The notes beneath the pieces were generated by a model. It searched no databases. It saw only the letters and a list, made by a program, of their open reading frames with translations, and had not been told where the DNA came from. This document shows positions 1 to 64,000 of a stretch of 64,000 nt of DNA, one piece after another. The stretch covers positions 62,001 to 126,000 of IMG/VR virus record IMGVR_UViG_3300042879_006196. One strand, written 5' to 3'. The translations under genes were made by a program, and so were the position numbers. The stretch's first letter is position 1, and each line of letters opens with the position of its first letter.

Positions 1-99
1 CGAGAATTGCTCGCTGTTGCCAGAGAAGGTGGCTCAATCGGCACCTTTTACAATACAAGGCTTCGACCCTTGCCTATAACAAAGTCAGATTCTTTCTGA
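1..99 (+). CDS. 3' end of a KTSC-like small protein, paralog of 5836..6093
   Basis: Frame 1 reads RELLAVAREGGSIGTFYNTRLRPLPITKSDSF*, which matches SELLTVATEGGSLGTFYNSVVRKLPIEK in 5836..6093. Confidence 0.7.
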   Translation, partial: RELLAVAREGGSIGTFYNTRLRPLPITKSDSF

Positions 100-102
100 A
101 TG

Positions 103-125
103 ATAGGGGAATAAAATCCCCTATC
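103..125 (+). terminator. Hairpin GATAGGGG...CCCCTATC after the KTSC-like gene
   Basis: Inverted repeat; a related TAGGGGA-TAAAT-TCCCCTA hairpin occurs twice at about 6100-6175, after the paralog. Confidence 0.5.
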
Positions 126-165
126 TAAAATTTTCCAGGTTTAACAAAACCTGATTATAATGAAT

Positions 166-307
166 GTAAGAACGAAAGTTCTACAAGGTGACGACTCTGC
201 ACCTTGAGGGGAACGGAATTGCCCCTTGAAACCAGTAGCTCCTGTCAAATGGAGTGACGACATCTATTAAGTGCTTTGGGAATAGTTTCTAGAAAGAGGC
301 TATTCCC
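166..307 (+). ncRNA. Candidate structured ncRNA occupying a promoter cassette
   Basis: Starts at the ATG-equivalent position after TATAAT(156-161), has no ORF at that position, and folds into five consecutive hairpins. Confidence 0.55.
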
Positions 308-330
308 CCTCCAAGAGCCCCGCCGCCCGC

Positions 331-366
331 TTTTTCCAGGTTTAACACAATCTGATTATAATAGAT
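331..366 (+). promoter_or_regulatory. Representative early sigma70-type promoter for a leaderless transcript
   Basis: TTTCCA-N18-TATAAT-AGAT-ATG; no room for a Shine-Dalgarno; internal dyad CAG(G)TT-N6-AA(T/C)CTG. Confidence 0.8.
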
Positions 367-765
367 ATGACATTAGAACAACTGCAACAAATCTTTCCAG
401 GTGCTACGGCTGATACTTGGCATCAGCACCCAAACGGTGGTGGATGGGTGCAAAATACTGCAAAGGTATATGAAACTGCTTGGGTTGGCAAAGATGCCGT
501 AGTGTATGGGGATGCTGTGGTGCTTTGGAATTCTTCTATATCGGGGAATGCTAGGGTGTTGGCTGACGGGTATGGGTCTGGAGGAGAAGAAATGACCTTA
601 GAAAAAGCGTTGGAGCGGATTGAGTTCCTTGAGAACGCTCTGAACGGAGCGATTGGTTCCTGCATTAAGGATGAGGAATGTGATTTCACGAAAAAGCCAG
701 AACTGGTGGAATACATTAAGCAAAACTGGTTGAATGCATTAATCAAAGAAATAGATAATGAATAA
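367..765 (+). CDS. Hexapeptide-repeat-like protein fused to a second small protein (internal start at 592)
   Basis: WHQHPNGGGWV...VYETAWVGKDAVVYGDAVV pattern; GGAGGAG precedes ATG 592, whose peptide duplicates the 758 ORF. Confidence 0.75.
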   Translation: MTLEQLQQIFPGATADTWHQHPNGGGWVQNTAKVYETAWVGKDAVVYGDAVVLWNSSISGNARVLADGYGSGGEEMTLEKALERIEFLENALNGAIGSCIKDEECDFTKKPELVEYIKQNWLNALIKEIDNE

Positions 766-964
766 CATGACATTAGAAGAGGCATTGAAACGGATTGAGT
801 TCCTTGAGAACGCTTTAGACCAAGCCATTGACTTGGCAGTAATCCGAACTTGGGATTTAGGATATATTGTAGCAGGTTATGGTGGTGATAATGCAACTTA
901 TGACGTTAGAGAGCCACAAAGAGCTTTTCCTGCTCTAGTGGAATACTTGGAGGGGAAGGAGTGA
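758..964 (+). CDS. Hypothetical cassette protein
   Basis: ORF overlapping the previous stop; N-terminus paralogous to the 592 peptide. Confidence 0.7.
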   Translation: MNNMTLEEALKRIEFLENALDQAIDLAVIRTWDLGYIVAGYGGDNATYDVREPQRAFPALVEYLEGKE

Positions 965-1029
965 AAACCCCCTCCAAGAGTTTCGCTGCCCGCTTTTTCC
1001 AGGTTTAACACAATCTGATTATAATAGAT

Positions 1030-1248
1030 GTGATGTTACCTTACGAATATCTCAACGAAGTGCTTCAAAAGGGCGTTTGCCCAAATTGCAACAAGCCCAG
1101 CAAGTCTATTGACTTCCAATTCTCATATGGCGTGTACGCTGGTGTGATGTGCACTAAATGTGCCATCAATGGCTACAGAGACTCCTGCGGTCACAAGCGA
1201 CCAATGGGCACTAGAGCCGAGTACGAGTCCTTTGGAGAGGATTATTAA
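1030..1248 (+). CDS. Small Cys-rich (zinc-binding) cassette protein
   Basis: GTG at the cassette start position; CPNC and CTKC motifs. Confidence 0.75.
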   Translation: MMLPYEYLNEVLQKGVCPNCNKPSKSIDFQFSYGVYAGVMCTKCAINGYRDSCGHKRPMGTRAEYESFGEDY

Positions 1249-1311
1249 TCCCCCTCCAAAGGGGCGGCAGATCGTTTTTTCCAGGTTTAACACAATCTGA
1301 TTATAATAGAT

Positions 1312-1515
1312 ATGAGCAGTGATACAAAAGAATCGTTGGTTGTACTATCTCTCCTCGGAGGATTTGTTCCGTTGGTCTTTGCAATAGTGTGTCTCCCCAA
1401 GTATACGGAAGCCTCACTTTATTGGCTGAAGTTCGCCATGACCGCTTCAATTGTGTGTCCCGCAGTTGGATTTACAATTGACAGAGTGTGGAGAAAAGTC
1501 ACAAAAAATGACTAG
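1312..1515 (+). CDS. Small two-TM membrane protein
   Basis: Leaderless cassette ATG; two hydrophobic segments. Confidence 0.75.
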   Translation: MSSDTKESLVVLSLLGGFVPLVFAIVCLPKYTEASLYWLKFAMTASIVCPAVGFTIDRVWRKVTKND

Positions 1516-1723
1516 CATCTATGAAGAACTCAAAAACGCTGGTGTGGAAATCTCCAACTGGCAAAGTGACCTTTATTGTCCAAAAAATGCCCAGACTATC
1601 CCAATAGTCAAAAAGTATGAAAAAGAACACTATATTTCTACTTTCAAAAACTTAAACGACGGTCTCACTTGGTATGATGTTGCTTTTGCTTACGACCCTT
1701 ACTGGTCAAAATTAGGAAAGTAA
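1508..1723 (+). CDS. Hypothetical cassette protein (likely start MTSIYEE)
   Basis: ATG 1508 overlaps the previous gene end; part of ORF 1451..1723. Confidence 0.7.
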   Translation: MTSIYEELKNAGVEISNWQSDLYCPKNAQTIPIVKKYEKEHYISTFKNLNDGLTWYDVAFAYDPYWSKLGK

Positions 1724-1786
1724 TTCCCCTCCAAGGGGGCGGCAGACCATTTTTTCCAGGTTTAACACAATCTGATTATAATAAAT

Positions 1787-1981
1787 ATGAGCAATAAAAA
1801 GGCTTCAATCAAAAAACGAATAACAATGAATGGCAAAACATCAATTGTTGAAATAGATGTCTTCCAGCCCACTGGACATATGTCTTACTCAGGATTCGGT
1901 GCTCATGGAAGACAAAATCGAAAATCCGAGCGTCGCCAAAATCGAGCTGAAGCTCGCAACGTAATGAGAGGTGCATTTTAA
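1787..1981 (+). CDS. Small very basic protein
   Basis: Leaderless cassette ATG; GFGAHG followed by an Arg-rich tail. Confidence 0.75.
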   Translation: MSNKKASIKKRITMNGKTSIVEIDVFQPTGHMSYSGFGAHGRQNRKSERRQNRAEARNVMRGAF

Positions 1982-2106
1982 TGATTGACCCAAATGAATA
2001 CAAAGATGACTCTATATCTTTTGATGACGGTTCTCAATTAATTCTGCCCGACATAGAAATTTCTGATGATAATTGGGCATTTGGCACTCTAGATGTTGAA
2101 ACTTGA
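1981..2106 (+). CDS. 41-aa highly acidic peptide
   Basis: TAATG coupling with the previous gene; MIDPNEYKDDSISFDDGSQLILPDIEISDDNWAFGTLDVET (12 D/E, 1 K). Confidence 0.55.
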   Translation: MIDPNEYKDDSISFDDGSQLILPDIEISDDNWAFGTLDVET

Positions 2107-2127
2107 TGTATAATACTACAGTTCAGC

Positions 2128-2200
2128 CTCTCCATAGCTCAGTGGATAGAGCAACTGCCTTCTAAGCAGTAGGTCGGAGGTTCGAGTCCTCTTGGGGAGG
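2128..2200 (+). tRNA. tRNA-Arg(UCU), no encoded CCA
   Basis: Acceptor CTCTCCA/TGGGGAG, D arm GCTC, anticodon arm ACTGC-CTTCTAA-GCAGT, T arm GGAGG-TTCGAGT-CCTCT. Confidence 0.95.
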
Positions 2201-2271
2201 CTGAGCAATCCCCCTCCAAGAGGGTGGCAGCCCGTTTTTTCCAGGTTTAACATTTCCTGATTATAATAGAT

Positions 2272-2373
2272 ATGGAGTTACTAAAAAACATAGTGGTTGT
2301 TCTTGAAGCATTAGCAGCCATTGGGATTTTCATCGTTCTTGCTAAGATTTGGAAGCAAAACAGCAATCGCTAA
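2272..2373 (+). CDS. 33-aa single-TM peptide
   Basis: Leaderless cassette ATG; MELLKNIVVVLEALAAIGIFIVLAKIWKQNSNR. Confidence 0.7.
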   Translation: MELLKNIVVVLEALAAIGIFIVLAKIWKQNSNR

Positions 2374-2386
2374 ATCGCCACTTCCC

Positions 2387-2412
2387 CAGCTCCCCTCGAT
2401 TGAGGGGAGCTG
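2387..2412 (+). terminator. Perfect 11-bp hairpin
   Basis: CAGCTCCCCTC-GATT-GAGGGGAGCTG. Confidence 0.55.
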
Positions 2413-2477
2413 TTCCCCCTCCAAAGGCTTCGCCGCCCGCTTTTTCCAGGTTTAACACAATCTGATTATAATAGATA

Positions 2478-2735
2478 TTGAAAGTGATAGAAAAAACAAA
2501 GAAAGAAACAATAAAGTCTAGGAAAAAATATACAATTAATTATATTCAAGACCTTGGTAATCTTACTTTTATTGTTGAAGAAAAATTCAGTAGCTTAAAA
2601 AAAGCTATTGAGAGGGTGCAAGAAAAAGAAGCATTTTGGATACAAGAGTGTTTTGATGAAGATTTAGGAATATTTGAGCTCAAGCCCCGAATCGCTGGAG
2701 AGCTTGAATTACGATATTCTCTCAGATTTGAGTAA
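2478..2735 (+). CDS. Hypothetical cassette protein
   Basis: TTG start 1 nt from the canonical cassette start position. Confidence 0.65.
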   Translation: MKVIEKTKKETIKSRKKYTINYIQDLGNLTFIVEEKFSSLKKAIERVQEKEAFWIQECFDEDLGIFELKPRIAGELELRYSLRFE

Positions 2736-2811
2736 CACTCTGAAACTTAACCCCTCCAAAGGCTTCGCCGCCCGCTTTTTCCAGGTTTAACACAATCTGA
2801 TTATAATAAAT

Positions 2812-3231
2812 ATGACACTGAAAGATTTTGAGAAAGAGCTTCGCGTAAAAGTTTTAGCAACTTGGGGAACTGTTATAAAGCCTGCAAACTATGGAAAGTT
2901 TACAGATATTAAAGTGAGAGTTTCTTCAGGTGATGAGTTGTTTATTGTTGAAGTTAACTGGGAACATGATGAAAAGTGCTTCAATAAGTATGCTGATTTC
3001 ACAGGCGAATATTCAACGGATGTAATGCTCGATGAAACTGATATTTATGCTTCAGGGTGTTTTGCTCAATTCAAAATACATAGAAAAAGAAGAACTTTTG
3101 AAATAGGTTTAGTAGGCGAGCATTTTAATGATTTTGAATACTTAGGTTTCAAAAATCTAAAGTATGGAGTGCAATTGTATTTCGAAAATAGACAAGCTCT
3201 AGGTTCTTTCAGAGAATTTAGTGATGTTTAA
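2812..3231 (+). CDS. Hypothetical cassette protein
   Basis: Leaderless ATG; ORF fills the cassette exactly. Confidence 0.8.
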   Translation: MTLKDFEKELRVKVLATWGTVIKPANYGKFTDIKVRVSSGDELFIVEVNWEHDEKCFNKYADFTGEYSTDVMLDETDIYASGCFAQFKIHRKRRTFEIGLVGEHFNDFEYLGFKNLKYGVQLYFENRQALGSFREFSDV

Positions 3232-3292
3232 CCCCTCCAAAGGGGAGGCAGATCGTGTTTTCCAGGTTTAACACAATCTGATTATAATAGAT

Positions 3293-3490
3293 ATGAGCAA
3301 CGTGTTTGAACAAAGATTCTACAATGGTCAGGGTAATACATCAATTGAAAAATGCCGATACTTTGGAGAGTCTCATGCTTCTTATGAATGGCATAGACAA
3401 CTTGACCCAAGATGGACAGATGAACAGCAAAAAGCATATCATGAAGGCTATGATATGGTTCTTGAGGAATTGAAGAGAAACAAAAATTAA
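3293..3490 (+). CDS. Hypothetical cassette protein
   Basis: Leaderless ATG; ORF fills the cassette; AYHEGY-type C-terminus. Confidence 0.8.
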   Translation: MSNVFEQRFYNGQGNTSIEKCRYFGESHASYEWHRQLDPRWTDEQQKAYHEGYDMVLEELKRNKN

Positions 3491-3554
3491 ATCCCCCTCC
3501 AAGGGGGCGGCAGATCGTGTTTTCCAGGTTTAACATTTTCGAATTATAATAGAT

Positions 3555-3890
3555 ATGACACCAAGAGAAATTAAAAAGTTGATTGAGCGAATGGCAACTA
3601 ATGGTTTTACCTTAGTAGATGGATTCTTTCACCGACACATATACACTGGTAGAAAGTTGTATAGTGACGTGGTTAAGTTTGAGGATGCCTTGAATTGGCT
3701 CGAAAAGCCTGTTCTCACTGAAAGAATAAGAGACGAAGATATTATGGTGTTTATAAAAAATTATGGCAACGATGTAGCCGCTCGCTATGATGGTTGTTTA
3801 ATTTATGCGTCTATTAGTGGCTTTCGTGACAAAAGACTCACAGATGAACAAGTGGACGCCATTCATAAACAATGGCTTAAGTTACGCTGA
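3555..3890 (+). CDS. Hypothetical cassette protein
   Basis: Leaderless ATG; ORF fills the cassette. Confidence 0.8.
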   Translation: MTPREIKKLIERMATNGFTLVDGFFHRHIYTGRKLYSDVVKFEDALNWLEKPVLTERIRDEDIMVFIKNYGNDVAARYDGCLIYASISGFRDKRLTDEQVDAIHKQWLKLR

Positions 3891-3954
3891 TTTCCCCTCC
3901 AAAGGGGCGGCAGATCGTGTTTTCCAGGTTTAACACAATCTGATTATAATAGAT

Positions 3955-4581
3955 ATGATTCAATACAAGCAGTCGCAAAAACTAAAGAAGCTTCAATTGG
4001 AAAAGAACTTTGCAGAAGCAAACTGGCAAGAAGTTGAAGCGGAATGTAAAATCATCGACTCAGAAAATTCGGCGTTGCATAAAGAGAAATCTCAAGAACT
4101 TCAAAATCATATCAAAGCTATTGAATCTATTTGCAATCTGACTAAAGCCCAAAGTAAATACTTGAATGGATTCTATGCTCCAATCGTTTATACAAGAGAA
4201 GTTGATACTCTGCAAAGAATAAAAAGCAACTACGAAGGCATAATCAAGGAAAAAGAAAAACAAGAAATGTTGGCTAAACAGCAAGAATATCAAGCTAATT
4301 TGCAACAAAAAGCAATTATCTTTTTACTTGAAAATGGTAAAGTTCTTGGACAAGATTTTACTTTGGAAAATGCAATAAATTCTGCTAATAAATTGAAGTT
4401 TAAGCAACTAATTAAAGAGAAACTAGAAAGTTCAAGTGAATTCTCTTTTGACGGTGAAACTTGTGATGAAGATTGTGGTTGGGATGGTATGGGTCACAGA
4501 TGTTTCTGTGGTTGCCGAAGAGTAGATTGGGAATATAACGGCAATTTTGACAATATGTATATTTATGCCCAAGCATACTAA
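3955..4581 (+). CDS. Coiled-coil protein with C-terminal Cys cluster
   Basis: Leaderless ATG; CDEDCGWDG..RCFCGCRRV. Confidence 0.8.
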   Translation: MIQYKQSQKLKKLQLEKNFAEANWQEVEAECKIIDSENSALHKEKSQELQNHIKAIESICNLTKAQSKYLNGFYAPIVYTREVDTLQRIKSNYEGIIKEKEKQEMLAKQQEYQANLQQKAIIFLLENGKVLGQDFTLENAINSANKLKFKQLIKEKLESSSEFSFDGETCDEDCGWDGMGHRCFCGCRRVDWEYNGNFDNMYIYAQAY

Positions 4582-4643
4582 CCCCCTCCAAAGGGGAGGC
4601 AGATTGTTTTTTCCAGGTTTAACACAATCTGATTATAATAGAT

Positions 4644-4814
4644 ATGAGCGACAAAGAATTGAAGCTGATGATTGCTGGACAATGCCTCACGGGGTTGCTT
4701 GCAAATAATTCTCCTTGGAATAACGAATTAAGCCGACCAGCGCTTGTAGACTTTGCTTGGGGGGTTGCAACAGCTTTAATGGAGTTAAGTAAAGAGGAAG
4801 AGGAGAAGAAATGA
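4644..4814 (+). CDS. 56-aa phage protein of the AGQALxGLLAN...A..LM type
   Basis: Leaderless ATG; IAGQCLTGLLAN...AWGVATALM; ATGA overlap with the next gene. Confidence 0.7.
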   Translation: MSDKELKLMIAGQCLTGLLANNSPWNNELSRPALVDFAWGVATALMELSKEEEEKK

Positions 4815-5059
4815 CGCTAAGAGAGTGCATCAAACAAGAACTTAACTATCCCCGTAAAATGCATGGAAGTATTGTTGTTTACCGTGTAAGGCGGGATGGG
4901 GCAACTACATACACCTGTGCGGAGTGGGCTTTGCTTGAAAACAGACCACCCGTTGCAGAAATTTGGCGGGATTGGGGGAACAAAGAATGGCAAGTAAGTT
5001 ATTATAGAAAGCCAACAAAGCAAGAAAAAAAGGTGATAGATGCCTTTAGTTGTTTGTAG
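4811..5059 (+). CDS. Hypothetical cassette protein
   Basis: GAGGAG SD and ATGA coupling. Confidence 0.75.
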   Translation: MTLRECIKQELNYPRKMHGSIVVYRVRRDGATTYTCAEWALLENRPPVAEIWRDWGNKEWQVSYYRKPTKQEKKVIDAFSCL

Positions 5060-5202
5060 GGGAAGGATTAAGTCCCTCCCCCTCCAAGAGGGTGGCAGCC
5101 CGTTTTTTCCAGGTTTAACATTTTCTGATTATAATAATTATTTACAAATTTTTTTTCAAAAAATATTTTTTCCAGGTTTAACATTTTCTGATTATAATAG
5201 AT

Positions 5203-5637
5203 GTGATACACATTCACGCAACCAATCTAGGAGTCAGGTTTGGAACCTCTGACACTACTCTCGTTACTGCAAAAGACTATGATTGGGACTTCCAATTGTC
5301 TACCGAAGCCACTTCCAACGATAAGGACGTTATCGTGTTAAAAATGCCCGAAAACATGGCATTGGAACTATTCTGGGAATACTGCCGTAAAGAAGCATCG
5401 AGCCACCTTCTTTTGCACATTAGTGCTCTATTAGACGAAACTCCAAAAGAGCACATTGTTGAACAACTCCGTTGGTCAGTTGAAATACTGACTGATGATA
5501 GAAATAACAAAGTATTTGGGCGGGTAATCAAGCGTTCCGAGGCGTACATGGCAAAAGATATTGAGAATTTGCTTTTCTATAATCAAGAGCTTAAACTTTA
5601 TGCTCTATTGGATGAGGCTTATTTTTTCCAGGTTTAA
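5203..5637 (+). CDS. Hypothetical cassette protein
   Basis: GTG at the cassette start position; the stop lies inside the next promoter copy. Confidence 0.75.
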   Translation: MIHIHATNLGVRFGTSDTTLVTAKDYDWDFQLSTEATSNDKDVIVLKMPENMALELFWEYCRKEASSHLLLHISALLDETPKEHIVEQLRWSVEILTDDRNNKVFGRVIKRSEAYMAKDIENLLFYNQELKLYALLDEAYFFQV

Positions 5638-5835
5638 CATTTCCTGATTATAATAATTGCCATAGAAAAAAACTATGGCAATTATATCTAGTTTGCAAAA
5701 ATCTATGACAAATTTTCCAGGTTTAACAAAACCTGATTATAATATAGTTGCAAAAAATTAAAAAATTTTTTGGCGGCGGAGCCTTTGGAGGGGAAAAAAA
5801 TTTTCCAGGTTTAACATTTTCTGATTATAATAGAT

Positions 5836-6093
5836 ATGGTTAAGAACCATAAAATCAAAAAAAGCAAAGGCAAGGTAACCATCCTCCCTGAAGCTTCTTT
5901 CGTCGAACGACTTGAACTGAAAGGCAATAACCTGAAGTTCAAAATGAAATCAGGTGATAGCGTATATTCTACCGTTTTGAATCCTGAAAACATTTCAGAA
6001 TTGCTTACCGTAGCAACCGAAGGCGGTAGCCTTGGCACTTTTTATAATTCCGTTGTAAGGAAGTTGCCGATAGAAAAGGTAGCAACCTTCTAG
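5836..6093 (+). CDS. KTSC-like small protein
   Basis: Leaderless ATG; ELL.VA..GGS.GTFYN..VR resembles the KTSC C-terminal motif. Confidence 0.55.
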   Translation: MVKNHKIKKSKGKVTILPEASFVERLELKGNNLKFKMKSGDSVYSTVLNPENISELLTVATEGGSLGTFYNSVVRKLPIEKVATF

Positions 6094-6385
6094 ACAATTT
6101 AGGGGATAAATTCCCCTATTCCATTTTTTCCAGTTTTAACAAATTCTAGACAGAATAGGGGATAAATTCCCCTATTCCATTTTTTCCAGGTTTAACACAA
6201 TCTGAATTATAATGTATATACAGATTGTGGGGTGGGGTTTTTATTTTGCTATAGATAGCGAAAGGGGCACCTTTTTTTATTTTCAGATTGTGTCGTAGCC
6301 TATATATAGGGAGGGGGGGGAGGTTTTTCTCACACAATCTGACCCCCCCTTCTTTTTTCTAGGCCCCTCGTTTACACCGACACTA

Positions 6386-6503
6386 CACAATCTAAAAACC
6401 ACAATCTGAGAATCACAATCTAAAAACCACAATCTAAAAACCACAATCTAAAAATCACAATCTAAAAACCACAATCTGAGAATCACAATCTGAGAATCAC
6501 AAT
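6386..6503 (+). repeat. 14-bp tandem repeat with CACAATCT core, 8 full copies plus 1 partial
   Basis: CACAATCT at 6386, 6400, 6414, 6428, 6442, 6456, 6470 and 6484; partial at 6498. Confidence 0.95.
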
Positions 6504-6858
6504 TTTTTAGTTTATTTTTTTTATTCTCGGATCATAGGGGGGGTGTTTAAATTTAGGGGGGGTGTTTTAAAAAGGGTGTATAGATATATATACATATAGG
6601 GGTAAATTTTCGTATAATTAATAATGGTATACACGATTTTTCTTTTTCTAGCTATATATACAAATCTTTGTTTACTAGAAGCCTTGATACAATACAAAAC
6701 TTTTGTTTCTCGCTTAGGGTCATATTTAATGATTAAATATTTAAATTTCTTATCGTGGTTAAATTTCTTTACATACACAATCTGTCTTTTAAAGGGATCA
6801 CATTTGATAAATTTTTGATTAAAAAATAATTCCAGAAACACTGTTTTATGCATTTCCC

Positions 6859-6891
6859 CGTAATCTAAGAGCACAAGGATTTCGAATATAA
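6859..6891 (+). pseudogene. Remnant C-terminus of a Trp-repeat paralog
   Basis: Reads RNLRAQGFRI*, matching the ends RNLQAQGFPIKIY* and HNLKAQGFPM*. Confidence 0.6.
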
Positions 6892-6909
6892 ATTTAGTAA
6901 TTTAAGATT

Positions 6910-8466
6910 GTGTGGTATAGATATTGCAGATTAATTATAGCTGGCAAAGAACATATAATTAAAAAGATCATTGGTTATTTTAGAGAACAAGGGATTGGAC
7001 AAGTTGACTTAGATAATCTCCAACACAATCTGAATACCTTAGATAAGAATAATTTATTACCAGCGAGAATAGAACCTAGAAAAGATGGTGTATTTTTTGG
7101 TGATAGATTGTATGAAGATTTTTTAGAATTTCAAGAAATAGTGGATGGATTATATGGAGAATATAAATTAAGACAAAAAACAAAAGAACAAAAGAAATTA
7201 AGAGAAGAAAAAATAGAATTTGTTCCAGGTAAAACATCTGTTTATCCATGTAATAGTGTAAATGATGCGATCAAATATGGGGTTGGTACAGATTGGTGTA
7301 TTTCTCAACCTGGTAATGGAAATTATGATTCATATAGATCCGACTATCAATCTACATTTTATTATGTACAAGATAACACTAGACAATCTGATGATCCTTT
7401 ATCTAGAGTAATGGTGGATATACAAGCAAATGGTGTTGTCAAACTCACTGATATAAATAATACCACTGGTACAATAGCTGAATTTGGTACAGATTGGAAA
7501 AAGTATTTCGAGTATTTGGAAAAAAGTGGTGTAGATATTTCTCAATTTGTTAATAAACCTTTGACACAAGAAGAGATAGAAGAAAATAAGTTGATTGGTA
7601 AAGAAATAAATGATTTGGAGAAATTTGAAAAATTACCATTAGAATATAAATTCAAATACATTGGTCGTGGTCATTTATTAACGACAAAACAATTGGAGTC
7701 TATTATTAATCTTCAATCTGTTCATAGCAATGATGTAAAAAATACATTGATAAAACATTATTTAAAAACAGGAAGATCTTTACCAGCAATTCAAAAATTC
7801 ATTTTATTTGAAAGCAATCAAGGATGGAGAACAACATACATAAGAAGTAGAAAAATAGTAATAGATCAAATTAGAAAAAATTTATTGGATGACGACGAAG
7901 TAGCTCGCGAATTTCTAGATGCTGATGAAAGGGCTCTTTATGAAAATCCATTGAAATCAACAAATATTGTTGTGAAAAATATTGAAGATTTTGATTTTTT
8001 ATTAACTAAAGGTGTAAGTTTAAATCAGTTTAATTGGTCTAGTGTTTCTCAGATTCGTAATTTATCTGAAGATTTTATAAGAGAATATAAAGATAAAGTG
8101 GATTGGCTTGATATTTCTACTTATCCAAGATTATCTGAAGATTTTATCAGAGAATTTCAAGATAAGGTGTACTGGTGGATAATTTCTCAATATCAAACAT
8201 TATCTGAAGATTTTATAAGAGAATTTCAAGATAAGGTAAAATGGGGAACAATTTCTTACACACAGGAATTATCTGAAGATTTTATAAGAGAATTTAAAGA
8301 TAAGGTGGATTGGGAGAAAATTTCCAGATATCAAAAATTATCTGAAGATTTTATAAGAGAATTTAAAGATAAGGTGGATTGGTATTATATACGGTGGAAC
8401 GAGAATATTTCCGATGAAACCAAACGCAATCTGCAAGCACAAGGATTTCCTATAAAAATTTACTAA
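6910..8466 (+). CDS. MWY-start protein with KYGxGTxWC domain and 5 C-terminal 23-aa Trp repeats (paralog 1)
   Basis: LSEDFIREFxDKVxWxxISxxQx units at a 69-nt period (8062, 8131, 8200, 8269, 8338). Confidence 0.9.
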   Translation: MWYRYCRLIIAGKEHIIKKIIGYFREQGIGQVDLDNLQHNLNTLDKNNLLPARIEPRKDGVFFGDRLYEDFLEFQEIVDGLYGEYKLRQKTKEQKKLREEKIEFVPGKTSVYPCNSVNDAIKYGVGTDWCISQPGNGNYDSYRSDYQSTFYYVQDNTRQSDDPLSRVMVDIQANGVVKLTDINNTTGTIAEFGTDWKKYFEYLEKSGVDISQFVNKPLTQEEIEENKLIGKEINDLEKFEKLPLEYKFKYIGRGHLLTTKQLESIINLQSVHSNDVKNTLIKHYLKTGRSLPAIQKFILFESNQGWRTTYIRSRKIVIDQIRKNLLDDDEVAREFLDADERALYENPLKSTNIVVKNIEDFDFLLTKGVSLNQFNWSSVSQIRNLSEDFIREYKDKVDWLDISTYPRLSEDFIREFQDKVYWWIISQYQTLSEDFIREFQDKVKWGTISYTQELSEDFIREFKDKVDWEKISRYQKLSEDFIREFKDKVDWYYIRWNENISDETKRNLQAQGFPIKIY

Positions 8467-8504
8467 TTTTTGAACAAATCATATTTTTTATCGTATAATA
8501 ATAA

Positions 8505-8579
8505 TGCGGGGTGGAGCAGAGGTAGCTTGTCTGGCTCATAACCAGAAGGTCGTGGGTTCAAATCCCTCCCCCGCACCCA
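8505..8579 (+). tRNA. tRNA-Met(CAU), initiator-like scaffold, CCA encoded
   Basis: TGCGGGGTGGAGCAG..GGTAGCT.GTCTGG-CTCATAA-CCAGA..GTGGGTTCAAATCCC..CCCCGCA-C-CCA. Confidence 0.9.
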
Positions 8580-8580
8580 A

Positions 8581-8654
8581 GCTCCGATCGTCTAGCGGTT
8601 TAGGACATCGCTCTTTCACGGCGAAGATCACGGGTTCGAATCCCGTTCGGAGTA
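8581..8654 (+). tRNA. tRNA-Glu(UUC), no encoded CCA
   Basis: GCTCCGA/TCGGAGT acceptor; TCGCT-CTTTCAC-GGCGA anticodon arm; ACGGG-TTCGAAT-CCCGT T arm. Confidence 0.93.
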
Positions 8655-8677
8655 ATTAAAAAAGATTGGAATAAAAT

Positions 8678-9424
8678 ATGTATTTACCTTTATTAGCTTT
8701 TTCCCTTTTCACACAATCTACTTTAGATGACACACAATGTAGAAAGGCATTAAATGAAATTCTCCCTATGATGCGCACAACCAATGCTATGAGTTTTAGA
8801 TTAGAGGGGGAGAATGAATACAAGGGGTTTTTTACAAAATATTCGGGCAGTTTTAAATGGTTCAAAAATGAATCTGTGATAAAGTCAGAGTTAAAGTTAT
8901 CGCGAGATCAGATTGGCTTACAAAGAATTGTGGCTGATGGTAAAAAGATTTGGGCACACAATCTGCAAAGAAATGAATATACAGTGGCTCGTTATTCTTT
9001 AGAATTATCTGTGGGCGAAGATTACATGAAAAGATATATAAATGGTGTAAAGTACCCTGTGCTAGGGATGGGGCAACATTTAATGACACTTGCAGATCAG
9101 GTAGGTTTTGTATCACCTTCTCTCAAAGACTGGATTGGTGGTATTGAGTGGCAGGGAAAATTAGAAATAGATAAAAATAATTCTTTAAGAATTGTGAAGA
9201 GAATTTATCAGATTGTGGCTGATTATCGTTATGTGGTTTGGGAGCTTGAATCATTTGATGAGGGTGTCACATTTAATTTTTCAAGCATAAAGATTTACAA
9301 TAAAAGTTTTGATGGGTCAACCACCACCACATATCTTTATTTGGACGATTGTGTGGGTGCGGATCATTTAGGATTTAAATTTGTTCCTCCATCTGGCAGC
9401 AAAGTATTATGGATAAAAGATTGA
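8678..9424 (+). CDS. Secreted LolA/DUF2092-like beta protein
   Basis: Hydrophobic N-terminus; IVADGKKIWAHN...NEYT and C-terminal FKFVPPSGSKV motifs typical of the LolA fold. Confidence 0.6.
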   Translation: MYLPLLAFSLFTQSTLDDTQCRKALNEILPMMRTTNAMSFRLEGENEYKGFFTKYSGSFKWFKNESVIKSELKLSRDQIGLQRIVADGKKIWAHNLQRNEYTVARYSLELSVGEDYMKRYINGVKYPVLGMGQHLMTLADQVGFVSPSLKDWIGGIEWQGKLEIDKNNSLRIVKRIYQIVADYRYVVWELESFDEGVTFNFSSIKIYNKSFDGSTTTTYLYLDDCVGADHLGFKFVPPSGSKVLWIKD

Positions 9425-9460
9425 GAAGGAAGATTTTTTCTCATTCTATAATACTATACT

Positions 9461-9883
9461 ATGAACAAACACAATCTATTAAACAAAATAGCTTCAATTG
9501 CTACAGAACTCGACGTAAAAGGTTTCACAAAGGAAGCAAAGACCTTGGATAATGTGTTAATTAGAGTGGCGGATATTAATCCTGAAGAATATTGGGATAA
9601 AGAATGGAGAAGAGAGTTTCGTGAAGAAGAAAGAACTATTGTTCCAACAAAAAAAGTTTGGGAGTATGTTAAAAGCGCACACACTAAAGAATTAGAATAC
9701 GCACTTGAAGGTGGCGGCTTAGACGTGAAAAATTTTGCTGAATTTTGCTGGTCTTTAAAAGATGAAAATTTAAACAACATGATCAAAAATAGCCCAGATC
9801 TTAATTGGGCATGGTTGGAAGAAGCATTTATAGATCATTTGGAATATATTCAACATTCTAAGTTTGACTCAGAACCAGAATGA
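9461..9883 (+). CDS. Hypothetical protein with shared N-terminal IASxATELD.KG..KEA tag
   Basis: ORF; tag shared with the genes at 9976 and 20778. Confidence 0.8.
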   Translation: MNKHNLLNKIASIATELDVKGFTKEAKTLDNVLIRVADINPEEYWDKEWRREFREEERTIVPTKKVWEYVKSAHTKELEYALEGGGLDVKNFAEFCWSLKDENLNNMIKNSPDLNWAWLEEAFIDHLEYIQHSKFDSEPE

Positions 9884-9975
9884 TTAGGAGGGAGGCTAAT
9901 TTTACGATTAAGCTTCCCCCGAAAAGGTGCGCTTTTTCTAACGTAAATCAATTTTCACATTTAAAGGAGAAAAAA

Positions 9976-10551
9976 ATGAACAAACACAATCTGCTAAAAC
10001 GAATTGCTTCTGTTGCCACAGAGCTTGATATGAAGGGTTTCACTAAGGAAGCAAAACATTTAGATTCTATGCTTTTAAGGTTGGCTATGGATGATGACAT
10101 GCCTGAAATTGAAAAAAGTATTGATAGTGTCACTCCAACTTTTCAAGATTGGGAAGGTTTAAATGCCTTGAATGGTATTTTGATTAGTGTGCTTGGCGGT
10201 CGTAAAGATTTAGACAAAAATTACTATCATGGTGTTGACATTATCATGGATCTTGTTAATGATATTTTCACTGAGTTGAAAAACTTTAATAAATTAAATG
10301 CTAATGAAAATTTTGAACAAAAACAAGATTTGGGCATGGAAATAAAAATGCTTCTTGACACTGTTAGGGATGAGACAAAAGCTTTAATTAAAGAATTTAG
10401 AATTACTTTAGATATGGGTAGGCAAATAATTTTGGATCATGCTTATGATTTAGTGGACAAATTCAAAGATACAATAGATGATTTGTTGGATATGAGCTCT
10501 CTTGACTTTTTACCTAAAAATGATGAACAGTGGCCTGACAAACTGTATTGA
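9976..10551 (+). CDS. Hypothetical protein with shared N-terminal tag (start moved from 9880)
   Basis: AAGGAG SD before ATG 9976; MNKHNLLKRIASVATELDMKG. Confidence 0.8.
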   Translation: MNKHNLLKRIASVATELDMKGFTKEAKHLDSMLLRLAMDDDMPEIEKSIDSVTPTFQDWEGLNALNGILISVLGGRKDLDKNYYHGVDIIMDLVNDIFTELKNFNKLNANENFEQKQDLGMEIKMLLDTVRDETKALIKEFRITLDMGRQIILDHAYDLVDKFKDTIDDLLDMSSLDFLPKNDEQWPDKLY

Positions 10552-10590
10552 TTAAAAGGAAGAGCACCGCGCAAAATTTAAATATAGATT

Positions 10591-12891
10591 GTGTGGTATA
10601 GATATTGCAGATTAATTATAGCTGGAAAAGAACATATAATTAAAAATGTTATTAATTATTTTAGAGAACAAGGGGAGTCTGAAGTAAATCTAAATGAAAT
10701 CTCACAGAAACTAAATGTTTTAGATAAATCACAAAAATTGCCAATTATTGAAAGAAGAAAAAAAAGTATTTTTTTTAATAATCAAGAATTCACCAAATTT
10801 CTTGACTTTTCAGAAAAAGTGGATCGTTTATTTTCTGAACATTTACGAAATGAAAAAACAAAAGAACAAAAAAAAATACAGAAAGAAGAAAAAACAGAAT
10901 TCATTCCAGGCAAAATATCTGTTTATCCATGCAAAAATGTAAATGATACAATCAAATATGGCGCTGGTACAAGTTGGTGTGTTTCACAGCCTGGTAATAA
11001 CATGTATGATAGTTACAGAAATCAAAGTGCGTCCACATTTTATTACATTCAAGATGGAACAAGAGATTCTAGTGATCCATTATCAAGGGTAATGTTAGAT
11101 GTACAAGATGGCGATGAAATTACATTAACTGACACAGATAATGACACTGGCGCTATAGCTGAATTTGGCACAAATGTAGATGCTTATTTAGATTATTTAG
11201 AAAACAATGGCGTAAACACTGCTCAGTTTGTCAATAAACCTTTGACAAATGAGGAAAGAGAAGAATTTCGAATATTAGGTCAAAGAAATAATGATTTAGA
11301 ATGGTTTGAAAATTTAAGTTTAGATTATAAATTCAAATATATTGGAAGAGGTCATCGTTTAACAGATGAACAGCTTTCATCAATTATAAATTTAGAATCT
11401 GTTGACACAAAAAAGATTGCATTAGAATTAATTAATGATTATGTTAACACAGGCTTAAATTTACCTTTAAATCAACAAAAAATTCTATTTGAAATTAATC
11501 CACAAATTCAAAAAACCTATAAAAGAAGAAGAGCAATTGCAATTGAAGCAATTAAGAAATATTATTTTAATAATACATATGAATTAAAAAATTATGCTTT
11601 ACAAAATAAAGATCTTGAATTGATTGATTCAATTATTGAAGAAAAAGGTATTGAAGCATTCAAAAATGCGAGGGCAGCTCAGCCTGTAATTGAATATTTA
11701 TTATCAAAAGGCTTGGACCCTAGTTATGTGAAATGGCAAGACATGTATTTAGAAAAATTATCAGAAGACTTTATAATCAAATACATCAACTTTTTAGACA
11801 TTAAGCGTATATCTCACTATCAAAAACTATCTGAAGATTTTATAAGAAAATATTCAGATCTTGTTGATTGGCGAAATATTTCATATTTTCAAAAATTGTC
11901 AGAAAATTTTATTGAAGAATTTAAAGATCGCGTAGATTGGCAAGAAATTTCAAGCAGACAAATATTATCTGAAGATTTTATAAGAAAATTTCAAGATAAG
12001 ATAGAACAAAGCAGATCATGGTCTGAAATTACACAATATCAAAATTTATCTGAAGAATTTATGGATGAATTTCAAAATAAATTAGATTGGGAAAAACTTT
12101 CAGATTACCATGAAAATAGAAAATATGGACAGAAACTTTCAATTGAATTTCTTTTAAGGCATAAAGATAAAATTGATTGGGAAACATATTCACGTAAATA
12201 CGGTGCCAATATCGCTGAGGAATATTTGAGAGCTCTCAAATATTATATACACTGGGATAAAGTAAGTTATCATAATGTATCTGATGAATTTTTGTTTGAA
12301 TTTGAAAATTATATAAATTGGAAAAAAGCAGCGAGCACAAAAGAAAATATCCCTGAAATTTTACTCCGAAGACACGCTGATGATTTAAATTGGTATCATA
12401 TTTCAGCTTTCCAAACATTATCTGAAGATTTTATAAGAGATTTTGCTGATCGTTTTAATTGGGTTTTTATTTCTCAACATCAAAAATTATCTGAAGATTT
12501 TATAAGAGAATTTAAAGATAAGGTGGATTGGTATTATATTTCTGAATATCAAACATTATCTGAAGATTTTATAAGAGAATTTCAAGATAAGGTAAAATGG
12601 GGAACAATTTCTGTATATCAAAAATTATCTGAAGATTTTATAAGAGAATTTCAAGATAAGGTAGTTTGGCATTTTATTTGTAGATATCAAACATTATCTG
12701 AAGATTTTATAAGAGAGTTTCAAAATAAGGTATATTGGGCAGAAATTTCTCAAGATCAAAAATTATCTGAAGATTTTATAAGAGAATTTCAAGATCGTGT
12801 AAAATTGCATTATTTATTGCGAAATGAAAACCTTTCTGATGAAATCAAACACAATCTGCAAACAAAAGGTTATCAAATAAAACATTTTTAA
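10591..12891 (+). CDS. MWY-start Trp-repeat protein (paralog 2, about 15 repeats)
   Basis: Same N-terminus and KYGAGTSWC domain as paralog 1; long repeat array. Confidence 0.9.
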   Translation: MWYRYCRLIIAGKEHIIKNVINYFREQGESEVNLNEISQKLNVLDKSQKLPIIERRKKSIFFNNQEFTKFLDFSEKVDRLFSEHLRNEKTKEQKKIQKEEKTEFIPGKISVYPCKNVNDTIKYGAGTSWCVSQPGNNMYDSYRNQSASTFYYIQDGTRDSSDPLSRVMLDVQDGDEITLTDTDNDTGAIAEFGTNVDAYLDYLENNGVNTAQFVNKPLTNEEREEFRILGQRNNDLEWFENLSLDYKFKYIGRGHRLTDEQLSSIINLESVDTKKIALELINDYVNTGLNLPLNQQKILFEINPQIQKTYKRRRAIAIEAIKKYYFNNTYELKNYALQNKDLELIDSIIEEKGIEAFKNARAAQPVIEYLLSKGLDPSYVKWQDMYLEKLSEDFIIKYINFLDIKRISHYQKLSEDFIRKYSDLVDWRNISYFQKLSENFIEEFKDRVDWQEISSRQILSEDFIRKFQDKIEQSRSWSEITQYQNLSEEFMDEFQNKLDWEKLSDYHENRKYGQKLSIEFLLRHKDKIDWETYSRKYGANIAEEYLRALKYYIHWDKVSYHNVSDEFLFEFENYINWKKAASTKENIPEILLRRHADDLNWYHISAFQTLSEDFIRDFADRFNWVFISQHQKLSEDFIREFKDKVDWYYISEYQTLSEDFIREFQDKVKWGTISVYQKLSEDFIREFQDKVVWHFICRYQTLSEDFIREFQNKVYWAEISQDQKLSEDFIREFQDRVKLHYLLRNENLSDEIKHNLQTKGYQIKHF

Positions 12892-12900
12892 TTTAAGATT

Positions 12901-14598
12901 GTGTGGTATAGATATTGCAGATTAATTATAGCTGGCAAAGAACATATAATTAAAAATGTCATTAATTATTTTAGACAAAAAGGCGAAATTGAAGACAATC
13001 TAAATGAAATTTATCGCAAGCTTTTGGATCTTGACAAATCCAACAAAATACAAAATATTGGAATAATAGAAGATAAAGTTAATTTTAATGATAATTCATT
13101 CAATAATTTTATAGATTTTTCAGAAAAAATAGATGAATTACATACAAATTATTTTTGGTTGAAGCAACAAGAAAAATTAAAAAAGGAACAAAAAGAATTA
13201 CAAAAAAATGAAATAGAATTTGTTCCAGGTAAAATATCTGTTTATCCATGTAATGATGTAAGTGATACAATCAAATATGGAGCTGGTACAAGTTGGTGTA
13301 TTTCTAGACCTGGTAATCGCATGTATGATTCATATAGATCCAGCAATCAATCCACATTTTATTATGTGCAAGATGGAACTAGGCAATCTGATGATCCATT
13401 ATCAAGGGTAATGATAGATAGGCAGAAAAATGGTGTTGTCAAGCTCACTGATATTAATAACCGTACTGGCACAATAGCTGAGTTTGGTACAGATTGGCAA
13501 GCATATTTTGACTATTTGGAAAGCAAAGGCGTAAAAACTTCTCAATTTGTTAATAAACCTAGAACACAAGAAGAAATTGAAGAGACTAAAAAATTAGGCA
13601 CAAAAAAAGACAATTTAGTATGGTTTAAAAACTTAACAAACGATGAAAAATCAAAATATATTGGAAGAGGTCACCTATTAACTAATAAACAATTAGAATA
13701 TTTATTATCAAGAGATGATATAGGCAAATTATTAATTCCTCAATATTTAAATACTGGTGTTAGTTTGCCTCCAAAACAAAAAAAAATGTTATTTTCTAAC
13801 AAACAATATGAAAATACATATTATAAAAATATTGAAATTGCACATCAAGAAATTAAAAAATACTGCTTTTCAAAACACAGTGATAATATTGCTTGTGAGT
13901 TAGAAATTTTAATAAATGCATTAGAAACAAATCAATTTGAACTTGTAGAAGAATATCAAAATAGAATTAATTTGTTAGACATTGAAAACTTTGAACCCAT
14001 TCCTAATTTTTATGATGATGAAGATGATGAAGATGAAGATGATGATGAAGATGATGAAGAGGTTATTTTTATCGACGGGCGAGCTTATACTTTTAATTTG
14101 AGTGTTAATATTTCAGTGGAAATGGCTGAATTTTTATACGAAATAGGAGCTGCTGAAGACAATTTAAATGAGATCTGCCACATGCGAGGATTATCTGAAG
14201 ATTTTATAAGAGAATTTCAAGATAAGGTGAATTGGAGGGCAGTATCTGAATATCAAACATTATCTGTAGATTTTATAAGAGAATTTCAAAATAAGATAGA
14301 AGAAACAAGATCTTGGGATAGAATTTCTGGATATCAAAAATTATCTGAAGATTTTATAAGAGAATTTAAAGATAAGTTGAGTTGGGATAGAATTTCTGGA
14401 TATCAAAAATTATCTGAAGATTTTATAAGAGAATTTAAAGATAAGTTGAGTTGGGGGAAAATTTCTTATTTCCAAAAATTATCTGAAGATTTTATAAGAG
14501 AATTTCAGGATAAAGTGAATTGGGAGTATATACAGAGCAACGAAAATATATCTGATGAAACCAAACACAATCTGAAAGCGCAAGGATTTCCGATGTAA
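12901..14598 (+). CDS. MWY-start Trp-repeat protein (paralog 3, 5 repeats, acidic tract)
   Basis: Same architecture; DDEDDEDEDDDEDDEE tract. Confidence 0.9.
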   Translation: MWYRYCRLIIAGKEHIIKNVINYFRQKGEIEDNLNEIYRKLLDLDKSNKIQNIGIIEDKVNFNDNSFNNFIDFSEKIDELHTNYFWLKQQEKLKKEQKELQKNEIEFVPGKISVYPCNDVSDTIKYGAGTSWCISRPGNRMYDSYRSSNQSTFYYVQDGTRQSDDPLSRVMIDRQKNGVVKLTDINNRTGTIAEFGTDWQAYFDYLESKGVKTSQFVNKPRTQEEIEETKKLGTKKDNLVWFKNLTNDEKSKYIGRGHLLTNKQLEYLLSRDDIGKLLIPQYLNTGVSLPPKQKKMLFSNKQYENTYYKNIEIAHQEIKKYCFSKHSDNIACELEILINALETNQFELVEEYQNRINLLDIENFEPIPNFYDDEDDEDEDDDEDDEEVIFIDGRAYTFNLSVNISVEMAEFLYEIGAAEDNLNEICHMRGLSEDFIREFQDKVNWRAVSEYQTLSVDFIREFQNKIEETRSWDRISGYQKLSEDFIREFKDKLSWDRISGYQKLSEDFIREFKDKLSWGKISYFQKLSEDFIREFQDKVNWEYIQSNENISDETKHNLKAQGFPM

Positions 14599-14634
14599 AT
14601 TTAGAAATCATACATCATTTTAAATATCTATAAA

Positions 14635-14964
14635 CTAGTTAAAATCAATTTTTGCATCGAGAGAAAAACCTACAATTTTTCTTCCAATGGGATTCCACCA
14701 AGGTTTATTATAAATTGCCTTCACATTTGAATATGACCTAGATAACCCTTGGCATTCTAAAAACTCCTCTAATTTAATTATGGTCGTTGTGGATGAATGA
14801 GAGCATACAAAATCCACAGCATAGCTACCTGAATGAGACAAAGAAGGAATGATTTTAATTTGATCTACACTGTAATTAACTCCACTTACTACTTTAATAA
14901 TTTTGTGAATTTCGTGAAAGTTATATGAAAAATGTTTAGGGATATACATAATATTTTTATACAA
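14635..14964 (-). CDS. Hypothetical protein
   Basis: ORF coupled to the upstream gene. Confidence 0.6.
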   Translation of the reverse strand: MYKNIMYIPKHFSYNFHEIHKIIKVVSGVNYSVDQIKIIPSLSHSGSYAVDFVCSHSSTTTIIKLEEFLECQGLSRSYSNVKAIYNKPWWNPIGRKIVGFSLDAKIDFN

Positions 14965-15622
14965 TTGAACGAATGTAGTCTATAAATTCACCTTGTTTTT
15001 TCATAGAATTTTCAAGCTCCATGCATGAACACGATGTGCCCCAATATTCTTTAGGAGCAGCTTTTAAATAATCAAAATCAGATTCGTAATTACCAATGTG
15101 TTCTGAGTACCAATTTTTTCTATCTTTTCTCACTGAAGAAATGTGGTTACAATAAATTGGATACATATTCAAAGATTCTTTTAATTCATGAAAATGATTT
15201 CTTCTATTGAGAAGATCTTCTCTGTAGTGTGATAAATCTAAACAAATTCCTGCGAAATGTTCAAGCTGCAATCTTGTCAATACTCTAGAATTTTCAGCTA
15301 ATATATAATGCCTGTAGCTATATATATCACTTGTCACAAAAACATCTTGGTGAATTCCATGCAAATTGAACCATTCTGTGCTAAAATTATTTAAGCAAAA
15401 ATCCAATTCTTCAGGAGTGGAATCAATTCTAATATGCACAAGCGGAATTACACAATCTCCCAGATCTTTTAATCTTTGCATTAACTTCATACGATCATCT
15501 TTGACATGCATGCCAGTTAAAAAAAGCCCAAATTCTCTCAAGCTTGAATTATTTTCTACTTCATTTAATTGTATTTCTGTTATTTCGAAATTTGATGTGG
15601 TTATTGATGGTATTATTTTCAT
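14957..15622 (-). CDS. TIM-barrel (xylose isomerase/AP endonuclease 2-like) protein
   Basis: VH, FNLH, EN, CLDLSH, HIS and ELE metal-ligand pattern. Confidence 0.5.
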   Translation of the reverse strand: MKIIPSITTSNFEITEIQLNEVENNSSLREFGLFLTGMHVKDDRMKLMQRLKDLGDCVIPLVHIRIDSTPEELDFCLNNFSTEWFNLHGIHQDVFVTSDIYSYRHYILAENSRVLTRLQLEHFAGICLDLSHYREDLLNRRNHFHELKESLNMYPIYCNHISSVRKDRKNWYSEHIGNYESDFDYLKAAPKEYWGTSCSCMELENSMKKQGEFIDYIRSIV

Positions 15623-15785
15623 ATTGTTTCTCTAAAATTTTTCGCTCTAATGAATCAGATAAAAGATTGGCTTTATCAATGTAATCTTGAGTTGACATTT
15701 CTTTTTTTTGTTTTTTATTGTTGCTTTTAATATACGTGACAACGGCGGCACATGCAAGCAAAGAAATTACAAAATTTGGTTTCAC
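15561..15785 (-). CDS. Small membrane-anchored protein
   Basis: N-terminal hydrophobic helix followed by a Lys-rich stretch. Confidence 0.5.
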   Translation of the reverse strand: MKPNFVISLLACAAVVTYIKSNNKKQKKEMSTQDYIDKANLLSDSLERKILEKQYENNTINNHIKFRNNRNTIK

Positions 15786-15822
15786 AGTATATATTTTACT
15801 GGAAATGTGTCAACAAAACATT

Positions 15823-18474
15823 TTAGATTGTGTTAAATTTTGTTAAGTTTTTTTTCATCCACTGAAGGGCTTCAGCTTTATCGTTAAACTCTCCATTCAG
15901 CTGTGCTTTCCAGGCTTCATCTAACATATCTTTGATATCTCTTCCTTTCAGATTAGTGTTTTCAACAACATCATAGCCATTAATAAACGCCACTTCTCTT
16001 TGCATTCTATTTTGCAACCATTCTAATGCTGTTTCTCTGTTTTTCATTCTTGGATCATGATCCAAAATCATTTTTCTATGTTCTTTCAAAATTTGCCCGA
16101 TTATTGGACCACCTTTTTTCGTGTAAACCATAATATCTCTACCTTGTAAAAGATCTTGTGCTTTATCTTCAAATACACCGAGCTCATTTGCTTTTTCAAT
16201 CATTGTTTTTGCTTCATCTGGTAGTTTTTTTTCTAAAGGTGGTCTACCTGAATGATCTGCCTCAATTAAATAAGAAAGCATTTTAAGATTTGAAGGATAA
16301 ATTTTTTCTGCTAAATTTTTCACAAAAGAATCTTGTTTGGAAGTGTTTGAGTGATGAATGTGTGCAAGATGGTATTCTACCAAAGGTACCACTTGATCTA
16401 TCACTTTCTTGGGAGCCCCTATTGATTCTAAAAACGCTCTAGCTTTAGGTCCGCCTTTTTCTTCATGACCATGAGATGTAATTCTATCTTTTCCTTTTTT
16501 ATTAGTTACAGCTGTCGTTTCAGGTTTTGCAAAATCATGTGCAAGAGCCGCATAAATTAACACTTCTCTTTGTTCAGGAGAAAGATTTTCTCTGTCAGCA
16601 ATTCTAGCTGCTTCATTCATAACATGTGCAGTATGAACGTCCACGCTGCCCTCAGGGTGCCACTCCGAATCTTGTGGGGTATCTTTCAGATCATGTATTT
16701 CAGGGAAATTAGCAGACCAACCAGTGGTATAAAGAAAATCTAATGCCTTTCCTGGTTCAATACCTTTTGTTACAAGTTTTTTAAATTCTTCATAAATTCT
16801 CTCTTTAGGGAGATGCTGGAATTCTTCTCTTATAGATTGTGCTAATTCAGCTGTTTCAGGTGCAATATCAAAACCAAATCTAGATGCAAATTGCATGCCT
16901 CTTAAAACTCTCAATGGATCTTCAGCAAAAGCATCAGATGTATGTCTTAATATTTTATTAGTAAGATCTTGTCTACCGTTATATGGATCCACTATTTCAT
17001 GCGTGATAGGATCATATGAAATAGCATTAATTGTAAAATCTCTTCTAGCAGCAGCCTCTTCAGGTGTAAGATCTGACCTCACCTCTACATTAAAATCTTT
17101 ATGCCCCACTCCTGCTTTAGAATCAAGTCTGGGTAATGAAAAATCAAAATCCATACCATCTTTGCCAACAAATTTAATCACTCCAAATGATTGTCCAACA
17201 AGATCTGCTTTACCATACTTAGACAAAATCTGATTCAATTCATCATAATTAAGCCCATACACTTCAAAATCAATATCCTTTGGTGATTTACCTAAAATGG
17301 CATCTCTTACAGCTCCTCCAACAACAAGTGCCCTACCTCCTGAATTTGAAATATCAGAAAGCAAATCATACACATAATCTGGAAGTGATATCAGTAAATT
17401 TTGTTTTTCACCGTATTTTTTCAAATTAAAAGATACATTTCTTACATAAGCCAATTTATGAATTTTCCTCTCAACATAATCTACGTATTCTTGTAAATAT
17501 ATAGCATTAGATCTTTTTGTTTCTGGATTAATTTTATTTTTTTCTGATTCCAATGCGGACAAAAGATTTCTATAGGCTTCCAATTCGCCTATAGAATATC
17601 TTTCTTTTTCAAAAATTTTATATGCATCTGAAATAATTTTTTTGACAGGTTCAGGCATTATAATTATTGGTTTAGTTCCTTTTTGATTGAAGATATAATC
17701 GTATAATCCTTTTTTAAGGAAAAGCAGATATTCTTTTCCAAAATAATCTCTATGAGTATAATTTGGCAAATATTGTCTATGTTTTAAAACTATATCATTA
17801 ATACAATATTCAATGACATCATGCACAGATTTTCTGACAGATTGATTGTGAAGCTTCGAATAATTTTCTACGAACTCTACATTTAGGATATTGTTGTGTT
17901 TCTGAATTAAGCCTTGTAAATTAGCCCTTGCTTCTTCAGGTGATTGATAATAATAGGGAAATTTCTGCTGATCTTCTCTAGAAAGTTGGCTTTGATGTTT
18001 TTTATCTGTTCTATCTAAAAGTTTTTCATTTCTCCACCAATCTGTTTTGCTTTTTTGTTTACTAATAACATGGGTAATTTCATGAGCCATGTTAGATTTA
18101 ATATAAATTAAATCTTTATTTTTGTCCGATGCAGCATTAATGCCAATTTCTTTGTCAATAGTGGCTTTTGCGTGTTGTTTTTTATTTTTATCAAAATAAA
18201 TAAATACGGGTATTTTTAAATCTAAGGCTTTTGACTCTAACACACAATCTAAAAATAAAGTTTGAATCTTTTGATAAATATCACCCCATAAAAGAAGTTT
18301 TTTTTCATAAGCAACAGTAGAAGTATCAGTGGCATTTTGTAATTCTTCTCTCATAATTGATTCTTTTTCAGAGATCTCTAAAAAAGCTGGATTTGTAATC
18401 ATGGCATATATATTATTTGCCACTGAATCAAAATTATCAAAGTATTGTGTTACTGAGCTATACTTATACCACAC
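15823..18474 (-). CDS. cca: CCA tRNA nucleotidyltransferase with HD domain, fused to an N-terminal HEXXH domain
   Basis: VGGAVRD..DIDFE, RRDFTINA, EDPLRVLR, HPEG..H and HDFAK motifs; N-terminal MWY and AHEITH. Confidence 0.9.
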   Translation of the reverse strand: MWYKYSSVTQYFDNFDSVANNIYAMITNPAFLEISEKESIMREELQNATDTSTVAYEKKLLLWGDIYQKIQTLFLDCVLESKALDLKIPVFIYFDKNKKQHAKATIDKEIGINAASDKNKDLIYIKSNMAHEITHVISKQKSKTDWWRNEKLLDRTDKKHQSQLSREDQQKFPYYYQSPEEARANLQGLIQKHNNILNVEFVENYSKLHNQSVRKSVHDVIEYCINDIVLKHRQYLPNYTHRDYFGKEYLLFLKKGLYDYIFNQKGTKPIIIMPEPVKKIISDAYKIFEKERYSIGELEAYRNLLSALESEKNKINPETKRSNAIYLQEYVDYVERKIHKLAYVRNVSFNLKKYGEKQNLLISLPDYVYDLLSDISNSGGRALVVGGAVRDAILGKSPKDIDFEVYGLNYDELNQILSKYGKADLVGQSFGVIKFVGKDGMDFDFSLPRLDSKAGVGHKDFNVEVRSDLTPEEAAARRDFTINAISYDPITHEIVDPYNGRQDLTNKILRHTSDAFAEDPLRVLRGMQFASRFGFDIAPETAELAQSIREEFQHLPKERIYEEFKKLVTKGIEPGKALDFLYTTGWSANFPEIHDLKDTPQDSEWHPEGSVDVHTAHVMNEAARIADRENLSPEQREVLIYAALAHDFAKPETTAVTNKKGKDRITSHGHEEKGGPKARAFLESIGAPKKVIDQVVPLVEYHLAHIHHSNTSKQDSFVKNLAEKIYPSNLKMLSYLIEADHSGRPPLEKKLPDEAKTMIEKANELGVFEDKAQDLLQGRDIMVYTKKGGPIIGQILKEHRKMILDHDPRMKNRETALEWLQNRMQREVAFINGYDVVENTNLKGRDIKDMLDEAWKAQLNGEFNDKAEALQWMKKNLTKFNTI

Positions 18475-18522
18475 AATCTAGTATTAAAAATTTTTAAGTT
18501 ATATACCTCGTATTTAAAATAT

Positions 18523-18795
18523 ATGAAAGAATTCACTGTGACATTTGATAAGTCAAATTTTTCTAGAGAAAATGCAATTATGAAGTCCAAGAGAATCAAT
18601 TTAAAATTGAACACAATTTTACTTTGGCTAGGTAGACATGTTGTGTATGATCATTATTTAAATTCAGAATGGTTTGGCGGAAAAGAAGATGGCACAGATT
18701 ATGTGTTTTGGTTTAAATTAGAAAAAGATAGAGATAGAGCAGAAATATTTATCAATGAAATAATTGAAAATGGAATTCCAAGAATTAGAAACTAA
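18523..18795 (+). CDS. Hypothetical protein
   Basis: ORF with a CGTAT promoter motif 14 nt upstream. Confidence 0.65.
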   Translation: MKEFTVTFDKSNFSRENAIMKSKRINLKLNTILLWLGRHVVYDHYLNSEWFGGKEDGTDYVFWFKLEKDRDRAEIFINEIIENGIPRIRN

Positions 18796-18839
18796 ATTTA
18801 TATTCCAACATCTGATTGTTCTGTTTCAAATGGTAATGG

Positions 18840-19442
18840 TTATCCAAAATCTTCTGTTTGTTTTTCAATAGATTTATTTACAGGTTCTTGAGGTGGTTGA
18901 TCAGGTTTCTGTGCAGGTTTTTGAGGTGGTTGTGGAATTAAATATCTGTTAAAATTTTCTTTCATATCTCTTAAAATTTGCATGGGGTTAGTTCCTGGCA
19001 TCCAAAATACTTGCGATTGAAATTCTTTTCCATCTATCCCTGTAAGTTTTACTATACCATTATTTATCTTTACTTTATACGAATATAAATACGTTTCTAA
19101 TTTATATTTGTTTGGGTCTTCAGTTTCATTTACACCTCTTTGTGGCAATGTTTTCTGATTTGTTTGTTGTGGGTTAAAATTATTGGTTGGTGCAGGATTT
19201 GTTCGTGGGGGCATTGCTGGTGGCGTCGAACGAGTTGCAGACAAGGCAGGTGTGGGAGAATTTGTTTGTGTAGTTGAAGGTTTTAGAGGTGGCTTCAGAT
19301 TAGCATACCCAAGACCCCCAGTGAGTTTTTTTAAATAAAAATCATTGTCTTTATTTTCTGCCACAATTCTTGGAATTACCACGCTTCCATCAGGCAATTT
19401 TACCGCTTGATTTATCACTGTTTGACAAAATCTGTACCACAC
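18840..19442 (-). CDS. MWY-start Pro/Gln-rich protein
   Basis: MWYRFC start; low-complexity linkers. Confidence 0.75.
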   Translation of the reverse strand: MWYRFCQTVINQAVKLPDGSVVIPRIVAENKDNDFYLKKLTGGLGYANLKPPLKPSTTQTNSPTPALSATRSTPPAMPPRTNPAPTNNFNPQQTNQKTLPQRGVNETEDPNKYKLETYLYSYKVKINNGIVKLTGIDGKEFQSQVFWMPGTNPMQILRDMKENFNRYLIPQPPQKPAQKPDQPPQEPVNKSIEKQTEDFG

Positions 19443-19520
19443 AATCTGATATTAAATAAATTTCACATTATTTCCTTCGAATGAATTCAGCAAATTCGTG
19501 TATGTTTTTTCGTATATAAA

Positions 19521-19988
19521 ATGATGATTGAAAAATTAAATGAACAAATACATGAATTTTACAATAATAAATATCTAAGAAATAGATATCCATCTTTGTC
19601 ATATGTTTCATCTACACATGGTTTTGTTAATGGAGATTCGCCAGATTTAGCTGCTGTAGCTTTGGGTTATAAACCTGCGGCTTTATGGCATGAAAATTGG
19701 ACAGATGTAAATTCTGATTACATCACTTCTTGTTGCTATAGAGGTAATGAATTATTGTATTTGGACACTTATACTGTAGTGGTTTGTGAGAGAAAAGATT
19801 TTGATAAGTACAAAGCCATATTTAATAAGCCAAATACATCCAGGGAGTGGGGAGAACTTTTAGGATACCCAAAACATCTTGTTGATTTGTTTGTAGAATG
19901 CTGCGAAGGAAGAGAAATTCCAGACTGGGACACTTACAATACCAAAGCTGAAGAAATGGCTCTCAGATTGTGTATGGAAATGGATTAG
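19521..19988 (+). CDS. Hypothetical protein (KPA...GELLGYP motif)
   Basis: ORF with a CGTATA promoter motif. Confidence 0.7.
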   Translation: MMIEKLNEQIHEFYNNKYLRNRYPSLSYVSSTHGFVNGDSPDLAAVALGYKPAALWHENWTDVNSDYITSCCYRGNELLYLDTYTVVVCERKDFDKYKAIFNKPNTSREWGELLGYPKHLVDLFVECCEGREIPDWDTYNTKAEEMALRLCMEMD

Positions 19989-19989
19989 T

Positions 19990-20778
19990 TTATCGAACAG
20001 GTTCGTAAGGTCTATTTCTTTCTCTTTCAAGATATTCTTGCCTTTCTTTTTCAGCTTTTTCAGCTGCTTCTTGTGCTTTAAAATATTTTCGACTTTCTTC
20101 ATTCATTCTTTCTAGTTCATCTGGGTCAATATTAGCATAGTATTTTTCTTGAGCATCTCTTTGTTCTTGAGTTATCTTGAGTTTTTCATCTATTTTTCTC
20201 TGATTTTCTCGTTGTTCTTCTTCCTGTTGTTTTCTTGAAATTAAGTTTGCATTTTCAATTTGTTGATACTTTTCCATTTCAGTTTGTGAATTATTATCGT
20301 TTAAGCGTTCTTCTTCTTCTAAAAAATTTCTTGCAAGGTATTCAAATATTTCTGCTTTCTCAAGGGATACTTTTGGCTGCTCAGCATGTATTGGTTCAAA
20401 TATTTGCTCTAGCCCTTCATTTTTCAAACGCTCTAACACGTAATTTAATCTTCTTTCAGCTCGGTTTTTTTTAGCTAATAATGTTCCAGCCATTACTCGA
20501 TTTGGTGCAATCTCAAAGCGTTTATCTGAAAATAAAAATCTGTCAAAATACTCTTGATTTTCCATTTTTTCCATTTCTCTAAAATATGCATTTTCTGCTT
20601 TGAGAAATTCTTTTTGAGCCTCAGCAAGTTCAGCTTTGAACGCATGAACTCTTAGAGGGCTTTGTGCATATTTTGCAATTTTTATAAAAACGCTGTGCAT
20701 TTGTTTAGCCTCTTTAGTGAGCCCAGCATAATCAAGTTCTGTAGCGATTGAGGCAATTTTAACAAGCAGATTTTTCAT
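19990..20778 (-). CDS. Coiled-coil protein with shared N-terminal tag
   Basis: MKNLLVKIASIATELDYAGLTKEA. Confidence 0.8.
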   Translation of the reverse strand: MKNLLVKIASIATELDYAGLTKEAKQMHSVFIKIAKYAQSPLRVHAFKAELAEAQKEFLKAENAYFREMEKMENQEYFDRFLFSDKRFEIAPNRVMAGTLLAKKNRAERRLNYVLERLKNEGLEQIFEPIHAEQPKVSLEKAEIFEYLARNFLEEEERLNDNNSQTEMEKYQQIENANLISRKQQEEEQRENQRKIDEKLKITQEQRDAQEKYYANIDPDELERMNEESRKYFKAQEAAEKAEKERQEYLERERNRPYEPVR

Positions 20779-20780
20779 TT

Positions 20781-21368
20781 TTAATTCCTAATATTTTTTA
20801 CCACTTGGTTCCAGTCCATAATTTCTAAAATTGCATCAATGTACCCTTCGCGGTCTGTTCCAAAATCTGGGAAATAAGCATGTTCATACATGTCTATTGC
20901 TGCAATTAATTCACAATTCCACATAGGGAATGTGTTTTGTGTATCACCGATTACATTAATAATCATTTCGTGGTCGTAGCAATAACCAACAAATGCCCAG
21001 CCACGTGATGCTAATGCTGTGGCTTTTAAGTCATTAATGTAGTTTGAAAAATTATCATAATCAGCTTTAATTAAAGCATTGAATTCTGAGGTGGGTTTTC
21101 CATCTCCATTCAAATGATTAAAAAATATTTTGTGATTTAAAAAACCTCCATATGCAAAAGATTCAGCCATTTTTTGATCTCTCACTTCAGAAAAAATAGT
21201 GTTGATCTCTTTTAAATTTTTTCTTTTGTTTAAAGCTTCCACTGCTTTATTATTATTTTTGGCGTAGCTTTGCCAAAGTTTCAAATGTTCCTCATTTGTT
21301 TTTTTAGAAATCCCTACTTTTTGTAATTTGTTTTTAGGTAATTCTTTTGGAATGTCTAATTTTACCAC
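20781..21368 (-). CDS. sod: Fe/Mn superoxide dismutase family protein (start moved to GTG 21368)
   Basis: H..L..SY, NHKIFF, RGWA and DMYEHAY motifs; AGGT exactly 34 nt before the GTG. Confidence 0.85.
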   Translation of the reverse strand: MVKLDIPKELPKNKLQKVGISKKTNEEHLKLWQSYAKNNNKAVEALNKRKNLKEINTIFSEVRDQKMAESFAYGGFLNHKIFFNHLNGDGKPTSEFNALIKADYDNFSNYINDLKATALASRGWAFVGYCYDHEMIINVIGDTQNTFPMWNCELIAAIDMYEHAYFPDFGTDREGYIDAILEIMDWNQVVKNIRN

Positions 21369-21439
21369 ATTCTTTTTTTCTTGATGACAACTTATATTAC
21401 CTTGAAGGAATTTGAAGTGAGATTGTGTAATTAGATTGT

Positions 21440-22972
21440 ATGAGTGGTTGTGTTCCTTGCATGAAGGCAAATGAAAATATTTTCAGCTTGATTGATTATG
21501 CAAATAGCTTAGACATTAAAAATCCTAAACTCGCATCAAAAATTGATCAGATTGTGTTGGGGATGGTGAAGGAAAGTCAAGCTACAGACAACAGTTTAGC
21601 TTTTCAAGGACCAGGTACTAATGTGGAAAGAACTAAAGTAGAACAAACAGACAACAGTTTAGCTTTTCGAGGACCAGGTACTAATGTAAATAGAAAGCAA
21701 GATTCATCTGAAAAAAAAGGTGGTTTAGGGGAATCTTTGTCGAAAGTTGCACCTTCAGCAGCTTATATTGGTTTAACTGGAATGCAATTTGTTGCAAATA
21801 AATGGTGGGATGAGCTTTTTATGGAACGTAGATTTTATTATTTATATAGTCTTGCAAATCAACAAAAAGACCCGACAAAAAAGAAACAACTATTCAAAGA
21901 AGCAGCATTTGCCTTTCAAACAATAGAAAAAAACCACCCACAACTTTTTAACAAAATTGTAGAAAATTTAAATTTGAAAAACGTAGATAGCCTAAATGGA
22001 TTTTTTTTGTTACAGTTAAAAACTGTAAAAAAAGAACTCAATAACTTTCAAAAAACTTTAAAAGCAATGGGCGGATATGAAAATCTTATACCAAGTGTAG
22101 CAAAATTAATTGAAGAATTGCAAGACAAAATGCTTTCTAATAATGTTCCAAATGGACAAGTACAATTTTACGTGGAAAAATTAAAAAAAGCTTTAGCAGG
22201 AAAAAATTTCGAAGATGCCTATAAATTTATAAGTAATTGGAGACAGCCTAACACATTAATGAATACTATTGCTAAAAATCTGACACAAAGAAACCCCCAA
22301 GGAGTCATTATTGCTGATGGCGCGGAAGTTTTAAAAAAAACAACAAATGCTACTATGGTTGTATCAGAGAAAGAAGTAAGTAAGTTGGGGAAATTCCTTG
22401 AAGAAATTACATTAGCATTTCCATTTTTAAAAGATTATATTAAACCGATAAAAGTGTTTGGAGGTATTGTAATAAATCTGGGTTTGGGTTTAGCACAATT
22501 AGTTGACGTAATTAATATGATGCGCACTGGTCAAGCTAGAGGTGCTAAATTTTGGTGTCAGGTATTTGGAGCACTTTCATCTTTTATTCAATCAGCTTCT
22601 TTTATACCCGCTGTTATGGTAGCCACAGAAGGAATTTCTGCAGGAGTTGGTGCTTTTATGAAAGCTATAGATTTAATAATAAATGGTGCTTACTGTACTT
22701 CTGTTTTTTTCTTTTCAGCTAGTGATGCCAAAAATCTTCAAGGATCTATCACACAATCTCAACTATCTCCTAATGATTTGAATGTTGCTAATCAATTAGT
22801 AAACATTAAAAATAAAAAAATGATCAATGATCAATTTAAAGGAATGGTTGCTAATAATAAAATTGAGAATCCTAATGAAGTGGGGGCATATTTGAGAAAA
22901 CAATTATTAACTAAGCCGATTGCCCAACCTGGACAGCCAGTTGCTCAACCAGGACAACCTGCTGTAGCATAA
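21440..22972 (+). CDS. Large hypothetical protein with tag-like N-terminus and hydrophobic C-terminal helices
   Basis: YANSLD..NPKLASKID; duplicated TDNSLAF.GPGTNV; Gly/Ala-rich hydrophobic region. Confidence 0.75.
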   Translation: MSGCVPCMKANENIFSLIDYANSLDIKNPKLASKIDQIVLGMVKESQATDNSLAFQGPGTNVERTKVEQTDNSLAFRGPGTNVNRKQDSSEKKGGLGESLSKVAPSAAYIGLTGMQFVANKWWDELFMERRFYYLYSLANQQKDPTKKKQLFKEAAFAFQTIEKNHPQLFNKIVENLNLKNVDSLNGFFLLQLKTVKKELNNFQKTLKAMGGYENLIPSVAKLIEELQDKMLSNNVPNGQVQFYVEKLKKALAGKNFEDAYKFISNWRQPNTLMNTIAKNLTQRNPQGVIIADGAEVLKKTTNATMVVSEKEVSKLGKFLEEITLAFPFLKDYIKPIKVFGGIVINLGLGLAQLVDVINMMRTGQARGAKFWCQVFGALSSFIQSASFIPAVMVATEGISAGVGAFMKAIDLIINGAYCTSVFFFSASDAKNLQGSITQSQLSPNDLNVANQLVNIKNKKMINDQFKGMVANNKIENPNEVGAYLRKQLLTKPIAQPGQPVAQPGQPAVA

Positions 22973-23035
22973 AGCCCAATATAAACTGAAAAAACATTTA
23001 AAAAAAACAAATGTTTAAAGTTTATGTTGGGCTTT
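22971..23035. terminator. Long interrupted hairpin between convergent genes
   Basis: AAAGCCCAATATAAACT..AAACATTT/AAATGTTT..AGTTTATGTTGGGCTTT. Confidence 0.65.
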
Positions 23036-23039
23036 ACAA

Positions 23040-23399
23040 TTATTTAAGAGTGAGAAGATATTTTAATTGATTAAGTGCGCCAAGCATTTCATCTCTGATG
23101 TTTAAAAGATCTGTATCTTTCTCATTAAGAGCTTGTGGAATTTTGTCTTCAAGCACTTCAATATAAGCATCAATGTTGTCTTTAAAATTATCTGCATAAT
23201 TGAACAAAGTTATGTTAAATTTATCACTTGCCACTGGTCTTTTATATTTGCCGATATGAATTTCCATAAATGAATCAATCAAATCATCTAATGTTTCATA
23301 AGCGTTGCCTAATGCCTTATGTTCTGCATAACTTTCTGTTTGCCAATGGTAAATTCTAAGTTGATTTTGCAACGTAAGAAATAATTCAACTATGCTCAT
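23040..23399 (-). CDS. Ferritin/Dps-like four-helix protein (DUF5856-like)
   Basis: YHWQT.SYAEHKAL...D.F.E and NIRDEML..LN.LKYLLTL motifs. Confidence 0.75.
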   Translation of the reverse strand: MSIVELFLTLQNQLRIYHWQTESYAEHKALGNAYETLDDLIDSFMEIHIGKYKRPVASDKFNITLFNYADNFKDNIDAYIEVLEDKIPQALNEKDTDLLNIRDEMLGALNQLKYLLTLK

Positions 23400-23460
23400 A
23401 CTTATTACTTAAAAAAAAATAGGGCAAAGCCCTATTTTTAATTCTTTTATGAAATAAATT

Positions 23461-24258
23461 TTATTTCAAGACTATCATTTTTTCATGTCCCACTCTCACA
23501 CTTGGATCAACATAACATTTAATTCCTTTTTCTCTTAATTCAAGGAAGAAGCTTGCATCTTCGGAAGAAAAGTCATAAATTTGCCCACCTTTAAGTTCAT
23601 GGAATTGCGGTTTGAAGAATGGATATTCAAAAGATTCATGCACTCCAGATCTGACCATAAGCCAGCCAAAACCAATGTAAACACACTCAAACACTCCATC
23701 ATTCTTTTGAACTTCTGGAAGTTTTGATTTTTTATCCATTTGTTCAAGAGTAAGGAATTGAAAACTGCCATTGTTTTGGAAGTAATCTTCATCCCATTCA
23801 TCCACGCAAGTGGTGTGGTGACCATCTGCCATTAAATAAACGCCAGAAAGCATTTGCATTTGTGGGTTTTTTTGCATTCTTTGAAGAAGTTTGAAAAAAT
23901 CTTCAGGAGAAAATACGATGTCAGAATCAATCCACATAATGTAATCATAAGTAAATTGACCATCGAATGGTTTTTGATTTCTCCCTCTCAATACATGTGC
24001 CCTCAAGCAAGCTGAACGTGCGTAATAAACTACAGGGCTGTAAGCATTACTTAATGCAAATGAGATCCCATTTTGATACATGGCATTGCAAAGATTTGTC
24101 CAACTTTGTAGAAAATTAGCAGTGAATTCTCTACCAGGAATGCAAAAAATTACATTGATGTGTGGTTTTTGACCTGGTAGAGGTTGAGAGGGAGTTTGCT
24201 GTGCATAATTTGATGCGACTTGTGCTTGGTTTGAAACTGAATCAAGTTTAAACTTCAT
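23461..24258 (-). CDS. GT-A fold glycosyltransferase-like protein
   Basis: WIDSD (DXD), GFG, SED and VGHEK motifs. Confidence 0.75.
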   Translation of the reverse strand: MKFKLDSVSNQAQVASNYAQQTPSQPLPGQKPHINVIFCIPGREFTANFLQSWTNLCNAMYQNGISFALSNAYSPVVYYARSACLRAHVLRGRNQKPFDGQFTYDYIMWIDSDIVFSPEDFFKLLQRMQKNPQMQMLSGVYLMADGHHTTCVDEWDEDYFQNNGSFQFLTLEQMDKKSKLPEVQKNDGVFECVYIGFGWLMVRSGVHESFEYPFFKPQFHELKGGQIYDFSSEDASFFLELREKGIKCYVDPSVRVGHEKMIVLK

Positions 24259-24262
24259 AAAG

Positions 24263-24448
24263 TTATTTTACAGGATTTTTCAGTTCTTTTTTCCTTTCAA
24301 TAGCTTTTCTTCGTTTTTTTACAGAAGGTTTTTCATATCTTGATCTATCTTTTAATTCTTTGAGAACGCCATCCTGTACGACGGCTGTGTTGAATCTACG
24401 AAGTAGAGAGTCAATGCTTTCATTTTGTCTTGAGTTTACTTTTATCAT
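24263..24448 (-). CDS. rpsU: 30S ribosomal protein bS21
   Basis: ESIDSLLRRF...G.LKE.K....YEKPSVKKRRK. Confidence 0.9.
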   Translation of the reverse strand: MIKVNSRQNESIDSLLRRFNTAVVQDGVLKELKDRSRYEKPSVKKRRKAIERKKELKNPVK

Positions 24449-24451
24449 TTT

Positions 24452-24976
24452 TTACCCTAAAATATCGCGTGGTGATTCTAAAACAATGATACCAGATTGA
24501 TTTTCATTAGTCAAATCCAACACAATCTTCATTCCTATATTTTTTGTTAAAAAAGCAATAATATCATCAGCTTTGTGAATCAAGCGCTGATCAATTATAC
24601 TATACGTAGAATTTGAGAAAAAGATTCCTGGTATTTCTTCATTCATAACTTTAATATTTGACAGCAATTTGAATTCAGAAATGTCAATATTTAAATATTT
24701 CAAAAGATAAACCATGTGATCATCTAAATGGCTTATCACTGGATCATCAGCTTTAATAATGTATTCGAAAAAAACATTTTTTGTTTTTTTGGTTTTTAAT
24801 TTTTTATAAATAAATTTGCCAGCACCCACATAGAAAAAAGGCGAAAATTCTCCATTAATTTTTAATCTTACAATTCTATTTGGATATTGTGTATCAAAAT
24901 CTTTTAATAAGCTATTCATTGTGGATTTTTGATCTACGTCTACACAGATAAAAGGATCTATAAAATTATCAAACAT
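24452..24976 (-). CDS. Hypothetical protein
   Basis: ORF with CGTATATT 12 nt upstream. Confidence 0.7.
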   Translation of the reverse strand: MFDNFIDPFICVDVDQKSTMNSLLKDFDTQYPNRIVRLKINGEFSPFFYVGAGKFIYKKLKTKKTKNVFFEYIIKADDPVISHLDDHMVYLLKYLNIDISEFKLLSNIKVMNEEIPGIFFSNSTYSIIDQRLIHKADDIIAFLTKNIGMKIVLDLTNENQSGIIVLESPRDILG

Positions 24977-24978
24977 AA

Positions 24979-25716
24979 TTAATATACGGGGGCTTTAATG
25001 TGATGTTCTTTAAATTTAAGCACGTTTTTGATAGAAGCAATTTTTTCCACTGAATAAATATAAGTGGATTCAAAATATTCACGATCTACAAAAAAACCTG
25101 TTGTGTGATATTTTTGATTTACACATTCAATAATTTTTATTTTTGCATTGAAAAAACATTTCAGTTTCGATAGATTGTATTCAGAGATTGGTTCACCAAA
25201 GTAAATATAAGGAGCTGTGGAAGTGAAGCATTTCAAAAGAATTTTTTCTCTGTCACCAGTAGCCACACATACATCATCAAGAGGTTGTTTTTTTAATTTT
25301 ACATTTATAAAGTCATCAATATTTGGTTCTAGTATTGGTAGTAGAATTTCTTGTCTGTAAAATGATTTGAAATTATCTTTCAAATTTTTAATAATAATTA
25401 TTGGCTCTTTATCGAGAATCAATACTGCTTCACCTAATGCTCTTAGTTCTTTATAAGTTACGATTGCACTGGTTTGATCTTGAGGCACAATTATCAACCA
25501 TTTCACACAATCTGACAATACTGTTTTCCAATAATTTTCAATGAATTGATTTGATTCTTTATAAATCATTACTAAATTTGGATTGTCGGATTCTTTAATA
25601 TTTTTATTCAAAAGTAAAAGATTATTTTTTGCATGTAGATCAAAATAATTGCCATAAAACCTATAAGATTCAATCTCGTTCTGTAGTAAAATAAAAAACA
25701 GACAATAATCTAGCAT
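24979..25716 (-). CDS. Hypothetical protein (start probably ATG 25716)
   Basis: ORF; AGGT 35 nt upstream of this ATG. Confidence 0.6.
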   Translation of the reverse strand: MLDYCLFFILLQNEIESYRFYGNYFDLHAKNNLLLLNKNIKESDNPNLVMIYKESNQFIENYWKTVLSDCVKWLIIVPQDQTSAIVTYKELRALGEAVLILDKEPIIIIKNLKDNFKSFYRQEILLPILEPNIDDFINVKLKKQPLDDVCVATGDREKILLKCFTSTAPYIYFGEPISEYNLSKLKCFFNAKIKIIECVNQKYHTTGFFVDREYFESTYIYSVEKIASIKNVLKFKEHHIKAPVY

Positions 25717-25809
25717 CAATATTTTATACAAGCCTAGTGATAATATTACCTTAATTAAAAATAAGGAAAAATCAATTTTTTTTCAGAAACAAAAACCAGG
25801 AGAATCGAA

Positions 25810-26076
25810 ATGCCTAGAAAAGGAGTGCCACACAGAGTAGATGAAGTTGCAGATGCAATAGTTGACAAAATGAAAAAAAGTAAGAAAAAAATGAGTGAAG
25901 AAAAAATGTATGAAATCGCTTATGGTACTGCTTGGAAACAATTTTATAAAGAAAATCCAGATTCAAAGAAAAAGAGTAAAAAAGAAAAGAAATCTTTTGA
26001 AATCATTAATAACTTAAAAATCGCACAATTGTTAGATGATATAAATTTACCAGAATATGCTGATTTATATAGCTAA
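25810..26076 (+). CDS. Small basic protein with C-terminal KIA.LLD tag-like segment
   Basis: AGGAG SD; Lys-rich. Confidence 0.7.
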   Translation: MPRKGVPHRVDEVADAIVDKMKKSKKKMSEEKMYEIAYGTAWKQFYKENPDSKKKSKKEKKSFEIINNLKIAQLLDDINLPEYADLYS

Positions 26077-26078
26077 AA

Positions 26079-27065
26079 TTAATTTGTGGATTTCACCCAC
26101 ACTTCAAGAGCTTTTACTGTACCAAGTGCTGCGATTGATCCAGAAGTAATTCCCATTGAGGTAATACCAAGTGCTCTATAAGTGGAGTTGTTAAAAATGC
26201 CGATGTTTGCCCTTCCAGTGGCGTTTGTGGTGCTTAAATTCACTACTGTGGTTACACCTGTAGATAAATAAACAGTGATCCCTAAATTAGAAAATAAATT
26301 GGTGCATGAAAGTCCTGTTATTGAAGCAGTGCCAAATCTAAATTCGAAATATTCTGCATTTTTAATTGGTCTAAAAGCATATAATGTTGATGAAGTTGTA
26401 CTAATTGGACCAGAAAGAATTATAGTATTTGTATTCAAAACTCCGACCACTGTTGTAGAGAGGGATATAGCTGAAGAGCTAGGTAATCCGCTTACAGGTG
26501 AAGCTACAATAATGTCTCCATTCATGGCAAAATTAGTTATAGGTGAAAATCCAGAAACAGTAACATTATTGCCTGAAATTGTAGAAATGCTTGCAACATT
26601 TTGTTTATTAGTAATTGGCGAGGTAGCTGGATAATAAATTAAACTTGTTCCATTCCAGGATGCAAAACCAATTTGCTGAACTAGTTCTTGAGCATTTGCT
26701 TGATACCAAGATTCTTTGAATGAATTTTGCCAAGCCACGTTGCGAGAAATACTTAGAGCATTAAACCAGTCTCGAAGAGCAGATGAATATGTGTTATTGA
26801 AAAAATTATTCAGAGTTTGATTTACTGTTTTTGCAATGTTTAACGCACCTGTAGAGTATGTATTTTCATTGCTTAAATGCGCATTAACCACACTCACACC
26901 ATTAGCCACTTCAGTGGTGGACATACTTGCTAAGAATAGTTGTCTAGAGGCAATGTATGTGATAAGTGTAGATGTAGGGCTATACACTTCTTCAAAACCT
27001 TTGGCATAAGATGTGCCAATTATGGCTTGATAAGAACTAAAAAAACTTGTATCAGAAATAGCCAT
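26079..27065 (-). CDS. Ser/Thr-rich putative virion structural protein
   Basis: Composition rich in S/T/N/G and poor in charged residues. Confidence 0.5.
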   Translation of the reverse strand: MAISDTSFFSSYQAIIGTSYAKGFEEVYSPTSTLITYIASRQLFLASMSTTEVANGVSVVNAHLSNENTYSTGALNIAKTVNQTLNNFFNNTYSSALRDWFNALSISRNVAWQNSFKESWYQANAQELVQQIGFASWNGTSLIYYPATSPITNKQNVASISTISGNNVTVSGFSPITNFAMNGDIIVASPVSGLPSSSAISLSTTVVGVLNTNTIILSGPISTTSSTLYAFRPIKNAEYFEFRFGTASITGLSCTNLFSNLGITVYLSTGVTTVVNLSTTNATGRANIGIFNNSTYRALGITSMGITSGSIAALGTVKALEVWVKSTN

Positions 27066-27091
27066 ACTGATACAAGTTTATGACAACGATG

Positions 27092-27349
27092 TTAATTTTC
27101 CTTCTTTGTTTGCATTGCTGAAACCATTGCTTTAACTTCTGGTTGCTTGAAAAAGTTGAATGTCAACTGATCAAAACCAAGAGCATATAGTACAGCTTGT
27201 GGCAACACAGCCAAACCTGCATCAACTGCAGCTTTGAGATCATGTGCGCTTAGCCATTGATTACTGAAAGCAGTAAGAAAAGCTGTGCCAACAAAAATAA
27301 GAATCTTTTGAACCATTAGATTCAGTTTGAAATCCTTAAAATAACTCAT
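27092..27349 (-). CDS. Small membrane protein, holin-like
   Basis: Strong GGAGGTG SD; two hydrophobic segments and a charged C-terminus. Confidence 0.45.
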   Translation of the reverse strand: MSYFKDFKLNLMVQKILIFVGTAFLTAFSNQWLSAHDLKAAVDAGLAVLPQAVLYALGFDQLTFNFFKQPEVKAMVSAMQTKKEN

Positions 27350-27374
27350 GTTTCACCTCCTATTATAATATACG

Positions 27375-28361
27375 TTAGTTATGTCTCAAAATTGCATACT
27401 TTCTGAAATCTTCTAAATTATTTACTCCAGAATAGGTTAAAGCAGACTTAATTCCTGCCAAGAAATCTTTGAGAATGTCTGAAGTTTCGCCAGCATAAGG
27501 CAATCTAATTGCTTTACCTTCTGGTGCAACATGAGATTTTCTAACTCCAAAAAACTTATCCATAGCTGTCTTTGAAGACATGCCATAATAAAGTTTGTAG
27601 GAGCTTCCATCAGGATCATGAACTAACTCAGAAGGGGAATCAGAGGTAGGTGCTAACACGCTACCAAGACAAACAAAATCTGCTCCAGCTGCTAATGCTT
27701 TCGCTGCATCACCAGAAGTAGAAATACCACCATCTGCAATAATTGATGCTGTGGTTTTACACGAAGCAACCTCATAAACAGATTGTAAAGTTGGAATATG
27801 ATGACCAGTAACATATTTGGTTGTGCAAGCTTTTCCTCCAGCCACACCAACTCTGACAGAATCTGCTCCATGATCAACTAAAAACTTATAGCCCTCTTGT
27901 GTGGCTACATTTCCAGCAACGACAGTATTGAAGCCAATTTTTTTAACTTTAGAAACAAAATCTCCCATTTTTTTGGAATGCCCATGAGCTATATCCACTA
28001 AAATAATTGCATCATTTCCAAGCATATAAAAAATGTCTTTTGCAACATTAAGATCTTCTTCTTTCACTCCAATAGAAAAAGGAAAATACTTCATTTTAGC
28101 TGGAAAAGATGTGGTCAAGTGAATTAAATCATCTCTGGAAAGAAACCGATGATAAAATGCTATTGATCCACTTTTATCTAACGTATGTGCCATTTTTTCA
28201 CCAACTACAGATGCCATGTTTGTGGCAATTACAGGATGTTTAAGAGTGACAAAAGGCGATAAGGCACTTGATAAGTCTGGATTTGATCTGCTTTCAATTT
28301 CTGAATAGCGTGGCTCAAGCCAAACATCATCAAAAGATAATAAATTAGTTTTTTTTAACAC
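27375..28361 (-). CDS. GMP reductase / IMP dehydrogenase family protein
   Basis: LSFDDV, DIAHGHS, AGNV, VGVAGGKACTT, IIADGG, YYGMSS and PEG motifs. Confidence 0.9.
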   Translation of the reverse strand: MLKKTNLLSFDDVWLEPRYSEIESRSNPDLSSALSPFVTLKHPVIATNMASVVGEKMAHTLDKSGSIAFYHRFLSRDDLIHLTTSFPAKMKYFPFSIGVKEEDLNVAKDIFYMLGNDAIILVDIAHGHSKKMGDFVSKVKKIGFNTVVAGNVATQEGYKFLVDHGADSVRVGVAGGKACTTKYVTGHHIPTLQSVYEVASCKTTASIIADGGISTSGDAAKALAAGADFVCLGSVLAPTSDSPSELVHDPDGSSYKLYYGMSSKTAMDKFFGVRKSHVAPEGKAIRLPYAGETSDILKDFLAGIKSALTYSGVNNLEDFRKYAILRHN

Positions 28362-28381
28362 AAATTAATATACGAAAAAAA

Positions 28382-28840
28382 TCAATCTTCGTCATCAAAA
28401 TCTTGATCTTCAGGGATGTCGTCGCAAGAATTGAAACCATCAATTGCTTTCATCCAATCTTTTTGATCAGTGGATTCATCAGCCACGTCAATAATTGCGT
28501 TTTTCAGATACATAAGAATTTCTTCTTTATTACTGCAATCACAATTTTCTAAAAACTTTTCATCAAGGGGTTTGATAAAATCTTCAAATTCTGGAGATTC
28601 AAGAATCAAAGTAATAATGTGATATCCTGCAGGATAAACTGAATTCAAAACATATCCGTCAGGAAACTTGGTTTGTACTTTTACTTTTTCTTTAAGATTA
28701 GTAACATCAGCCTTATCTAAAATTTGTAAATATTGCATTAATACTTTTTTAGCATAAGCTTTAGCGTTGTTTTGAAGTCCTGAAGATTGGTCTTCAGAAT
28801 TAAGTTTATTATAAATAGAATCTAGTAAAGCTGGTTTCAT
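28382..28840 (-). CDS. Hypothetical protein
   Basis: ORF in an operon-like run. Confidence 0.7.
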   Translation of the reverse strand: MKPALLDSIYNKLNSEDQSSGLQNNAKAYAKKVLMQYLQILDKADVTNLKEKVKVQTKFPDGYVLNSVYPAGYHIITLILESPEFEDFIKPLDEKFLENCDCSNKEEILMYLKNAIIDVADESTDQKDWMKAIDGFNSCDDIPEDQDFDDED

Positions 28841-28843
28841 TTT

Positions 28844-29422
28844 TCACCTCATTGTTGTATCAATTAAATGTTCTGGAATCATATTAAAAACTTCCACCCC
28901 TGTATCAGGAATATCAATTACAACATGCTTACCATCAATTATTACAGGAAGATTTAACACTTCCCTTGGCAACAGTTTTTCTATCATTTTAGGAGTAAGA
29001 AGATCGTCAAAATCCCAACTACCTTTCAGATCAAAAAAGTATTCGTCATACATTCTTAAACAATTTAAAAAAGTAGTTTCTATTTTGATACCTTTTGATT
29101 TTACAAGATTTTCAACAAGATTTTTGCTTGCAGTCTTTGGATTTGATTTACCTCCTTGTGTTGGAGTGTAATTAGTCATGTGCGGGCTTTTGCCTTTTCG
29201 TTTTTTCTTTTCGTTTTTTCTTTTAGCTTTGATTCGATTTTTTCTTTCCTTTTCATCTAATGTTCTAGCTTTAGATGCTGGGGTACATACTGGGTATTTT
29301 CCTTTATCAGCATTAGACCTACCACATTCTTCAAAGCCACCATCTTTCTTAGGTCTTGAAACATCAACCCACTTTTCTTCATTAAACCACTTATCTAAAT
29401 CTGATTTTTTAAAAATACTCAT
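28844..29422 (-). CDS. Conserved viral protein (L.KWF.E.WVDV...CGR...YP.C.P)
   Basis: Motif recognised from phage and giant-virus hypothetical proteins. Confidence 0.65.
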   Translation of the reverse strand: MSIFKKSDLDKWFNEEKWVDVSRPKKDGGFEECGRSNADKGKYPVCTPASKARTLDEKERKNRIKAKRKNEKKKRKGKSPHMTNYTPTQGGKSNPKTASKNLVENLVKSKGIKIETTFLNCLRMYDEYFFDLKGSWDFDDLLTPKMIEKLLPREVLNLPVIIDGKHVVIDIPDTGVEVFNMIPEHLIDTTMR

Positions 29423-29471
29423 TCTAATTTCTCTCAGAACTGCTTGTTAAATTACTGAAGTAAAGACTTTT

Positions 29472-29759
29472 TTAATCCTTTTTCCTGTAACCACCGCCTC
29501 TTGCTTTGTAGGTTTTAACAAGCCAAGCGTTTGCATAAGCACTTGGATAAACATCAAATTTCTTTTTAGCTTCACTTTTCACCCTATTGTATAAAGCCAT
29601 GTCAGTGGGTGCATTTTTAGAAGAACCTTTATACTCTGTAGATTTCTTTTTTTTCTTTGCCAAACGAAGGGCAAAATCTAACATTTCTTCTGCAAGTTTA
29701 ACGTTACCGCTATAATATTCTTTAACACTTTGTTTAACAATTTCGGCAATTTTAAGCAT
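29472..29759 (-). CDS. DUF5872-like basic protein with tag-like N-terminus
   Basis: LY.RVK.EAK.KF.VYPSAYA.AWLVK.YK.RGG.Y. Confidence 0.65.
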   Translation of the reverse strand: MLKIAEIVKQSVKEYYSGNVKLAEEMLDFALRLAKKKKKSTEYKGSSKNAPTDMALYNRVKSEAKKKFDVYPSAYANAWLVKTYKARGGGYRKKD

Positions 29760-29764
29760 AATAT

Positions 29765-30460
29765 TTAATTAATATTATCTTCTTCAATTTCCTCCACCGT
29801 GTAAGAACTAATAAATCTTTCCCATGATAAATCTGTGCCAGATTTGAATAAGTTATCTCTTTCAGAATGTAACACTGATTTCAAATCATTTTGAATCCAA
29901 TACTTGAATTTTTCTTTATCATAGCTTATAGGCACCCATTTTAATTGTCCATCTAAAACACCTTTGTCTTGATTTTTGACAAAATTAAAATTTTCAGGTT
30001 GAAAAACAATTAGACCTAAACCCTCAATATCTTTTGGCTCACCATGAAGGGGATTTTGTAAACAAAAAGCATATGCCATTAATTGTAAGAAATAAATACT
30101 AGCAAGTTTCTGAGAAATGTGTGTGGTTTTATAATCAACTACAAAATGCTTGCCATTGTTGGTGTCGAGGAGACAATCAATTTTACCCTTAAAACCCACT
30201 TTGAAATCACCTAACGTAAATAATTTACTTTGAACATTGATGTCTTCGTGAGTGATGTGTCCAGAAGGAGCGCCCTCAACTATGTCAGTGCATTCCACTT
30301 TATCAAATGCATGTCGCATACAAAGATCAATCGTAGTAAATACAGAAGGAAATGCAAGTTTTGGTCTTTGAATTTTTAAAATATATTTATCATAGAATCC
30401 TACTTTAGAGTCTGACCAAAAATAGGATAGGTCGGAAGGCGAGAGCCAAATTTCTTTCAT
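29765..30460 (-). CDS. PD-(D/E)XK nuclease (RecB/Cas4-like)
   Basis: LSPS, GKIDCL, VVDYKT and QL.AY motifs. Confidence 0.8.
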   Translation of the reverse strand: MKEIWLSPSDLSYFWSDSKVGFYDKYILKIQRPKLAFPSVFTTIDLCMRHAFDKVECTDIVEGAPSGHITHEDINVQSKLFTLGDFKVGFKGKIDCLLDTNNGKHFVVDYKTTHISQKLASIYFLQLMAYAFCLQNPLHGEPKDIEGLGLIVFQPENFNFVKNQDKGVLDGQLKWVPISYDKEKFKYWIQNDLKSVLHSERDNLFKSGTDLSWERFISSYTVEEIEEDNIN

Positions 30461-31008
30461 TAAAGTTTTTTACGAATTGTTTTACGTTTAGGTTTTGTTT
30501 TTTTTGCGTTTGTGGTTTTTTTCGCCTTTTTTTTCAACACTTGGTCTTTGTCTTTTTCGGAAAATCTTTCAAAAAAATTAGTTCTAGTCTCTAAGGGGTG
30601 CCTGAATCTAAATATTTCAATTTTACAACCTGGATTGTTTTTATCAGGCTCGGTAATCATATGTTTACCAAAATCAGCCCAGTGTATTAAAATATCGTTT
30701 CGAACGATTTTATACTTTTCCAAAATATCACCGATTGCTTGTTGATATCCTACTTGGTCACCAATCACCCAGGTATTTGTAGTTATGGTAATTTTTACAG
30801 AAACACCACACGAAATTGGTTCTTCGCCTTTGTCTTTCCAAACACTTTCAAAAATTTCTTTGCAAGATTTTTCGTAATTTTCATATCTTTCTGATGGTAA
30901 AATTCTTCTTCTGACAATTCTTTGTGATGTTTTTTTTGTTGCGGGTCTTCCTGGCATAAAAAATTCTAATATTTTTATTCCGTCTTCAAGTTCAAAGTGT
31001 TTGTCCAC
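30460..31008 (-). CDS. RusA-like Holliday junction resolvase
   Basis: PG.P.TKK.S; D..G....GDIL....IV.ND; DK.NP. Confidence 0.65.
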   Translation of the reverse strand: MDKHFELEDGIKILEFFMPGRPATKKTSQRIVRRRILPSERYENYEKSCKEIFESVWKDKGEEPISCGVSVKITITTNTWVIGDQVGYQQAIGDILEKYKIVRNDILIHWADFGKHMITEPDKNNPGCKIEIFRFRHPLETRTNFFERFSEKDKDQVLKKKAKKTTNAKKTKPKRKTIRKKL

Positions 31009-31025
31009 TTTTTAATTGTACATTT

Positions 31026-32042
31026 TTAAGCAAGATCTGAAATAAATAAATTACTATAATCAGGATAGAATGCTGCTCCATCAAAATTGAATTCAAAATC
31101 TGTTTTAATAAGTGATTCTGCAGTCAAAATAAATTTTTTACTTTTACAAAGCATTGGTAATTCTGTTCTCAAAAAAATTAAATTTATCAACGATAAATTT
31201 ATTAATGTATTGTAATACGAATATTCAGATTGTGAAAAATATGCAGGCAGTGTTAATTGCTCAAAACCAGTGACACCAAATCTTTGAGTTATTGCATAAT
31301 TTTTTATGTTGAATGTTACAAGATTTCCTACATTCACAAGAAAGTGTTTTTCATATTCGAATTCAATATCAAAATTATAATCATCAAGAAAAATTCCAGA
31401 TGAGGCTAAGTTAAATTGATAAGAACTCACACCAGGCTCTTCAATATTGAAACCAACAAGAGAATCATAATTTTTGCCCAATCTGCCTAAATAAAAATTA
31501 GATTGTGCGGGAAAATCGCTTGAAGAAAAAAAATAAGAATCAATCCAAAATTCTGAATTGGTATTTCTTGTTAATGGGATGTTAGATTCAATAATTAATG
31601 TTTGTTTTATTTCATTTTCAGAAGCGTTTACAGTATATTTTTTAAGAATGACATACTCTGAAATAAAATCTGTGTTATAATCTGAGTCGCTTGGATAATG
31701 ATGAAGTTTTTGCCATTGCCAGTTAGCTAAGTTTAATGCTAAATAGTTTAAGCAATTAAATCTTAAAAAGCCTTGATTTCCTCCAGCCACGTCAATTATT
31801 ATTGGAGCGGTTATAGTATATGTGTATGTAGGGCTTGGTACGCTCTGAACAAGAATACCTGGTTTTCCTTGTACCATGAGTTTTTTATCCATACCTGAAC
31901 TTAATTCAATTTCAAAATTACTTGCTAAAATTTTTACCAGTGAATTAAATGATGTTGGGATTCCCAATCTTTCAAAAAATTGCCAAAAGTCTAGCTCTAC
32001 AACATAGTAGCTGGAATAATATGATGCAGGTAGAACAGGCAT
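31026..32042 (-). CDS. Hypothetical protein, possibly structural (start moved to ATG 32042)
   Basis: AGGA exactly 34 nt before ATG 32042; beta-rich composition. Confidence 0.55.
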   Translation of the reverse strand: MPVLPASYYSSYYVVELDFWQFFERLGIPTSFNSLVKILASNFEIELSSGMDKKLMVQGKPGILVQSVPSPTYTYTITAPIIIDVAGGNQGFLRFNCLNYLALNLANWQWQKLHHYPSDSDYNTDFISEYVILKKYTVNASENEIKQTLIIESNIPLTRNTNSEFWIDSYFFSSSDFPAQSNFYLGRLGKNYDSLVGFNIEEPGVSSYQFNLASSGIFLDDYNFDIEFEYEKHFLVNVGNLVTFNIKNYAITQRFGVTGFEQLTLPAYFSQSEYSYYNTLINLSLINLIFLRTELPMLCKSKKFILTAESLIKTDFEFNFDGAAFYPDYSNLFISDLA

Positions 32043-32082
32043 AAAGTAAATTTCTGATATTTCCAAATATGATCCTAATATT

Positions 32083-32736
32083 TTGTATAATATTAAAATG
32101 TTTGACAAAAATGCTTATTTAACAGAAAAAATTATTAATAAACTCACACAATCTGAAAATTTTAATGAAAGCATAAAACAGTCAGTGATAGACTTAATGA
32201 ACCACGTAAATGTTGACGTGGTGACAAGCTCATCAATTGACGAAAACAATGTTATAACATTACATTGGGTAAAGTTTTGCACTTTAATTAATGAGTTGTT
32301 AGAATCAGGCATGAATGTAAATATTAAAAATTTCACAGATCTTTTTCATGAAAGTCAATTGAAAAAAACAAAACAAACAGTCAATAATTCAAAACATAAA
32401 GTATCTGAAAAAATTTTGAACAAAAAAGCACCTAATGAAGATACAATAAACAGATTATTGTCAATTGCCGAAGAAGTAGATATGATTGATTCCTTCAATT
32501 TATCTCTTTTAAATGAAAATGGCTTAAGGGTATCAGGTTTTATTAAATCTGATGAAACAAGTTTGGATGGTGAAGAGCTTAATGTTCAAGGATCTGAAAT
32601 TCCATATATTATAGTCGATAAAGATGATGTATTTTTGAGTCCATTCACATCTACTGCTAATATTTACCAATTAGATTCTGACACTTGGTTAGATTTGGAA
32701 ACAGATCAAACTTTTAAAGTTTATTATTCATCTTGA
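32083..32736 (+). CDS. Hypothetical protein
   Basis: 217-aa ORF. Confidence 0.7.
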   Translation: MYNIKMFDKNAYLTEKIINKLTQSENFNESIKQSVIDLMNHVNVDVVTSSSIDENNVITLHWVKFCTLINELLESGMNVNIKNFTDLFHESQLKKTKQTVNNSKHKVSEKILNKKAPNEDTINRLLSIAEEVDMIDSFNLSLLNENGLRVSGFIKSDETSLDGEELNVQGSEIPYIIVDKDDVFLSPFTSTANIYQLDSDTWLDLETDQTFKVYYSS

Positions 32737-32975
32737 TCTGTTTCTTCATCATTTTGAATGATTGTGTAAACTGGGTCCATGAGATTTTTGATGTCATTGA
32801 TATCTTCATAGATTATTTCTTGGTTATTTTTTATTTCAGAAATTTGTGTTTTAAGATCTTTAAGGTGATTTGAGTTAGATTGAAATAAATCACACAAAAT
32901 TTCACCTAAATCATTTATGTCACCTTTGGCTTCAGTGAATTTTTTTTTCAGTTCTTCTAGTCTTTTGGCTGTCAT
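32724..32975 (-). CDS. Small coiled-coil protein
   Basis: ORF with ATGA coupling. Confidence 0.6.
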   Translation of the reverse strand: MTAKRLEELKKKFTEAKGDINDLGEILCDLFQSNSNHLKDLKTQISEIKNNQEIIYEDINDIKNLMDPVYTIIQNDEETDQDE

Positions 32976-33232
32976 TTTTCTTTGAATTCCACTTGATTAC
33001 CGTCGAGAACTAATTTTGTTTCACCACCTTGTGAATCAGCATCATCCATTTTATCTTTTAAATCAAGCACTTGTGTATTTATTGCATCAAGTTTATTGTT
33101 CAACTGTTGCTGAGGGGTGATTTTTTTCTTAGTTAAGTTAAAATTTGCAGCAAAAATTTGCTTCTCTAATCTATCTGCTTTAGCAAACATGCCATTTTGG
33201 TCCAATTTATTTAAGTATTCAACAAAATTCAT
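32972..33232 (-). CDS. Small protein with tag-like N-terminus
   Basis: LNKLDQNGMFAKADRLE. Confidence 0.65.
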   Translation of the reverse strand: MNFVEYLNKLDQNGMFAKADRLEKQIFAANFNLTKKKITPQQQLNNKLDAINTQVLDLKDKMDDADSQGGETKLVLDGNQVEFKEK

Positions 33233-33408
33233 CGTCCGATTTTAATTTTAGGGTAAACTGCTTGATTTTCAGCATCTTGTGCATGAACTATTAAATCCAC
33301 CAACTCGCTGATGGCTTTAAGTGCATCTTTGTTAGTGAAATCAATTTTGCCTCTGCATTCGTATATTTTATCAAGTACAATATCTCTGTCAACTTTAACT
33401 ACAGGCAT
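33229..33408 (-). CDS. 59-aa hypothetical protein
   Basis: MPVVKVDRD...KIKIGR*; ATGA overlap with 33232; AGGG 33 nt upstream. Confidence 0.5.
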   Translation of the reverse strand: MPVVKVDRDIVLDKIYECRGKIDFTNKDALKAISELVDLIVHAQDAENQAVYPKIKIGR

Positions 33409-33425
33409 AGTATTATCTTCTCAAT

Positions 33426-33845
33426 ATGTTAGATTTCCCCTTGAATCAAGTAATAAAATCAGAAAATGGCTGGACGTGCAATGTTTTTCAGCTAAATTAT
33501 ATAAATACAGGTGGGCTATTCATATCAGAAGAAGATTATGAACACATGCAAGTTGATCCATTTAAAGATCAAAATTATAGGTTTTACCAAAAAACAAAGA
33601 AGATTGTGTTATCTGGTTCGGGAGATTTAAGTTATAATTACTGTGCTTTAAACCTAAGATACACTTACTGGAAATGCTTATTGTGCAAAAAGCTAAACAA
33701 AATTTCAGAACCAAATTGTTACTGTTCAACGTATAGTAATTGTTGGTCTCCAGTTGATGGGGTAATTGTAGGTTGTTTATTTGCAAATAATTTATCTTTC
33801 CCATATCATTTTGAAGACACCACGCTTTCAAACTTAATTTTATGA
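33426..33845 (+). CDS. Cys-rich hypothetical protein
   Basis: WKCLLC..N..CYC motif; overlaps the SbcC start. Confidence 0.6.
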   Translation: MLDFPLNQVIKSENGWTCNVFQLNYINTGGLFISEEDYEHMQVDPFKDQNYRFYQKTKKIVLSGSGDLSYNYCALNLRYTYWKCLLCKKLNKISEPNCYCSTYSNCWSPVDGVIVGCLFANNLSFPYHFEDTTLSNLIL

Positions 33846-34966
33846 AAAGATATATCAAAACAATTACACTAAAGAACTTTCAGAGTTATAAAAATCAAGT
33901 TATTCACTGTAAGCCAGGTTTGAATTTATTGATTGGAACTTCTGATTCTGGAAAGTCCGCAATTTTAAGGGCTATTTCTTTTGTTCTTTATAATTATCCA
34001 AAAAGAGATTCTTTAATTCATTGGGGTGCAAAAGAAACTGAAGTAACACTTGAGTTTAGTGATGGCTTAAAAGTAACAAGGGTGAAGGGTGAGTCTAAAA
34101 ATGATATTATTGCTATTAAACCTGATGGCAAGGAAATTAAAAAAACAAAAATAGATTCAGAAATCCCCGATGAAATAAAAGAGTTATTGGGCAACCCTCC
34201 AAAAGATGATTTCAATGGTTTAATCTCTTATTCTGATCAGTTTTCAAAATTATTCTTAATTGATTTGTCTCCTAGCGATTTGCCAAGAAGTTTATCAAAT
34301 CTTACAGGTGTTTCAGTGCTTGAGGATTCTGCTAAATATTTGATGTCTTCATATAAAGCGATTGAAAAACAAACCAAAAATGATGAAAAAGAATATAAAA
34401 ATTTAATTGAAGAAATACAATCTTACAGTTTTGTGCAAGATTATGAAAGTAAAGTAAATGATTTGTCTGATAGGTTTGACAGTTTAAATAAACTTGAAAA
34501 TAAAATAGATGAATTTACAAATTTGATTGATGGAATTAATTTAGAAGTTGACAAAAGTTATTTAAAAGTTTTAACAGATTTGATAACAAAAATCGAGACT
34601 GCTACAAAATCTGTAAAGGATGCCTTAGATTTGTCTAGTGATTTACAGAGTCTGCAATTATTTAATCTTTTAAATGATCAGTCTTTTGATGAAAATTGCA
34701 TTTTAAGTTTAGAAAGCATTATCACCAAAGCAGAAAATCAAATAGTTTTAATCAATAATCAAAAAGAAAATTTAAAAACAGTTGAATCATTGAATGACTG
34801 TAAAATATTACATGAAAAAATAAAAGAACACGGTCAAAAACTAAGTGATGACTACAAAAAAATTGCAAATGAAATCACACAGTCTGAAAAAAATTTGAAA
34901 GAGTTTAAGCAATTTTTAATTGATGAAAATATTCAATGTGAAGTTTGCGGGAGTGTATTAAAATGA
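33842..34966 (+). CDS. SbcC/Rad50-like ATPase, N-terminal half
   Basis: LKNFQS, Walker A GTSDSGKS, coiled coil, ends in a CEVC zinc hook. Confidence 0.85.
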   Translation: MKRYIKTITLKNFQSYKNQVIHCKPGLNLLIGTSDSGKSAILRAISFVLYNYPKRDSLIHWGAKETEVTLEFSDGLKVTRVKGESKNDIIAIKPDGKEIKKTKIDSEIPDEIKELLGNPPKDDFNGLISYSDQFSKLFLIDLSPSDLPRSLSNLTGVSVLEDSAKYLMSSYKAIEKQTKNDEKEYKNLIEEIQSYSFVQDYESKVNDLSDRFDSLNKLENKIDEFTNLIDGINLEVDKSYLKVLTDLITKIETATKSVKDALDLSSDLQSLQLFNLLNDQSFDENCILSLESIITKAENQIVLINNQKENLKTVESLNDCKILHEKIKEHGQKLSDDYKKIANEITQSEKNLKEFKQFLIDENIQCEVCGSVLK

Positions 34967-35922
34967 ACACAAGATTTTTAGTTATTGGCGATAATCATTT
35001 AGATTCTAAAACACCACAGAATCGATTAGATAATTACATGGAAGCTACTTTAATGGAGCTAGAAGAATGTTTATTAATTGCACAAGCTGCAAAAGTTGAT
35101 TTTTGTGTATTTTTGGGTGACATTTTTAATCGAATGGAGGTTGGTGGTGAGTGTCGAAATCGCGCTTTAAGAATTTTATCTTCCAATAAAGGTGAATTAT
35201 GGTCATTCAAAAAGTATGTGGTTATAGGAAATCACGATATTGCACATAATCCAAATAATTTAGAAAAATCAGCTCTTTATACTCTAATATCGGCAGGAGT
35301 AATTGAGTGTGTAGATTTTCTTCCAGATTTATCAATAAGATTTTGGCATTTTACACCTGATTTAGATCAAAAACTCAGAGAGGGCGTGTTGCTTGATTAT
35401 GATGAGAAGATAATGTTTTTACATGCATCTATCGTTACTGTTCCAGCTAAATTTGATCACGTTCTTTTTGATGATTTGCAAGTTGGTGAAAATACAAAGT
35501 TACTGTTTTCAGGTCATATACACAAAAAAATGCAAGCTGAGAAAAATGGCATTAAATTTGTGAATCCTGGTCCAGTAGGTAGGCACGAAATATCTTCAGA
35601 GTATGAAAAAAATAAAGTGTCAGTTATGTTATGCCAATATGATTACATCACAAATGAATTGAAAACACGCGAAATGTATTTGAAATATTCATTACCTTAT
35701 GACGTAGTATTTGATGTAAATAAAAATTTACAAAAGAAAACTGAAAATAAAAACACAGAACTTTTCATCAAAGCAATCACAGATATAGAAATGGTTTCGC
35801 CAATATCAAGTGATTTAAAGGATGATTTGATTGATTATGCTAAAAAAGCAAACACAACTGAGTCTGTGGTTAAAGAGGCTATTGATGCCATTGATTTAGT
35901 AAAAACAGGTGGAGTATTATGA
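34963..35922 (+). CDS. SbcD/Mre11-like metallophosphoesterase nuclease
   Basis: GDNH, GDIF, GNHD, GHIH and NPG motifs. Confidence 0.88.
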   Translation: MNTRFLVIGDNHLDSKTPQNRLDNYMEATLMELEECLLIAQAAKVDFCVFLGDIFNRMEVGGECRNRALRILSSNKGELWSFKKYVVIGNHDIAHNPNNLEKSALYTLISAGVIECVDFLPDLSIRFWHFTPDLDQKLREGVLLDYDEKIMFLHASIVTVPAKFDHVLFDDLQVGENTKLLFSGHIHKKMQAEKNGIKFVNPGPVGRHEISSEYEKNKVSVMLCQYDYITNELKTREMYLKYSLPYDVVFDVNKNLQKKTENKNTELFIKAITDIEMVSPISSDLKDDLIDYAKKANTTESVVKEAIDAIDLVKTGGVL

Positions 35923-36182
35923 ATTATTCAGAACAATTAAAACAAAAAGAAACAAAACTCATTACTTTAAAAGCGCAAGCTTCTGCAAAAAAACAATCTA
36001 TTGAAGAAATGCTAGAGAAAAGAAAAAAAGCAGAAGATGAAGTGAAATCTAAATTTGGAATTACGCTATCAGAAGTCCCTGACAAACTCGTAGAATATCA
36101 AAAAAATCTCAAAGAGTTATGTGAAAAGTTGAGTTTGGAGGTAGATGAAATTGAGTCCGAATTTGCAAAAATTAAATGCTAA
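35919..36182 (+). CDS. Short coiled-coil protein
   Basis: Heptad-rich ORF within the SbcCD operon. Confidence 0.7.
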   Translation: MNYSEQLKQKETKLITLKAQASAKKQSIEEMLEKRKKAEDEVKSKFGITLSEVPDKLVEYQKNLKELCEKLSLEVDEIESEFAKIKC

Positions 36183-36819
36183 AATCAATTCTTTATCAAA
36201 TCAAGTTTCTTTAGCAAAAGGAGTGAAAGACAGAATTGTCGTTCAAACTAATAATTTAAAAACAAAAATTGATGCAGATGTTTTAGATGCCAAAAATAAA
36301 AAAGATGCTTATCTTTTACTTTTGGGTTTTGTTGCACACAGAAGAGAGAGTGCGATTAAATCTATTGAGAACACAGGCACACATGCTCTCAGGGCAATTT
36401 ATGAAGATGATAGGTCTTTAGTATTTTTGAAAAATGAAGAAAAAAAGAATTCCGCTGCTTTTAAAATGGAAGTGGGAATTGAATCTAATCTAGAATCTAC
36501 ACGAATTATCACTGGATTAAAAGATGAACGAGGCGGAGGCGTTTGTGAATCATCATCCTTTGCTTTAAGATTTGCCGCTCTGGAATGGCTAAAATATTCA
36601 GGTCCAATGCTTTTGGATGAATCTTTTAGATCTATGTCTTCTGACGAAAAAATTAGTAATGTTGCAAAATTTATGAGACGATACATTGACTCTACAGATC
36701 GTCAAATATTTTTTGCCACTCACATGCATGATGTATTTGCAGATTATGCAGATCATATTATTTTTGTTAATCAAAATGATGGAGTATCACAGGTAAACAC
36801 TCAAGATGAAACAGACTGA
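36145..36819 (+). CDS. SbcC/Rad50-like ATPase, C-terminal half
   Basis: Signature-like ERGGG, Walker B LLDE, H-loop ATH. Confidence 0.8.
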   Translation: MKLSPNLQKLNAKINSLSNQVSLAKGVKDRIVVQTNNLKTKIDADVLDAKNKKDAYLLLLGFVAHRRESAIKSIENTGTHALRAIYEDDRSLVFLKNEEKKNSAAFKMEVGIESNLESTRIITGLKDERGGGVCESSSFALRFAALEWLKYSGPMLLDESFRSMSSDEKISNVAKFMRRYIDSTDRQIFFATHMHDVFADYADHIIFVNQNDGVSQVNTQDETD

Positions 36820-37492
36820 AGAAAAAATCATCAATATTTTAAATAAGTGGTATGATAATCTTACTCCATTGGAGGAAGAAGATTTCATAAAATATGAGTT
36901 TACTAAAACTAAGTTCAGAACAAAATATTTAATGAGAACTGGTGAATTTCTTAAAATTACAAAAAGATTAGAAGCAATTACGTTTAACAACATTTGTACT
37001 GGTCTTTCAAAAAATTATACTGTAACAGAAGATTTACTTGATCAATATTTAGAGTGGTGCTTTGACAATTATGATTTCTTTTCCAAAAAATACAAAGGTT
37101 TTAGCCTTGCTTCATGTGCTGCGTTTGCTTCTGAATGGGACATAAATTTTTTGAATTTCAAATTTGCAGATAAGCTTTCTCTCAAAGATTTAGATGGCTT
37201 AGAAGTGGGTAAAAATATTTTTTATTGTTTTGAAAAATATGGTATTGCCTTAGCAGCTACAAAATTAATGCAAGAAAAAAACGCTGATCGCAAAAGTTTA
37301 GAAAATGTAATTATTAAAAAATTAGAATCTTTGACTACAAACAAAGAAGATTTAAATAAATTAAAAAATATGTTGCGTACAACAGTAGAAAATGCGCCCT
37401 ATAGTTCAGAAGTATTATTTTGGAATTACGGAAATTCTTTTTCAGAATTATTCCTTTATTTCAAAAATGAACCTTGGTGCCCTAAATGTTGA
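36806..37492 (+). CDS. Hypothetical protein
   Basis: ORF in the operon. Confidence 0.7.
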   Translation: MKQTEEKIINILNKWYDNLTPLEEEDFIKYEFTKTKFRTKYLMRTGEFLKITKRLEAITFNNICTGLSKNYTVTEDLLDQYLEWCFDNYDFFSKKYKGFSLASCAAFASEWDINFLNFKFADKLSLKDLDGLEVGKNIFYCFEKYGIALAATKLMQEKNADRKSLENVIIKKLESLTTNKEDLNKLKNMLRTTVENAPYSSEVLFWNYGNSFSELFLYFKNEPWCPKC

Positions 37493-39090
37493 AATCAGAT
37501 GAATACAAATTAGAGTTAGAAAATCAAATTAAATCAAATCGTTCTTTAATTTACATCACTACACATGAGGAGCATAGAGTTGATGATTCAATTCAATCAA
37601 TTGCTTGTAACAGATCAAAGCCTTGGTCGTTTGTTTACTGGGACATTTCATCTGGAGGCATTACTAATTCAAACTCATTCAAAATAGATCCAAACTTAGA
37701 TCAAACAGAAATCTTAGATTGGTTTCAAAAGTTAATTGTAGAAAAAGATGATTTTTGTATATTAGTGTTACATGATTTTTACAAGTTCTTAGCACCTGAG
37801 GGTCATCCTGGTCAAGTAGAAATAGTTACCATAAGAGCTTTAAAAAATTTAGTAGAAAAATGCAACACTGAAAGAAAATGTGTAATTATCACAGGTGCAA
37901 AATATTTTCTCCCCATAGAATTTGAAAAGTTAGTATGTTTATTGGATTGGCCTTTGCCTGAGAAAGAGCTTATCAATGAAAAAGTTCTTTCAATTGTTAA
38001 TCAGGTAAAAAAAAGAACTGAATTAAAAACTTTCAAAACAGAATATAACCATGATGAAATTGAAAATATAACTAGAGCTTTTCAAGGGCTTTCTTTGAGA
38101 GAAGTGGAAATGATTTGCACTTATTTTATTTTAACTGAAAATGAATTTTGCCCAAAAAAAATTGCGTCTAAAAAACAAGACATAATAAAACAATCTGGAA
38201 TTTTAGAATGGATTGAATTAGAGTTTGATCTAAGCAAAGTGGGTGGCTTAGCTAATTTGAAAAATTGGCTTGTTAAAAGAAAACACGCTTTTTCTGACGT
38301 TGCAATTGATTATGGTTTGCCAGCTAATCCCAAAGGCTTAATGATTATAGGAATTCAAGGTGCAGGTAAATCACAAGTTTCAAAAGCAATCGCATCTTTT
38401 TGGCAGTTGCCTTTGTTGAGGCTGGACGTAGGCAGGGTTTTTAGTGGAATTGTAGGAAGTTCAGAAGAGAACCTTCGTAGTGTGATCAAAACAGCAGAGT
38501 CTGTTGCACCATGTATAATGTGGGTAGACGAAATTGATAAAGCGTTTTCTAACATCGGTAATACAGGAGATTCAGGAACGTCTTCGAGAATTTTTGGAAC
38601 TTTTTTGACATGGATGCAAGAAAAAAAGTCTCCTGTATTTGTTGTAGCTACAGCAAACGTGGTAGCAAACATTCCGCCTGAATTAATAAGGAAAGGGAGA
38701 TTTGATGACATTTTTTTTGTTGACCTTCCAGATGATGAAGAAAGAAAAGAAATTTGGTCAATTCATTTAGAACAAAGAAATTTTAATATCGAAAATTTTG
38801 ATTTAAAAAAGCTTGTTTCCAACTCTGAAGGTTTTACAGGTGCTGAGATTGAAGCCGCGATTGTTTCTGCAATGTATGAAGGTTTTTCTGACAACAAAAG
38901 ACCAATAAATTCCGTAGATATTATTAAAGAACTAAAAGAATCGGTACCTATTTACATAACCATGAAAGAGAAAATTGAAGAGTTAAGAGATTGGGCAAGT
39001 AAAAGAGCCAGAAATGCTTCAAAATCTAAAAATGTAGTGATCTTGAAGGATTATGTACCGACGAACAATATCGAAGAAGAAGAATTATGA
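37486..39090 (+). CDS. Ycf46-like AAA+ ATPase
   Basis: GIQGAGKS, WVDEIDK, PPELIRKGRFD and FTGAEIE motifs. Confidence 0.88.
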   Translation: MLKSDEYKLELENQIKSNRSLIYITTHEEHRVDDSIQSIACNRSKPWSFVYWDISSGGITNSNSFKIDPNLDQTEILDWFQKLIVEKDDFCILVLHDFYKFLAPEGHPGQVEIVTIRALKNLVEKCNTERKCVIITGAKYFLPIEFEKLVCLLDWPLPEKELINEKVLSIVNQVKKRTELKTFKTEYNHDEIENITRAFQGLSLREVEMICTYFILTENEFCPKKIASKKQDIIKQSGILEWIELEFDLSKVGGLANLKNWLVKRKHAFSDVAIDYGLPANPKGLMIIGIQGAGKSQVSKAIASFWQLPLLRLDVGRVFSGIVGSSEENLRSVIKTAESVAPCIMWVDEIDKAFSNIGNTGDSGTSSRIFGTFLTWMQEKKSPVFVVATANVVANIPPELIRKGRFDDIFFVDLPDDEERKEIWSIHLEQRNFNIENFDLKKLVSNSEGFTGAEIEAAIVSAMYEGFSDNKRPINSVDIIKELKESVPIYITMKEKIEELRDWASKRARNASKSKNVVILKDYVPTNNIEEEEL

Positions 39091-39800
39091 ACACCAGTCC
39101 TATTTATGACAATCCAGATTTACAAAAGATAGATTTTAAAAACAAGTTGAGAAGATTGTATACCTCATCTGGTATTCCTAAAAAATACCATTTTTGTACT
39201 ATGGAAACTGATTGGTCAGTTACCTACTCACCTAAAGGAAAACTTACAGGTGTGGCAAAAAAAAGAAGTGAATCAATTTATCAATTTGTTGTCAATTATA
39301 TCATGGCATTGGACAGCATTATTAATGGGCAAGGCATGAAAGTTAAGTTCAAAGACTCTGTAGTTTTTGTGTCAGACTTAATTTTGGATGGGACAAAATC
39401 TTCAGGAAAAACTTTTTTACTTTCAATGATTGCTCAGTCTGCAATTAACAATGGGCATACCACAAAATTTGTTGAATGGTCAGATTATTTAGATAGATTT
39501 CAATCGTTTGAAGCCAGAAAAGTACATGAAGATTTTTTTAATGATTGTCTTGATGTAGATTTTTTAATCTTTGATTCAATCTTTCAATATGACATAAACA
39601 ATAAGTTTTTTGCAGTGCAATTAGATAGACTTATTACAACTAGGCTTAATGCTGGAAAAATTACAATTTGCTCAATAGATACAGTTAGTAATCAAAATCC
39701 AGTTTTTGGTTTTATGTGGAATAAGTTCACACGCGAAACTTTTACTTTTAAATTGCCAGAGGCTTCACTAACAAATGAAAATAAATCAAAGAGAACTTGA
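39087..39800 (+). CDS. DnaC/IstB-like helicase loader
   Basis: SGIP.KY, GTKSSGKT and LIFD motifs; adjacent to the helicase. Confidence 0.65.
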   Translation: MNTSPIYDNPDLQKIDFKNKLRRLYTSSGIPKKYHFCTMETDWSVTYSPKGKLTGVAKKRSESIYQFVVNYIMALDSIINGQGMKVKFKDSVVFVSDLILDGTKSSGKTFLLSMIAQSAINNGHTTKFVEWSDYLDRFQSFEARKVHEDFFNDCLDVDFLIFDSIFQYDINNKFFAVQLDRLITTRLNAGKITICSIDTVSNQNPVFGFMWNKFTRETFTFKLPEASLTNENKSKRT

Positions 39801-41274
39801 ATTCAAAATTTTAAAATGCATCACAACTTATGATGGTGCAGTAGATATAGCTATAGAAAAGGCTCTTCAAGAGTATCACTTCCTGACAAAAGAACCAGGT
39901 GCTGATATTTCTTTAACAGGGAAACTTTTTAAATTATGCCACGAATATTCAAAAGATTCGGGCGGATATAAAATTACAGAAACTGTTTTAGAAAGTTTAC
40001 TTCTAAGAAAAGGCGTAAAGCCACAAACTCAGGCAAAGTTTTTGAATTTGTGGTTAGAAATAGCTGATGAAGAAACTTCAAAAGATGAACTGCCACACTT
40101 AGTTGATTTGATCAAAGATAGATATTGTGTCAAATTGCAAACTGAAATGGTTGATAAAATGGCAGAGTATGTCCAGAATGATCAAATTAAAGACTCAATT
40201 GCTTTAATTACAGATTATGTTAATGCAATGACTCAGGAGCAAGATGAGTTCTCTAAAGATAAAGTTGAATTCAACATGTCTGAAGCCAGCACTTTCTTCT
40301 TTGAAGAATATGATAACAGGGCAGCAAATATGGACTTGTTCAAAGGGATAAATTGTGGTTTATCTCAAATTGACCAAAAGACTTTTGGTTTTATGCCATC
40401 ACAATTAGTTTGTCTTCTTGCTCCAAGCTCTGGAGGTAAATCAGTGCAGTTGCTTAACTGGGCAGACCATGCACACAGAGTTTGTAAAAAAAATGTTCTT
40501 TACTTCTCTTTTGAAATGTCTTCATGGCTGTGTAAGCTTAGACACGCATCATTGATTTCACAAGTTGATTATAGTAGACTTAAAAGTATTTCTATCTCAC
40601 CAAGTGAAAGAGAAAAACTAGAAAAATCTTTCAAAGAGATTGACAATGGAAAATATTTTGAGTACATGGAAGCCATTGAAGACCCAACCCCTGAATTTAT
40701 TGAGCAAAAAATAAGAGAAATTACTGCAACTAAAGGTAAACCAGATCTAGTCGTAGCTGATTATATCGGCAACATGACAACACGATCTACAAGCAAAAAT
40801 GCAAAACACTGGGAAAAAAATGGGGATGCTGCCGAAGGCTTGTTCAAGGTAGCCAAAAGATATGGTATTCCAATTTTGACAGCTCAGCAAATCAACAGAG
40901 ACTCAATTAAAGAAAATAGAAAAAGAAAAGAAGATGGTAAAGCATCTGCATATTATCAAGACGCCGCTTCTGGTGACCAAAGGTTGATGCACTTGTCTAC
41001 TTATGTTATAGGAATGGAGCCAAACAAGGAAGATCAACTTTGCAAGTACTACCCTGTAAAAATGCGAGATGCATGGTTTAAGCCCTTTGATGCTAGATGG
41101 ATACCTGAATATAATAAGGTGGAAGAACTCACTGATTCTGAGCAATCTGCATTAGATTTAATTAGCAATGCCGATGTGAAAAATTATGAAAGCACCAACA
41201 CCAAAAAAACTTATAATAATTTTGAAAATATAGAAACAGATCTTTCAAATTGGACGGAAAATTTTGATTTTTGA
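39775..41274 (+). CDS. dnaB: DnaB-like replicative helicase
   Basis: APSSGGKS, FSFEM, VADY and AQQINR motifs. Confidence 0.85.
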   Translation: MKINQRELEFKILKCITTYDGAVDIAIEKALQEYHFLTKEPGADISLTGKLFKLCHEYSKDSGGYKITETVLESLLLRKGVKPQTQAKFLNLWLEIADEETSKDELPHLVDLIKDRYCVKLQTEMVDKMAEYVQNDQIKDSIALITDYVNAMTQEQDEFSKDKVEFNMSEASTFFFEEYDNRAANMDLFKGINCGLSQIDQKTFGFMPSQLVCLLAPSSGGKSVQLLNWADHAHRVCKKNVLYFSFEMSSWLCKLRHASLISQVDYSRLKSISISPSEREKLEKSFKEIDNGKYFEYMEAIEDPTPEFIEQKIREITATKGKPDLVVADYIGNMTTRSTSKNAKHWEKNGDAAEGLFKVAKRYGIPILTAQQINRDSIKENRKRKEDGKASAYYQDAASGDQRLMHLSTYVIGMEPNKEDQLCKYYPVKMRDAWFKPFDARWIPEYNKVEELTDSEQSALDLISNADVKNYESTNTKKTYNNFENIETDLSNWTENFDF

Positions 41275-41785
41275 TTATAATGATTTAAATACGATGTTTC
41301 ATGCCGATGCATGGTTGGAGGAAAATTTTGGATGTGAATTTTATAAATCATCTAATGGGAACCTTATGTGTTCATGCCCTTTTGATGATCATGCTGATAC
41401 AAGTCCTTCATTTGGAGTGCATTTAGAGAAAGGCTTATTCAAATGTTTTGGTTGTGGTCGTGAAGGATCTTTAATTACCTTGGTTTCAGAGTTGATGAAA
41501 GTAAATTTTTTTCAAGCTGTAAATATTATTGCTACTTTCGAAGGATTGAATTTAGATAATATAGATTCTTTAACAGCAAAAAATGAAAAGTTTAAAAAAG
41601 CTCTTATGGAATCAAGTAATGAAGAAAATAAATTGACTAAACTTATTCAAAAGGCTACAATTAAAATAAAAAAAACAATGAAAACAGATTTTTACAAAGC
41701 TGATGACATGTATAAATTAATGGATGAATACATTGAGCAACAAAATTATGATGCTCTGAAGGAGATTATAAATGGAACAGCTTGA
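41264..41785 (+). CDS. Stand-alone CHC2 zinc-finger domain of DnaG primase
   Basis: CPFDDH.D..PSF......FKCFGC. Confidence 0.8.
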   Translation: MIFDYNDLNTMFHADAWLEENFGCEFYKSSNGNLMCSCPFDDHADTSPSFGVHLEKGLFKCFGCGREGSLITLVSELMKVNFFQAVNIIATFEGLNLDNIDSLTAKNEKFKKALMESSNEENKLTKLIQKATIKIKKTMKTDFYKADDMYKLMDEYIEQQNYDALKEIINGTA

Positions 41786-42065
41786 AGATGCTTTAGGAAA
41801 AAAAATAATTGATGCACAAACCTTGGAGATCATTCAAGAACGAGTTAAGTATCACACGGAAAATCCTCCAAATATGATTTGTGTAAATGTTGTTTTAAAT
41901 GGCGTGGCAGCTTTGAAACACATAATTTGTAAGGAAATAATCATGAACGCAGCAAATGTAAGCGAACAAGAAGCAGATTGGTATATTTTAAGAGCTGGCT
42001 CTGAAAGAGAGTTATCACGCTTAGCAACTATCGGGGTGGTGATGAACTCTGGTGATGAACTCTGA
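41772..42065 (+). CDS. Hypothetical protein
   Basis: AGGAG SD; ORF. Confidence 0.65.
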   Translation: MEQLEDALGKKIIDAQTLEIIQERVKYHTENPPNMICVNVVLNGVAALKHIICKEIIMNAANVSEQEADWYILRAGSERELSRLATIGVVMNSGDEL

Positions 42066-42661
42066 TGATGAAGTTTGATGTAGAATTGTGTAAATTTGCT
42101 TTAAAAAACAATTTACATGTTGAATATTTCATTTGGGTTTACCTTAGAAGTTTGAACTCTACAGGCTTACACAATCTGGACTTCCCATACAACAAGAGAT
42201 TTTCAAAATCTTGTTTTGAAAGAAAGCTAAAATCAAATCTTTTTTATAAAATTTCTGGAAATAAGATTGTGTTAACAAGCTCAAAAAATCTGCCATTTTT
42301 TTATAAATCGAAAAAATATTCATTTGATATAAGTGTTTTGAATCTTTTTGCCAGAAAAAATTCTTCAACATCTGATAAAATAATTGTTGGATGGACAAGT
42401 ACAAATATAAAATATCTTTTAATTTGTTTGGTGGGCTGCCAATATGATAGTAAAAAACCTTACGCTTTAGAGCTGATAAGTGAAGATACTGGTCAAGCTA
42501 TTTCTACAATTCAAAGAGCCTTAAAAAATCTTTTTGTTCACAGATATAACTTGCCTCAAGGTAATCCCAGCCCACGTTCTTATTTGTATCAAAACAAAAG
42601 TGTGAATCTATCAGCAAATTATAATCAATTTTTGCTGGGAAAAAACACTTCAATTAATTAA
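42065..42661 (+). CDS. Basic protein with possible C-terminal HTH
   Basis: LELISEDTGQAISTIQRAL. Confidence 0.55.
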   Translation: MMKFDVELCKFALKNNLHVEYFIWVYLRSLNSTGLHNLDFPYNKRFSKSCFERKLKSNLFYKISGNKIVLTSSKNLPFFYKSKKYSFDISVLNLFARKNSSTSDKIIVGWTSTNIKYLLICLVGCQYDSKKPYALELISEDTGQAISTIQRALKNLFVHRYNLPQGNPSPRSYLYQNKSVNLSANYNQFLLGKNTSIN

Positions 42662-42683
42662 TAATTGCCGTATATTGATATAT

Positions 42684-45600
42684 ATGTGTAACAATAAAGA
42701 CTTCGTGCATTTGCATTGCCACACTCATTACAGTGTTCAAGATGCCCTCCCTACGCCTGAAAAATTGATTTTAGGAGCAAAGGCACAAGGTTTTACATCT
42801 ATTGCTATCACTGATCACGGAAAAATGGCAGGTCATTTTGAATTTGCTGATGCTGCTCATAAAAACAATATTAAACCCATATTAGGATGTGAATTTTATT
42901 TAGCAAAAGATAGATATGATAAAAGCAATTTAGCTGCAGATGGAACAAAAAAAGGTAGAGAAAAATTATCTCACCTTACGATTCTTGCTCAAAATAAAGA
43001 AGGATATAAAAATATTCTACAACTAGGCTATGAGGCTTCAAATCCAGATTGTTATTATTATTTTCCAAGAATTGATTTTGATTATCTTGCCAAATACAGC
43101 GAGGGTTTAATTTGTTTGTCAGGTTGCCTTGCATCAGAATTAAATCAAGCTTTATTAAAAGGTTCTTACGAAGATGGGCTTAGGGTAGCTAAAAAATATA
43201 AAGAAGTGTTTGGAGATCGTTATTTTATTGAGCTTCAGTATCATGGTATTGAAGAACAAAAACACAATCTTCCATCGCTGGTTAAGATTGCCAAAGATTT
43301 AGATATTCGCACTGTGGCGTCCAATGATGTGCACTACGTGGAAGCTATGGATTGGAAACTGCATGACGTATTGATTCAAATGAAAGATTTGCGAGATGAT
43401 AAAGGCTCTAAAAATCAAGGAAAGAAAGAAGCGTATGGATCGCACCAATTCTGGTTAAAATCTTATGATGATATGTATAGAATTTTCGGAGGAAAAGTGC
43501 CAGAATCACTTTCCAATACTAAGCTCATTGAAGAGATGGTAGAGGATTATTATGAAGTAGATTTGCCCCACTTGCTTCCAGAAGGAAAGATTGATACAGA
43601 AAATAAATCATTTGTAAATTTTTGGCAATCAAAACTTCCACACCATGAATCCAAAGAAGCATATTTGGCTTATCAAGGATTTGTTGGACTAAAAAATCTA
43701 GGTTTAGATAAAAACCCCGAATATATAAAAAGACTAAAATATGAAATTGAAACTATTTGGTATATGGGTGTAACAGATTATTTCTTAATTCAAAAAGAAA
43801 TGGTCAATTACATGAATGAGAAAAACATTTTATTTGGAGTGAGAGGTTCAGGAGTTGGATCACTGTTAAATTATTGTTTAGGTGTGTCTTCTGCTGATCC
43901 AATAAAATTCGGCTTAATGTTTGAGCGATTTTTAAATCCTGGCAGAGGAAATCAATACAAAATAGACTTCGAAACCTTCAATGATATTGATGAAAATATA
44001 GATGAAATTGAAGCTAAAAATTGGATAAAAGAACAATGTAAGGTGTTTCTTGAAAACCCAGAAAATAATCAATATGAATCAAGAATTTCTAGAGAACTTT
44101 GGATTTTAGAAAACCAAAAAGCATTAATTAAGTTGATGAGTGCATCAAAGAAAGGTCATAAACTAAAACAAAATTCTTCCAACTTTATTACATTTTTTGT
44201 TGCTGGTATTGCAAATGAAATTCCTACAGGCGAATTAATTATCACTAAAGTTTCAGGTCTGCCTGACATTGATACTGACATTGATGACTCAAAAAGACAA
44301 GAAGTGATTGAGTGGGCTAAATTGAGATTTGGCGAAGATAATGTTAAAGCTGTTGGCACATGGGGTACATATAAAGCTAAAGCATCAATTCTTGGTACAT
44401 TAAAAACATCAGAAAAGTTCAAAAAACAATATGGTGACAATTTGGCACAAATGGCACTGAAAGTTTCAGGTGCAATACCTAATAAGCCTGATATGACAAT
44501 AAAACAGGCTATTAAAGATAGCCCTGATTTTGCATATTGGGCTGGTAGATTCAAGGAAGAAACAGAAAATGCAGAAAAACTGCATGGGACAATTTCAAAT
44601 TTAGGTGTACACGCCGCCGCTGTAGTTGTGTCAAAAAAACCTATTCATCATGTTTTGCCAGTTGAAAATTCTAAAGGCACTATGTGTACAGCTTTCGATA
44701 TGTCAAATGTTGAGAGAACAGGAACAATCAAATATGACTACCTTGGACTTGCTACATATAGACAAATTTCTTTAGCTAAAAAACTCATCAAACAGAGACA
44801 CGATGTTGAAATTGATCTACTGAAAATTGAGCTTGATGATGCAAAAGTTTTCAAATCGGTTTTTACAAAAGGAAACACAGTATCTATTTTTCAGTTTGCA
44901 AGTGCTGGTATGCAAAAAGTGCTGAAAGAAGTAAAAGCTTCTAGCATGGATGATTTAATTGCAGTGGCTGCTCTATATCGTCCAGGTCCCTTAGATTATA
45001 TCCAAGATTATGCCAGAGGAAAATTCAATCCTAGCTCTGTTAAATACTGTCATCCAATGGTTGAAAAACATCTTGCACCTACTTATGGAATTATGGTTTA
45101 CCAGGAACAAGCAATGTTTTTGGCTCGTGAAATGGCAAATTTAGATTGGATCGAAGTAGATAAATTAAGAAAAGGTATCGCTAAGAAATCTGGTAAGCAA
45201 TTTGATGAAGCTTGTGAAAACTTTGCTAAAAAAGCATCTGAAAGAGGCGTTGCAGGCAACGTTATCAAAGAAGTGTTGCAATTAATGTCTAAATTTGGTG
45301 GATATGCATTCAATAAAAGTCATGCTTGTATGTACGCAATTGTTGCTTATTGGACTGCATATCTTAAAACTTATTATCCTGCAGAATGGATGGCATCATG
45401 TATTGAATCAGACAAAGATGACACAGACAAGCTTGATATTTATCTTACAGAATGCGAAAGATTGGGCTTGGTCATTCAAGAGCCAAATGTTAATGAATCT
45501 GACATATTTACCACTGTATCTGAAGATGGAAAAATTTGTCTTCCAATTACATCTTTGAAAGGAGTGGGCAATAGTGGTAGCAGTATTGTGGAAAATAAAC

Positions 45601-45890
45601 CTTACAAAGGCTTAACAGATTTCGTTGAAAGGTCTGGTTGCAATAAATCTTTATTTGTTGCTTTATCAGCAGGAGGCGCTTTAAACTGTTTAATTAATGA
45701 AAAAGATATAGATGAAGAGGACTTTTTAGATTTTTGGTTGGAATATTCCAAATCAAAAGCAAAAACTAAGAAAAAAACCACTGCAATCAACGTAAATTTA
45801 AATACAATGAGTTTGCTTGAGATAAGAAATATTTCACAAAAAAATAATTCAAATGGCTCAGACTTACTTTCAATGTTGGATGAACTATGA
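42684..45890 (+). CDS. dnaE: DNA polymerase III alpha subunit
   Basis: PHP HLHCHTHYS and TDHG; RGSG.GS; PDIDTD; KYDYLGL; FGGYAFNKSH. Confidence 0.95.
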   Translation: MCNNKDFVHLHCHTHYSVQDALPTPEKLILGAKAQGFTSIAITDHGKMAGHFEFADAAHKNNIKPILGCEFYLAKDRYDKSNLAADGTKKGREKLSHLTILAQNKEGYKNILQLGYEASNPDCYYYFPRIDFDYLAKYSEGLICLSGCLASELNQALLKGSYEDGLRVAKKYKEVFGDRYFIELQYHGIEEQKHNLPSLVKIAKDLDIRTVASNDVHYVEAMDWKLHDVLIQMKDLRDDKGSKNQGKKEAYGSHQFWLKSYDDMYRIFGGKVPESLSNTKLIEEMVEDYYEVDLPHLLPEGKIDTENKSFVNFWQSKLPHHESKEAYLAYQGFVGLKNLGLDKNPEYIKRLKYEIETIWYMGVTDYFLIQKEMVNYMNEKNILFGVRGSGVGSLLNYCLGVSSADPIKFGLMFERFLNPGRGNQYKIDFETFNDIDENIDEIEAKNWIKEQCKVFLENPENNQYESRISRELWILENQKALIKLMSASKKGHKLKQNSSNFITFFVAGIANEIPTGELIITKVSGLPDIDTDIDDSKRQEVIEWAKLRFGEDNVKAVGTWGTYKAKASILGTLKTSEKFKKQYGDNLAQMALKVSGAIPNKPDMTIKQAIKDSPDFAYWAGRFKEETENAEKLHGTISNLGVHAAAVVVSKKPIHHVLPVENSKGTMCTAFDMSNVERTGTIKYDYLGLATYRQISLAKKLIKQRHDVEIDLLKIELDDAKVFKSVFTKGNTVSIFQFASAGMQKVLKEVKASSMDDLIAVAALYRPGPLDYIQDYARGKFNPSSVKYCHPMVEKHLAPTYGIMVYQEQAMFLAREMANLDWIEVDKLRKGIAKKSGKQFDEACENFAKKASERGVAGNVIKEVLQLMSKFGGYAFNKSHACMYAIVAYWTAYLKTYYPAEWMASCIESDKDDTDKLDIYLTECERLGLVIQEPNVNESDIFTTVSEDGKICLPITSLKGVGNSGSSIVENKPYKGLTDFVERSGCNKSLFVALSAGGALNCLINEKDIDEEDFLDFWLEYSKSKAKTKKKTTAINVNLNTMSLLEIRNISQKNNSNGSDLLSMLDEL

Positions 45891-46570
45891 TAGAAGATAC
45901 AAATTTTATAGATAAGTTTTTAGATTGGGAAAAGTTTGATGCTACTTCTCAAATCTCAAAAAGAATAAATGGTGTAACCAAAGAAGCAGTGATTGATGAA
46001 GTCACAATTTGGGAGAAAACCATTAAAACAATGATCCCTCTTGATTATCAAGAAATTCATAAAGAAATATCCTCTTGGGATATTTCAGTTCCAAGTGCGC
46101 ATGCTCTCACATATGAAAATATCGCTTCCACTTATGCTAGGCTTGTTTCATACAAGCTAAGAGTAAGCAATCTCTTATCAGCTGCAAAAGCTTGGAGAGA
46201 TACTGCAGAAACTGGCATGAAATATGTGGAAGAACTTGCACAGGGTGCTTTTACAGGCACTGCTGTTGAAAAGAAAGCAAATGCCGCTTATGTAGTACAG
46301 CCTTTTGTTCACCTAAAAGTCCATGCGAGCAGATTAGAAAATTATTTGGAGAAAATACACTCCTCAATAATGTTTTGTGCTCAGCAAATTGATTTGCTTA
46401 TAAAAGAAAAACAATCTATAGCCAAATTAAATTTCAAACTTGGTCAAGAAGGCGAATTAGTCATTTCAAATCAAACTTCATACAATGAAGAAGAGGAAGT
46501 GATTGAAGAAGATGGGGAAATCTGGACTCCCATACAAAAAAGTAACAGAAACCAAAAACATTCGAGATAA
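45887..46570 (+). CDS. Helical hypothetical protein (possible recombination mediator)
   Basis: ORF between dnaE and ssb/recA; function inferred from position only. Confidence 0.5.
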   Translation: MIEDTNFIDKFLDWEKFDATSQISKRINGVTKEAVIDEVTIWEKTIKTMIPLDYQEIHKEISSWDISVPSAHALTYENIASTYARLVSYKLRVSNLLSAAKAWRDTAETGMKYVEELAQGAFTGTAVEKKANAAYVVQPFVHLKVHASRLENYLEKIHSSIMFCAQQIDLLIKEKQSIAKLNFKLGQEGELVISNQTSYNEEEEVIEEDGEIWTPIQKSNRNQKHSR

Positions 46571-46625
46571 TTTTAAATAATTTTCACGATAATTAAATTG
46601 ACTTATTAAGTCCAAAAGGAAAAAT

Positions 46626-47489
46626 ATGAAAAGAGTAACACCAAAGTCATTACAAGAAAGACAAAACAACAAAAGCAAATATGCTGACCTTCCTAAGTTG
46701 AAGGACATTCTCGTAGACCTCTCTGTCAAAAACACTCCAAAGGTGGTTCGAAAGATCCGTCTTGTTGGTGAGGCACAACTTTTTACAGAGATACAAAATA
46801 AAAAGCGAATCCCTGGTCAAAAAGGAACTGAAGCTGTTCCTTTCCCTGATGTTCATAAAAATGCATCTCCAACTCGTATTGGTCATGATGATGAAACTAA
46901 GTGCCCTTGGAGAGCAATGGGATATATCGGATCAAGACGATATGCTCAACGCTGCTTAGAAGAACAAGAAGATGGTACTTGGGTACACAAGATTCTTGTC
47001 AAAGGACCATCAGTGTTTGACTTTTTCTTTGATTGGGAAGAAGGACGAAGAGCTGAAAACGATCCAAACATTTCCTGCTTCTTGGGTGGTGATGTAGCCC
47101 CTCCAGTGCGAATACAAGCCATTTATGATGCTACCAAGCTTGGCAATGTAGATTATAAAGTATTTGATGTGCCTAAAGATATGCCATTGACAGAAGAGCA
47201 TATTAACTTACTCCGAAGTGTTAGAGAACCGTCTGCTGATGAAATGAACGCTTTCAGGAATGAATACAATGAGGAGCGAAAAAATGATCCATCAATGCCT
47301 GAATGGAGAGACTATTTCGAGTACGGTCACGATATTCGAAGAATCTTCAAGCACACTCCTCCTATTGAAGATAATCCTGAAGAAGAGCAAAAGTCTGAAG
47401 AAAGCCACTCTTTTACACAATCTGAAACTGCCTCTACACAGTCTGAATCTGAAGATAACAGTTTTGATCTAGAGGATGTAAACTGGTAA
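46626..47489 (+). CDS. Putative single-stranded DNA-binding protein
   Basis: IRLVG..CP pattern; acidic tail ending in an aromatic residue; upstream of recA. Confidence 0.6.
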   Translation: MKRVTPKSLQERQNNKSKYADLPKLKDILVDLSVKNTPKVVRKIRLVGEAQLFTEIQNKKRIPGQKGTEAVPFPDVHKNASPTRIGHDDETKCPWRAMGYIGSRRYAQRCLEEQEDGTWVHKILVKGPSVFDFFFDWEEGRRAENDPNISCFLGGDVAPPVRIQAIYDATKLGNVDYKVFDVPKDMPLTEEHINLLRSVREPSADEMNAFRNEYNEERKNDPSMPEWRDYFEYGHDIRRIFKHTPPIEDNPEEEQKSEESHSFTQSETASTQSESEDNSFDLEDVNW

Positions 47490-48691
47490 TGGCAAAAGGA
47501 CCACTTAGCAAAGAAGAAAGACAAAAGCTTTTAGAAATAAAGCTTAAGTCTATTGGTTCCCTTGACAAAATTGTTAAGGGAGAGGATTTTGACGCTAGAC
47601 ACAAAGATTACATTCCTCTTGGAATCCCTGAGATTGAGTGTGAAATGGGTGATTTGCCTGGGTTCGTCATGGGCAACTTGATTGAACTAATTGGTGAAAG
47701 TGGTTCTGGAAAAACTTACGTTGCTTTAAAGGCAGCGGCACAAGCCCAAAAGAAGGGGATGAAAGTGGCTTTCTTTAACGTAGAAAATTCTTTCTACGAA
47801 AAGCGAGCTAACCAAATTGGTGTCATTACTAGAGATCCAAATCTTTTTGAAATGATTCCTAACTTAGGTTCTGGAGAAGTTATCTGTGACACTGTTTGTG
47901 CAATGGTAGAGTCTGGATTATACGGATTAATTATTGTTGACTCTGTAACAGCATTAATTCCAAGTGATAGTTTGGAAAAAAGCTTTAATGATCCTCGGAA
48001 AATTGGTGCACATGCTGTGCTTGTTGGTGAGCTTGCAAAAAAACTCACCTTCTTAACTGGAGAGTACAATACTAATGTAATCTTGATTAACCAATTCAGA
48101 ATTGGCGCAGGAGCTATGCCAAATACTTTTGTGAAGAAACCTACAGGTGGTGAAGGATTATACTTCTATGATCACTATAGATTTACTTTTAAAAAGATTG
48201 GTGGAGCCGCTGGCGCCATTTACAATGCTGATAAACAAATTATTGGAGGTAAAACCGAGCTGACAATGCACAAAATTCGTTATGCCGCTCCAAATACAAA
48301 GGTAATTTTTCCAATCTACTTTACAGAAGAGGACTCAAATCCTGTTATTGACTTTTTAATGAGAGCAAAAGCAAGAAATGTTGAGTTAATCAAAGAAGTG
48401 GGGGCTAAAAACAAAAAGCGTTATCAATATATTACCGAAGACGGTGAAATTATTGAATCAGGTGAAGCAAAAGAGTTTATTAACTTTTTGATGAAAATTC
48501 CAGCGCCTTCAAAACGCACAAGAAATGACCAATCAGCAACAGCATTTGAATACATTTGTCGAAAGATTAAGTTTGACGACAAAATGGTAAGTGAAATGCT
48601 TGAAAAACTTGAAACAGAAAGTGTTTTTGAAACACCTTCCGAGTTGATAGGATATACTGAAGAAGTAGATTTCAATGATAGCTCAGATTGA
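47489..48691 (+). CDS. recA: RecA/UvsX recombinase
   Basis: GESGSGKT, IIVDSV.AL, INQFR and TGG motifs. Confidence 0.9.
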   Translation: MAKGPLSKEERQKLLEIKLKSIGSLDKIVKGEDFDARHKDYIPLGIPEIECEMGDLPGFVMGNLIELIGESGSGKTYVALKAAAQAQKKGMKVAFFNVENSFYEKRANQIGVITRDPNLFEMIPNLGSGEVICDTVCAMVESGLYGLIIVDSVTALIPSDSLEKSFNDPRKIGAHAVLVGELAKKLTFLTGEYNTNVILINQFRIGAGAMPNTFVKKPTGGEGLYFYDHYRFTFKKIGGAAGAIYNADKQIIGGKTELTMHKIRYAAPNTKVIFPIYFTEEDSNPVIDFLMRAKARNVELIKEVGAKNKKRYQYITEDGEIIESGEAKEFINFLMKIPAPSKRTRNDQSATAFEYICRKIKFDDKMVSEMLEKLETESVFETPSELIGYTEEVDFNDSSD

Positions 48692-49400
48692 ACAATTCCA
48701 GAGAGAACTAAATCTATCCTCAAGTGCTAAAAAGTATCTTGAGGATAGATTTTTTGATTCAACTACTGTTGAGCAATTTAATATTGGATTTTGTCCTTCA
48801 TGTTCAAGTTTCAATTTTGATTTGCTTAATGGTAGAATTGTAGTTCCAATTTTTGACGTGTATGGAAAGCACATTGCTTTTGCAGGTAGAAAACTTGATA
48901 ATTACAGCACTGACGTTAAAGATTTCTATCAACAAAAAACATCTGATTTAGTGGGTTTGAATAAATTTTTGAAGTGGAAAACCTCTAAATGGATAAACAC
49001 TCCTTATACAAAAGCTAATCACCTGTACAACTTAGACAAAGCTAAAAAACATATTTTTGACTTAGGGTTCTGTGTGATAGTTGAAGGATATTTTGATGTT
49101 ATGCGATTATCTCAGCTTGGGTATAAAAATGTAGTGGCTTTATGTGGCACTTCGCTTACATCAAGACAATGCGAACTAATTTACAGATACACCAACAAAA
49201 TATTAATTATGCTTGATGGTGACGAAGCTGGTAAGACAGCAACAAATAAAACAATTTTCAAAGCAAGGGCAAACAATATTTTCGCCAATGTTATTGATAT
49301 GCCTGAAAATTTAGATCCTGATGATTTAGATCAAGAAACACTTGAAATAATCTTCAATGAGATAATTAATTCAGATGAAGAGGTGTATATAAAACTATGA
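48675..49400 (+). CDS. dnaG: DnaG primase catalytic core (Toprim), lacking the zinc finger
   Basis: F.IGF, RIV.PI, FAGR, KWIN, VEGYFD, GT, DGDEAG and DPD motifs. Confidence 0.88.
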   Translation: MIAQIEQFQRELNLSSSAKKYLEDRFFDSTTVEQFNIGFCPSCSSFNFDLLNGRIVVPIFDVYGKHIAFAGRKLDNYSTDVKDFYQQKTSDLVGLNKFLKWKTSKWINTPYTKANHLYNLDKAKKHIFDLGFCVIVEGYFDVMRLSQLGYKNVVALCGTSLTSRQCELIYRYTNKILIMLDGDEAGKTATNKTIFKARANNIFANVIDMPENLDPDDLDQETLEIIFNEIINSDEEVYIKL

Positions 49401-51142
49401 AAAAAGCAGAATGGATTTTAAAATCATTTAGTAGAGAACTCGCATCCACTTTAGCAGAAGAGTGCGAAGTACCTAAGCCTATTGCTAACATTTTAGCAAG
49501 TAGAGGAATTGATTCTAAAGAAAAAGCACTTGAATTTATTGAAAAGCCAGCAAAATTAATTAGAAACCCTAAAAATTTGCCAGATTGTGATAAAGCTGTT
49601 GCGCGATTAAAAAAAGCAATTGAAGAAAAAGAAAAGATTTATGTTTGGGGCGACTATGATGTTGATGGGATCACATCCACTTCTATTGTCGTTACATGTT
49701 TTGAAATGTTTGGTGCAAATTTTATTTATAAAGTACCAAATAGATTTGATGATGGCTATGACATTAAAAGGCACTCTGTTGATGAATGTATTAAAGAAAA
49801 ATGCACACTTCTTATGAGCGTGGACTGTGGAATTGTCGCTTTTGACACTGCAGATTATGCCAAAGAACAAGGCATAGATGTAATTGTTACAGACCATCAC
49901 TCTCCAAGCGAAGACGGTAAAATTCCAGACTGTGTGGCTGTAGTTAATCCAGCTAGATTGGATTCTGAATATGGCTTTTCTGGGCTGTGTGGAGCCACTG
50001 TAGCATTTAAATTAATGTTAGCACTTGGTAGAGCATTAAATTTTGATTTGAATAAAATTGTTTCTGAAACAATTGAATTTGTTGCACTAGGAACTGTCGC
50101 AGACGTTGCGCCAATGACTGATGAAAACAGAGTTTTAGTTCACAAAGGATGCCAAGTACTATCTAACTCTAAAAAAATGGGTATTCAAGAAATTTTAAAA
50201 ATTGCTGGAGCTAAAAATGTTGATACAACAACTATTGGATTCCAAATTGGTCCTAGAATGAATGCTATAGGTAGATTATCTGATCCAATGATTGCTGTAG
50301 AGTTAATGTTAGAGAAAAGCCCACAAAGAGCAAAGTTTTTAGCAAACCAACTTGACACAGCAAATAAACGAAGACAATCCAAACAAGAGCACATGGTTCA
50401 AGAAGCCTTAGATATGGTTGAAGAAGAAAAACTATATGAAATGTCTGCAATTGTATGTTGGGCAAAATCTTGGCATCCAGGGTTGATAGGGCTAGTATCT
50501 GGCAAATTAGCAGAAAAATATCATAGACCTGCGATTGTACTTGCATTAAATGATGAAGGTAAAGCAAAAGGGTCTTGCCGTTCCACTAAATCAGTGAATA
50601 TTTTGAATATTTTGAAACATAAAAAAGTTTTGGATTATTATTCAAAAAAACTTGATGGTAACCCAATAGTTGGTGGACACGCCTTTGCTGCTGGAATGGA
50701 AGTTCCTGAAAAAAATCTTGAGGCGTTTAGAGACTCTGTTTGTGAAGTACTCACAGAACTAAATCCAGACTTTGCTCCTGGCAATAGAATCTTCTTTGCA
50801 GATTCATTTATAGCAGCTGGTGAGGTTAATGATACAACTTTTGAGTCTTTACAGGGACTCGCTCCTTTTGGTTCTGGTCACACAGAGCCAGTGTTTTGGT
50901 TAAATAAAGTTAAGGTCTTAGAGCAAAAACATTTATCCAATGGTAAACATTTGAAATTCATATTACAACATGATAGATTCAAGTACAAAAAACTTTCAGG
51001 GCTATTATGGCATAGGGCTTCAGATTACAATGACAACTATGTAGAAGAATATATTGATCTGCTTTTTACTTTTGGTAAAGAAACTCGCGGTTTTGGTTCA
51101 CAATTTTATTTACAAATTGTAGATTTTAAAATTTCTGAGTAA
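49397..51142 (+). CDS. recJ: ssDNA exonuclease RecJ
   Basis: GDYDVDG, DCG, TDHH, GTVAD, GS.RS and GGHA.AAG motifs. Confidence 0.93.
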   Translation: MKKAEWILKSFSRELASTLAEECEVPKPIANILASRGIDSKEKALEFIEKPAKLIRNPKNLPDCDKAVARLKKAIEEKEKIYVWGDYDVDGITSTSIVVTCFEMFGANFIYKVPNRFDDGYDIKRHSVDECIKEKCTLLMSVDCGIVAFDTADYAKEQGIDVIVTDHHSPSEDGKIPDCVAVVNPARLDSEYGFSGLCGATVAFKLMLALGRALNFDLNKIVSETIEFVALGTVADVAPMTDENRVLVHKGCQVLSNSKKMGIQEILKIAGAKNVDTTTIGFQIGPRMNAIGRLSDPMIAVELMLEKSPQRAKFLANQLDTANKRRQSKQEHMVQEALDMVEEEKLYEMSAIVCWAKSWHPGLIGLVSGKLAEKYHRPAIVLALNDEGKAKGSCRSTKSVNILNILKHKKVLDYYSKKLDGNPIVGGHAFAAGMEVPEKNLEAFRDSVCEVLTELNPDFAPGNRIFFADSFIAAGEVNDTTFESLQGLAPFGSGHTEPVFWLNKVKVLEQKHLSNGKHLKFILQHDRFKYKKLSGLLWHRASDYNDNYVEEYIDLLFTFGKETRGFGSQFYLQIVDFKISE

Positions 51143-51240
51143 CTTTTTTTATTTCTCATACGTATATATATTTAGTTCGTCTCCTCTAGTAGACCAAAGA
51201 ACTGTTTTTTGCGCAAAAGGATTTGCGTAATAAGGAATAT

Positions 51241-52152
51241 ATGAGAGGAGACTTATTAAATTCAGAATATCAAAATAGACTCGAAGAAGCGGTAATCAGT
51301 TACCAAGACATAGTTAGCAAAGGCAATTCTAATGAGATAGAACTTGCCTACAAGAGTATTGTTGCTCTTTACAACCCTTTAGATTTTTATCATGAGTGGT
51401 ATGATAAATATAAATACTTATTTGATTCACAAGAAGATTTTGTTGCAGATTACCTTAGGGTTTTTGCAACAGTCTTGCTTGGTTGGAAGCCAAGAGGTGA
51501 AAGAGCTAAATCTCGTTATGAGGGTAGCGGAGAATTTAAAAATTATTTCATTGGCTCACTTTATCACAATTATATTAACCTAGTCAAATCTGACCAAGCA
51601 GCCAAAAGAAATCTAACTAAACAATGTCCAATTTGTAAAGATTGGGTCAATCCAATTTCCACACATTTAATCACATGTCACTCAAATTTATTGTGGGAAT
51701 GTTTAGATGAAATGGGTATTGATTTGGAGTTGTCAACTACTTGCCCGCTATGCACAAATTTCAAAATTGCTAAATCAAACAATGATCGCACAAAAATTAC
51801 ACAGTTATTAAAAGCTCATTTTATTTCTAAACACACTTCTTTGCTTTTCAATAAGTTCAATGAGCTTTATCCAGATATTTCGACTATTGCACCTAAAGTT
51901 TCGTCCGTTTATTTAGAAGATAATAATGAAGAGCTAGATGTCTACGAATTAACTGAATCCAAAGACAGTTTGATAAATAAATTAATGTTACTTGATTTGG
52001 ATGAAGTTCAAAAAAGCATTATTGATCAAATATTGAATGGTGACACTAATTTAGTATATAAAGCAGATAAATATAAATGTACAAAAGACGAGTGGGATCA
52101 TGCAATGGAAAACTTGAAGGAGACTATAAGCATTTATGGATACGAACAATGA
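51241..52152 (+). CDS. Sigma-factor-like protein with two inserted zinc fingers
   Basis: Region-2-like EDF......F......FKNYF....HNYIN; CPIC..H..H and CPLC..H..H. Confidence 0.5.
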   Translation: MRGDLLNSEYQNRLEEAVISYQDIVSKGNSNEIELAYKSIVALYNPLDFYHEWYDKYKYLFDSQEDFVADYLRVFATVLLGWKPRGERAKSRYEGSGEFKNYFIGSLYHNYINLVKSDQAAKRNLTKQCPICKDWVNPISTHLITCHSNLLWECLDEMGIDLELSTTCPLCTNFKIAKSNNDRTKITQLLKAHFISKHTSLLFNKFNELYPDISTIAPKVSSVYLEDNNEELDVYELTESKDSLINKLMLLDLDEVQKSIIDQILNGDTNLVYKADKYKCTKDEWDHAMENLKETISIYGYEQ

Positions 52153-52531
52153 AAAAGAAATTTTGATTGAAAACAACAGTGAAGTTAATGAAAAATTTAT
52201 CTTTGCCGATGACGCTTTTACATTAAGAGTTAGAGGTGGTGTCTATGACCCTGAAAAACCTAGCAAAAAACCGACAGACCCTGTGGCATTATCAAGAGCA
52301 ATATTGCACGTATTGCGAAAAAATGAATACGTTAAAGTCGAGTCTGTCGGTCCTAATGCTTTGGTGATTGCTATGAAAGCGTTTATACTTGCTGCTAACG
52401 AAGTGGAAAGTAGAACAAACGGTGCAGTTTTGGTTTGCAGGCAAGCAGAATATGAAGCAATCGTGAATAATAAAAAAACAAAAGGTGTATGCACAAGAAT
52501 CTTCGGGATACCAATAAAATACACCCTATAG
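52136..52531 (+). CDS. spoVS: SpoVS-like (Alba-fold) protein
   Basis: P.ALSRAI..VLR....V....VGP.AL..A.KA...A resembles SpoVS PxxVAGAI....IGAGAxNQAVKA. Confidence 0.65.
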   Translation: MDTNNEKEILIENNSEVNEKFIFADDAFTLRVRGGVYDPEKPSKKPTDPVALSRAILHVLRKNEYVKVESVGPNALVIAMKAFILAANEVESRTNGAVLVCRQAEYEAIVNNKKTKGVCTRIFGIPIKYTL

Positions 52532-52980
52532 TTTTACGAGTTTTACGAAATTTTCCTGATTTTTTTGCAGGAAAAACAGAGGAAAAAACAGAGGAAAATT
52601 TGCCTGTTTTAGATCGCGAAAATGTGCAAAAATTAATTGAAAAAAGGGTAAAAATGATAGGCGCTTTTGTCCCTTTTCGAGAAAATAAGATAAGAAAGAG
52701 ACTTCTGGTTTTTATCAAAAAAAACCGCAGGGCTCTTATAAATGAACAAACTTGCTGCAGGCTCATAAAGCAATTTACGCCAGCAGCTTTTTTGTTCTGC
52801 GAAGTTTGTGAACATGAACATGAAACCATAAATTGGGACGCTTGTAAAATGTGCGGAACTTTTAATAATTACATAATTTAAGCTCAATTTAATGAGTATA
52901 TATAGTATATAAAATGAAAAAAATAGACCTGATTCGTGATACTGTTAATATTCATTTTGGAGCAAAAGTGAGAAAATAAA

Positions 52981-53955
52981 ATGCTATTTGAAGAACAATT
53001 ATCAAGAAAACCTAATCTATATCCTTGGACACAGGGATTTATCGACGTTATGGAAGAAGGACACTGGACAGCCAAAGAATTCAATTTTCAAAGCGACTTG
53101 CATGATTATAAAATCACATTCAATGATGAAGAAAGAGAAGTGATCAAAAATACTCTTTCAGCTATTGCACAAATTGAAGTAGCTGTTAAAAAGTTTTGGT
53201 CAAAAGTTGGAGATAATTTTCCACACCCAAGCATTAATGATTTGGGAGTGGTAATGAGTCATGTGGAAGTAATTCACAACATTGCTTACGAAAAACTCTT
53301 AAATGTATTAAATTTAGATGATGTGTTTGAAGAAAATCTCAAGCTTGACATCATCAAGGGCAGAGTTAAATATTTACGAAAGTACACACATAGATATTAT
53401 GAAAATTCTAAAAAACAATATCTTTATGCATTAGTGCTTTTTACTCTTTTTGTAGAAAATGTTTCATTGTTTTCTCAATTTTATGTTATCAATTGGTTTA
53501 ACAGACACAAAAATGTTTTGAAAGATACTGCACAGCAAGTGGCATATACTGCCAAAGAAGAGACTGTACATGCTTTGGTAGGTATTAAGCTCATCAATAC
53601 AGTTAGAAATGAGTATCCTGAATTATTTGACCAGGAGTTTGAACAAAAAATCTTGTCAGAAACTGTTGAGGCTTTCGAGTGCGAAGCTAAAATTATTGAT
53701 TGGATTTTAGGTGATTATTCTGGTGAAAAACTATCTACCAATCATTTGAAAGAATTTGTCAAGGACAGATTGAATCAATCACTAGCTGCTATTGGGTTCA
53801 AAGAAGTTTTTGAAGACATAAATAAAGAGATTTTAGCGGAGACAGAATGGTTTAACGAAGATGTGCTCGGTAATACCAACACAGACTTTTTCTATGCTCG
53901 TCCAGTAAATTACTCTAAAGGAAACAAGAGCTATGACTCAGAGGAGCTTTTTTAA
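52981..53955 (+). CDS. nrdB: Ribonucleotide reductase class I beta subunit
   Basis: HW...E, QIEV, EVIH..AY, EN.SLF, E..H and DFF motifs. Confidence 0.92.
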   Translation: MLFEEQLSRKPNLYPWTQGFIDVMEEGHWTAKEFNFQSDLHDYKITFNDEEREVIKNTLSAIAQIEVAVKKFWSKVGDNFPHPSINDLGVVMSHVEVIHNIAYEKLLNVLNLDDVFEENLKLDIIKGRVKYLRKYTHRYYENSKKQYLYALVLFTLFVENVSLFSQFYVINWFNRHKNVLKDTAQQVAYTAKEETVHALVGIKLINTVRNEYPELFDQEFEQKILSETVEAFECEAKIIDWILGDYSGEKLSTNHLKEFVKDRLNQSLAAIGFKEVFEDINKEILAETEWFNEDVLGNTNTDFFYARPVNYSKGNKSYDSEELF

Positions 53956-55604
53956 TGAAGAATATTGAATGGCTTAATGAAGATTCCCGCACGTTTCTTG
54001 CCAGAGGGTATTTAAGAGAGGGCGTAGAACCTGAAGATCGTATCAAAGCTATTGTTGAGACTGCCAGTAAATATCTTTATAAAATTGAAGATTTCAAAGA
54101 AAAATTTGAAGATTACTTAGCTAGGGGTTTTTATTCTTTGGCTTCTCCAGTTTGGAGTAATTATGGAGAGTCCAGAGGTTTACCAATCAGTTGCAATGGT
54201 CAATACATTGATGACTCTATGGACGACATTCTTTATTGTAATGGAGAAACTGGAATGATGACAAAACATGGCGCTGGCACTTCTGCTTATTTTGGAGCTT
54301 TGAGGGGTCGTGGAAGTGATATTTCTGCTGGAGGTAAATCATTTGGATCAGTGCATTTCATGCAAATGTATGATACGACAACAAGAATTGTAAGTCAATC
54401 TAATGTTAGAAGAGGTTCGTTTGCGGCTTATTATCCAATTGAAGGTCCAGATATTCTTGAATTTTTAGAAATTAGAGAAAATGGAAACGCAATTCAAGAC
54501 ATGAGCATTGGAGTCACCATCACTGATGAATGGATGAAAGCCATGAAAGATGGAGATAAAGACAAAAGAAAACTTTGGGCTAGAGTTATTAAAAAACGCT
54601 TTGAAACTGGCTATCCATATATCTTTTGGACTGATACAGTGAACAAAAACGCACCTCTTTGGTATAGAGACAAAGGTATGAAAATTCATGCGTCTAATCT
54701 CTGTTCTGAAATTTGCTTACCATCTGATGTTGAGAACTCTTTTGTGTGTGATCTTTCATCTATGAATTTGCTAAACTTTGAGAAATGGAAGGATACAGAT
54801 GCTGTAGAAATTCTCACTTATTTCCTTGATGCTATTATGGAAGAGTACATAGAAAAAACAAAAGATTTACCTTTCATGAAAAAAGCTCACAATTTTGCAA
54901 AAAATCATAGAGCTTTAGGACTTGGTGGTTTGGGTTGGCATTCATATTTACAATCCAAGATGATTGCATTTGAATCCACAGAAGCAAAAATTAAAAACAC
55001 TCAAATTTGGAAGTTGATCGAAGAAAAAACTATTTTAGCTTCTAAGAAAATGGCAGAACTATATGGAGAACCAGCTGTTCTTAAGGGCTACGGTATGCGA
55101 AACTCCACATTAGTTGCAGTTGCGCCTACCACTTCATCTTCTTTCATATTAGGGCAAGTGTCTCCAAGCATTGAGCCACTTAATTCAAACTATTTTGTTA
55201 AAGACTTAGCTAAAGGAAAATTTACATACAAGAATCCTTTCCTTAAAGAAGTGCTTGCGAAGTATGACAAAGATGATTCAGCAACTTGGAAAACTATTAT
55301 GGTGCATGGTGGTTCTGTTCAACATCTTGATTTCTTAACTGAAAATGAAAAAATGGTATTCAAGACTTTTGGAGAAATTTCACAAAAAGAAATTGTAATC
55401 CAAGCGGCGGCTAGACAAAAGTATATTGATCAAAGTCAAAGCTTAAACTTAATGATTCATCCTGACACTTCTCTCAAAGATGTTAATGAATTAATGATTT
55501 TTGCTTGGGAATCAGGAATAAAAACATTGTATTACCAAAGAGGGACTAATCCAAGTCAAGAATTGGCGAGAAATTTATTAAACTGTGTTAGCTGTGAAGC
55601 GTAA
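53955..55604 (+). CDS. nrdA: Ribonucleotide reductase class I alpha subunit (no ATP cone)
   Basis: PISC, SNLCSEI, APT.SS, DQSQS.N, KTLYY and C-terminal CVSC. Confidence 0.93.
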   Translation: MKNIEWLNEDSRTFLARGYLREGVEPEDRIKAIVETASKYLYKIEDFKEKFEDYLARGFYSLASPVWSNYGESRGLPISCNGQYIDDSMDDILYCNGETGMMTKHGAGTSAYFGALRGRGSDISAGGKSFGSVHFMQMYDTTTRIVSQSNVRRGSFAAYYPIEGPDILEFLEIRENGNAIQDMSIGVTITDEWMKAMKDGDKDKRKLWARVIKKRFETGYPYIFWTDTVNKNAPLWYRDKGMKIHASNLCSEICLPSDVENSFVCDLSSMNLLNFEKWKDTDAVEILTYFLDAIMEEYIEKTKDLPFMKKAHNFAKNHRALGLGGLGWHSYLQSKMIAFESTEAKIKNTQIWKLIEEKTILASKKMAELYGEPAVLKGYGMRNSTLVAVAPTTSSSFILGQVSPSIEPLNSNYFVKDLAKGKFTYKNPFLKEVLAKYDKDDSATWKTIMVHGGSVQHLDFLTENEKMVFKTFGEISQKEIVIQAAARQKYIDQSQSLNLMIHPDTSLKDVNELMIFAWESGIKTLYYQRGTNPSQELARNLLNCVSCEA

Positions 55605-55612
55605 GAGGAATT

Positions 55613-56017
55613 ATGAATAATGAATATGTTGAAAGAGTGGTAAAAATATTAGATGCAGAAGTAAAACAGGATTTAGGAGATAATGAAAATCCAAAATTCA
55701 AGCAATCTTTAGTTCTATTACTTCAAGATATTGAAAATAATGAAGTTTTCAAAACAATTCTTCAAGAAGAAGATATCAGAAAAATTGTAAGAATTAACTC
55801 TCCACTCACCAGCAAGCAACTCATTGATCTTTGTATTTTGCTAAGACAAAGAGAGGAACCATTAAGATTGATGGTTCCTCAGTCATCTTTTGAAATTTCA
55901 GCAGATGACATTTTAAAAAATACTCAACCTCCTAAAAAAAATAGAAGACGTAAAAGAAATTCAAGAAATAGAAAAAAAATCTATCAATCAAACGATAATA
56001 ATCGTAAAATAAATTGA
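55613..56017 (+). CDS. Hypothetical protein with basic C-terminus
   Basis: GAGG SD; ORF. Confidence 0.65.
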   Translation: MNNEYVERVVKILDAEVKQDLGDNENPKFKQSLVLLLQDIENNEVFKTILQEEDIRKIVRINSPLTSKQLIDLCILLRQREEPLRLMVPQSSFEISADDILKNTQPPKKNRRRKRNSRNRKKIYQSNDNNRKIN

Positions 56018-56472
56018 TGGATAATTACATTGAATTAGCACTAAGAACCGAACCTACAACAGAACAATATGAAGAAATTCTGAAGCGCGTAGGTAATCCA
56101 GAAATCATTCGACTTTTACATGCTTTTATGGGTCTCAGCACTGAAGCAGGAGAAATTGTAGATGCACTTAAAAAGCACATATTTTACGGAAAAAATTTAG
56201 ATTTAATTAATATTGCTGAGGAACTTGGAGATTGTGAATGGTACGAAGCAATTGCAGTAGATGCTTTATCTAAGCTACTTAATCGCGAACCAAAAGATCT
56301 CGAAAACACAATCAAGGAAATTAACATCAAGAAATTGCAAGAGCGATATCCTGAGAAATTTTCTGAACAAAGTGCCATACACAGGAATATTGATGCAGAA
56401 AGAGACATTTTAGGTGCTGTTGAAGATCCTAAAAAAATGATCAGATATGGCTCAGGAGAAGCAAATGCCTAA
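56017..56472 (+). CDS. MazG-like nucleotide pyrophosphohydrolase
   Basis: GL.TEAGE..D..KK, EELGD.WY and N..KL..RYP motifs. Confidence 0.85.
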   Translation: MDNYIELALRTEPTTEQYEEILKRVGNPEIIRLLHAFMGLSTEAGEIVDALKKHIFYGKNLDLINIAEELGDCEWYEAIAVDALSKLLNREPKDLENTIKEINIKKLQERYPEKFSEQSAIHRNIDAERDILGAVEDPKKMIRYGSGEANA

Positions 56473-56938
56473 GACTATCCACTACACAGAATCTAAAGAG
56501 CTGAAAGAATTAGCCAAAAAACTGCGTGGAGCGTATGTAAATGTTATTGGGTATGTTGATTTAGAAAAAATATTTTTTGCTTTTAAGGGTGGTGATGTAA
56601 ATGATGATTTTCAATACGAAGTGCTAGGGCTAAAAAATGAATGGGTAAAACACACCTCTAGTAAAGGCGACGAACCAAAAGTATACTGTATTGCTTTTGC
56701 ATTTGATGCCTATCAACAAGCTTTAGGTTCACAGCTTGAATGGATTTTGTTAGAAGCTTTATATTCTTGTCATCCACTTATGGATGGAAAATTAAGAAGA
56801 AAAGATGTTCATCAATACTCAAGATTTTTAAAAACTCTTGAAGATCTGGGAGAAAGTTTTACATGGAGAGCAAACAATCACTTGCCTTCTTTACTTGGTG
56901 ATGAAACCATTGTATTTGCATTAGAGGAAGATGAATGA
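56447..56938 (+). CDS. Hypothetical protein (degenerate phage metallopeptidase-like fold)
   Basis: Overall pattern similar to that family, but HEXXH is replaced by LEALY. Confidence 0.4.
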   Translation: MAQEKQMPKTIHYTESKELKELAKKLRGAYVNVIGYVDLEKIFFAFKGGDVNDDFQYEVLGLKNEWVKHTSSKGDEPKVYCIAFAFDAYQQALGSQLEWILLEALYSCHPLMDGKLRRKDVHQYSRFLKTLEDLGESFTWRANNHLPSLLGDETIVFALEEDE

Positions 56939-57912
56939 GCTTATATAATAAATATAGACCAAATACTTTTGAGAATTTAATACAATCTAAATTTAATAAA
57001 GGTTTTACAAAAGATTCTCTCACACATCATGCATACATGTTTTTTGGTTCTCCAGGAACAGGTAAGACTTCAACTTCCAGGCTGTGTATGGCTGAATTTT
57101 TAGATGATAAAGAAAAAAATTTGGCTATAAATGGTACTCATCCAGACTACATTGAGGTAAATTGTGCCGTCAATAATGGTGTAGATGATATCAGGAACAT
57201 AATCTCAGATATTATCAATACAATGCCTGTGCAAAGCAAATACAAATTTATCACATTTGATGAATGCCACATGCTTACTACACAATCTCAAAATGCATTG
57301 TTAAAAACTGTAGAAGAGCCGCCTAAGCATGTTAAGTTTTTTTTCTGCACTACAGAAGTTAATAAAGTTCTTCCTGCAATCAGATCAAGATGTCAACTTG
57401 TTCCATTTATTAAGTTGAATGAAAAATCTCTAATAAAAATTTTAGAAAATATATGTAAAGGAGAGAATTTCAGCTATAATCAAGAGTGCCTTAAGCTAAT
57501 TTCAAGTTGTGCTGATGGCTCTGCAAGATCTGCAATCAATTTGTTAGAGCAATGTTGCTCTGTTCTCAATGATGAAGATGCTGTGGCTCAGATCGTCGGC
57601 ACTTCAAGTGAAAGCAATTTTTTCAATCTTACAAAATTCATTTGTAACAAAAATAAAAATCAAAGTTTAATTCTATTGGAAGAAATTTTTAATAATTCAA
57701 TTGACCCAGGAAGTTTAATGAATAAGTATGCTGATTTTATAGCTGAACAAATTTTAAACAGAGTGAGTGATCCAGCAAAGTGTGAATTTGAAGGCAAAAA
57801 GCTTTTAATTATTGCAGATTGTGTGACAGAAATATTAAAAGATTTTAAAATTTTGCAAAATATAAAACTTATTTCTAAAATAAACGTATTAAAAGCAATA
57901 GAAAAAATGTAA
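56935..57912 (+). CDS. dnaX: DNA polymerase III gamma/tau clamp-loader subunit
   Basis: LYNKYRP, GSPGTGKT, DECHML, NALLK.VEEPP and SRC motifs. Confidence 0.9.
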   Translation: MSLYNKYRPNTFENLIQSKFNKGFTKDSLTHHAYMFFGSPGTGKTSTSRLCMAEFLDDKEKNLAINGTHPDYIEVNCAVNNGVDDIRNIISDIINTMPVQSKYKFITFDECHMLTTQSQNALLKTVEEPPKHVKFFFCTTEVNKVLPAIRSRCQLVPFIKLNEKSLIKILENICKGENFSYNQECLKLISSCADGSARSAINLLEQCCSVLNDEDAVAQIVGTSSESNFFNLTKFICNKNKNQSLILLEEIFNNSIDPGSLMNKYADFIAEQILNRVSDPAKCEFEGKKLLIIADCVTEILKDFKILQNIKLISKINVLKAIEKM

Positions 57913-57942
57913 TTCTGCAAATTTATTTGTAAAATTACATAG

Positions 57943-58662
57943 ATGGTTGAAACGGATCTAATTCTTCACGCTCTTGTAGTAAAAGCTAAAAATGGTGACC
58001 AAAGGTCTTTTGATCAAATATTAACAATCCTTGACCCCGATATTAAAAAATTAGCCCACAAATATTACATCGTCGGCAGTGATGAAAACGATGTAATCCA
58101 AGAGTGTAGAATTGGGGTTTGGAAAGCAGTGAAAGATTTTGATGATTCAATGGGCATGACTTTTAAAAACTTCAGTTTGAGTTTGTGTTGCAAGAGGCAT
58201 TTAATCACTGCAATGTCTCATGCAAACACACAAAAATTCAAACTTCAAAATGAAGCTGTATCATTAAGTGCCCCTGTTTCTTTAAATGAAGAAGATGGGA
58301 TTCAAACTTATGCAGATTATATTCCAGATCAAAATTCTGATTTGTTAGAAAATTATATAATTCAAGAAGAATTTGAAACTAATTTAGGGCTTATTTCAGA
58401 CAAACTTACTAAATTAGAAATGTCAATATTTACACAATATGCCTATAATTCTTCTTATAAAGACATTGCAAAAGCACTTGATGTCAAACCAAAAACTGTT
58501 GATAATGCTTTGATGCGAATTCGTAAAAAAAGCGCGGAATCTTACCAAATATATTTGACTTCATTTTCTCAAATTAATATTGGTATAGCTTCGTATATTA
58601 ACTTACATGAAGGCGAAATTATACAAGAATTTATTGGAATCAGCACTTTCACGATGCTTTGA
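57943..58662 (+). CDS. sigH: SigH-like RNA polymerase sigma factor
   Basis: D.IQE..IG.WKA..DF, C.KR.LITA..A..QK...N..VSL and SY..IA......K.VDNAL.RI.KK match SigH signatures. Confidence 0.85.
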   Translation: MVETDLILHALVVKAKNGDQRSFDQILTILDPDIKKLAHKYYIVGSDENDVIQECRIGVWKAVKDFDDSMGMTFKNFSLSLCCKRHLITAMSHANTQKFKLQNEAVSLSAPVSLNEEDGIQTYADYIPDQNSDLLENYIIQEEFETNLGLISDKLTKLEMSIFTQYAYNSSYKDIAKALDVKPKTVDNALMRIRKKSAESYQIYLTSFSQINIGIASYINLHEGEIIQEFIGISTFTML

Positions 58663-59701
58663 TGCTTGTGAAAAAAAAACTGCTGAATCATTGACACAAT
58701 TCATATTTGAAAATGACAAGCTAATTTTATCAGCTAAGGGCTATTTCACTTATTATGAAGAATGTATAGATTTTATTGAATGCTCTGAAAATGCTATGTT
58801 CACTGTTAAAACAGCAACAATTTTAGAATTCGTTAAACATGTATCCTCAGATTGTGTATTATTGGCTTTTGATGAAGAAAAGAAATCATGTTTAATCTCA
58901 AGTTCTGATAAGAAATCAAAAATAGCTCTGCAAGTGTCAGACACTTCCATAGAAAACAATATTAAATCTGAATATAGTGTCAATTTCAGTTCAGAAAATC
59001 CGCATGAAATTATTTCAAAACTTAATTTTGCTTCTAAGTTTTGCTCAAATAATTTTCAAGACCATCCTTTATCGGCAATTCATTGTGAGATTGACATAAA
59101 CGCATTCAACATCAAAAGCACAAATGGTCCTTCATTTTACTCATCTAGTTTGCCAATTACATCAAGCTCGGCAATGGAGATATTTTTGCCCAAAAAAGCC
59201 CCTGCTATTTTGAAAAATGTTTTTCACGAGCAATTATTCAATAAATGCTCGTTCGATAAACGCTCTGTTTTGTTTGAATCTGACAAATGTAAGCTCACAT
59301 TTTTCGTTGAACAAAGTAATTCAACATTTCCCGACCAAGTTAGGGAATGGATTAAAAAAGATTCTAATGCAAAAATTAAAGCATCAGTTTATGAGTTATC
59401 TAAAACTCTGAAGTTTTTCAATGGTGTATTCAATGAATCATCTGTTAATTTCAACATTAAAGATGGAAAGCTTAATTTAGAATCGAAAGAAAATAATCTA
59501 GCCGCTAAAGAAAACGTGGCAACCGAAGAATGCACAGGTGATGCTACTTCGGCTTACAACTCAAAATACTTCTTGGATTGCTTAGAATCTCTACAATCAT
59601 CTTGGGTAAATCTTGATTTTATAGAAATGAGTGAAAGTTTCTACATTTGTAAACTCACTCACGGTAGCACATTAATATTACTATGTCCAACTATATTTTA
59701 G
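58607..59701 (+). CDS. dnaN: DNA polymerase III beta sliding clamp
   Basis: About 364 aa; STNG, FPD, YNSKYFLD and terminal LCP motifs; next to dnaX. Confidence 0.75.
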   Translation: MKAKLYKNLLESALSRCFDACEKKTAESLTQFIFENDKLILSAKGYFTYYEECIDFIECSENAMFTVKTATILEFVKHVSSDCVLLAFDEEKKSCLISSSDKKSKIALQVSDTSIENNIKSEYSVNFSSENPHEIISKLNFASKFCSNNFQDHPLSAIHCEIDINAFNIKSTNGPSFYSSSLPITSSSAMEIFLPKKAPAILKNVFHEQLFNKCSFDKRSVLFESDKCKLTFFVEQSNSTFPDQVREWIKKDSNAKIKASVYELSKTLKFFNGVFNESSVNFNIKDGKLNLESKENNLAAKENVATEECTGDATSAYNSKYFLDCLESLQSSWVNLDFIEMSESFYICKLTHGSTLILLCPTIF

Positions 59702-60531
59702 AAGGAGAATCTTTTTTTATTCTTGAGAAGCTTTACGAGTTGACAGAAGGTAAAAAGATTGAAATTAACCCAGAGAAAATTAATCCGTTTTCACTTTTTG
59801 GAAATGTGGATTACTATGTATTTTTTGATCCAGATAAAGAAACTATTGAGTCAATTAATTTCAATAACTTCATTTTGTGTTTCATGGACAAAAATGTTGA
59901 TTTGAGGTTAGATTACATTAAGCGCATAAAGCAAATATCCACTATCAAAACATTTGATCCAATACCAACTACAGATTTTCAAACATTGAAAGAAATTTTT
60001 CCAAATATTACTCAGCCAAATTCTTTGCCAAGTAAAAAAGGAAACTTAAAATATAACGGATCAAAACAAAATTATGAGTGGTTTGACTTATGCTTAATAA
60101 ACGATTTATATTCTTTTGATGATCAAAAAATTTACCAATTAGTTTTTGATTCATATTTTGATATATGGAGATTTACAGATGATTTGTGGTGTGGAAGCAC
60201 AAAATGCTTATCGCAGATTAGATATATTAATGAAAAGAATTTTGAAGATTATTTTAATAGAATAAGAGAAACTTCAAAAGATTATATTGAACTAATACAA
60301 ACACAATCTAAAAACTTCTACTTGCACAAACAAGCGTACAGCTCTACATCAATTACAAATGAATTTAGATTCAGTAAAATAAGAGAAAAATTAATTTTAT
60401 TAAAACCAAATTCAGAAAATTTTGTATTAAGTTTATTTGAAGAATGTTTAAAAAATGTAAGATTAGGTTCAAACCCGAAATTAGAAATGATAAAACTTTT
60501 TTTCAAATTTAAACAAAATGTATCAAAATGA
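59683..60531 (+). CDS. Divergent clamp-loader delta (HolA)-like protein
   Basis: YILEGESFFI start and SLFG motif; located in the clamp operon. Confidence 0.5.
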   Translation: MSNYILEGESFFILEKLYELTEGKKIEINPEKINPFSLFGNVDYYVFFDPDKETIESINFNNFILCFMDKNVDLRLDYIKRIKQISTIKTFDPIPTTDFQTLKEIFPNITQPNSLPSKKGNLKYNGSKQNYEWFDLCLINDLYSFDDQKIYQLVFDSYFDIWRFTDDLWCGSTKCLSQIRYINEKNFEDYFNRIRETSKDYIELIQTQSKNFYLHKQAYSSTSITNEFRFSKIREKLILLKPNSENFVLSLFEECLKNVRLGSNPKLEMIKLFFKFKQNVSK

Positions 60532-61072
60532 CTATTTACATATAGATTCTTTAGTAGCTAAAGTTAAAGAAAACAACACAGACGCACTGTGGGAGCTTTT
60601 TGACTTCTACAAGCCAATAATTAATGTGTGCGTGAATAAAGTACACTCAAAATATAAAACCGTTGAAAAGGATGATTTATTTTCAGAATGTATTTTCATT
60701 TTCAAAGACTTATGTATGAAATATGAAAAAGATAAGTGTTATTTTTCTTATTATTTAGATACAAGGCTTCAGCCATACTTAGTTTCAAAAGTAAAATCAA
60801 AATATATAGATAAAATTAACATTGTCACACTTAATGAGCATGAGCACTACGATCAAGAGGAATTTCTTGGTTATTTTGATGGCAATCCAGTGTTAGAAAA
60901 AGCAATCAATAGCCTACCAGAAAAAACTAAACATATTATTGACTTATTTTACTTCAAGAATCTAACACAATCTGAATGTGCGGTTGTGTTGAAAATTTCT
61001 CAACCAGCATTTAACAAAAAACTTCATAAGGCTTTGGAAATTTTAAGAAAAAATATGGAAAAAGAGTTATAA
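60518..61072 (+). CDS. Sigma-70 family sigma factor
   Basis: DDL.SE, FSYY, LPEK...I.L.Y...LTQ.ECA..L.ISQ region 4 HTH. Confidence 0.85.
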   Translation: MYQNDYLHIDSLVAKVKENNTDALWELFDFYKPIINVCVNKVHSKYKTVEKDDLFSECIFIFKDLCMKYEKDKCYFSYYLDTRLQPYLVSKVKSKYIDKINIVTLNEHEHYDQEEFLGYFDGNPVLEKAINSLPEKTKHIIDLFYFKNLTQSECAVVLKISQPAFNKKLHKALEILRKNMEKEL

Positions 61073-61110
61073 AAAGTAATCCCAGAAATTACTATGTATT
61101 AAGGGTCATT

Positions 61111-61836
61111 ATGAATTCTGCAGATTTCGAAATTTTTTACAACTGGAACAACTCAAACAAAACAAACGACAAAATCCAATTCCGTACCATTCAGTCTAGA
61201 ATGTTACCATTACTTGAAAGAAAAGCTTTCACCAACTCTGAGATTGAAGAAATTCTGATTGCAGAGGGCTACAAGGAATCTTTGGTTAAAGAAGCTTTAA
61301 AAATCACTAACACTAAAGTTGCCTCTGAGCAAGAAGTGGAAATGAATGTTGAGGCAGCCAATGGAGTTCCCAAAAAATACTCAGACATTTCGCATAAGTT
61401 TGAAAGAGTTTTGCAAGCACATGGTCCAAGAAAGTTTGTGAAACTTATGACACAAGGCGAAAGCCCTCTGCTTAAAGTTTCTAGAAAGGAGCTTGAGACT
61501 TTTCAAAAAATTGCTGATGTAGCTTATGAAAATCCAGTGCAATTGCAAACTTTGCATGCATTTATGCAACCTTCCATAATTTCAGAACTTGCAGAAAACG
61601 TGTGTAGGGCAAGAAAAATTGCTCAAAAATGTACAGTTACTAAAGTTGCAAGTGGTAAATTCCAAATTTCACACAATGGCAAAAAAGTAGAAGCATCTAT
61701 CAAGCCTGTTGATTCAACGAGTGATAAATTTGCAAAATCAAATTATGGCGCATTTGGTTTTCCTGACGAATATGTAATACTTGCATACGAGCATAATTCT
61801 CCATATTCACAAATTAAAAAAGATTTAGGTCTTTAA
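61111..61836 (+). CDS. Hypothetical protein
   Basis: 241-aa ORF. Confidence 0.7.
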   Translation: MNSADFEIFYNWNNSNKTNDKIQFRTIQSRMLPLLERKAFTNSEIEEILIAEGYKESLVKEALKITNTKVASEQEVEMNVEAANGVPKKYSDISHKFERVLQAHGPRKFVKLMTQGESPLLKVSRKELETFQKIADVAYENPVQLQTLHAFMQPSIISELAENVCRARKIAQKCTVTKVASGKFQISHNGKKVEASIKPVDSTSDKFAKSNYGAFGFPDEYVILAYEHNSPYSQIKKDLGL

Positions 61837-61850
61837 TTTTTCTTTTATAT

Positions 61851-61871
61851 AGGCTGATTTTTAATTAGCCT
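61851..61871. terminator. Hairpin terminator
   Basis: AGGCTGATT-TTT-AATTAGCCT. Confidence 0.55.
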
Positions 61872-61873
61872 GT

Positions 61874-63200
61874 GTGAACTACCCAAGGGCTAAAGACCCT
61901 TGGGCTTCAAGTTTCACAGCCTCTGCTACTGCAGACGACTCCACTTGTTTTTGTTTTATATCCGAATTAGTTCCTAACCCAGATAGATTGTTTAAACCTT
62001 GGATGAGAATATTTTTACTTGCATTTACATCTCTGTCGTGTGTTGTTCCACAAGACACACAAATCCATTCTCTGTCTTTCAAGGTCAATTCTTGATTTAT
62101 CCAATGGCAACTATTACACATTTTACTGCTTGGAAAGAATCTGTCTATTTTAACAATAGTTTTATCATTCCAAGATGCTTTATATGAAAGCATATCGTAA
62201 AATATTCCTAATCCAACATCTGAAATAGATAATGCTAATTTATGATTTTTCATCATGTTTTTTACAGCCAAGTCTTCTACGCAAATAACATCGTGATTTT
62301 TGATTATATCTGTGGATACTTTATGTAAATTGTCTTTCCTTCTGTTTGCTACTTTTTCATGGATTGTAGCTACTATTTTTCTTTGTCTTTCTTTCTGACC
62401 ACTTCCTTTCATTTTTTTTGAAAGTTGCCTTTGTTCGTATTTTAGTTTGCTTAATGATTTCCTTAAACACTTAATATTTTTGTATTTAGTTCCATTACTA
62501 AGAATCGCTAAATCTTTCAATCCTGTATCAATTCCTACAGATGAATTTGTTTTCTCTAATTCTGGATGTTCTACTTCACAAGTTATCGAAATATAATATT
62601 TTCCTGTTGTTGTTTTAGTTATTGTTCCATTAAGAATCCTTCCTTTTATTGGTCGATGAATTACGATTTCTATGCCTTTTTTAAACTTGGGAATAGACAA
62701 TTTTCCATCTTCGATGGCTAAAGACTGAGGAACATGAAACGATTGTTTACCATTCTTTTTCTTATATCTTGGGAACTTTGCTAGTTTTCTGAAAAACCTA
62801 TTGTATGCAATGTCTAAGTTTTTTAAAGCAGATTGTAGTGATTGTGAATTAACTTCTTTCAACCAAACTAAATTTTTTTTTAATTCTGTTAAAGAAGAAG
62901 CATTATCATAATAATTTAATGAATTTCCATTATTAAGATATTCTTCTTGTCGTTCGTTTAGAAATCTATTAAACACAAATCTCATACACCCAAAATGCTT
63001 CGCAAGAAGCATTTCTTGATTCTTTGTTGGATGTATCCTATATTTATATGATTTGTGTATAGTTTTCATCTATAATATAATATACAAGATATTTTATGCA
63101 ACTACCTTTTTTTTGATAATTTTTCAAAAAAATTGTGTAATATATTTATAATGAGCATTCATCCCAGCGGCTAAAGACCACTGGGTTTTCTGCTCACGAT
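61874..63200 (-). mobile_element. IS200/IS605-family (IS1341-type) element without tnpA
   Basis: Subterminal hairpins CCCAAGGG-CTAAAGA-CCCTTGGG (61882-61904) and CCCAGCGG-CTAAAGA-CCACTGGG (63163-63185); right end TTCAC at 61878-61874; left boundary approximate. Confidence 0.85.
61879..63069 (-). CDS. tnpB: TnpB RNA-guided endonuclease
   Basis: YKYRIHPT HTH, RuvC GIDTG / VEDL / DRDVNA, CNSC..CVSC zinc finger. Confidence 0.95.
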   Translation of the reverse strand: MKTIHKSYKYRIHPTKNQEMLLAKHFGCMRFVFNRFLNERQEEYLNNGNSLNYYDNASSLTELKKNLVWLKEVNSQSLQSALKNLDIAYNRFFRKLAKFPRYKKKNGKQSFHVPQSLAIEDGKLSIPKFKKGIEIVIHRPIKGRILNGTITKTTTGKYYISITCEVEHPELEKTNSSVGIDTGLKDLAILSNGTKYKNIKCLRKSLSKLKYEQRQLSKKMKGSGQKERQRKIVATIHEKVANRRKDNLHKVSTDIIKNHDVICVEDLAVKNMMKNHKLALSISDVGLGIFYDMLSYKASWNDKTIVKIDRFFPSSKMCNSCHWINQELTLKDREWICVSCGTTHDRDVNASKNILIQGLNNLSGLGTNSDIKQKQVESSAVAEAVKLEAQGSLALG

Positions 63201-63203
63201 TTA

Positions 63204-63926
63204 ATGTATAAATTTATTATGTCACAAAACGATACCCAAGCAATTACTCCAATCATAGATAACATTATTTTAGATGATTCTGTTGCTCATAATGTTGATG
63301 ATATTGAAAATTCTTCTATAGTTTTGTTCAGTACTTTAAAATCTGATGCTAAACCTTTAAAGCCTTTTAAGCTAAATACATCAGGAATTGACTACCCACA
63401 AATGTATGCACCAAAATGCGCAATTTGTAATTCGCCTCACAGAACTTTATTAGAGCATGTGTATTTAGATTGTGGCAAAAAAGTAAATACAACAATAAAG
63501 TTTTTTGAAGATCATTATTCTGCAAAACTTAACTGGGCTCAAGTAAAACAACATGTAAAATATCACTGCGATTTCAATAAAATTGAAACCCCAGGATTAT
63601 TAGATTATGAAGGCAGAGAAGAAGAACTTTCGAGATGGAAATATCGTGAGTTTGAATTAGTTCTCACTGCTCTCATGGTTGAACTGAATGATGTAAGGGG
63701 CATAAATGCAAAAACTGCTGATGAAATTTTAAAAAGATCTGCTATGATCGAAAAACTTACAAGACAGCTAATGCTTGTAAAAGAAAAAAGAGATGATAGT
63801 TCTGGTCTAATGCCAAATGTTTTTGAAGTACTTTTAGAATTGCATGATCAAATGGTTAATGATGAAGATAAAAGATTAATCAGAGAAAAAGGGCGTGATT
63901 TAAGACAAATGTTGGATAGGGCATGA
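63204..63926 (+). CDS. Zinc-finger helical protein, possible terminase small subunit
   Basis: C.IC.SP.R...H...H motif followed by a coiled coil; functional call is tentative. Confidence 0.45.
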   Translation: MYKFIMSQNDTQAITPIIDNIILDDSVAHNVDDIENSSIVLFSTLKSDAKPLKPFKLNTSGIDYPQMYAPKCAICNSPHRTLLEHVYLDCGKKVNTTIKFFEDHYSAKLNWAQVKQHVKYHCDFNKIETPGLLDYEGREEELSRWKYREFELVLTALMVELNDVRGINAKTADEILKRSAMIEKLTRQLMLVKEKRDDSSGLMPNVFEVLLELHDQMVNDEDKRLIREKGRDLRQMLDRA

Positions 63927-64000
63927 GCAAAAATCTTAAAAATAAGCAGGCAATTGAACATAAAGAAAAAATGCACCGAGATGCAGCAAAGCTAGATCAG
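63923..64000 (+). CDS. 5' end of a CDS running off the window
   Basis: ATGA overlap; MSKNLKNKQAIEHKEKMHRDAAKLDQ. Confidence 0.55.
   Translation, partial: MSKNLKNKQAIEHKEKMHRDAAKLDQ

What the first reader, a model, noticed from the sequence alone, without database searches (positions are those of the whole stretch)
131..6213. Modular array of self-contained, leaderless gene cassettes built on one repeated promoter unit
Seen: about 19 copies of a 30-60 bp unit. In most copies the previous gene's stop is followed within a few nt by CCCCTCCAA-(GC-rich)-T-tract-CCAGGTTTAACACAATCTGATTATAAT-AGAT, and the next start codon follows immediately. Cargo genes are unrelated to each other and look more GC-rich than the rest of the window. 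The GC element has two main alleles (GGGGCGGCAG.. and CTTCGCCGCCCGC). Known analogues are the T4-type PeSL promoter cassettes and the SPO1 host-takeover module. Inference: this is an integron-like, recombination-driven gene capture and shuffling platform for early host-takeover or anti-defence genes, in which any ORF placed after AGAT is expressed without an RBS.
Basis: partly seen in the sequence, partly recalled or inferred. Interest (0 to 1): 0.85.

Follow-up and report, generated by a model that had tools for sequence, protein, structure and literature searches.

The report
Leaderless promoter cassettes, giant phage
This region is the tail end of a roughly 48-kb stretch of an uncultured freshwater giant phage in which about 67 near-identical promoter units each sit directly against the start codon of a small, mostly unknown gene; related phages differ by whole units, much like the 'PeSL' cassettes of T4-type phages but without ribosome-binding sites.

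Summary
The window has 17 copies of CCAGGTTTAACA-N6-GAnTATAAT (0 expected by chance) plus 2 degenerate ones, all on the + strand and all within 135-6213.

The window is part of a 347-kb IMG/VR phage contig. The array is the 3' end of a series of 67 units spread over about 48 kb.

A typical unit reads: stop codon, a small C4/G4 hairpin, CAG-N4, a T-run, a promoter that matches sigma-70 as TTTCCA-N18-TATAAT, then AGAT and ATG. In 50 of 58 cargo-bearing units the start codon lies 4 nt after TATAAT, with no Shine-Dalgarno sequence. An ArdC homologue aligns from its first residues, so these start codons are real.

Cargo is mostly unrelated ORFans and is richer in GC than the rest of the window. It also includes tRNAs and a conserved small RNA.

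Strains 94-99% identical differ by whole cassettes, and every junction lies inside the unit. More distant relatives keep the architecture but have almost entirely different, partly reordered cargo. No integrase or attC-like site was found.

Best reading: a PeSL-like promoter/stem-loop cassette system in a non-T4 giant phage, turned over by homologous recombination and apparently expressed as leaderless mRNAs. Transcription starts, terminator activity and the polymerase involved are all untested.

The parts
102..125 (+). Hairpin (9-bp stem, 6-nt loop) after the stop codon (window 99) of the preceding cargo gene c49, followed by a T-run. It is a different hairpin type from the CCCCTCC element. 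The same type follows the paralogue c66 at 6100-6118 and 6153-6177.
   Evidence: (-15.3 kcal/mol)
135..312 (+). Unit 50. Promoter at 135-161, with no start codon after it. It drives a structured small RNA of about 145 nt, starting at the G five nt after TATAAT (position 166).
   Evidence: the RNA is conserved in L144 and L149, with three 5' hairpins and 5 compensatory pairs. Rfam has no match.
305..964 (+). Unit 51. GC element of the hairpin-less form, promoter 336-362, ATG at 367. Cargo 367-765 (132 aa) and 758-964 (68 aa), which share an internal repeat.
968..1248 (+). Unit 52. GC element (hairpin-less form), promoter 999-1025, GTG at the same +5 position (1030). Cargo is 72 aa and cysteine-rich.
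1250..1723 (+). Unit 53. C4/G4 hairpin element, promoter 1281-1307, ATG at 1312. Cargo 67 aa, then 71 aa (1508-1723); my loose pattern flagged the second as SD-led.
1727..2201 (+). Unit 54. Hairpin element, promoter 1756-1782, ATG at 1787. Cargo 64 aa and 41 aa, then tRNA-Arg(TCT) at 2128-2201 with its own GTATAAT box at 2108-2114.
2210..2411 (+). Unit 55. Hairpin element, promoter 2241-2267, ATG at 2272. Cargo is a 33-aa hydrophobic peptide, followed by a strong hairpin at 2388-2411.
2415..2735 (+). Unit 56. GC element (hairpin-less form), promoter 2446-2472. The +5 codon is ATT; a TTG one base later opens an 85-aa ORF (2478-2735).
2750..3231 (+). Unit 57. GC element (hairpin-less form), promoter 2781-2807, ATG at 2812. 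Cargo 139 aa, an ORFan.
3232..3490 (+). Unit 58. Hairpin element starts directly at the upstream stop codon. Promoter 3262-3288, ATG at 3293, cargo 65 aa.
3493..3890 (+). Unit 59. Hairpin element, promoter 3524-3550 (spacer variant TTTTCGAA), ATG at 3555, cargo 111 aa.
   Evidence: this exact protein is listed in 97 blocks of the collection; of 14 contigs read, 13 have the same neighbours.
3893..4581 (+). Unit 60. Hairpin element, promoter 3924-3950, ATG at 3955, cargo 208 aa. This is the only window cargo also found in the distant relatives L144 (89% aa) and L145 (83% aa by blastp over the full length), where its neighbours are different.
4582..5059 (+). Unit 61. Hairpin element, promoter 4613-4639, ATG at 4644. 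Cargo 56 aa, then 82 aa, which my loose pattern flagged as SD-led. The whole unit is absent from strain contig L025 and present in L047.
5078..5171 (+). Unit 62. Hairpin element and promoter 5109-5135 followed by only 36 nt of A/T: an empty cassette, possibly a deletion scar.
5172..5637 (+). Unit 63. Promoter 5172-5198 with no GC element upstream, GTG at 5203, cargo 144 aa. Its stop codon lies inside the next promoter, so the ORF is fused to the next unit.
   Evidence: (gap -10)
5628..5804 (+). Units 64 and 65. Promoters 5628-5654 and 5717-5743 with 61-62 nt of non-coding cargo each. There is a 13-bp hairpin at 5653-5685 and an inverted copy of the GC element at 5772-5793.
5805..6093 (+). Unit 66. 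Promoter 5805-5831, ATG at 5836, cargo 85 aa. This protein is 55% identical to c49, whose gene ends at window 99.
6088..6213 (+). End of the array. A 56-bp unit occurs twice: hairpin, T-run and promoter head. The first copy (6126) has no -10 box. The second (6186-6213) carries a 1-nt insertion before TATAAT and has no ORF after it.
6214..6900 (.). Non-coding region that closes the array. It holds AGATTGTG/CACAATCT sites, G- and C-tracts, and 8.4 tandem 14-bp repeats (6386-6503) built on the same 8-mer that fills the promoter spacer. An equivalent region follows the array in L144 (3284-3853).

Best explanation
This is the 3' end of the early-gene hyperplastic region of an uncultured freshwater jumbo phage (347 kb, with a DnaE-type replisome).

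The region is built from about 67 copies of a unit of roughly 63 nt that joins one gene's stop codon to the next gene's start codon. Each unit has four parts:
1. A small C-run/G-run stem-loop.
2. A conserved CAG-N4 followed by a T-run.
3. A promoter of the sigma-70 family, readable as TTTCCA-N18-TATAAT. It has an invariant inner block (GGTTTAACA) and a variable 6-nt spacer that often holds the 8-mer CACAATCT.
4. AGAT followed by the start codon.

Inference: RNA polymerase starts at the purine 5 nt after TATAAT. The most likely enzyme is the host holoenzyme, possibly helped by a phage factor that reads the inner block. Most cargo would then be made as a monocistronic mRNA beginning with AUG, i.e. 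leaderless, so any ORF placed behind a unit is expressed without a ribosome-binding site. Where the cargo is an RNA (a small RNA, or tRNAs), the same start point serves.

Because the units are long, near-identical direct repeats, the phage's own homologous recombination machinery (a UvsX-like recombinase, SbcCD-like nuclease and RecJ are encoded nearby) deletes, inserts and swaps whole cassettes between units. This is the mechanism shown experimentally for PeSL elements of T4-type phages.

Shown here: the anatomy, the fixed start-codon position, the true N-termini, the cassette-level polymorphism with junctions inside units, and conservation of the design across four lineages.

Inferred: promoter activity, the start site, early timing, any terminator role of the hairpin, and the recombination pathway.
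For: Repeat and extent:
- 17 window copies against 0 expected.
- 67 copies with up to 4 mismatches across contig positions 20444-68186, all on one strand and none on the other.
- The consensus scan reads every window unit as TTTCCA-N18-TATAAT, matching 10 of 12 positions.

Leaderless geometry:
- 50 of 58 first ORFs start 4 nt after TATAAT. Start codons are ATG 52, GTG 4, TTG 2.
- An SD core is present in 1 of 50 first genes against 16 of 38 internal genes.
- The ArdC homologue (L004:5707-6582) aligns from residue 6 to residue 10 of PDB 6I89 (E = 8e-44), and Pfam ArdcN matches from residue 4. RlaP matches from residue 2. So these ATGs are the real starts.
- Six of the nine units without a first ORF have a purine at position 5, five of them preceded by T.
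- The conserved small RNA's first helix begins exactly at that position.
- A second promoter-like motif, CGTATAWT, also lies 4-7 nt before some start codons and 6 nt before a tRNA 5' end.

Turnover in strains 94-99% identical:
- They lack units 12+13, 26, 33+34 or 61.
- They carry extra cassettes between units 24/25 and 36/37, and after units 55 and 56.
- One contig joins unit 15 directly to unit 46.
- In every case the upstream gene's 3' end and the downstream ATG are intact, with a single, sometimes chimeric, unit between them.
- The 15-to-46 junction lies at the only two units that share the spacer TTTTCGAG followed by AGGT.

Distant relatives:
- L144, L145 and L148/149 keep hairpin, CAG, T5, CCA..T.T.ACA, N9, TATAAT, AGAT and ATG, each with a lineage-specific consensus.
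- They share only 3 cargo families with this phage, in a different order.

Other support:
- Recombination genes are present in the window.
- The PeSL papers describe the same logic, including polyG/polyC stem-loops and crossovers between the -10 box and ATG.
Against: - There are no transcript data.
- A start 5 nt after the -10 hexamer is shorter than the usual 6-8 nt for bacterial RNA polymerase (my own knowledge). A start at the usual position 7 would fall on the G of ATG and lose the start codon. So either this polymerase or promoter behaves unusually, or the reading is wrong.
- The invariant block GGTTTAACA has no role in a plain sigma-70 promoter, and the polymerase is unidentified. Only 106 of the 347 kb could be read, and not every ORF there was scanned.
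- The stem-loop is weak: -6 to -9 kcal/mol, no better than shuffled sequence. It sits 8-10 nt from the T-run and is missing from the second allele, so a terminator role is doubtful.
- Among contigs with an identical cargo protein, 13 of 14 have the same order. Only 2 of 61 orthologous units show a spacer switch. Recombination is therefore infrequent.
- The variant contigs are metagenome assemblies, so a chimeric join at a repeat cannot be fully excluded. Against that, the same 12+13 deletion appears in two samples, and the exact repeats are only 27-35 bp long.
- Early timing is assumed, not shown.
Confidence: 0.62

Rival explanations
1. Integron-like platform. A dedicated site-specific recombinase captures and excises cassettes at the GC-rich element, which would act like an attC site.
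For: Cassettes are gained and lost as units. The GC element is an imperfect palindrome conserved as a structure across lineages. One copy is inverted (5772-5793).
Against: No integrase or other site-specific recombinase turned up in Pfam/PHROG scans of the larger ORFs of the window and array; the only mobile-element gene is an IS-type transposase 55 kb away. Each cassette has its own promoter. Crossover points differ between events and lie in the promoter part (-10 box to ATG) as well as upstream. One-third of the window's elements have no hairpin.
Confidence: 0.05
2. The units are promoters, but the mRNAs are not leaderless. Either transcription starts elsewhere (for example at the G of ATG, or upstream from an unconventional promoter that uses the CCAGGTTTAACA block), or translation starts on read-through transcripts. 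In that case the A/U-rich GAUUAUAAUAGAU stretch would act as an SD-independent initiation region.
For: The 4-nt distance from the -10 box to ATG is shorter than the usual start-site distance. Most hairpins are poor terminators, so read-through is likely. Many other genes of this phage lack an SD sequence. One unit (no. 19) drives a normal 23-nt leader with AGGAG.
Against: A perfect TATAAT is present in 60+ copies and in all four lineages. AGAT followed by a purine is conserved in six of the nine units without a first ORF. ATG dominates strongly (52 of 58), as expected for 5'-terminal starts. The small RNA's first helix begins at position 5. The L145 lineage has the classical 6-nt distance.
Confidence: 0.2
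3. An ordinary early-gene cluster. The repeats are simply what strong early promoters look like, as in T4, T5 and SPO1. The cassette differences are incidental deletions, with no role as a gene-shuffling system.
For: Many phages place a strong, stereotyped promoter before each early gene. Gene order is stable among near-identical genomes. Most differences between close strains are deletions.
Against: Insertions of new, unrelated cassettes are seen as well as deletions (L061, L062, L031/L027). Cargo content is almost completely replaced at 83-89% protein identity of the one shared gene, while the unit design is kept. Cargo GC and GC3 differ from the rest of the genome. Whether this turnover is 'for' anything cannot be decided from sequence alone.
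Confidence: 0.25
4. The units are read by a phage-encoded polymerase or sigma factor, not the host's primary holoenzyme. The lineage-specific inner block (GGTTTAACA, GGTTTCACA, TCTnTCACA) would be its recognition site.
For: The block is invariant within a genome while the neighbouring 6 nt vary freely, and it changes in step across all copies between lineages. It contains a 5-of-6 match to TTGACA at a distance (9 nt) that a normal sigma-70 cannot use together with this -10 box. Jumbo phages often carry their own polymerases.
Against: The perfect TATAAT and TTTCCA at 18 nt fit a host-type promoter. No polymerase or sigma gene was seen among the ORFs scanned, although 241 kb is unread. Concerted change can also arise from gene conversion alone. 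This rival alters who reads the promoter, not the cassette model.
Confidence: 0.3

Closest known systems
PeSL (promoter-early stem-loop) cassettes of T4-type phages (Arbiol et al. 2010, PMC2839356; Comeau et al. 2014, PMC4122927)
   Same: An intergenic composite made of a G/C-run stem-loop, an A/T-rich stretch and a sigma-70-like early promoter, repeated between small ORFans in a hyperplastic region. Close relatives differ by insertions, deletions and replacements bounded by the units, with crossovers mapped between the -10 box and ATG and elsewhere in the unit.
   Different: PeSLs end with a Shine-Dalgarno sequence before the start codon; here the start codon follows the -10 box by 4 nt and there is no SD. 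The phage has a DnaE-type polymerase, whereas T4-type phages use a different polymerase family (my own knowledge), and is twice the size. The units are far more uniform and dense: 67 in one orientation, often one per gene, with a 27-nt core almost invariant. The stem-loop is weaker and absent from one allele. Mini-circles and promoter/terminator activity have not been tested here.
Clusters of early genes behind stereotyped host-type promoters (SPO1 host-takeover module, T4 and T5 early regions)
   Same: Many short early genes on one strand, each or nearly each with its own strong promoter, and products that mostly target the host. This comparison rests on my own knowledge.
   Different: Genes in those clusters have ordinary leaders and ribosome-binding sites. 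They have not been described as one near-identical 63-nt linker repeated dozens of times.
Leaderless mRNAs (lambda cI from PRM; many genes of Actinobacteria and Deinococcus)
   Same: A -10 box immediately upstream of the start codon, no SD sequence, and a strong preference for AUG.
   Different: In those cases the -10 box ends about 6-7 nt before the start (my own knowledge); here it ends 4 nt before in three lineages and 6 nt before in one. Use as the default for a whole class of phage early genes has not been reported in the transcript maps I could read. phiKZ shows no leaderless phage transcripts (PMC8244752), and AR9 5' UTRs are 26-491 nt (PMC5312081).
Integrons
   Same: An array of single-gene cassettes of unrelated content, gained and lost as units.
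   Different: No integrase, no attI or attC sites, no common promoter. The repeat is itself the promoter, and recombination looks homologous.

Membership tests
PeSL cassettes | Intergenic composite of a stem-loop plus a sigma-70-like promoter, repeated many times | tested here: met
   67 units. All window units score TTTCCA-N18-TATAAT. A C4/G4 stem-loop is present in most units and in all four lineages, but it is weak and absent from the second allele.
PeSL cassettes | Shine-Dalgarno sequence and start codon at the 3' end of the element | tested here: not met
   The start codon is present, but 4 nt after the -10 box. An SD core is found in 1 of 50 first genes.
PeSL cassettes | Located in hyperplastic regions of T4-type phages, between ORFans | tested here: inconclusive
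   ORFan-rich hyperplastic region: yes. T4-type phage: doubtful. The polymerase is DnaE-type and at most about 37% identical to any phage in the collection. However, an rIIB-like gene lies upstream and UvsX-like, clamp and clamp-loader genes are present. No structural genes were seen.
PeSL cassettes | Insertions, deletions and replacements between close relatives are bounded by the elements | tested here: met
   Eight or more events in contigs 94-99% identical, all junctions inside a unit.
PeSL cassettes | Excised mini-circles; measured promoter and terminator activity | not testable with these tools
   Needs inverse PCR or read-level data, and reporter assays.
Integron | Adjacent tyrosine-recombinase integrase (IntI) with an attI site | tested here: not met
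   None among the ORFs scanned with Pfam or PHROGs in the accessible 106 kb. The rest of the genome was not readable.
Integron | Promoterless cassettes ending in attC imperfect inverted repeats, expressed from one common promoter | tested here: not met
   Every cassette has its own promoter. The GC element is a 4-6 bp hairpin, or no hairpin at all.
Leaderless mRNA | Transcript 5' end at, or within a few nt of, the start codon | not testable with these tools
   Only geometry is available: the -10 box ends 4 nt (one lineage 6 nt) before the start codon.
Leaderless mRNA | No SD sequence; AUG strongly preferred | tested here: met
   SD core in 1 of 50 first genes; ATG in 52 of 58.

The most novel reading that the evidence does not exclude
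The phage runs a dedicated leaderless early programme. A polymerase-promoter pair, possibly involving a phage factor that reads the co-evolving GGTTTAACA block, would start 5 nt after the -10 box, exactly on the AUG. Dozens of early genes would then be translated independently of the SD/anti-SD interaction. That could keep them expressed while host translation is being shut down, and would make the 63-nt unit a universal plug-in for any captured ORF, tRNA or small RNA. The 8-mer CACAATCT lies in the spacer, in the terminal iterons and in a second motif class that precedes ORFs. It would be the operator of a phage regulator that switches the whole set off.
Probability: 0.15. Interest if true: 0.8.

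Novelty: new variant of a known kind. Interest (0 to 1): 0.55.

Why it matters
If the start sites are as predicted, three things follow.

- This would be the first phage in which a whole class of several dozen early genes is expressed as leaderless mRNAs from one stereotyped unit. It would also show that PeSL-type promoter cassettes exist outside the T4 group, at much larger scale.
- It gives a compact natural 'promoter plus start codon' part and a ready catalogue of early ORFans to screen for anti-defence and host-takeover functions. An ArdC anti-restriction homologue is already among them.
- The phage is abundant in public freshwater metagenomes: single proteins are indexed in about 100 blocks of the collection. 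Cassette turnover could therefore be followed in natural populations.

If the start sites are ordinary, what remains is a well-documented new example of a known kind of hyperplastic early region.

Tried and rejected
- **Mistyped pattern.** My first pattern had the spacer one base short and found nothing. It was corrected.
- **Known phages.** DNA search of the region hit only the tRNA. The DnaE protein is at most about 37% identical to anything in the phage collection. So there is no cultured relative.
- **Rfam.** A scan of the array found only tRNAs.
- **Host inference.** I tried the IS-type transposase at 61879-63069. The best GTDB hits are 65-69% identical, on short MAG contigs from mixed phyla, which is uninformative.
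- **Reading more of the contig.** Scanning for the second motif AGATTGTGTGGTATA returned mostly chance hits and only pieces already inside the window. I did not walk the remaining 241 kb.
- **Terminator reading of the GC element.** Only one CCCCTCC-type element passes a standard stem-plus-T-run rule; the other + strand hits near units are the ATAGGGGA-type hairpins and the hairpin after unit 64. Folding energies equal those of shuffled sequence. I kept it only as a possibility.
- **SD/anti-SD mimic.** In this genome the hairpin pairs CCUCC with GGAGG. I rejected any functional meaning because the other lineages have plain C4/G4 stems.
- **Inverted repeat around the -35 region.** AGATTGTG ... 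CACAATCT flanks the -35 region in 11 units and could be a promoter hairpin. It is not general, and several of those units are paralogous cassettes.
- **Tandem duplication as the origin of the array.** Rejected: 82 of 94 cargo ORFs are singletons.
- **MITE-like mobile element.** Rejected: all copies share one orientation, all are intergenic, and all lie in one region.
- **Function of window cargo.** Pfam, PHROGs and PDB sequence searches gave nothing significant. I did not predict structures because the alignments would be too shallow (3 clusters).

Full report
**What is in the window**

The corrected pattern CCAGGTTTAACA-N6-GAnTATAAT has 17 matches with up to 2 mismatches. All are on the + strand, all lie between 135 and 5831, and 0 are expected from shuffles. 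A copy with a 1-nt insertion sits at 6186 and a decayed copy at 6126, and the last two share a 56-bp duplication. None occurs in the remaining 58 kb or on the minus strand.

In 12 of the 17 copies a start codon that opens an ORF of 31-208 aa begins exactly 4 nt after TATAAT. The intervening four bases are AGAT, or AAAT in two copies. One further copy has a TTG one base later.

The stop codon of the preceding gene is usually 29-35 nt upstream of the promoter. That gap is filled by CCCCTCCAA(A/G) plus a GC-rich piece and a T-run.

**Where the window comes from, and the true extent**

An exact-pattern scan of IMG/VR found the unit in only one contig, IMGVR_UViG_3300042879_006196 (347,392 bp). The eight loci returned are contiguous, covering contig positions 19547-73207, and L001:2959-14165 is identical to window 1-11207. 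The window is therefore contig 62001-126000.

In the joined 106 kb there are 67 units with up to 4 mismatches, from contig 20444 to 68186. All are on one strand and none on the other. They are densest, about one per gene, from 44 kb onward. The finding's 6 kb is thus the tail of an array of roughly 48 kb.

The rest of the window encodes:
- a bacterial-type replisome: DnaE Pol III alpha, DnaB, a DnaC-like loader, primase, clamp and clamp loader;
- RecJ, an SbcCD-like nuclease and a UvsX-like recombinase;
- ribonucleotide reductase;
- a CCA-adding/poly(A) polymerase-HD fusion;
- an IS-type transposase.

Upstream of the array lie rIIB-like and Mom-like genes. There is no close cultured relative, and the host could not be inferred.

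**Anatomy of the unit**

With 67 copies the consensus is clear. Reading 5' to 3':
- the upstream stop codon;
- (T)CCCC(C)TCC-AAA-GGGGAGG;
- CAG plus 4 nt (ATTG, ATCG, CCCG or ACTG);
- T4-6;
- CCAGGTTTAACA;
- 6 variable nt (CAATCT, TTTCCT, TTTTCT, TAATCT or AAACCT);
- GAT, TATAAT, AGAT, ATG.

The consensus scanner reads each unit as a sigma-70-type promoter, TTTCCA-N18-TATAAT, matching 10 of 12 positions. The block GGTTTAACA then lies in the spacer. It is nevertheless invariant while its 6-nt neighbour is free, and I cannot explain that with a plain host promoter.

The C-run/G-run can form a 4-6 bp hairpin. It is only -6 to -9 kcal/mol, no better than shuffled sequence, and lies 8-10 nt from the T-run. 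Almost none of the CCCCTCC elements pass a standard terminator rule.

What argues that the hairpin matters is comparison. In three more distant lineages the stem is kept as C4-5...G4-5 while the loop changes freely in sequence and length. In some copies extra flanking pairs covary.

**Are the genes leaderless?**

The geometry is very regular:
- 50 of 58 first ORFs start 4 nt after TATAAT; the others start 2, 5, 6 or 7 nt after.
- Start codons are 52 ATG, 4 GTG and 2 TTG.
- An SD core occurs in 1 of 50 first genes, against 16 of 38 second or later genes within cassettes.

The start codons are real. The cargo of unit 17 is an ArdC homologue that aligns from its residue 6 to residue 10 of PDB 6I89 (E = 8e-44). 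Its Pfam ArdcN domain matches from residue 4, and the RlaP domain of unit 24 matches from residue 2.

Of the nine units without a first ORF, six have a purine at position 5 after TATAAT, five of them preceded by T (units 5, 19, 45, 50, 62; unit 23 has A-G). Their cargo varies:
- unit 19 has a normal 23-nt leader with AGGAG;
- unit 23 drives three tRNAs;
- unit 45 has about 400 nt of non-coding sequence;
- unit 50 (window 135) drives a structured RNA of about 145 nt.

The unit-50 RNA is conserved in two other lineages, with 5 compensatory pairs among three sequences. Its first helix starts exactly at that purine.

A different promoter-like motif elsewhere in the window, CGTATAWT, lies 4-7 nt before several start codons (24976-, 28361-, 58607+ and the DnaE gene). 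It also lies 6 nt before the 5' end of tRNA-Met, and once it precedes a normal SD leader. Close apposition of the -10 box and the start codon therefore seems to be a habit of this phage, not only of the array.

Against this, a start 5 nt after the -10 hexamer is shorter than the usual 6-8 nt (my own knowledge). A start at position 7 would lose the AUG. One related lineage (L145) has AGATAT before ATG in its intact units, which is the classical 6-nt distance. I conclude that leaderless or near-leaderless mRNAs are the most likely reading, at about 0.6, but nothing here measures a transcript end.

For comparison, published 5'-end maps report no leaderless phage transcripts in phiKZ and 26-491 nt leaders in AR9.

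**Cargo**

In units 4-67 I called 94 ORFs, of which 82 have no blastp partner among them. There are a few small paralogue groups, including c49/c66 (55% identical), which bracket the window's array.

Recognisable cargo comprises:
- ArdC (anti-restriction);
- an Ogg-like HhH glycosylase;
- an RlaP-type nucleotidyltransferase;
- DUF6745;
- tRNAs;
- the small RNA.

The window's own proteins have no significant Pfam, PHROG-with-function or PDB match.

Cargo coding sequence is richer in GC than the other genes of the window: 0.378 against 0.319, and GC3 0.342 against 0.227 (p about 1e-11 to 1e-13). This fits either foreign origin or a distinct codon regime for early genes.

The metagenome scan returned freshwater contigs 94-99% identical to the array. 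Mapping each inter-promoter segment to the reference shows collinear order with whole-cassette differences:
- units 12+13 are absent from two contigs from different samples (L045, L021);
- in L061, unit 26 is absent, a new 410-bp cassette sits between 24 and 25, and unit 29 is replaced;
- in L062, units 33+34 are absent and a new 400-bp cassette sits between 36 and 37;
- unit 61 (window 4613-5108) is absent from L025 but present in L047;
- new cassettes, one of them tRNA-like, follow units 55 and 56 (L031, L027, L047);
- L010 joins unit 15 directly to unit 46.

At every junction the upstream gene's end and the downstream ATG are intact, with a single unit between them. In L025 that unit carries the upstream element and spacer of unit 61 but the downstream sequence of unit 62, which places the crossover near the -10 box. 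The 15-to-46 junction lies at the only two units that share the rare spacer TTTTCGAG plus AGGT. That is the signature of homologous recombination between the best-matching repeats.

Turnover is not fast. Of 14 contigs carrying an identical copy of the unit-59 protein, 13 have the same neighbours. Orthologous units are as conserved as their flanks (98.6% against 98.8%), and only 2 of 61 show a switch of spacer class.

The 208-aa cargo of unit 60 has homologues at 89% and 83% identity, on a 142-kb contig (L144) and a 4.7-kb contig (L145). A fourth lineage was found by a degenerate pattern (L148/149).

All have the same design, each with its own consensus: CCAGGTTTCACA...GAGTATAAT; CCATCTnTCACAATCTGAAGGTATAAT; CCA(G/T)nTTTCACA...GTATAAT. 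So the copies evolve in concert within a genome.

Of the cargo ORFs in L144 and L145, only the homologues of c60, c46 and c26 are shared with this phage. Their order there is c60, c26, c46, whereas here it is c26, c46, c60.

In L144 the array ends in the same kind of non-coding region as window 6214-6900, with G/C tracts and CACAATCT iterons.

**What it is, and what it is not**

The closest known system is the PeSL cassette of T4-type phages. A PeSL is a polyG/polyC stem-loop, an A/T-rich stretch, a sigma-70-like early promoter, an SD sequence and a start codon, repeated between ORFans in hyperplastic regions. Indels between close phages are bounded by the elements. Crossovers have been mapped, for example, between the -10 box and ATG, and excised mini-circles were shown by inverse PCR.

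This array shares the logic and most of the parts. It differs in five ways:
- it has no SD sequence and places the start codon against the -10 box;
- its uniformity and scale are far greater;
- its stem-loop is weaker;
- its cargo includes RNA genes;
- the phage has a DnaE-type polymerase, not the polymerase family of T4-type phages (the latter is my own knowledge).

It is not integron-like in mechanism. No integrase or attC-type site was found, and every cassette has its own promoter.

**Verdict**

I rate this a new variant of a known kind, with interest 0.55. The regular leaderless geometry and the population-level evidence make it a good experimental target. However, the central functional claims (start site, timing, polymerase, circles) remain untested.

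Noticed in passing
L007:2619-13266 and L005:1-366 (contig 22165-33178): A tandem run of about 58 paralogous ORFs of 50-65 aa with overlapping stop/start codons. Each begins MINTDCV and continues with a four-residue periodicity (xxQV)n. Every copy carries AGATTGTG at its 5' end. They lie behind two weak copies of the promoter unit. It is unclear whether these are real proteins or a DNA-level repeat of binding sites.
   Followed up: partly
whole 106 kb; window 6222, 6285, 6333, 6386-6491 and many gene starts: The 8-mer CACAATCT/AGATTGTG occurs 185 times against about 2.7 expected. It fills the spacer of 28 of the 67 promoter units and lies inverted just upstream of the T-run in 11. In 3 units it sits in the spacer in the opposite orientation. 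It also forms the 14-bp iterons at 6386-6503. It is probably the site of a DNA-binding regulator.
   Followed up: partly
window 6905, 10586, 12896 (+); 18479, 19447 (-): A second conserved motif, AGATTGTGTGGTA(T/C)A(G/A)(A/G), preceded by A/T-rich sequence. It sits at the 5' end of five ORFs, whose listed GTG 'start' is simply the end of the motif. It is possibly a second promoter class.
   Followed up: partly
window 8492, 24988(-), 28374(-), 42669, 58592, 27374(-) and others: A third motif, CGTATA(A/T)T, occurs 12 times. It lies 4-7 nt before start codons, including the DnaE gene (whose real start is probably the ATG at 42684), and 6 nt before the 5' end of tRNA-Met. Once it precedes a normal AGGAGG leader.
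   Followed up: partly
window 166-312; L144:2102-2285; L149:1496-1650: A conserved structured small RNA with no Rfam family. It has three 5' hairpins and 5 compensatory pairs among three lineages. Two other units (contig 59992 and 46757) begin with the same GTAAGA.
   Followed up: partly
window 6910-8466, 10591-12891, 12901-14598: Three paralogous large proteins (518, 766 and 565 aa) containing arrays of 69-nt (23-aa) repeats. They match only PHROGs of unknown function.
   Followed up: no
L004:5707-6582 (contig 45135-46010): The cargo of unit 17 is a full-length ArdC homologue (ArdC-N plus zincin metallopeptidase; E = 8e-44 to PDB 6I89). It is a known anti-restriction protein family.
   Followed up: yes
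window 61879-63069 (-): An IS-type transposase (PHROG 506, E = 2.5e-128) inside the phage genome. Its nearest GTDB matches are 65-69% identical, on short MAG contigs from mixed phyla, which may themselves be phage fragments.
   Followed up: partly
window 15823-18474 (-): An 883-aa protein that combines a poly(A) polymerase/CCA-adding head domain with an HD domain. It is conserved next to the array in the 142-kb relative.
   Followed up: no
L229:1-9730 (upstream of the array in a 174-kb contig): Genes upstream of the first unit include a RyR-domain protein, a Mom-like protein, a T4 rIIB-like protein and a 679-713 aa HATPase_c_3 protein. Single cargo proteins are indexed in about 100-120 blocks of the collection, and contigs reach 356 kb, so the phage is common in public freshwater data.
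   Followed up: no

What the first reader, a model, noticed from the sequence alone, without database searches (positions are those of the whole stretch)
166..307. One cassette carries a structured non-coding RNA instead of an ORF
Seen: the sequence begins exactly where ATG sits in other cassettes and forms back-to-back hairpins. These are GTAAGAAC-GAAA-GTTCTAC (GNRA loop), AAGGTG/CACCTT (185-205), GAGGGG/CCCCTT (206-227), GCTCC/GGAGT (238-255) and a 13-bp GGGAATAGTTTCT/AGAGGCTATTCCC (278-307). GTGACGAC occurs twice (188, 254). I recognise no known RNA family. Inference: an early phage sRNA, for example a decoy, protein sponge or antitoxin mimic.
Basis: partly seen in the sequence, partly recalled or inferred. 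Interest (0 to 1): 0.75.

Follow-up and report, generated by a model that had tools for sequence, protein, structure and literature searches.

The report
Small structured RNA gene in phage
One slot in a giant freshwater phage's long row of tiny early-type genes holds a gene for a roughly 150-base folded RNA instead of a protein, and a second phage lineage keeps the same five-hairpin fold through matched base changes, so it is a real new RNA family of unknown function.

Summary
Window 166-307 follows one of 74 near-identical sigma-70-type promoters (132-161). It has no usable ORF.

The window lies in a ~350-kb lake-water jumbo phage that carries 23 tRNA genes, a tmRNA gene and a CCA-adding enzyme.

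No Rfam 15 family, tRNA or tmRNA matches. I found a 66%-identical homologue in a second phage lineage (IMG/VR 3300007734_000743 and ENA lake contigs).
- It sits behind the same kind of promoter and starts at the same base.
- It keeps all five helices: 95% of pair cells are standard pairs, against 41-53% for slid controls.
- Nine pairs changed on both sides and none on one side only.
- The 10-nt loop of hairpin 3 (AACGRAAUUG) and the stems of hairpins 2 and 4 hardly change.
- All five strain-level substitutions fall in unpaired positions.

So this is a selected, plus-strand, stand-alone RNA gene. Its function is not shown. It most likely acts in trans through the invariant hairpin 2-4 core. In one lineage it shares a cassette with tRNA-Gln, as T4 RNAC/RNAD sit among tRNA genes.

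The GTGACGAC repeat is not conserved. No transcript data could be obtained.

The parts
102..134 (+). End of the preceding cassette (the 89-aa ORF ends at 99). It is a 9-bp hairpin, GATAGGGGA / TCCCCTATC (102-110 / 117-125), followed by TAAAATTTT. This is terminator-like and replaces the usual CCCCCTCC stem-loop.
   Evidence: Read from the sequence; ORF end.
132..161 (+). The cassette's own promoter: TTTCCA, 18 nt, TATAAT. It is one of 74 copies of TTCCAGGTTTAACA-N4-CTGATTATAAT, all on the + strand of the phage genome.
   Evidence: (17 copies in the window, 0 expected by chance).
164..169 (+). ATGTAA, a start codon followed at once by a stop. Only 3 of the 74 cassettes have this, and in none of them does an ORF begin at the promoter (this one, the 423-nt ORF-less one, and one with a Shine-Dalgarno leader). 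The homologue has it too.
166..184 (+). H1, the 5'-terminal hairpin GUAAGAAC-GAAA-GUUCUAC. It has 7 pairs, one bulged A and a GNRA loop. U165-A185 can add one pair in both lineages.
185..205 (+). H2, a 6-bp stem AAGGUG/CACCUU that is identical in both lineages. The loop is 9 nt here and 13 nt, unrelated in sequence, in the homologue.
206..227 (+). H3, a 6-bp stem with three compensatory pair changes between lineages and a conserved G.U closing pair. The 10-nt loop AACGGAAUUG is conserved (AACGAAAUUG in the homologue).
235..258 (+). H4: outer pairs G235-C258 and U236-A257, and inner stem GCUCC/GGAGU (238-242 / 251-255) with a conserved G.U pair. All 7 pairs are invariant. The homologue carries a 14-nt extension of the stem inside the loop.
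259..277 (+). A/U-rich single-stranded linker. Two of the strain-level substitutions (266 A>C, 267 T>C) lie here.
278..307 (+). H5, a 13-bp hairpin with loop AGAA. The homologue has a shorter hairpin at the same place, with four compensatory pairs at its base.
308..333 (+). C-rich tail CCCCCTCCAAGAGCCCCGCCGCCCGCTTTTT. This is the 'class II' form of the inter-cassette repeat. No canonical intrinsic terminator is called here, so the RNA's 3' end is undefined.
333..362 (+). Promoter of the next cassette (132-aa ORF, 367-765). It separates the RNA from the downstream gene.

Best explanation
Window ~166 to ~312 is a stand-alone gene for a ~150-nt structured non-coding RNA.

What is shown:
- The gene occupies one slot of a promoter/stem-loop cassette array, built like the PeSL (promoter-early stem-loop) arrays of T4-type phages, in a ~350-kb freshwater jumbo phage.
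- It has its own sigma-70-type promoter.
- The first helix begins at the base where the other cassettes have their start codon.
- It has no conserved reading frame on either strand.
- It folds into five successive hairpins that natural selection has kept as RNA on the + strand.

What is inferred:
- It is transcribed early and abundantly by the host polymerase. The 5'-terminal and 3' hairpins would stabilise it.
- Its 3' end is made by processing or weak termination in the inter-cassette repeat. In one lineage, RNase P-type cleavage ahead of the co-cassette tRNA-Gln would do this.
- It acts in trans, presenting the sequence-invariant core to a partner. That core is the H2 stem, the 10-nt H3 loop AACGRAAUUG and the H4 stem with its flanks.

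My split for the partner is about 45% a protein (decoy or sponge, or a subunit of an RNP tied to the phage's large tRNA/translation module), about 25% base-pairing with a host RNA, and the rest something else.
For: Promoter and position.

No ORF, and the highest GC among non-tRNA cassettes of this size. Metagenome gene callers also leave the 268-nt gap empty in 25 contigs.

Fold: z = -3.42 here and -3.14 for the homologue, 0 of 200 shuffles in each case.

Homologue: L115 2400-2553 and L145 1084-1237 sit behind the same promoter type and start with the same GUAAGA. A covariance model built from the window lineage alone finds it full-length at 51.6 bits, E ~4e-16.

Covariation on that alignment (66% identity):
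- 94.7% of pair cells are standard pairs, against 41-53% when the partners are slid.
- Nine pairs changed on both sides and none on one side only.
- RNAalifold recovers the same five helices, with a covariation term of -4.5.
- G.U pairs are conserved in H3 and H4, which points to the + strand.

Strain level: 23 contigs show 0-3 changes in the RNA. All of these (246, 266, 267), and the two in the other lineage, fall in loops or linkers. Divergence is 0.45% in the RNA, against 1.0-7.8% in the neighbouring ORFs.

Independence from neighbours: the downstream unit is a 132-, 140- or 71-aa ORF, a different ORF, or tRNA-Gln.
Against: - No transcript has been seen. The four runs labelled RNA-Seq cover the region evenly at low depth and are flagged as probably DNA.
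- Only two independent lineages exist, so the covariation rests on essentially one comparison, on an alignment fitted to the model.
- No further homologue was found in 18 related jumbo-phage records, in a third lineage's cassette array, or in IMG/VR pattern scans. The RNA is accessory and rare.
- There is no canonical terminator after H5.
- Nothing identifies a partner. Complementarity to the phage's own genome is at chance level, the neighbours are ORFans and the host is unknown.
Confidence: 0.8

Rival explanations
1. It is a base-pairing (antisense) regulatory sRNA. The conserved H3 loop or the A/U-rich linker would be a seed that pairs with a host mRNA, or with a phage mRNA, to change its translation or decay.
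For: A 10-nt loop is conserved while its stem covaries. A single-stranded A/U-rich stretch precedes a 3' hairpin, an arrangement typical of many bacterial sRNAs (general knowledge).
Against: Perfect complements of 11-13 nt in the phage genome occur at about the chance rate (36, 9 and 2 found; 23, 5.6 and 1.4 expected). There is no U-tail terminator of the Hfq-binding type. The linker is not conserved in sequence between the lineages. Host targets cannot be examined because the host is unknown.
Confidence: 0.2
2. It is a cis-acting leader, attenuator or insulator for a neighbouring gene, for example a structured 5' leader of the downstream ORF or a terminator block for the upstream one, and not a gene product in its own right.
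For: No clean terminator follows H5, so transcription from 132-161 may read into the next cassette. In L145 the RNA and tRNA-Gln share one cassette.
Against: A full promoter lies between the RNA and the next ORF. The downstream unit differs in five contexts while the RNA stays the same. The upstream ORF already has its own terminator-like hairpin at 102-125. A terminator block would not need an invariant 10-nt loop and invariant stems.
Confidence: 0.07
3. It is an empty or decayed cassette: a recombination scar between inter-cassette repeats, or the remnant of a lost ORF, whose hairpins are fortuitous.
For: Nearly empty cassettes do exist at the end of the array (34-, 60- and 59-nt inserts at window 5136-5802). 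Cassette content is mosaic between strains.
Against: It is conserved at 66% identity in a second lineage with all helices kept by double changes. It diverges less than the flanking ORFs. It is GC-rich in an AT-rich genome. Fold z-scores are about -3.1 to -3.4 in both lineages.
Confidence: 0.04
4. It encodes one or more tiny peptides. Candidates are the 13- and 12-codon frames that start at the two GTGACGAC copies, the 15-codon frame from ATG 160, and the 40-codon minus-strand frame 263-141.
For: These frames exist. Both lineages have a minus-strand frame of 40-49 codons.
Against: The 4-nt difference in H2 loop length shifts the + frames, and the GTG of the first mini-ORF is followed by a different sequence in the homologue. 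The minus-strand peptides align only weakly and with gaps (score 39), and they run through the + strand promoter. The ATG nearest the transcription start is followed at once by TAA in both lineages. The substitutions follow base-pairing, not codons.
Confidence: 0.03
5. It is a DNA-level element: protein-binding palindromes, or hairpins in single-stranded DNA, for example at an origin or a recombination site.
For: Inverted repeats can also be kept by compensatory change when DNA is the target. The region lies in a recombination-prone array.
Against: Conserved G.U pairs in H3 and H4, and two more in H5, would be C.A mismatches on the other strand. The + strand folds better than the - strand. The element sits exactly one promoter-to-start distance downstream of a promoter in both lineages.
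Confidence: 0.03

Closest known systems
Phage T4 RNAC and RNAD (species 1 and 2 stable RNAs in the tRNA gene cluster)
   Same: They are phage-encoded, roughly 100-150-nt stable structured RNAs with no ORF, found among or beside phage tRNA genes. Their function is still unknown (PMC9697503). Here, one lineage has the RNA in the same cassette as tRNA-Gln, and the phage carries 23 tRNA genes.
   Different: No sequence or structure relationship was tested or is apparent. T4 RNAC/RNAD are classed as late RNAs (PMC9697503), whereas this RNA has its own early-type promoter. In the window's lineage it is not next to a tRNA gene.
PeSL cassettes (promoter-early stem-loop) of T4-type phage hyperplastic regions
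   Same: A composite terminator/promoter repeat flanks each small ORFan gene, and its copies line the variable regions where close relatives differ by indels (PMC2839356, PMC4122927). Here there are 74 copies on one strand, each with an upstream CCCCCTCC...GGGG stem-loop, and cassette content differs between strains.
   Different: This phage has a DnaE-type polymerase and has not been shown to be T4-like. The start codon sits 4 nt after the -10 box, so the cassettes look leaderless. The cassette in question carries an RNA gene; I did not check whether the PeSL papers describe any such cassette.
Jumbo phage PhiKZ non-coding RNAs found by Grad-seq
   Same: They are ~100-180-nt structured, ORF-less RNAs of a jumbo phage, found outside any known family and of unknown function. 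That paper counts only 21 phage ncRNAs described up to then (PMC8545117).
   Different: Those were described from an intergenic space and from a 5' UTR and were seen experimentally. This one has its own promoter and comparative support, but no experimental detection.
Protein-sponge and decoy RNAs (CsrB/RsmZ type), RNA anti-CRISPRs and ToxI-type antitoxin RNAs
   Same: These are multi-hairpin, ORF-less RNAs whose loops or repeats are what a protein recognises.
   Different: There are no repeated GGA loops, no tandem repeats, no CRISPR-repeat family match and no adjacent toxin gene.

Membership tests
Any Rfam 15 family | Score at or above the family's gathering threshold | tested here: not met
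   The whole window at gathering thresholds gives only three tRNAs. For 100-400 at E<=10 the best hit is RAGATH-14 at 16.8 bits against 149.1. The homologue's loci have no match on the RNA at E<=1.
tRNA / tmRNA | Cloverleaf with acceptor stem, or a tRNA-like domain plus a tag reading frame | tested here: not met
   ARAGORN finds 3 tRNAs in the window and 23 tRNAs plus 1 tmRNA in the genome. None is at 166-312 or in the homologue RNA.
PeSL-type regulatory cassette (context of the RNA) | A composite stem-loop plus sigma-70-type early promoter, repeated between small genes | tested here: met
   74 copies, all on the + strand, most preceded by CCCCCTCCAAAGGGG. The promoter scores 10 of 12 against the consensus.
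PeSL-type regulatory cassette (context of the RNA) | The repeats coincide with insertions, deletions and replacements between close relatives | tested here: met
   Cassettes are joined in different orders and with different contents in related metagenome contigs.
PeSL-type regulatory cassette (context of the RNA) | The host genome is a T4-type myovirus | not tested
   Only replication and nucleotide-metabolism genes were examined. The polymerase is of the DnaE type.
Hfq-type base-pairing sRNA | Rho-independent terminator hairpin followed directly by a U tract | tested here: not met
   No terminator-like site is called at 278-333. The T run starts 22 nt after H5.
ToxI-type (type III) antitoxin RNA or a phage mimic of one | Tandem direct repeats of about 34-36 nt, next to or mimicking the partner of an endoribonuclease toxin gene | tested here: not met
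   TRF finds no tandem repeat in 100-400. The only direct repeats are 8-10 nt. The neighbours have no Pfam or PHROG function.
CsrB/RsmZ-type protein sponge | Several hairpin loops that each present GGA | tested here: not met
   Read from the alignment: only the H3 loop holds GGA, and it is GAA in the homologue.
RNA anti-CRISPR (solitary repeat mimic) | Sequence and structure of a CRISPR repeat of the host | tested here: inconclusive
   No Rfam CRISPR-DR family matches 100-400 at E<=10. H5, the most repeat-like hairpin, has a different sequence in the homologue. The host and its repeats are unknown.
T4 RNAC/RNAD-like stable RNA | Co-transcribed with tRNA genes and released by tRNA-processing enzymes | not testable with these tools
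   The RNA shares a cassette with tRNA-Gln(UUG) in L145/L146 but not in the window. Processing needs RNA data.

The most novel reading that the evidence does not exclude
The RNA is a working part of the phage's translation and tRNA takeover, or of its counter-defence. For example, it could be a decoy that soaks up a host tRNA- or RNA-targeting defence nuclease, or an RNA subunit that works with phage RNA-repair or tRNA enzymes. The phage carries 23 tRNA genes, a tmRNA gene, a CCA-adding enzyme fusion, RlaP-like proteins, and TyrRS and GatB genes beyond the record's ends. On this reading the invariant H2-H4 core is the recognised surface, and the RNA would define a new functional class of phage RNA.
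Probability: 0.15. Interest if true: 0.8.

Novelty: new member of a known kind. Interest (0 to 1): 0.55.

Why it matters
Very few phage non-coding RNAs are known; one 2021 paper counts 21 (PMC8545117). Even the T4 examples still have no function (PMC9697503).

This is a clean new case. The RNA gene has its own promoter, sits in a modular cassette and is exchanged like the ORFan genes around it. Its fold has comparative support, and it has a sharply conserved 10-nt loop that gives a direct handle for mutagenesis and pull-downs.

It also shows that PeSL-like cassette arrays outside the T4 group can carry RNA genes, so 'gene-less' cassettes in phage annotations deserve a second look. The limits are that the family is rare (two lineages), uncultured, and has no known host or partner.

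Tried and rejected
- Known RNA families: Rfam at gathering thresholds and at E<=10, and ARAGORN, gave nothing.
- GenBank phages, blastn: no match to the RNA.
- IMG/VR exact or degenerate pattern scans (six): nothing for the 5' hairpin or the promoter. Three patterns built from the conserved core found only the one relative.
- Promoter pattern in genome contigs: two chance hits. In metagenome contigs: 21 loci from close relatives (90-99% identical); the one that covers the RNA is identical to it.
- Covariance models R1 and R2 against 18 related jumbo-phage records, a third-lineage cassette array and contigs reached through a neighbouring gene family: no further homologue. The 16.9-bit hit in G002 lies inside a coding region and is rejected.
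- Transcript evidence: the only runs holding the RNA that are labelled RNA-Seq are 'probably DNA', with even low depth. No conclusion can be drawn.
- Targets in the phage's own genome: complementarity is at chance level.
- GTGACGAC repeat: not significant and not conserved.
- Loop-loop or pseudoknot pairings (H3 loop with H4 loop or H5): checked by eye, and none is kept in both lineages.
- Small ORFs on both strands: not conserved.
- Neighbouring proteins: no Pfam or PHROG function.
- Complex prediction of the RNA with the syntenic 132-aa protein: the job was not folded, so it is no evidence either way.
- Host inference: the genome search does not draw relatives for a virus record.

Full report
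**Context.** The window is bases 62,001-126,000 of a 347,392-bp IMG/VR virus record with 33.6% GC. The record carries 23 tRNA genes and a tmRNA gene, a DnaE-type polymerase, RecJ, ribonucleotide reductase, a DnaB-like helicase and an 883-aa protein matching tRNA nucleotidyltransferase (CCA-adding enzyme) families. Sequencing runs that hold it are lake-water metagenomes.

On the + strand the genome has 74 copies of TTCCAGGTTTAACA-N4-CTGATTATAAT. Seventeen are in the window, where none is expected by chance. A consensus scan reads them as TTTCCA, 18 nt, TATAAT, which is 10 of 12 matches to the sigma-70 consensus. Most copies are preceded by CCCCCTCCAAAGGGGAGGCAG...GTTTT. In 55 of the 74 a start codon sits exactly 4 nt after TATAAT. 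Related metagenome contigs carry the cassettes in other orders and with other contents.

This is the architecture described as PeSL (promoter-early stem-loop) cassettes in T4-type phages (PMC2839356, PMC4122927). I have not shown that this phage is T4-like.

**The observation.** The cassette between the promoters at 133-161 and 334-362 is 172 nt long. It has 49% GC and no + strand ORF above 19 codons. Gene callers used on 25 metagenome contigs also leave this 268-nt gap empty.

RNAfold gives five successive hairpins:
- H1, 166-184, with a GNRA loop.
- H2, 185-205.
- H3, 206-227.
- H4, 235-258.
- H5, 278-307.

The fold energy for 166-312 is -48.5 kcal/mol, against -35.8 +/- 3.7 for shuffles (z = -3.42, 0 of 200 as good). 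The minus strand reaches only z = -2.11.

G166 occupies the position of the A of ATG in the ORF cassettes. Just before it the sequence reads ATGTAA, a start codon followed directly by a stop. Only three cassettes have this, and none of them has an ORF starting at the promoter. The exact 5' end cannot be fixed from sequence alone. U165-A185 could extend H1 by one pair in both lineages.

The duplicated GTGACGAC is not meaningful. Nine per cent of shuffles contain a repeated 8-mer, and the homologue lacks it.

**Known families.** None fits. Rfam 15 gives nothing at gathering thresholds. At E<=10 it gives only a 16.8-bit RAGATH-14 alignment against a threshold of 149. ARAGORN finds no tRNA or tmRNA here.

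**Relatives.** Sequence searches of GenBank phages and pattern scans of IMG/VR found nothing. A promoter-pattern scan of metagenome contigs, followed by look-ups of the flanking proteins, gave 23 contigs of the same lineage.
- The RNA shows 0-3 changes across them: 246 C>A in the H4 loop, and 266 A>C and 267 T>C in the linker. 326 C>A lies in the tail, outside the RNA body.
- Divergence in the RNA is 0.45%, against 1.0-7.8% in the neighbouring ORFs.
- The RNA stays beside the upstream 89-aa ORF while the downstream product is 132, 140 or 71 aa.

The decisive find came from the DnaE protein. It led to IMG/VR record 3300007734_000743, with 83% amino-acid identity. The left end of that record holds the same kind of cassette array. 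Reading it shows, behind CCAGTTTTCACA...GTATAAT-AGAT, an ORF-less cassette starting GTAAGACGAAAATCTTACAAGGTG (L115 2400-2553). ENA lake contigs L145-L147 carry the same version with two loop changes. There it is followed in the same cassette by an 88-nt tRNA-Gln(UUG).

**Test of the fold.**
- A covariance model built only from the window's lineage, with my hand-written five-helix structure (R1), finds the second lineage over its full length at 51.6 bits, E ~4e-16.
- On the resulting alignment (A5) the two lineages are 66% identical.
- 94.7% of pair cells are standard pairs, against 41-53% when the partners are slid by 1-3 columns.
- Nine pairs have changes on both sides: three in H3, two in H1 and four in H5. 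None varies on one side only.
- RNAalifold, run without my structure, predicts the same five helices.
- The H2 and H4 stems are invariant although the H2 loop changes from 9 to 13 unrelated bases and H4 gains a 14-nt inner extension.
- The H3 loop is AACGGAAUUG in one lineage and AACGAAAUUG in the other, while three of its six stem pairs switch.
- G.U pairs closing H3 and H4 are kept in all sequences, which only makes sense for the + strand.
- The homologue alone folds with z = -3.14.

Two caveats apply. There are only two independent lineages, and the alignment is fitted to the model, so this is one strong comparison and not a statistical covariation test.

**Alternatives.**
- Coding is unlikely. 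The + frames are shifted by the 4-nt loop-length difference, the minus-strand frames align poorly and run through the promoter, and the ATG nearest the start is stopped at once.
- A cis leader or insulator is unlikely. A full promoter separates the RNA from the next gene, and that next unit differs in five contexts.
- A decayed cassette is contradicted by the conservation.
- A DNA-level element is contradicted by the G.U pairs and the strand asymmetry.

**Function.** This remains inference.
- I found no targets by complementarity in the phage's own genome.
- There is no tandem repeat, no repeated GGA loop and no terminator with a U tail.
- The neighbours have no recognised domains.
- The runs labelled RNA-Seq that hold the sequence behave like DNA, so expression is untested.
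- The RNA-protein complex job was not folded and says nothing.
- No further homologue turned up in 18 related jumbo-phage records, a third cassette lineage or contigs reached through a neighbouring gene family. The one weak hit is inside a gene.

The features that do speak are:
- its own strong promoter;
- hairpins at both ends;
- an invariant H2-H3 loop-H4 core;
- cassette-like mobility;
- co-location with tRNA-Gln in one lineage, and with a tRNA-like relic nearby in both;
- a phage heavily invested in tRNA and translation functions.

I therefore favour a stable trans-acting RNA recognised through that core. A protein partner is more likely than an RNA one. Its biogenesis would be comparable to T4 RNAC/RNAD, whose function is also unknown (PMC9697503).

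**Verdict.** This is a real, selected, structured RNA gene and a new family outside Rfam, of a known general kind (phage-encoded small stable RNA). Its mechanism is open.

Noticed in passing
Upstream of the window: L032:219-641 (genome 60019-60441): A second ORF-less cassette of 423 nt with 43.7% GC. Its longest internal ORF is 48 aa. It sits behind the same promoter and starts with the same GUAAGAAC (ATGTAA start-stop). It has no Rfam match at E<=1, and no divergent homologue was found among the loci fetched. It may be a larger non-coding RNA.
   Followed up: partly
L032:~1416-1510 (genome ~61216-61310); L145:~938-1021: A tRNA-like element sits at the end of the 132/140-aa ORF cassette and ends GGGUUCAAAUCCCACUGCUCCACCA. 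In L145 it has a 7-bp acceptor stem GGGGCAG/CUGCUCC with G3.U70 and ACCA, which resembles tRNA-Ala or tmRNA. In the window's genome the 5' strand is damaged, and in IMG/VR 3300007734_000743 only the 3' half remains. Neither ARAGORN nor Rfam calls it. In the second lineage it lies directly upstream of the RNA cassette.
   Followed up: partly
Whole cassette array (genome ~1.2-68 kb; window 133-5831): In 55 of 74 promoter copies the start codon is 4 nt after TATAAT, leaving no room for a Shine-Dalgarno sequence. The mRNAs look leaderless, or the transcription start is unusually close to the -10 box. The three cassettes that do not start an ORF there all begin ATGTAAGA.
   Followed up: partly
window:5107-5831: The array ends with five promoter copies in 725 bp. 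Three enclose only 34, 60 and 59 nt. One of these inserts is a perfect 10-bp hairpin (ATTGCCATAG/CTATGGCAAT). Another carries an inverted copy of the inter-cassette motif (GGCGGCGGAGCCTTTGGAGGGG).
   Followed up: no
Inter-cassette repeats, e.g. window 308-333, 968-996, 2415-2443 versus 1250-1278: The cassette ends come in two forms. Class I is CCCCCTCCAAAGGGGAGGCAG, which is self-pairing. Class II is CCCCCTCCAAGRGCYYCGCCGCCCGC, where the C run instead pairs with a G run further upstream, as in H5 of the RNA.
   Followed up: no
L027:1236-8258 (a metagenome contig that spans the record's end and start): About 7 kb lies between the last and first bases of the virus record. It encodes GatB, a class I Tyr/Trp-type tRNA synthetase, a secretin-N-domain protein and a DUF4379 protein. 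The 'provirus' label and the record's ends may come from trimming these host-like genes, and the phage is probably ~355 kb (longest contig 356,595 bp).
   Followed up: partly
window:1787-2201 and window:8505-8654: tRNA-Arg(UCU) lies inside an ORF cassette, after two small ORFs. tRNA-Met and tRNA-Glu lie just past the array. tRNA genes are therefore scattered through the early-type region as well as in the main cluster at genome 171-173 kb.
   Followed up: no
window:15823-18474 (-): An 883-aa protein whose residues 383-801 match tRNA nucleotidyltransferase (CCA-adding) families. A homologue in a related contig has PolyA_pol and HD domains. It carries about 380 extra N-terminal residues of unknown function.
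   Followed up: no
window:5832 onward and L032:2030-2296: The 89-aa ORF just upstream of the RNA (MGKNHKIK...) appears to have a paralogue at the very end of the array (MVKNHKIK...). The region there aligns at about 67-74% nucleotide identity. The 55-56%-identical proteins found may correspond to it, but I did not compare them.
   Followed up: partly
Runs X19, X20, X25 and X26, laid on L032: These runs are labelled 'METAGENOMIC RNA-Seq' but cover the phage evenly at low depth and are flagged as probably DNA. The only strong peak (L032 4335-4531) is the tRNA-Arg gene, where contigs from many organisms pile up.
   Followed up: yes

What the first reader, a model, noticed from the sequence alone, without database searches (positions are those of the whole stretch)
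6214..6600. Iteron-like tandem array with G/C tracts: candidate origin, nucleation site or genome terminus
Seen: 8.5 copies of a 14-bp unit with a CACAATCT core (6386-6503). Motif copies on the opposite strand lie upstream (6222, 6285), and there are long G and C runs (6308-6323, 6343-6349) and repeated GGGGGGTGTTT(T)AAA (about 6537-6573). The region marks the boundary between the cassette array and the AT-rich gene block. Inference: a replication origin, a loading site for the motif-binding protein, or the end of a terminal repeat that carries the early region.
Basis: partly seen in the sequence, partly recalled or inferred. Interest (0 to 1): 0.6.

Follow-up and report, generated by a model that had tools for sequence, protein, structure and literature searches.

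The report
Motif array ending phage early region
The tandem array is real: it is a pile-up of an 8-base word that this giant lake-water phage carries about 390 times, and it sits in a conserved non-coding module that closes the early-gene block, probably at the inner edge of a long terminal repeat rather than at a replication origin.

Summary
The window holds 8 exact copies and 1 degenerate copy of CACAATCT at a 14-bp period (6386-6503).

The window lies in a 347-kb jumbo-phage record from lake metagenomes. CACAATCT is its most over-represented 8-mer (389 copies; 203 vs 10.5 expected outside the early region). It occurs on both strands, mostly inside genes, and its sites are conserved in relatives (17/26 vs about 12% background). 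It also lies in the spacer of 29 of 78 early promoters.

The array sits in a conserved untranslated module after the last early promoter. Related lineages carry arrays of the same core at the same place but with other periods (11, 18 and 29 bp). One lineage has a single unit plus an HNH gene.

Contig depth in three runs drops about 2-fold between 6129 and 6214.

Best reading: a multi-copy binding cluster for an unidentified motif-specific factor at the end of the early region, probably the inner edge of a long terminal repeat (like T5 repeat region 3).

A classical iteron origin is poorly supported: no skew signal, no initiator gene nearby, and the motif is not origin-restricted.

The parts
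6088..6199 (+). Two tandem 56-bp modules, each holding a terminator-like hairpin (TAGGGGA..TCCCCTA plus a T run) and an early-promoter upstream half. The depth step falls in or just after this stretch.
   Evidence: TRF period 56 x 2.0, 92%. Terminator-like sites at 6100-6118 and 6153-6177. Depth is about 2x up to 6129 and about 1x from 6214.
6183..6213 (+). Last early-type promoter (TTTCCA, then a spacer holding CACAATCT, then TATAAT). Unlike 53 of its 78 paralogues it has no ATG 4 nt after the -10 element and reads into terminators.
   Evidence: Sequence. Promoter family list and geometry.
6196..6342 (.). Four single motif copies (6196 +, 6222 -, 6285 -, 6333 +) that form inverted pairs: 6196-6207 with 6218-6229 around the -10 element, and 6283-6293 with 6332-6342.
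   Evidence: I22, I23, I16.
6261..6278 (+). Conserved terminator-like block T1 (AAAGGGGC.. followed by a T run).
   Evidence: Invariant columns in the four-lineage alignment A1.
6298..6364 (+). Conserved CTATATAG box, then a G8/C7 hairpin (about 12 bp) followed by a T run. In this genome the loop holds one motif copy. It is likely the main intrinsic terminator of the early block.
   Evidence: Inverted repeat I2. RNA fold -54.4 kcal/mol, z -2.25. The G run, C run and T run are conserved in relatives.
6386..6503 (+). The array: 8 exact copies and 1 degenerate copy of CACAATCT at a 14-bp period. The spacers are AAAAAC, GAGAAT or AAAAAT. All copies have the same orientation.
6503..6528 (.). T-rich tract directly after the array.
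   Evidence: Sequence. No stable fold in 6500-6625.
6535..6570 (+). Two copies of TAGGGGGGGTGTTT(T)AA. Related G7-T-GGG-TAAAA elements flank the array site in every related lineage.
   Evidence: D9. Relatives.
6589..6818 (+). Next promoter-like site (TATACA, 18 nt, TATAAT at 6589-6618) with an ATG 5 nt after the -10 element. It starts a 64-aa hydrophobic ORF (6624-6818) and so begins the next transcription unit.
   Evidence: An analogous TCGTATA(A/T)T promoter plus small ORF is seen in relatives.

Best explanation
The array is a local amplification of the phage's genome-wide recognition word (A)CACAATCT(G). It sits in a conserved untranslated module of about 0.4 kb: terminator T1, a CTATATAG box, a G-run/C-run terminator hairpin, G7-T elements, then the array.

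This module ends the block of about 78 co-oriented early promoters. It is followed by the promoter of the next transcription unit.

I take the array to be a multi-copy binding cluster for an unidentified, lineage-specific DNA-binding factor. It could act in loading, titration or as a barrier. The same factor would have operator-like sites in the spacer of a subset of early promoters and about 200 conserved sites inside later genes. What seems to matter is the number of same-oriented sites, not their helical geometry.

The module coincides with a 2x to 1x depth step. It therefore most likely marks the inner edge of a long direct terminal repeat that carries early genes. That makes it the functional analogue of the repeat-rich untranslated region at the inner end of the T5 terminal repeat.

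Shown:
- the anatomy of the region;
- the motif statistics;
- conservation of the module and of individual motif sites;
- recurrent arrays in relatives;
- the depth step.

Inferred:
- that a protein binds the motif;
- that the step is a terminal-repeat edge;
- what the cluster does (early shut-off or insulation, injection pause, or concatemer processing).
For: Motif statistics:
- 389 copies in 347 kb. Outside the early region there are 203 against 10.5 expected, the top 8-mer.
- The two strands are about equal, 103 vs 100 (my tally of the per-bin counts).
- 189 of 217 copies lie inside ORFs, in all frames.
- The spacing is Poisson-like.
- Sites are kept at homologous positions in relatives, 17/26 against 8-21% for random 8-mers.
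- The excess is shared by two relatives at about 82% DnaE identity (53 and 92 copies, with reversed-word controls of 2 each). It is absent from the 51% identity clade.

Operator-like placement:
- 29 of 78 early promoters hold the word in the spacer, and 12 have an inverted copy just upstream.
- Relatives also have the word in the spacer, shifted by 2 nt.

Array site:
- It is one of only two 12-copy clusters in the genome.
- The pre-array module is alignable across four lineages.
- Arrays of the same core recur at the same place with different periods and spacers. L126 has an 11-bp period x 9.5 and L120 x 4.3. L123, L124 and L125 have 18- and 29-bp periods with 6 copies. This genome has a 14-bp period x 8.4.

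Depth step:
- Three unique contig pieces left of 6129 have depths 20.4/27.2/19, 22.1/14/15.9 and 13.5/13.4/19.7 in three runs. Pieces from 6214 rightwards average about 10.1/8.6/8.3.
- The ratios are 2.2, 2.0 and 1.9, with no overlap between the two groups (Mann-Whitney p = 1e-5).
- Right-hand pieces of 43-44% G+C are still at 1x, so G+C does not explain it.

Precedents:
- A terminal repeat was inferred from 2x depth in phage CBB (PMC5259590) and in Streptomyces cluster BE1 phages (PMC5764925).
- XacN1 has a 66-kb DTR (PMC5852040).
- The T5 untranslated repeat region 3, with nine direct repeats plus palindromes, straddles the end of the left terminal repeat (bioRxiv 10.1101/866236).
Against: - No binding protein was found. 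Pfam and PHROGs searches on flanking ORFs gave nothing.
- The depth evidence is k-mer depth of Logan contigs, not raw reads. Only one edge was seen. A co-occurring strain that shares only the early block could mimic it.
- The G001/L119 lineage keeps only one degenerate unit at the array site, next to an inserted HNH gene. A long array is therefore not indispensable.
- The step lies about 170-250 bp left of the array, not in it.
- A dispersed word inside genes is unusual for a transcription factor.
Confidence: 0.45

Rival explanations
1. Iteron-type replication origin. An initiator binds the 14-bp repeats and melts the adjacent T-rich tract, helped by transcription from the last early promoter.
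For: - Direct repeats next to a 25-nt T-rich tract, in a gap between transcription units.
- A promoter reads toward the array.
- G-rich transcript segments could favour R-loops.
Against: - Cumulative GC skew has no inflection at genome position 68.4 kb.
- The repeat core occurs 389 times genome-wide and in promoters.
- No initiator-like gene is adjacent. The DnaE and RecJ genes lie 36-43 kb away.
- The periods 10, 11, 14, 18 and 29 bp in different arrays and lineages share no helical register.
- The array collapses to one unit in G001/L119.
- Two or three terminators shield it from the promoter.
- No DnaA box is present.
Confidence: 0.12
2. Cis-acting signal for the genome ends themselves. It could be a terminase or concatemer-processing site, or an injection-pause site, at the terminal-repeat boundary. 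The array and G-tract elements would be read by packaging or ejection machinery rather than by a regulator.
For: - A depth step lies beside the module.
- G7-T elements and hairpins are conserved on both sides of the array site in all lineages.
- All early promoters point the same way, as in genomes that enter the cell from one end.
- The T5 iss region is built alike (10.1101/866236).
- The closest annotated homologues of TerL (23-27% identity) include roughly 130-kb Streptomyces phages. Phages of that kind (cluster BE1) have 11-kb terminal repeats (PMC5764925). I did not confirm that the matched phages belong to that cluster.
Against: - The motif is dispersed over the whole genome and sits in promoter spacers, which a packaging signal need not do.
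- Termini were not observed.
- The second 12-copy cluster (genome 33,194-33,498) lacks the G-tract elements.
Confidence: 0.15
3. Chi-like signal. The word is read on single strands by a host or phage helicase-nuclease. Dispersed copies protect the genome or promote recombination, and a tandem cluster raises the chance of recognition.
For: - It is an asymmetric 8-mer with about 20-fold excess inside genes on both strands and Poisson-like spacing.
- Function appears insensitive to array period, while orientation within arrays is uniform.
- The complement AGATTGTG is G/T-rich, as known Chi sequences are (own knowledge).
Against: - Placement in promoter spacers and as inverted pairs around -35 and -10 elements has no Chi rationale.
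- There is no orientation skew along the genome.
- The host and its nuclease are unknown.
- A scan of bacterial genomes for triple clusters returned only unrelated repeats.
Confidence: 0.1
4. Slippage-prone minisatellite with no function of its own. A single functional motif copy at this site expands and contracts neutrally.
For: Copy number among relatives ranges from 1 to 9.5, and the periods differ. A natural variant with one unit exists in two assemblies.
Against: - Arrays arose independently at least three times at the same place, with different unit structures but always the same core and orientation.
- A second 12-copy cluster exists elsewhere.
- Arrays of other words do not accumulate here.
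Confidence: 0.1

Closest known systems
Phage T5 left-terminal-repeat 'repeat region 3' / injection stop signal (Davison, bioRxiv 10.1101/866236)
   Same: - Both are untranslated, repeat-dense regions at the end of the pre-early or early gene block.
- Both straddle or abut the inner end of a long terminal repeat.
- Both hold about nine direct repeats plus inverted repeats and palindromes.
- Both have a partner repeat cluster some kb away in inverted orientation.
- Both have an HNH gene inserted in some relatives.
- In both, the region is more conserved than the neighbouring ORFs.
   Different: - T5 has eight DnaA boxes. None is present here.
- Here the repeated core is a phage-wide word with about 390 copies.
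- Two-step injection and the terminal repeat are not demonstrated here.
Long direct terminal repeats that carry early genes (SPO1 13 kb, T5 10 kb, CBB 22 kb, XacN1 66 kb, Streptomyces BE1 11 kb; PMC5852040, PMC5259590, PMC5764925)
   Same: - An early block of small genes.
- A roughly 2-fold depth plateau ending sharply, which is the criterion used for CBB and the BE1 phages.
- A jumbo genome.
   Different: Only one edge was seen, in contig depth. The length of the repeat is unknown, and no read-start pile-ups were available.
Short-repeat arrays SRL/SRR next to the T7 terminal repetition (own knowledge of Dunn and Studier 1983; not checked here)
   Same: Arrays of a short word lie immediately interior to the terminal repeat, and their function is still unclear.
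   Different: T7 has a 160-bp repeat and a heptamer word, and that word is not a genome-wide over-represented motif.
Iteron origins and iteron control loci (lambda ori, P1 oriR/incA, RK2; own knowledge)
   Same: Same-oriented direct repeats lie beside an A/T-rich tract. P1 incA shows that an iteron array can act by titration rather than initiation.
   Different: - The units here are shorter (14 bp, with an 8-9 bp core).
- There is no helical register.
- There is no adjacent initiator gene.
- The core is not restricted to the locus.
Chi sites and DNA uptake sequences (own knowledge)
   Same: An asymmetric 8-mer, strongly over-represented inside genes and kept at the DNA level.
   Different: Here the word also sits in promoter spacers and forms tandem arrays. 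No replication-oriented skew is seen.

Membership tests
Iteron-type replication origin | Three or more same-oriented direct repeats beside an A/T-rich unwinding tract | tested here: met
   8.4 x 14 bp at 6386-6503, followed by a T-rich tract at 6503-6528.
Iteron-type replication origin | Cognate initiator gene adjacent to, or containing, the iterons | tested here: not met
   Flanking ORFs have no Rep, O or DnaA-like match in Pfam or PHROGs. Proteins of unknown function cannot be excluded.
Iteron-type replication origin | Repeat sequence confined to origin or control loci | tested here: not met
   389 copies genome-wide, including 29 promoter spacers.
Iteron-type replication origin | Compositional skew inflection or other sign of initiation at the site | tested here: not met
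   Cumulative GC skew rises through genome position 68.4 kb without a turn and tracks gene strand.
Long direct terminal repeat boundary | About 2-fold read depth over the repeat with sharp edges | tested here: inconclusive
   One edge was seen between 6129 and 6214, with ratios 2.2, 2.0 and 1.9 in three runs, and G+C does not explain it. The measure is contig k-mer depth only, and the second edge was not examined because the reads tool is capped at one call.
Long direct terminal repeat boundary | Pile-up of read starts at the physical ends | not testable with these tools
   All runs that hold the phage are kept as contigs. Table 6 reports none, and contigs cannot show such pile-ups.
Long direct terminal repeat boundary | Early or host-takeover genes inside the repeat | tested here: met
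   The high-depth side is the cassette block of small genes with early-type promoters.
T5-type injection stop region | Paired DnaA boxes within the inverted repeats | tested here: not met
   TTATNCACA occurs once in the 64-kb window, at 24200.
T5-type injection stop region | Untranslated, repeat- and palindrome-rich region conserved among relatives at the inner end of the early block | tested here: met
Chi-like hotspot | Over-represented asymmetric oligomer with strand bias relative to replication or DNA ends | tested here: inconclusive
   The excess is met. No strand bias along the genome, 103 vs 100. The two large clusters are mutually inverted.
Chi-like hotspot | Recognition by a RecBCD/AddAB-type enzyme of the host | not testable with these tools
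   The host is unknown.
Operator of a phage transcription regulator | Site overlaps core promoter elements of a regulated gene set | tested here: met
   The word lies between the -35 and -10 elements in 29 of 78 early promoters, and also in relatives.
Operator of a phage transcription regulator | Identified cognate DNA-binding protein | tested here: inconclusive
   No candidate was found among neighbouring ORFs. The whole proteome was not scanned.

The most novel reading that the evidence does not exclude
This jumbo-phage lineage uses a private 8-base code. About 390 positionally conserved copies of CACAATCT are written into promoters and through coding sequence in every frame. The code would mark and organise the phage's own chromosome. 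Tandem clusters at the edges of the early or terminal-repeat block would act as nucleation or stop points, for example for staged DNA entry, early-gene silencing or end protection. A distant relative (G004) appears to carry a different dispersed word (CCCCGAT, 129 vs 23 expected). That hints that such codes co-evolve with a reader protein.
Probability: 0.2. Interest if true: 0.85.

Novelty: new variant of a known kind. Interest (0 to 1): 0.6.

Why it matters
Cis-acting DNA in uncultured jumbo phages is almost unexplored. This locus combines three features:
- a genome-wide, lineage-specific word under site-level purifying selection;
- arrays of that word that have evolved repeatedly at one conserved boundary;
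- a probable long terminal repeat edge.

If a reader protein exists, it would define a new phage chromosome-organising or early shut-off system. It would also give a handle, by motif plus array, for finding genome ends and early regions in metagenomic phage assemblies. The roughly 78 early promoters with an ATG 4 nt after the -10 element also make this a natural test case for leaderless early expression.

Tried and rejected
- GC skew as an origin test gave no signal; the skew follows transcription direction.
- Rfam on the junction and on the second cluster found only the two tRNAs.
- A T7-like 'ATAGGGG' promoter idea was dropped. There are only 16 genome-wide matches and no shared context.
- An exact-pattern scan of IMG/VR for the early promoter found nothing.
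- A scan for three motif copies at 14-bp spacing found only two unrelated high-G+C phage contigs with GCACAATCTGTCAC iterons, which is a coincidence.
- A scan of bacterial genomes for triple motif clusters returned 120+ unrelated tandem repeats, none similar to this phage.
- Host search:
  - The RecJ search in bacterial genomes returned nothing.
  - HIP1 and known Chi words are not enriched.
- A search for relatives of an ORF beside the second cluster found nothing.
- Pfam and PHROGs on 20-odd neighbouring ORFs gave no DNA-binding candidate.
- TerL was found (genome about 125.9-128.0 kb). It is only 23-27% identical to annotated terminases, which is too far for a confident end-type prediction.
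- Literature word searches for the motif gave only primer noise.
- G+C bias as the cause of the depth step was rejected.
- DnaA boxes are absent.
- Not done:
  - PhageTerm-type analysis was impossible because all runs are held as contigs.

Full report
**Context**

The window is bases 62,001-126,000 of a single 347,392-bp virus record. IMG/VR classes the record as a 'provirus', and it starts on ATG and ends on TGA, so I take it to be trimmed at gene boundaries (my inference). An independent 356,290-bp JGI contig is identical over the 20.7-kb locus fetched, which spans the region.

The record encodes a DnaE-type polymerase, RecJ, a CCA-adding enzyme and a distant large terminase. It is found in at least 18 lake-water metagenome runs.

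Later genes lack Shine-Dalgarno signals and have A-rich leaders. No host was identified.

**Check of the observation**

- The array has a 14-bp period and 8.4 copies at 6386-6503.
- There are eight exact CACAATCT copies plus a degenerate ninth.
- Opposite-strand copies lie at 6222 and 6285.
- A G8 lies at 6313-6320 and a C7 at 6343-6349.
- Two copies of TAGGGGGGGTGTTT lie at 6535-6570.
- The window holds 62 copies of the word against 3 expected.

**The word is a genome-wide feature**

CACAATCT occurs 389 times in the genome. Downstream of the early region it is the most over-represented 8-mer, at 203 against 10.5 expected, and the flanks suggest (A)CACAATCT(G).
- The two strands are equal, 103 vs 100.
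- 189 of 217 copies there lie inside ORFs, in every frame.
- Copies are only 1.6-1.9 times enriched near gene ends.
- The spacing is Poisson-like.

In alignable stretches of relatives, 17 of 26 sites are kept exactly, against 8-21% for random 8-mers. The comparisons overlap in part, so the 26 sites are not all independent.

Two relatives with about 82% DnaE identity share the excess. Three genomes at 51% identity do not. One of those three (G004) has its own dispersed word, CCCCGAT, at 129 against 23 expected.

**Early region**

Seventy-eight promoters of one family lie almost all between genome positions 1.2 and 68.2 kb, all on the + strand. The family reads TTTCCA, an 18-nt spacer, then TATAAT. 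In 53 of them an ATG follows 4 nt after the -10 element, which implies leaderless messages.

Twenty-nine hold the word in the spacer, and twelve have an inverted copy just upstream. Relatives also place it in the spacer, shifted by 2 nt. This is operator-like placement.

**Anatomy of the locus**

The order of elements is as follows.
1. After the last early gene come two 56-bp terminator-plus-promoter modules (6088-6199).
2. The last early-type promoter follows (6183-6213). It has no gene.
3. A conserved block T1 follows (6261-6278).
4. A CTATATAG box and the G8/C7 hairpin with a T run follow (6298-6364). The RNA fold is -54.4 kcal/mol, z -2.25.
5. The array follows, then a T-rich tract and the two G7-T elements.
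6. A promoter-like site at 6589-6618 with an ATG at 6624 starts a small hydrophobic ORF.

The array therefore sits in a gap between transcription units and is shielded from early transcription.

It is one of only two 12-copy clusters in the genome. The other is at genome 33,194-33,498, in the opposite orientation, at the upstream side of the dense cassette block.

**Relatives**

The pre-array module aligns across four lineages, with T1, the CTATATAG box, the G run, the C run and the T run conserved. At the array position the lineages differ.

| Lineage | Identity of the 248-aa neighbour gene | What is at the array site |
|---|---|---|
| L123/L124/L125 | 74% | six CACAATCT copies at 29- and 18-bp periods |
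| L126 | 91% | 11-bp unit (CAATCTCACAA) x 9.5 |
| L120 | 93% | the same 11-bp unit x 4.3 |
| G001/L119 | L119: 93% | one degenerate unit plus an HNH endonuclease gene nearby |

G7-T-GGG-TAAAA elements flank the site in all lineages.

Arrays of the same core and orientation have thus arisen repeatedly at one place. Their geometry is free, and a long array is not indispensable.

**Depth**

Only Logan contigs were available, and one call of 5,001 bases was used.

| Position | Run X1 | Run X3 | Run X5 |
|---|---|---|---|
| Left piece 4622-5123 | 20.4 | 22.1 | 13.5 |
| Left piece 5173-5650 | 27.2 | 14 | 13.4 |
| Left piece 5806-6129 | 19 | 15.9 | 19.7 |
| Mean of seven pieces from 6214 to 9600 | 10.1 | 8.6 | 8.3 |
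| Ratio left/right | 2.2 | 2.0 | 1.9 |

The two groups do not overlap (p = 1e-5). Right-hand pieces with 43-44% G+C are still at 1x, so G+C bias is not the cause. The step lies between 6129 and 6214.

This is the criterion used to infer terminal repeats in CBB and in the Streptomyces BE1 phages. Repeats of 10-66 kb that carry early genes are known.

Three caveats apply.
- The measure is contig k-mer depth.
- Only one edge was seen.
- A co-occurring strain that shares only the early block is not excluded.

A 182-kb JGI contig starts at window 6530, just after the array. Contigs break at repeats anyway, so this says little.

**Interpretation**

- There is no skew inflection.
- There is no adjacent initiator gene.
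- The core is not origin-restricted.
- There is no helical register.
- There are no DnaA boxes.
- One lineage has lost the array.

The data fit best a multi-copy binding cluster for a motif-specific factor at the end of the early region. That region is probably the inner edge of a long terminal repeat. The closest known analogue is T5 repeat region 3.

What the cluster does is inferred, not shown. It could act in early shut-off or insulation, as an injection pause, in concatemer processing, or as a Chi-like stop.

**Limits**

The binding protein, the host and the physical ends remain unknown.

Noticed in passing
window 1-6213 (genome 1.2-68.2 kb; also genome 320341, 330037, 335693): About 78 near-identical early promoters, all on the + strand. 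In 53 of them an ATG follows exactly 4 nt after TATAAT, which implies leaderless mRNAs. From genome 44.7 kb on, each cassette ends with a CCCCCTCCAAAGGGG-type element.
   Followed up: partly
genome 14,479-32,972 (outside the window): At least 82 tandem tiny genes of 27-72 aa with a median spacing of 167 bp. All start MINTDCVE, and those codons contain AGATTGTG. The bodies hold xQVW heptad-like repeats. ATGA/TAA stop-start overlaps suggest translational coupling, and GC skew there is +0.4 to +0.5.
   Followed up: partly
genome 33,194-33,945 (locus L096 1195-1946): The second 12-copy motif cluster is a 46-bp unit x 3.7, with two copies of the word 10 bp apart. It is followed by two terminator hairpins, a TCGTATAAT promoter and a roughly 290-nt region without an ORF that ends in a strong terminator. 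This may be a non-coding RNA. It has no Rfam match.
   Followed up: partly
window 6910-8466, 10591-12891, 12901-14598: A family of proteins with 23-aa (69-bp) tryptophan-containing repeats (LSEDFIREFKDKVDW...). They match PHROG 3532 and similar genes in Bacillus phage G, BpSp and Listeria phage LPJP1. In this genome one is inserted between the array and the tRNA genes, but not in relatives.
   Followed up: partly
window 2128-2201, 8505-8579, 8581-8654: Three tRNA genes. tRNA-Arg(TCT) is embedded among the early cassettes. tRNA-Met and tRNA-Glu lie behind a TCGTATAAT-type promoter that is conserved in relatives.
   Followed up: no
L089 3914-4603 (G001) and L119 about 4690-5300: An HNH endonuclease gene is inserted on the minus strand inside the junction module, in the one lineage where the array is reduced to a single unit. 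L120 carries another inserted Cys/His-rich ORF between the array and the tRNAs.
   Followed up: partly
G004 (IMG/VR record of 378,848 bp; loci L098-L116): This distant relative lacks the CACAATCT excess. It has a dispersed CCCCGAT word (129 vs 23 expected), spread over the genome on both strands without flank conservation. It also has its own cassette block in the first 60 kb.
   Followed up: partly
whole genome, upstream of 200 long ORFs beyond 70 kb: There is no Shine-Dalgarno signal. Leaders are A-rich (A = 0.52 at position -3), a pattern reminiscent of Bacteroidota-type initiation (own knowledge). HIP1 is absent. The host is unknown.
   Followed up: partly
genome 47,234: A run of 15 G lies just before a cassette terminator, the longest homopolymer seen.
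   Followed up: no
L091 11660-11730 and L092 2150-2220: Unrelated high-G+C viral contigs carry four 14-bp iterons GCACAATCTGTCAC upstream of a divergent gene pair. They share the 8-mer by coincidence.
   Followed up: no
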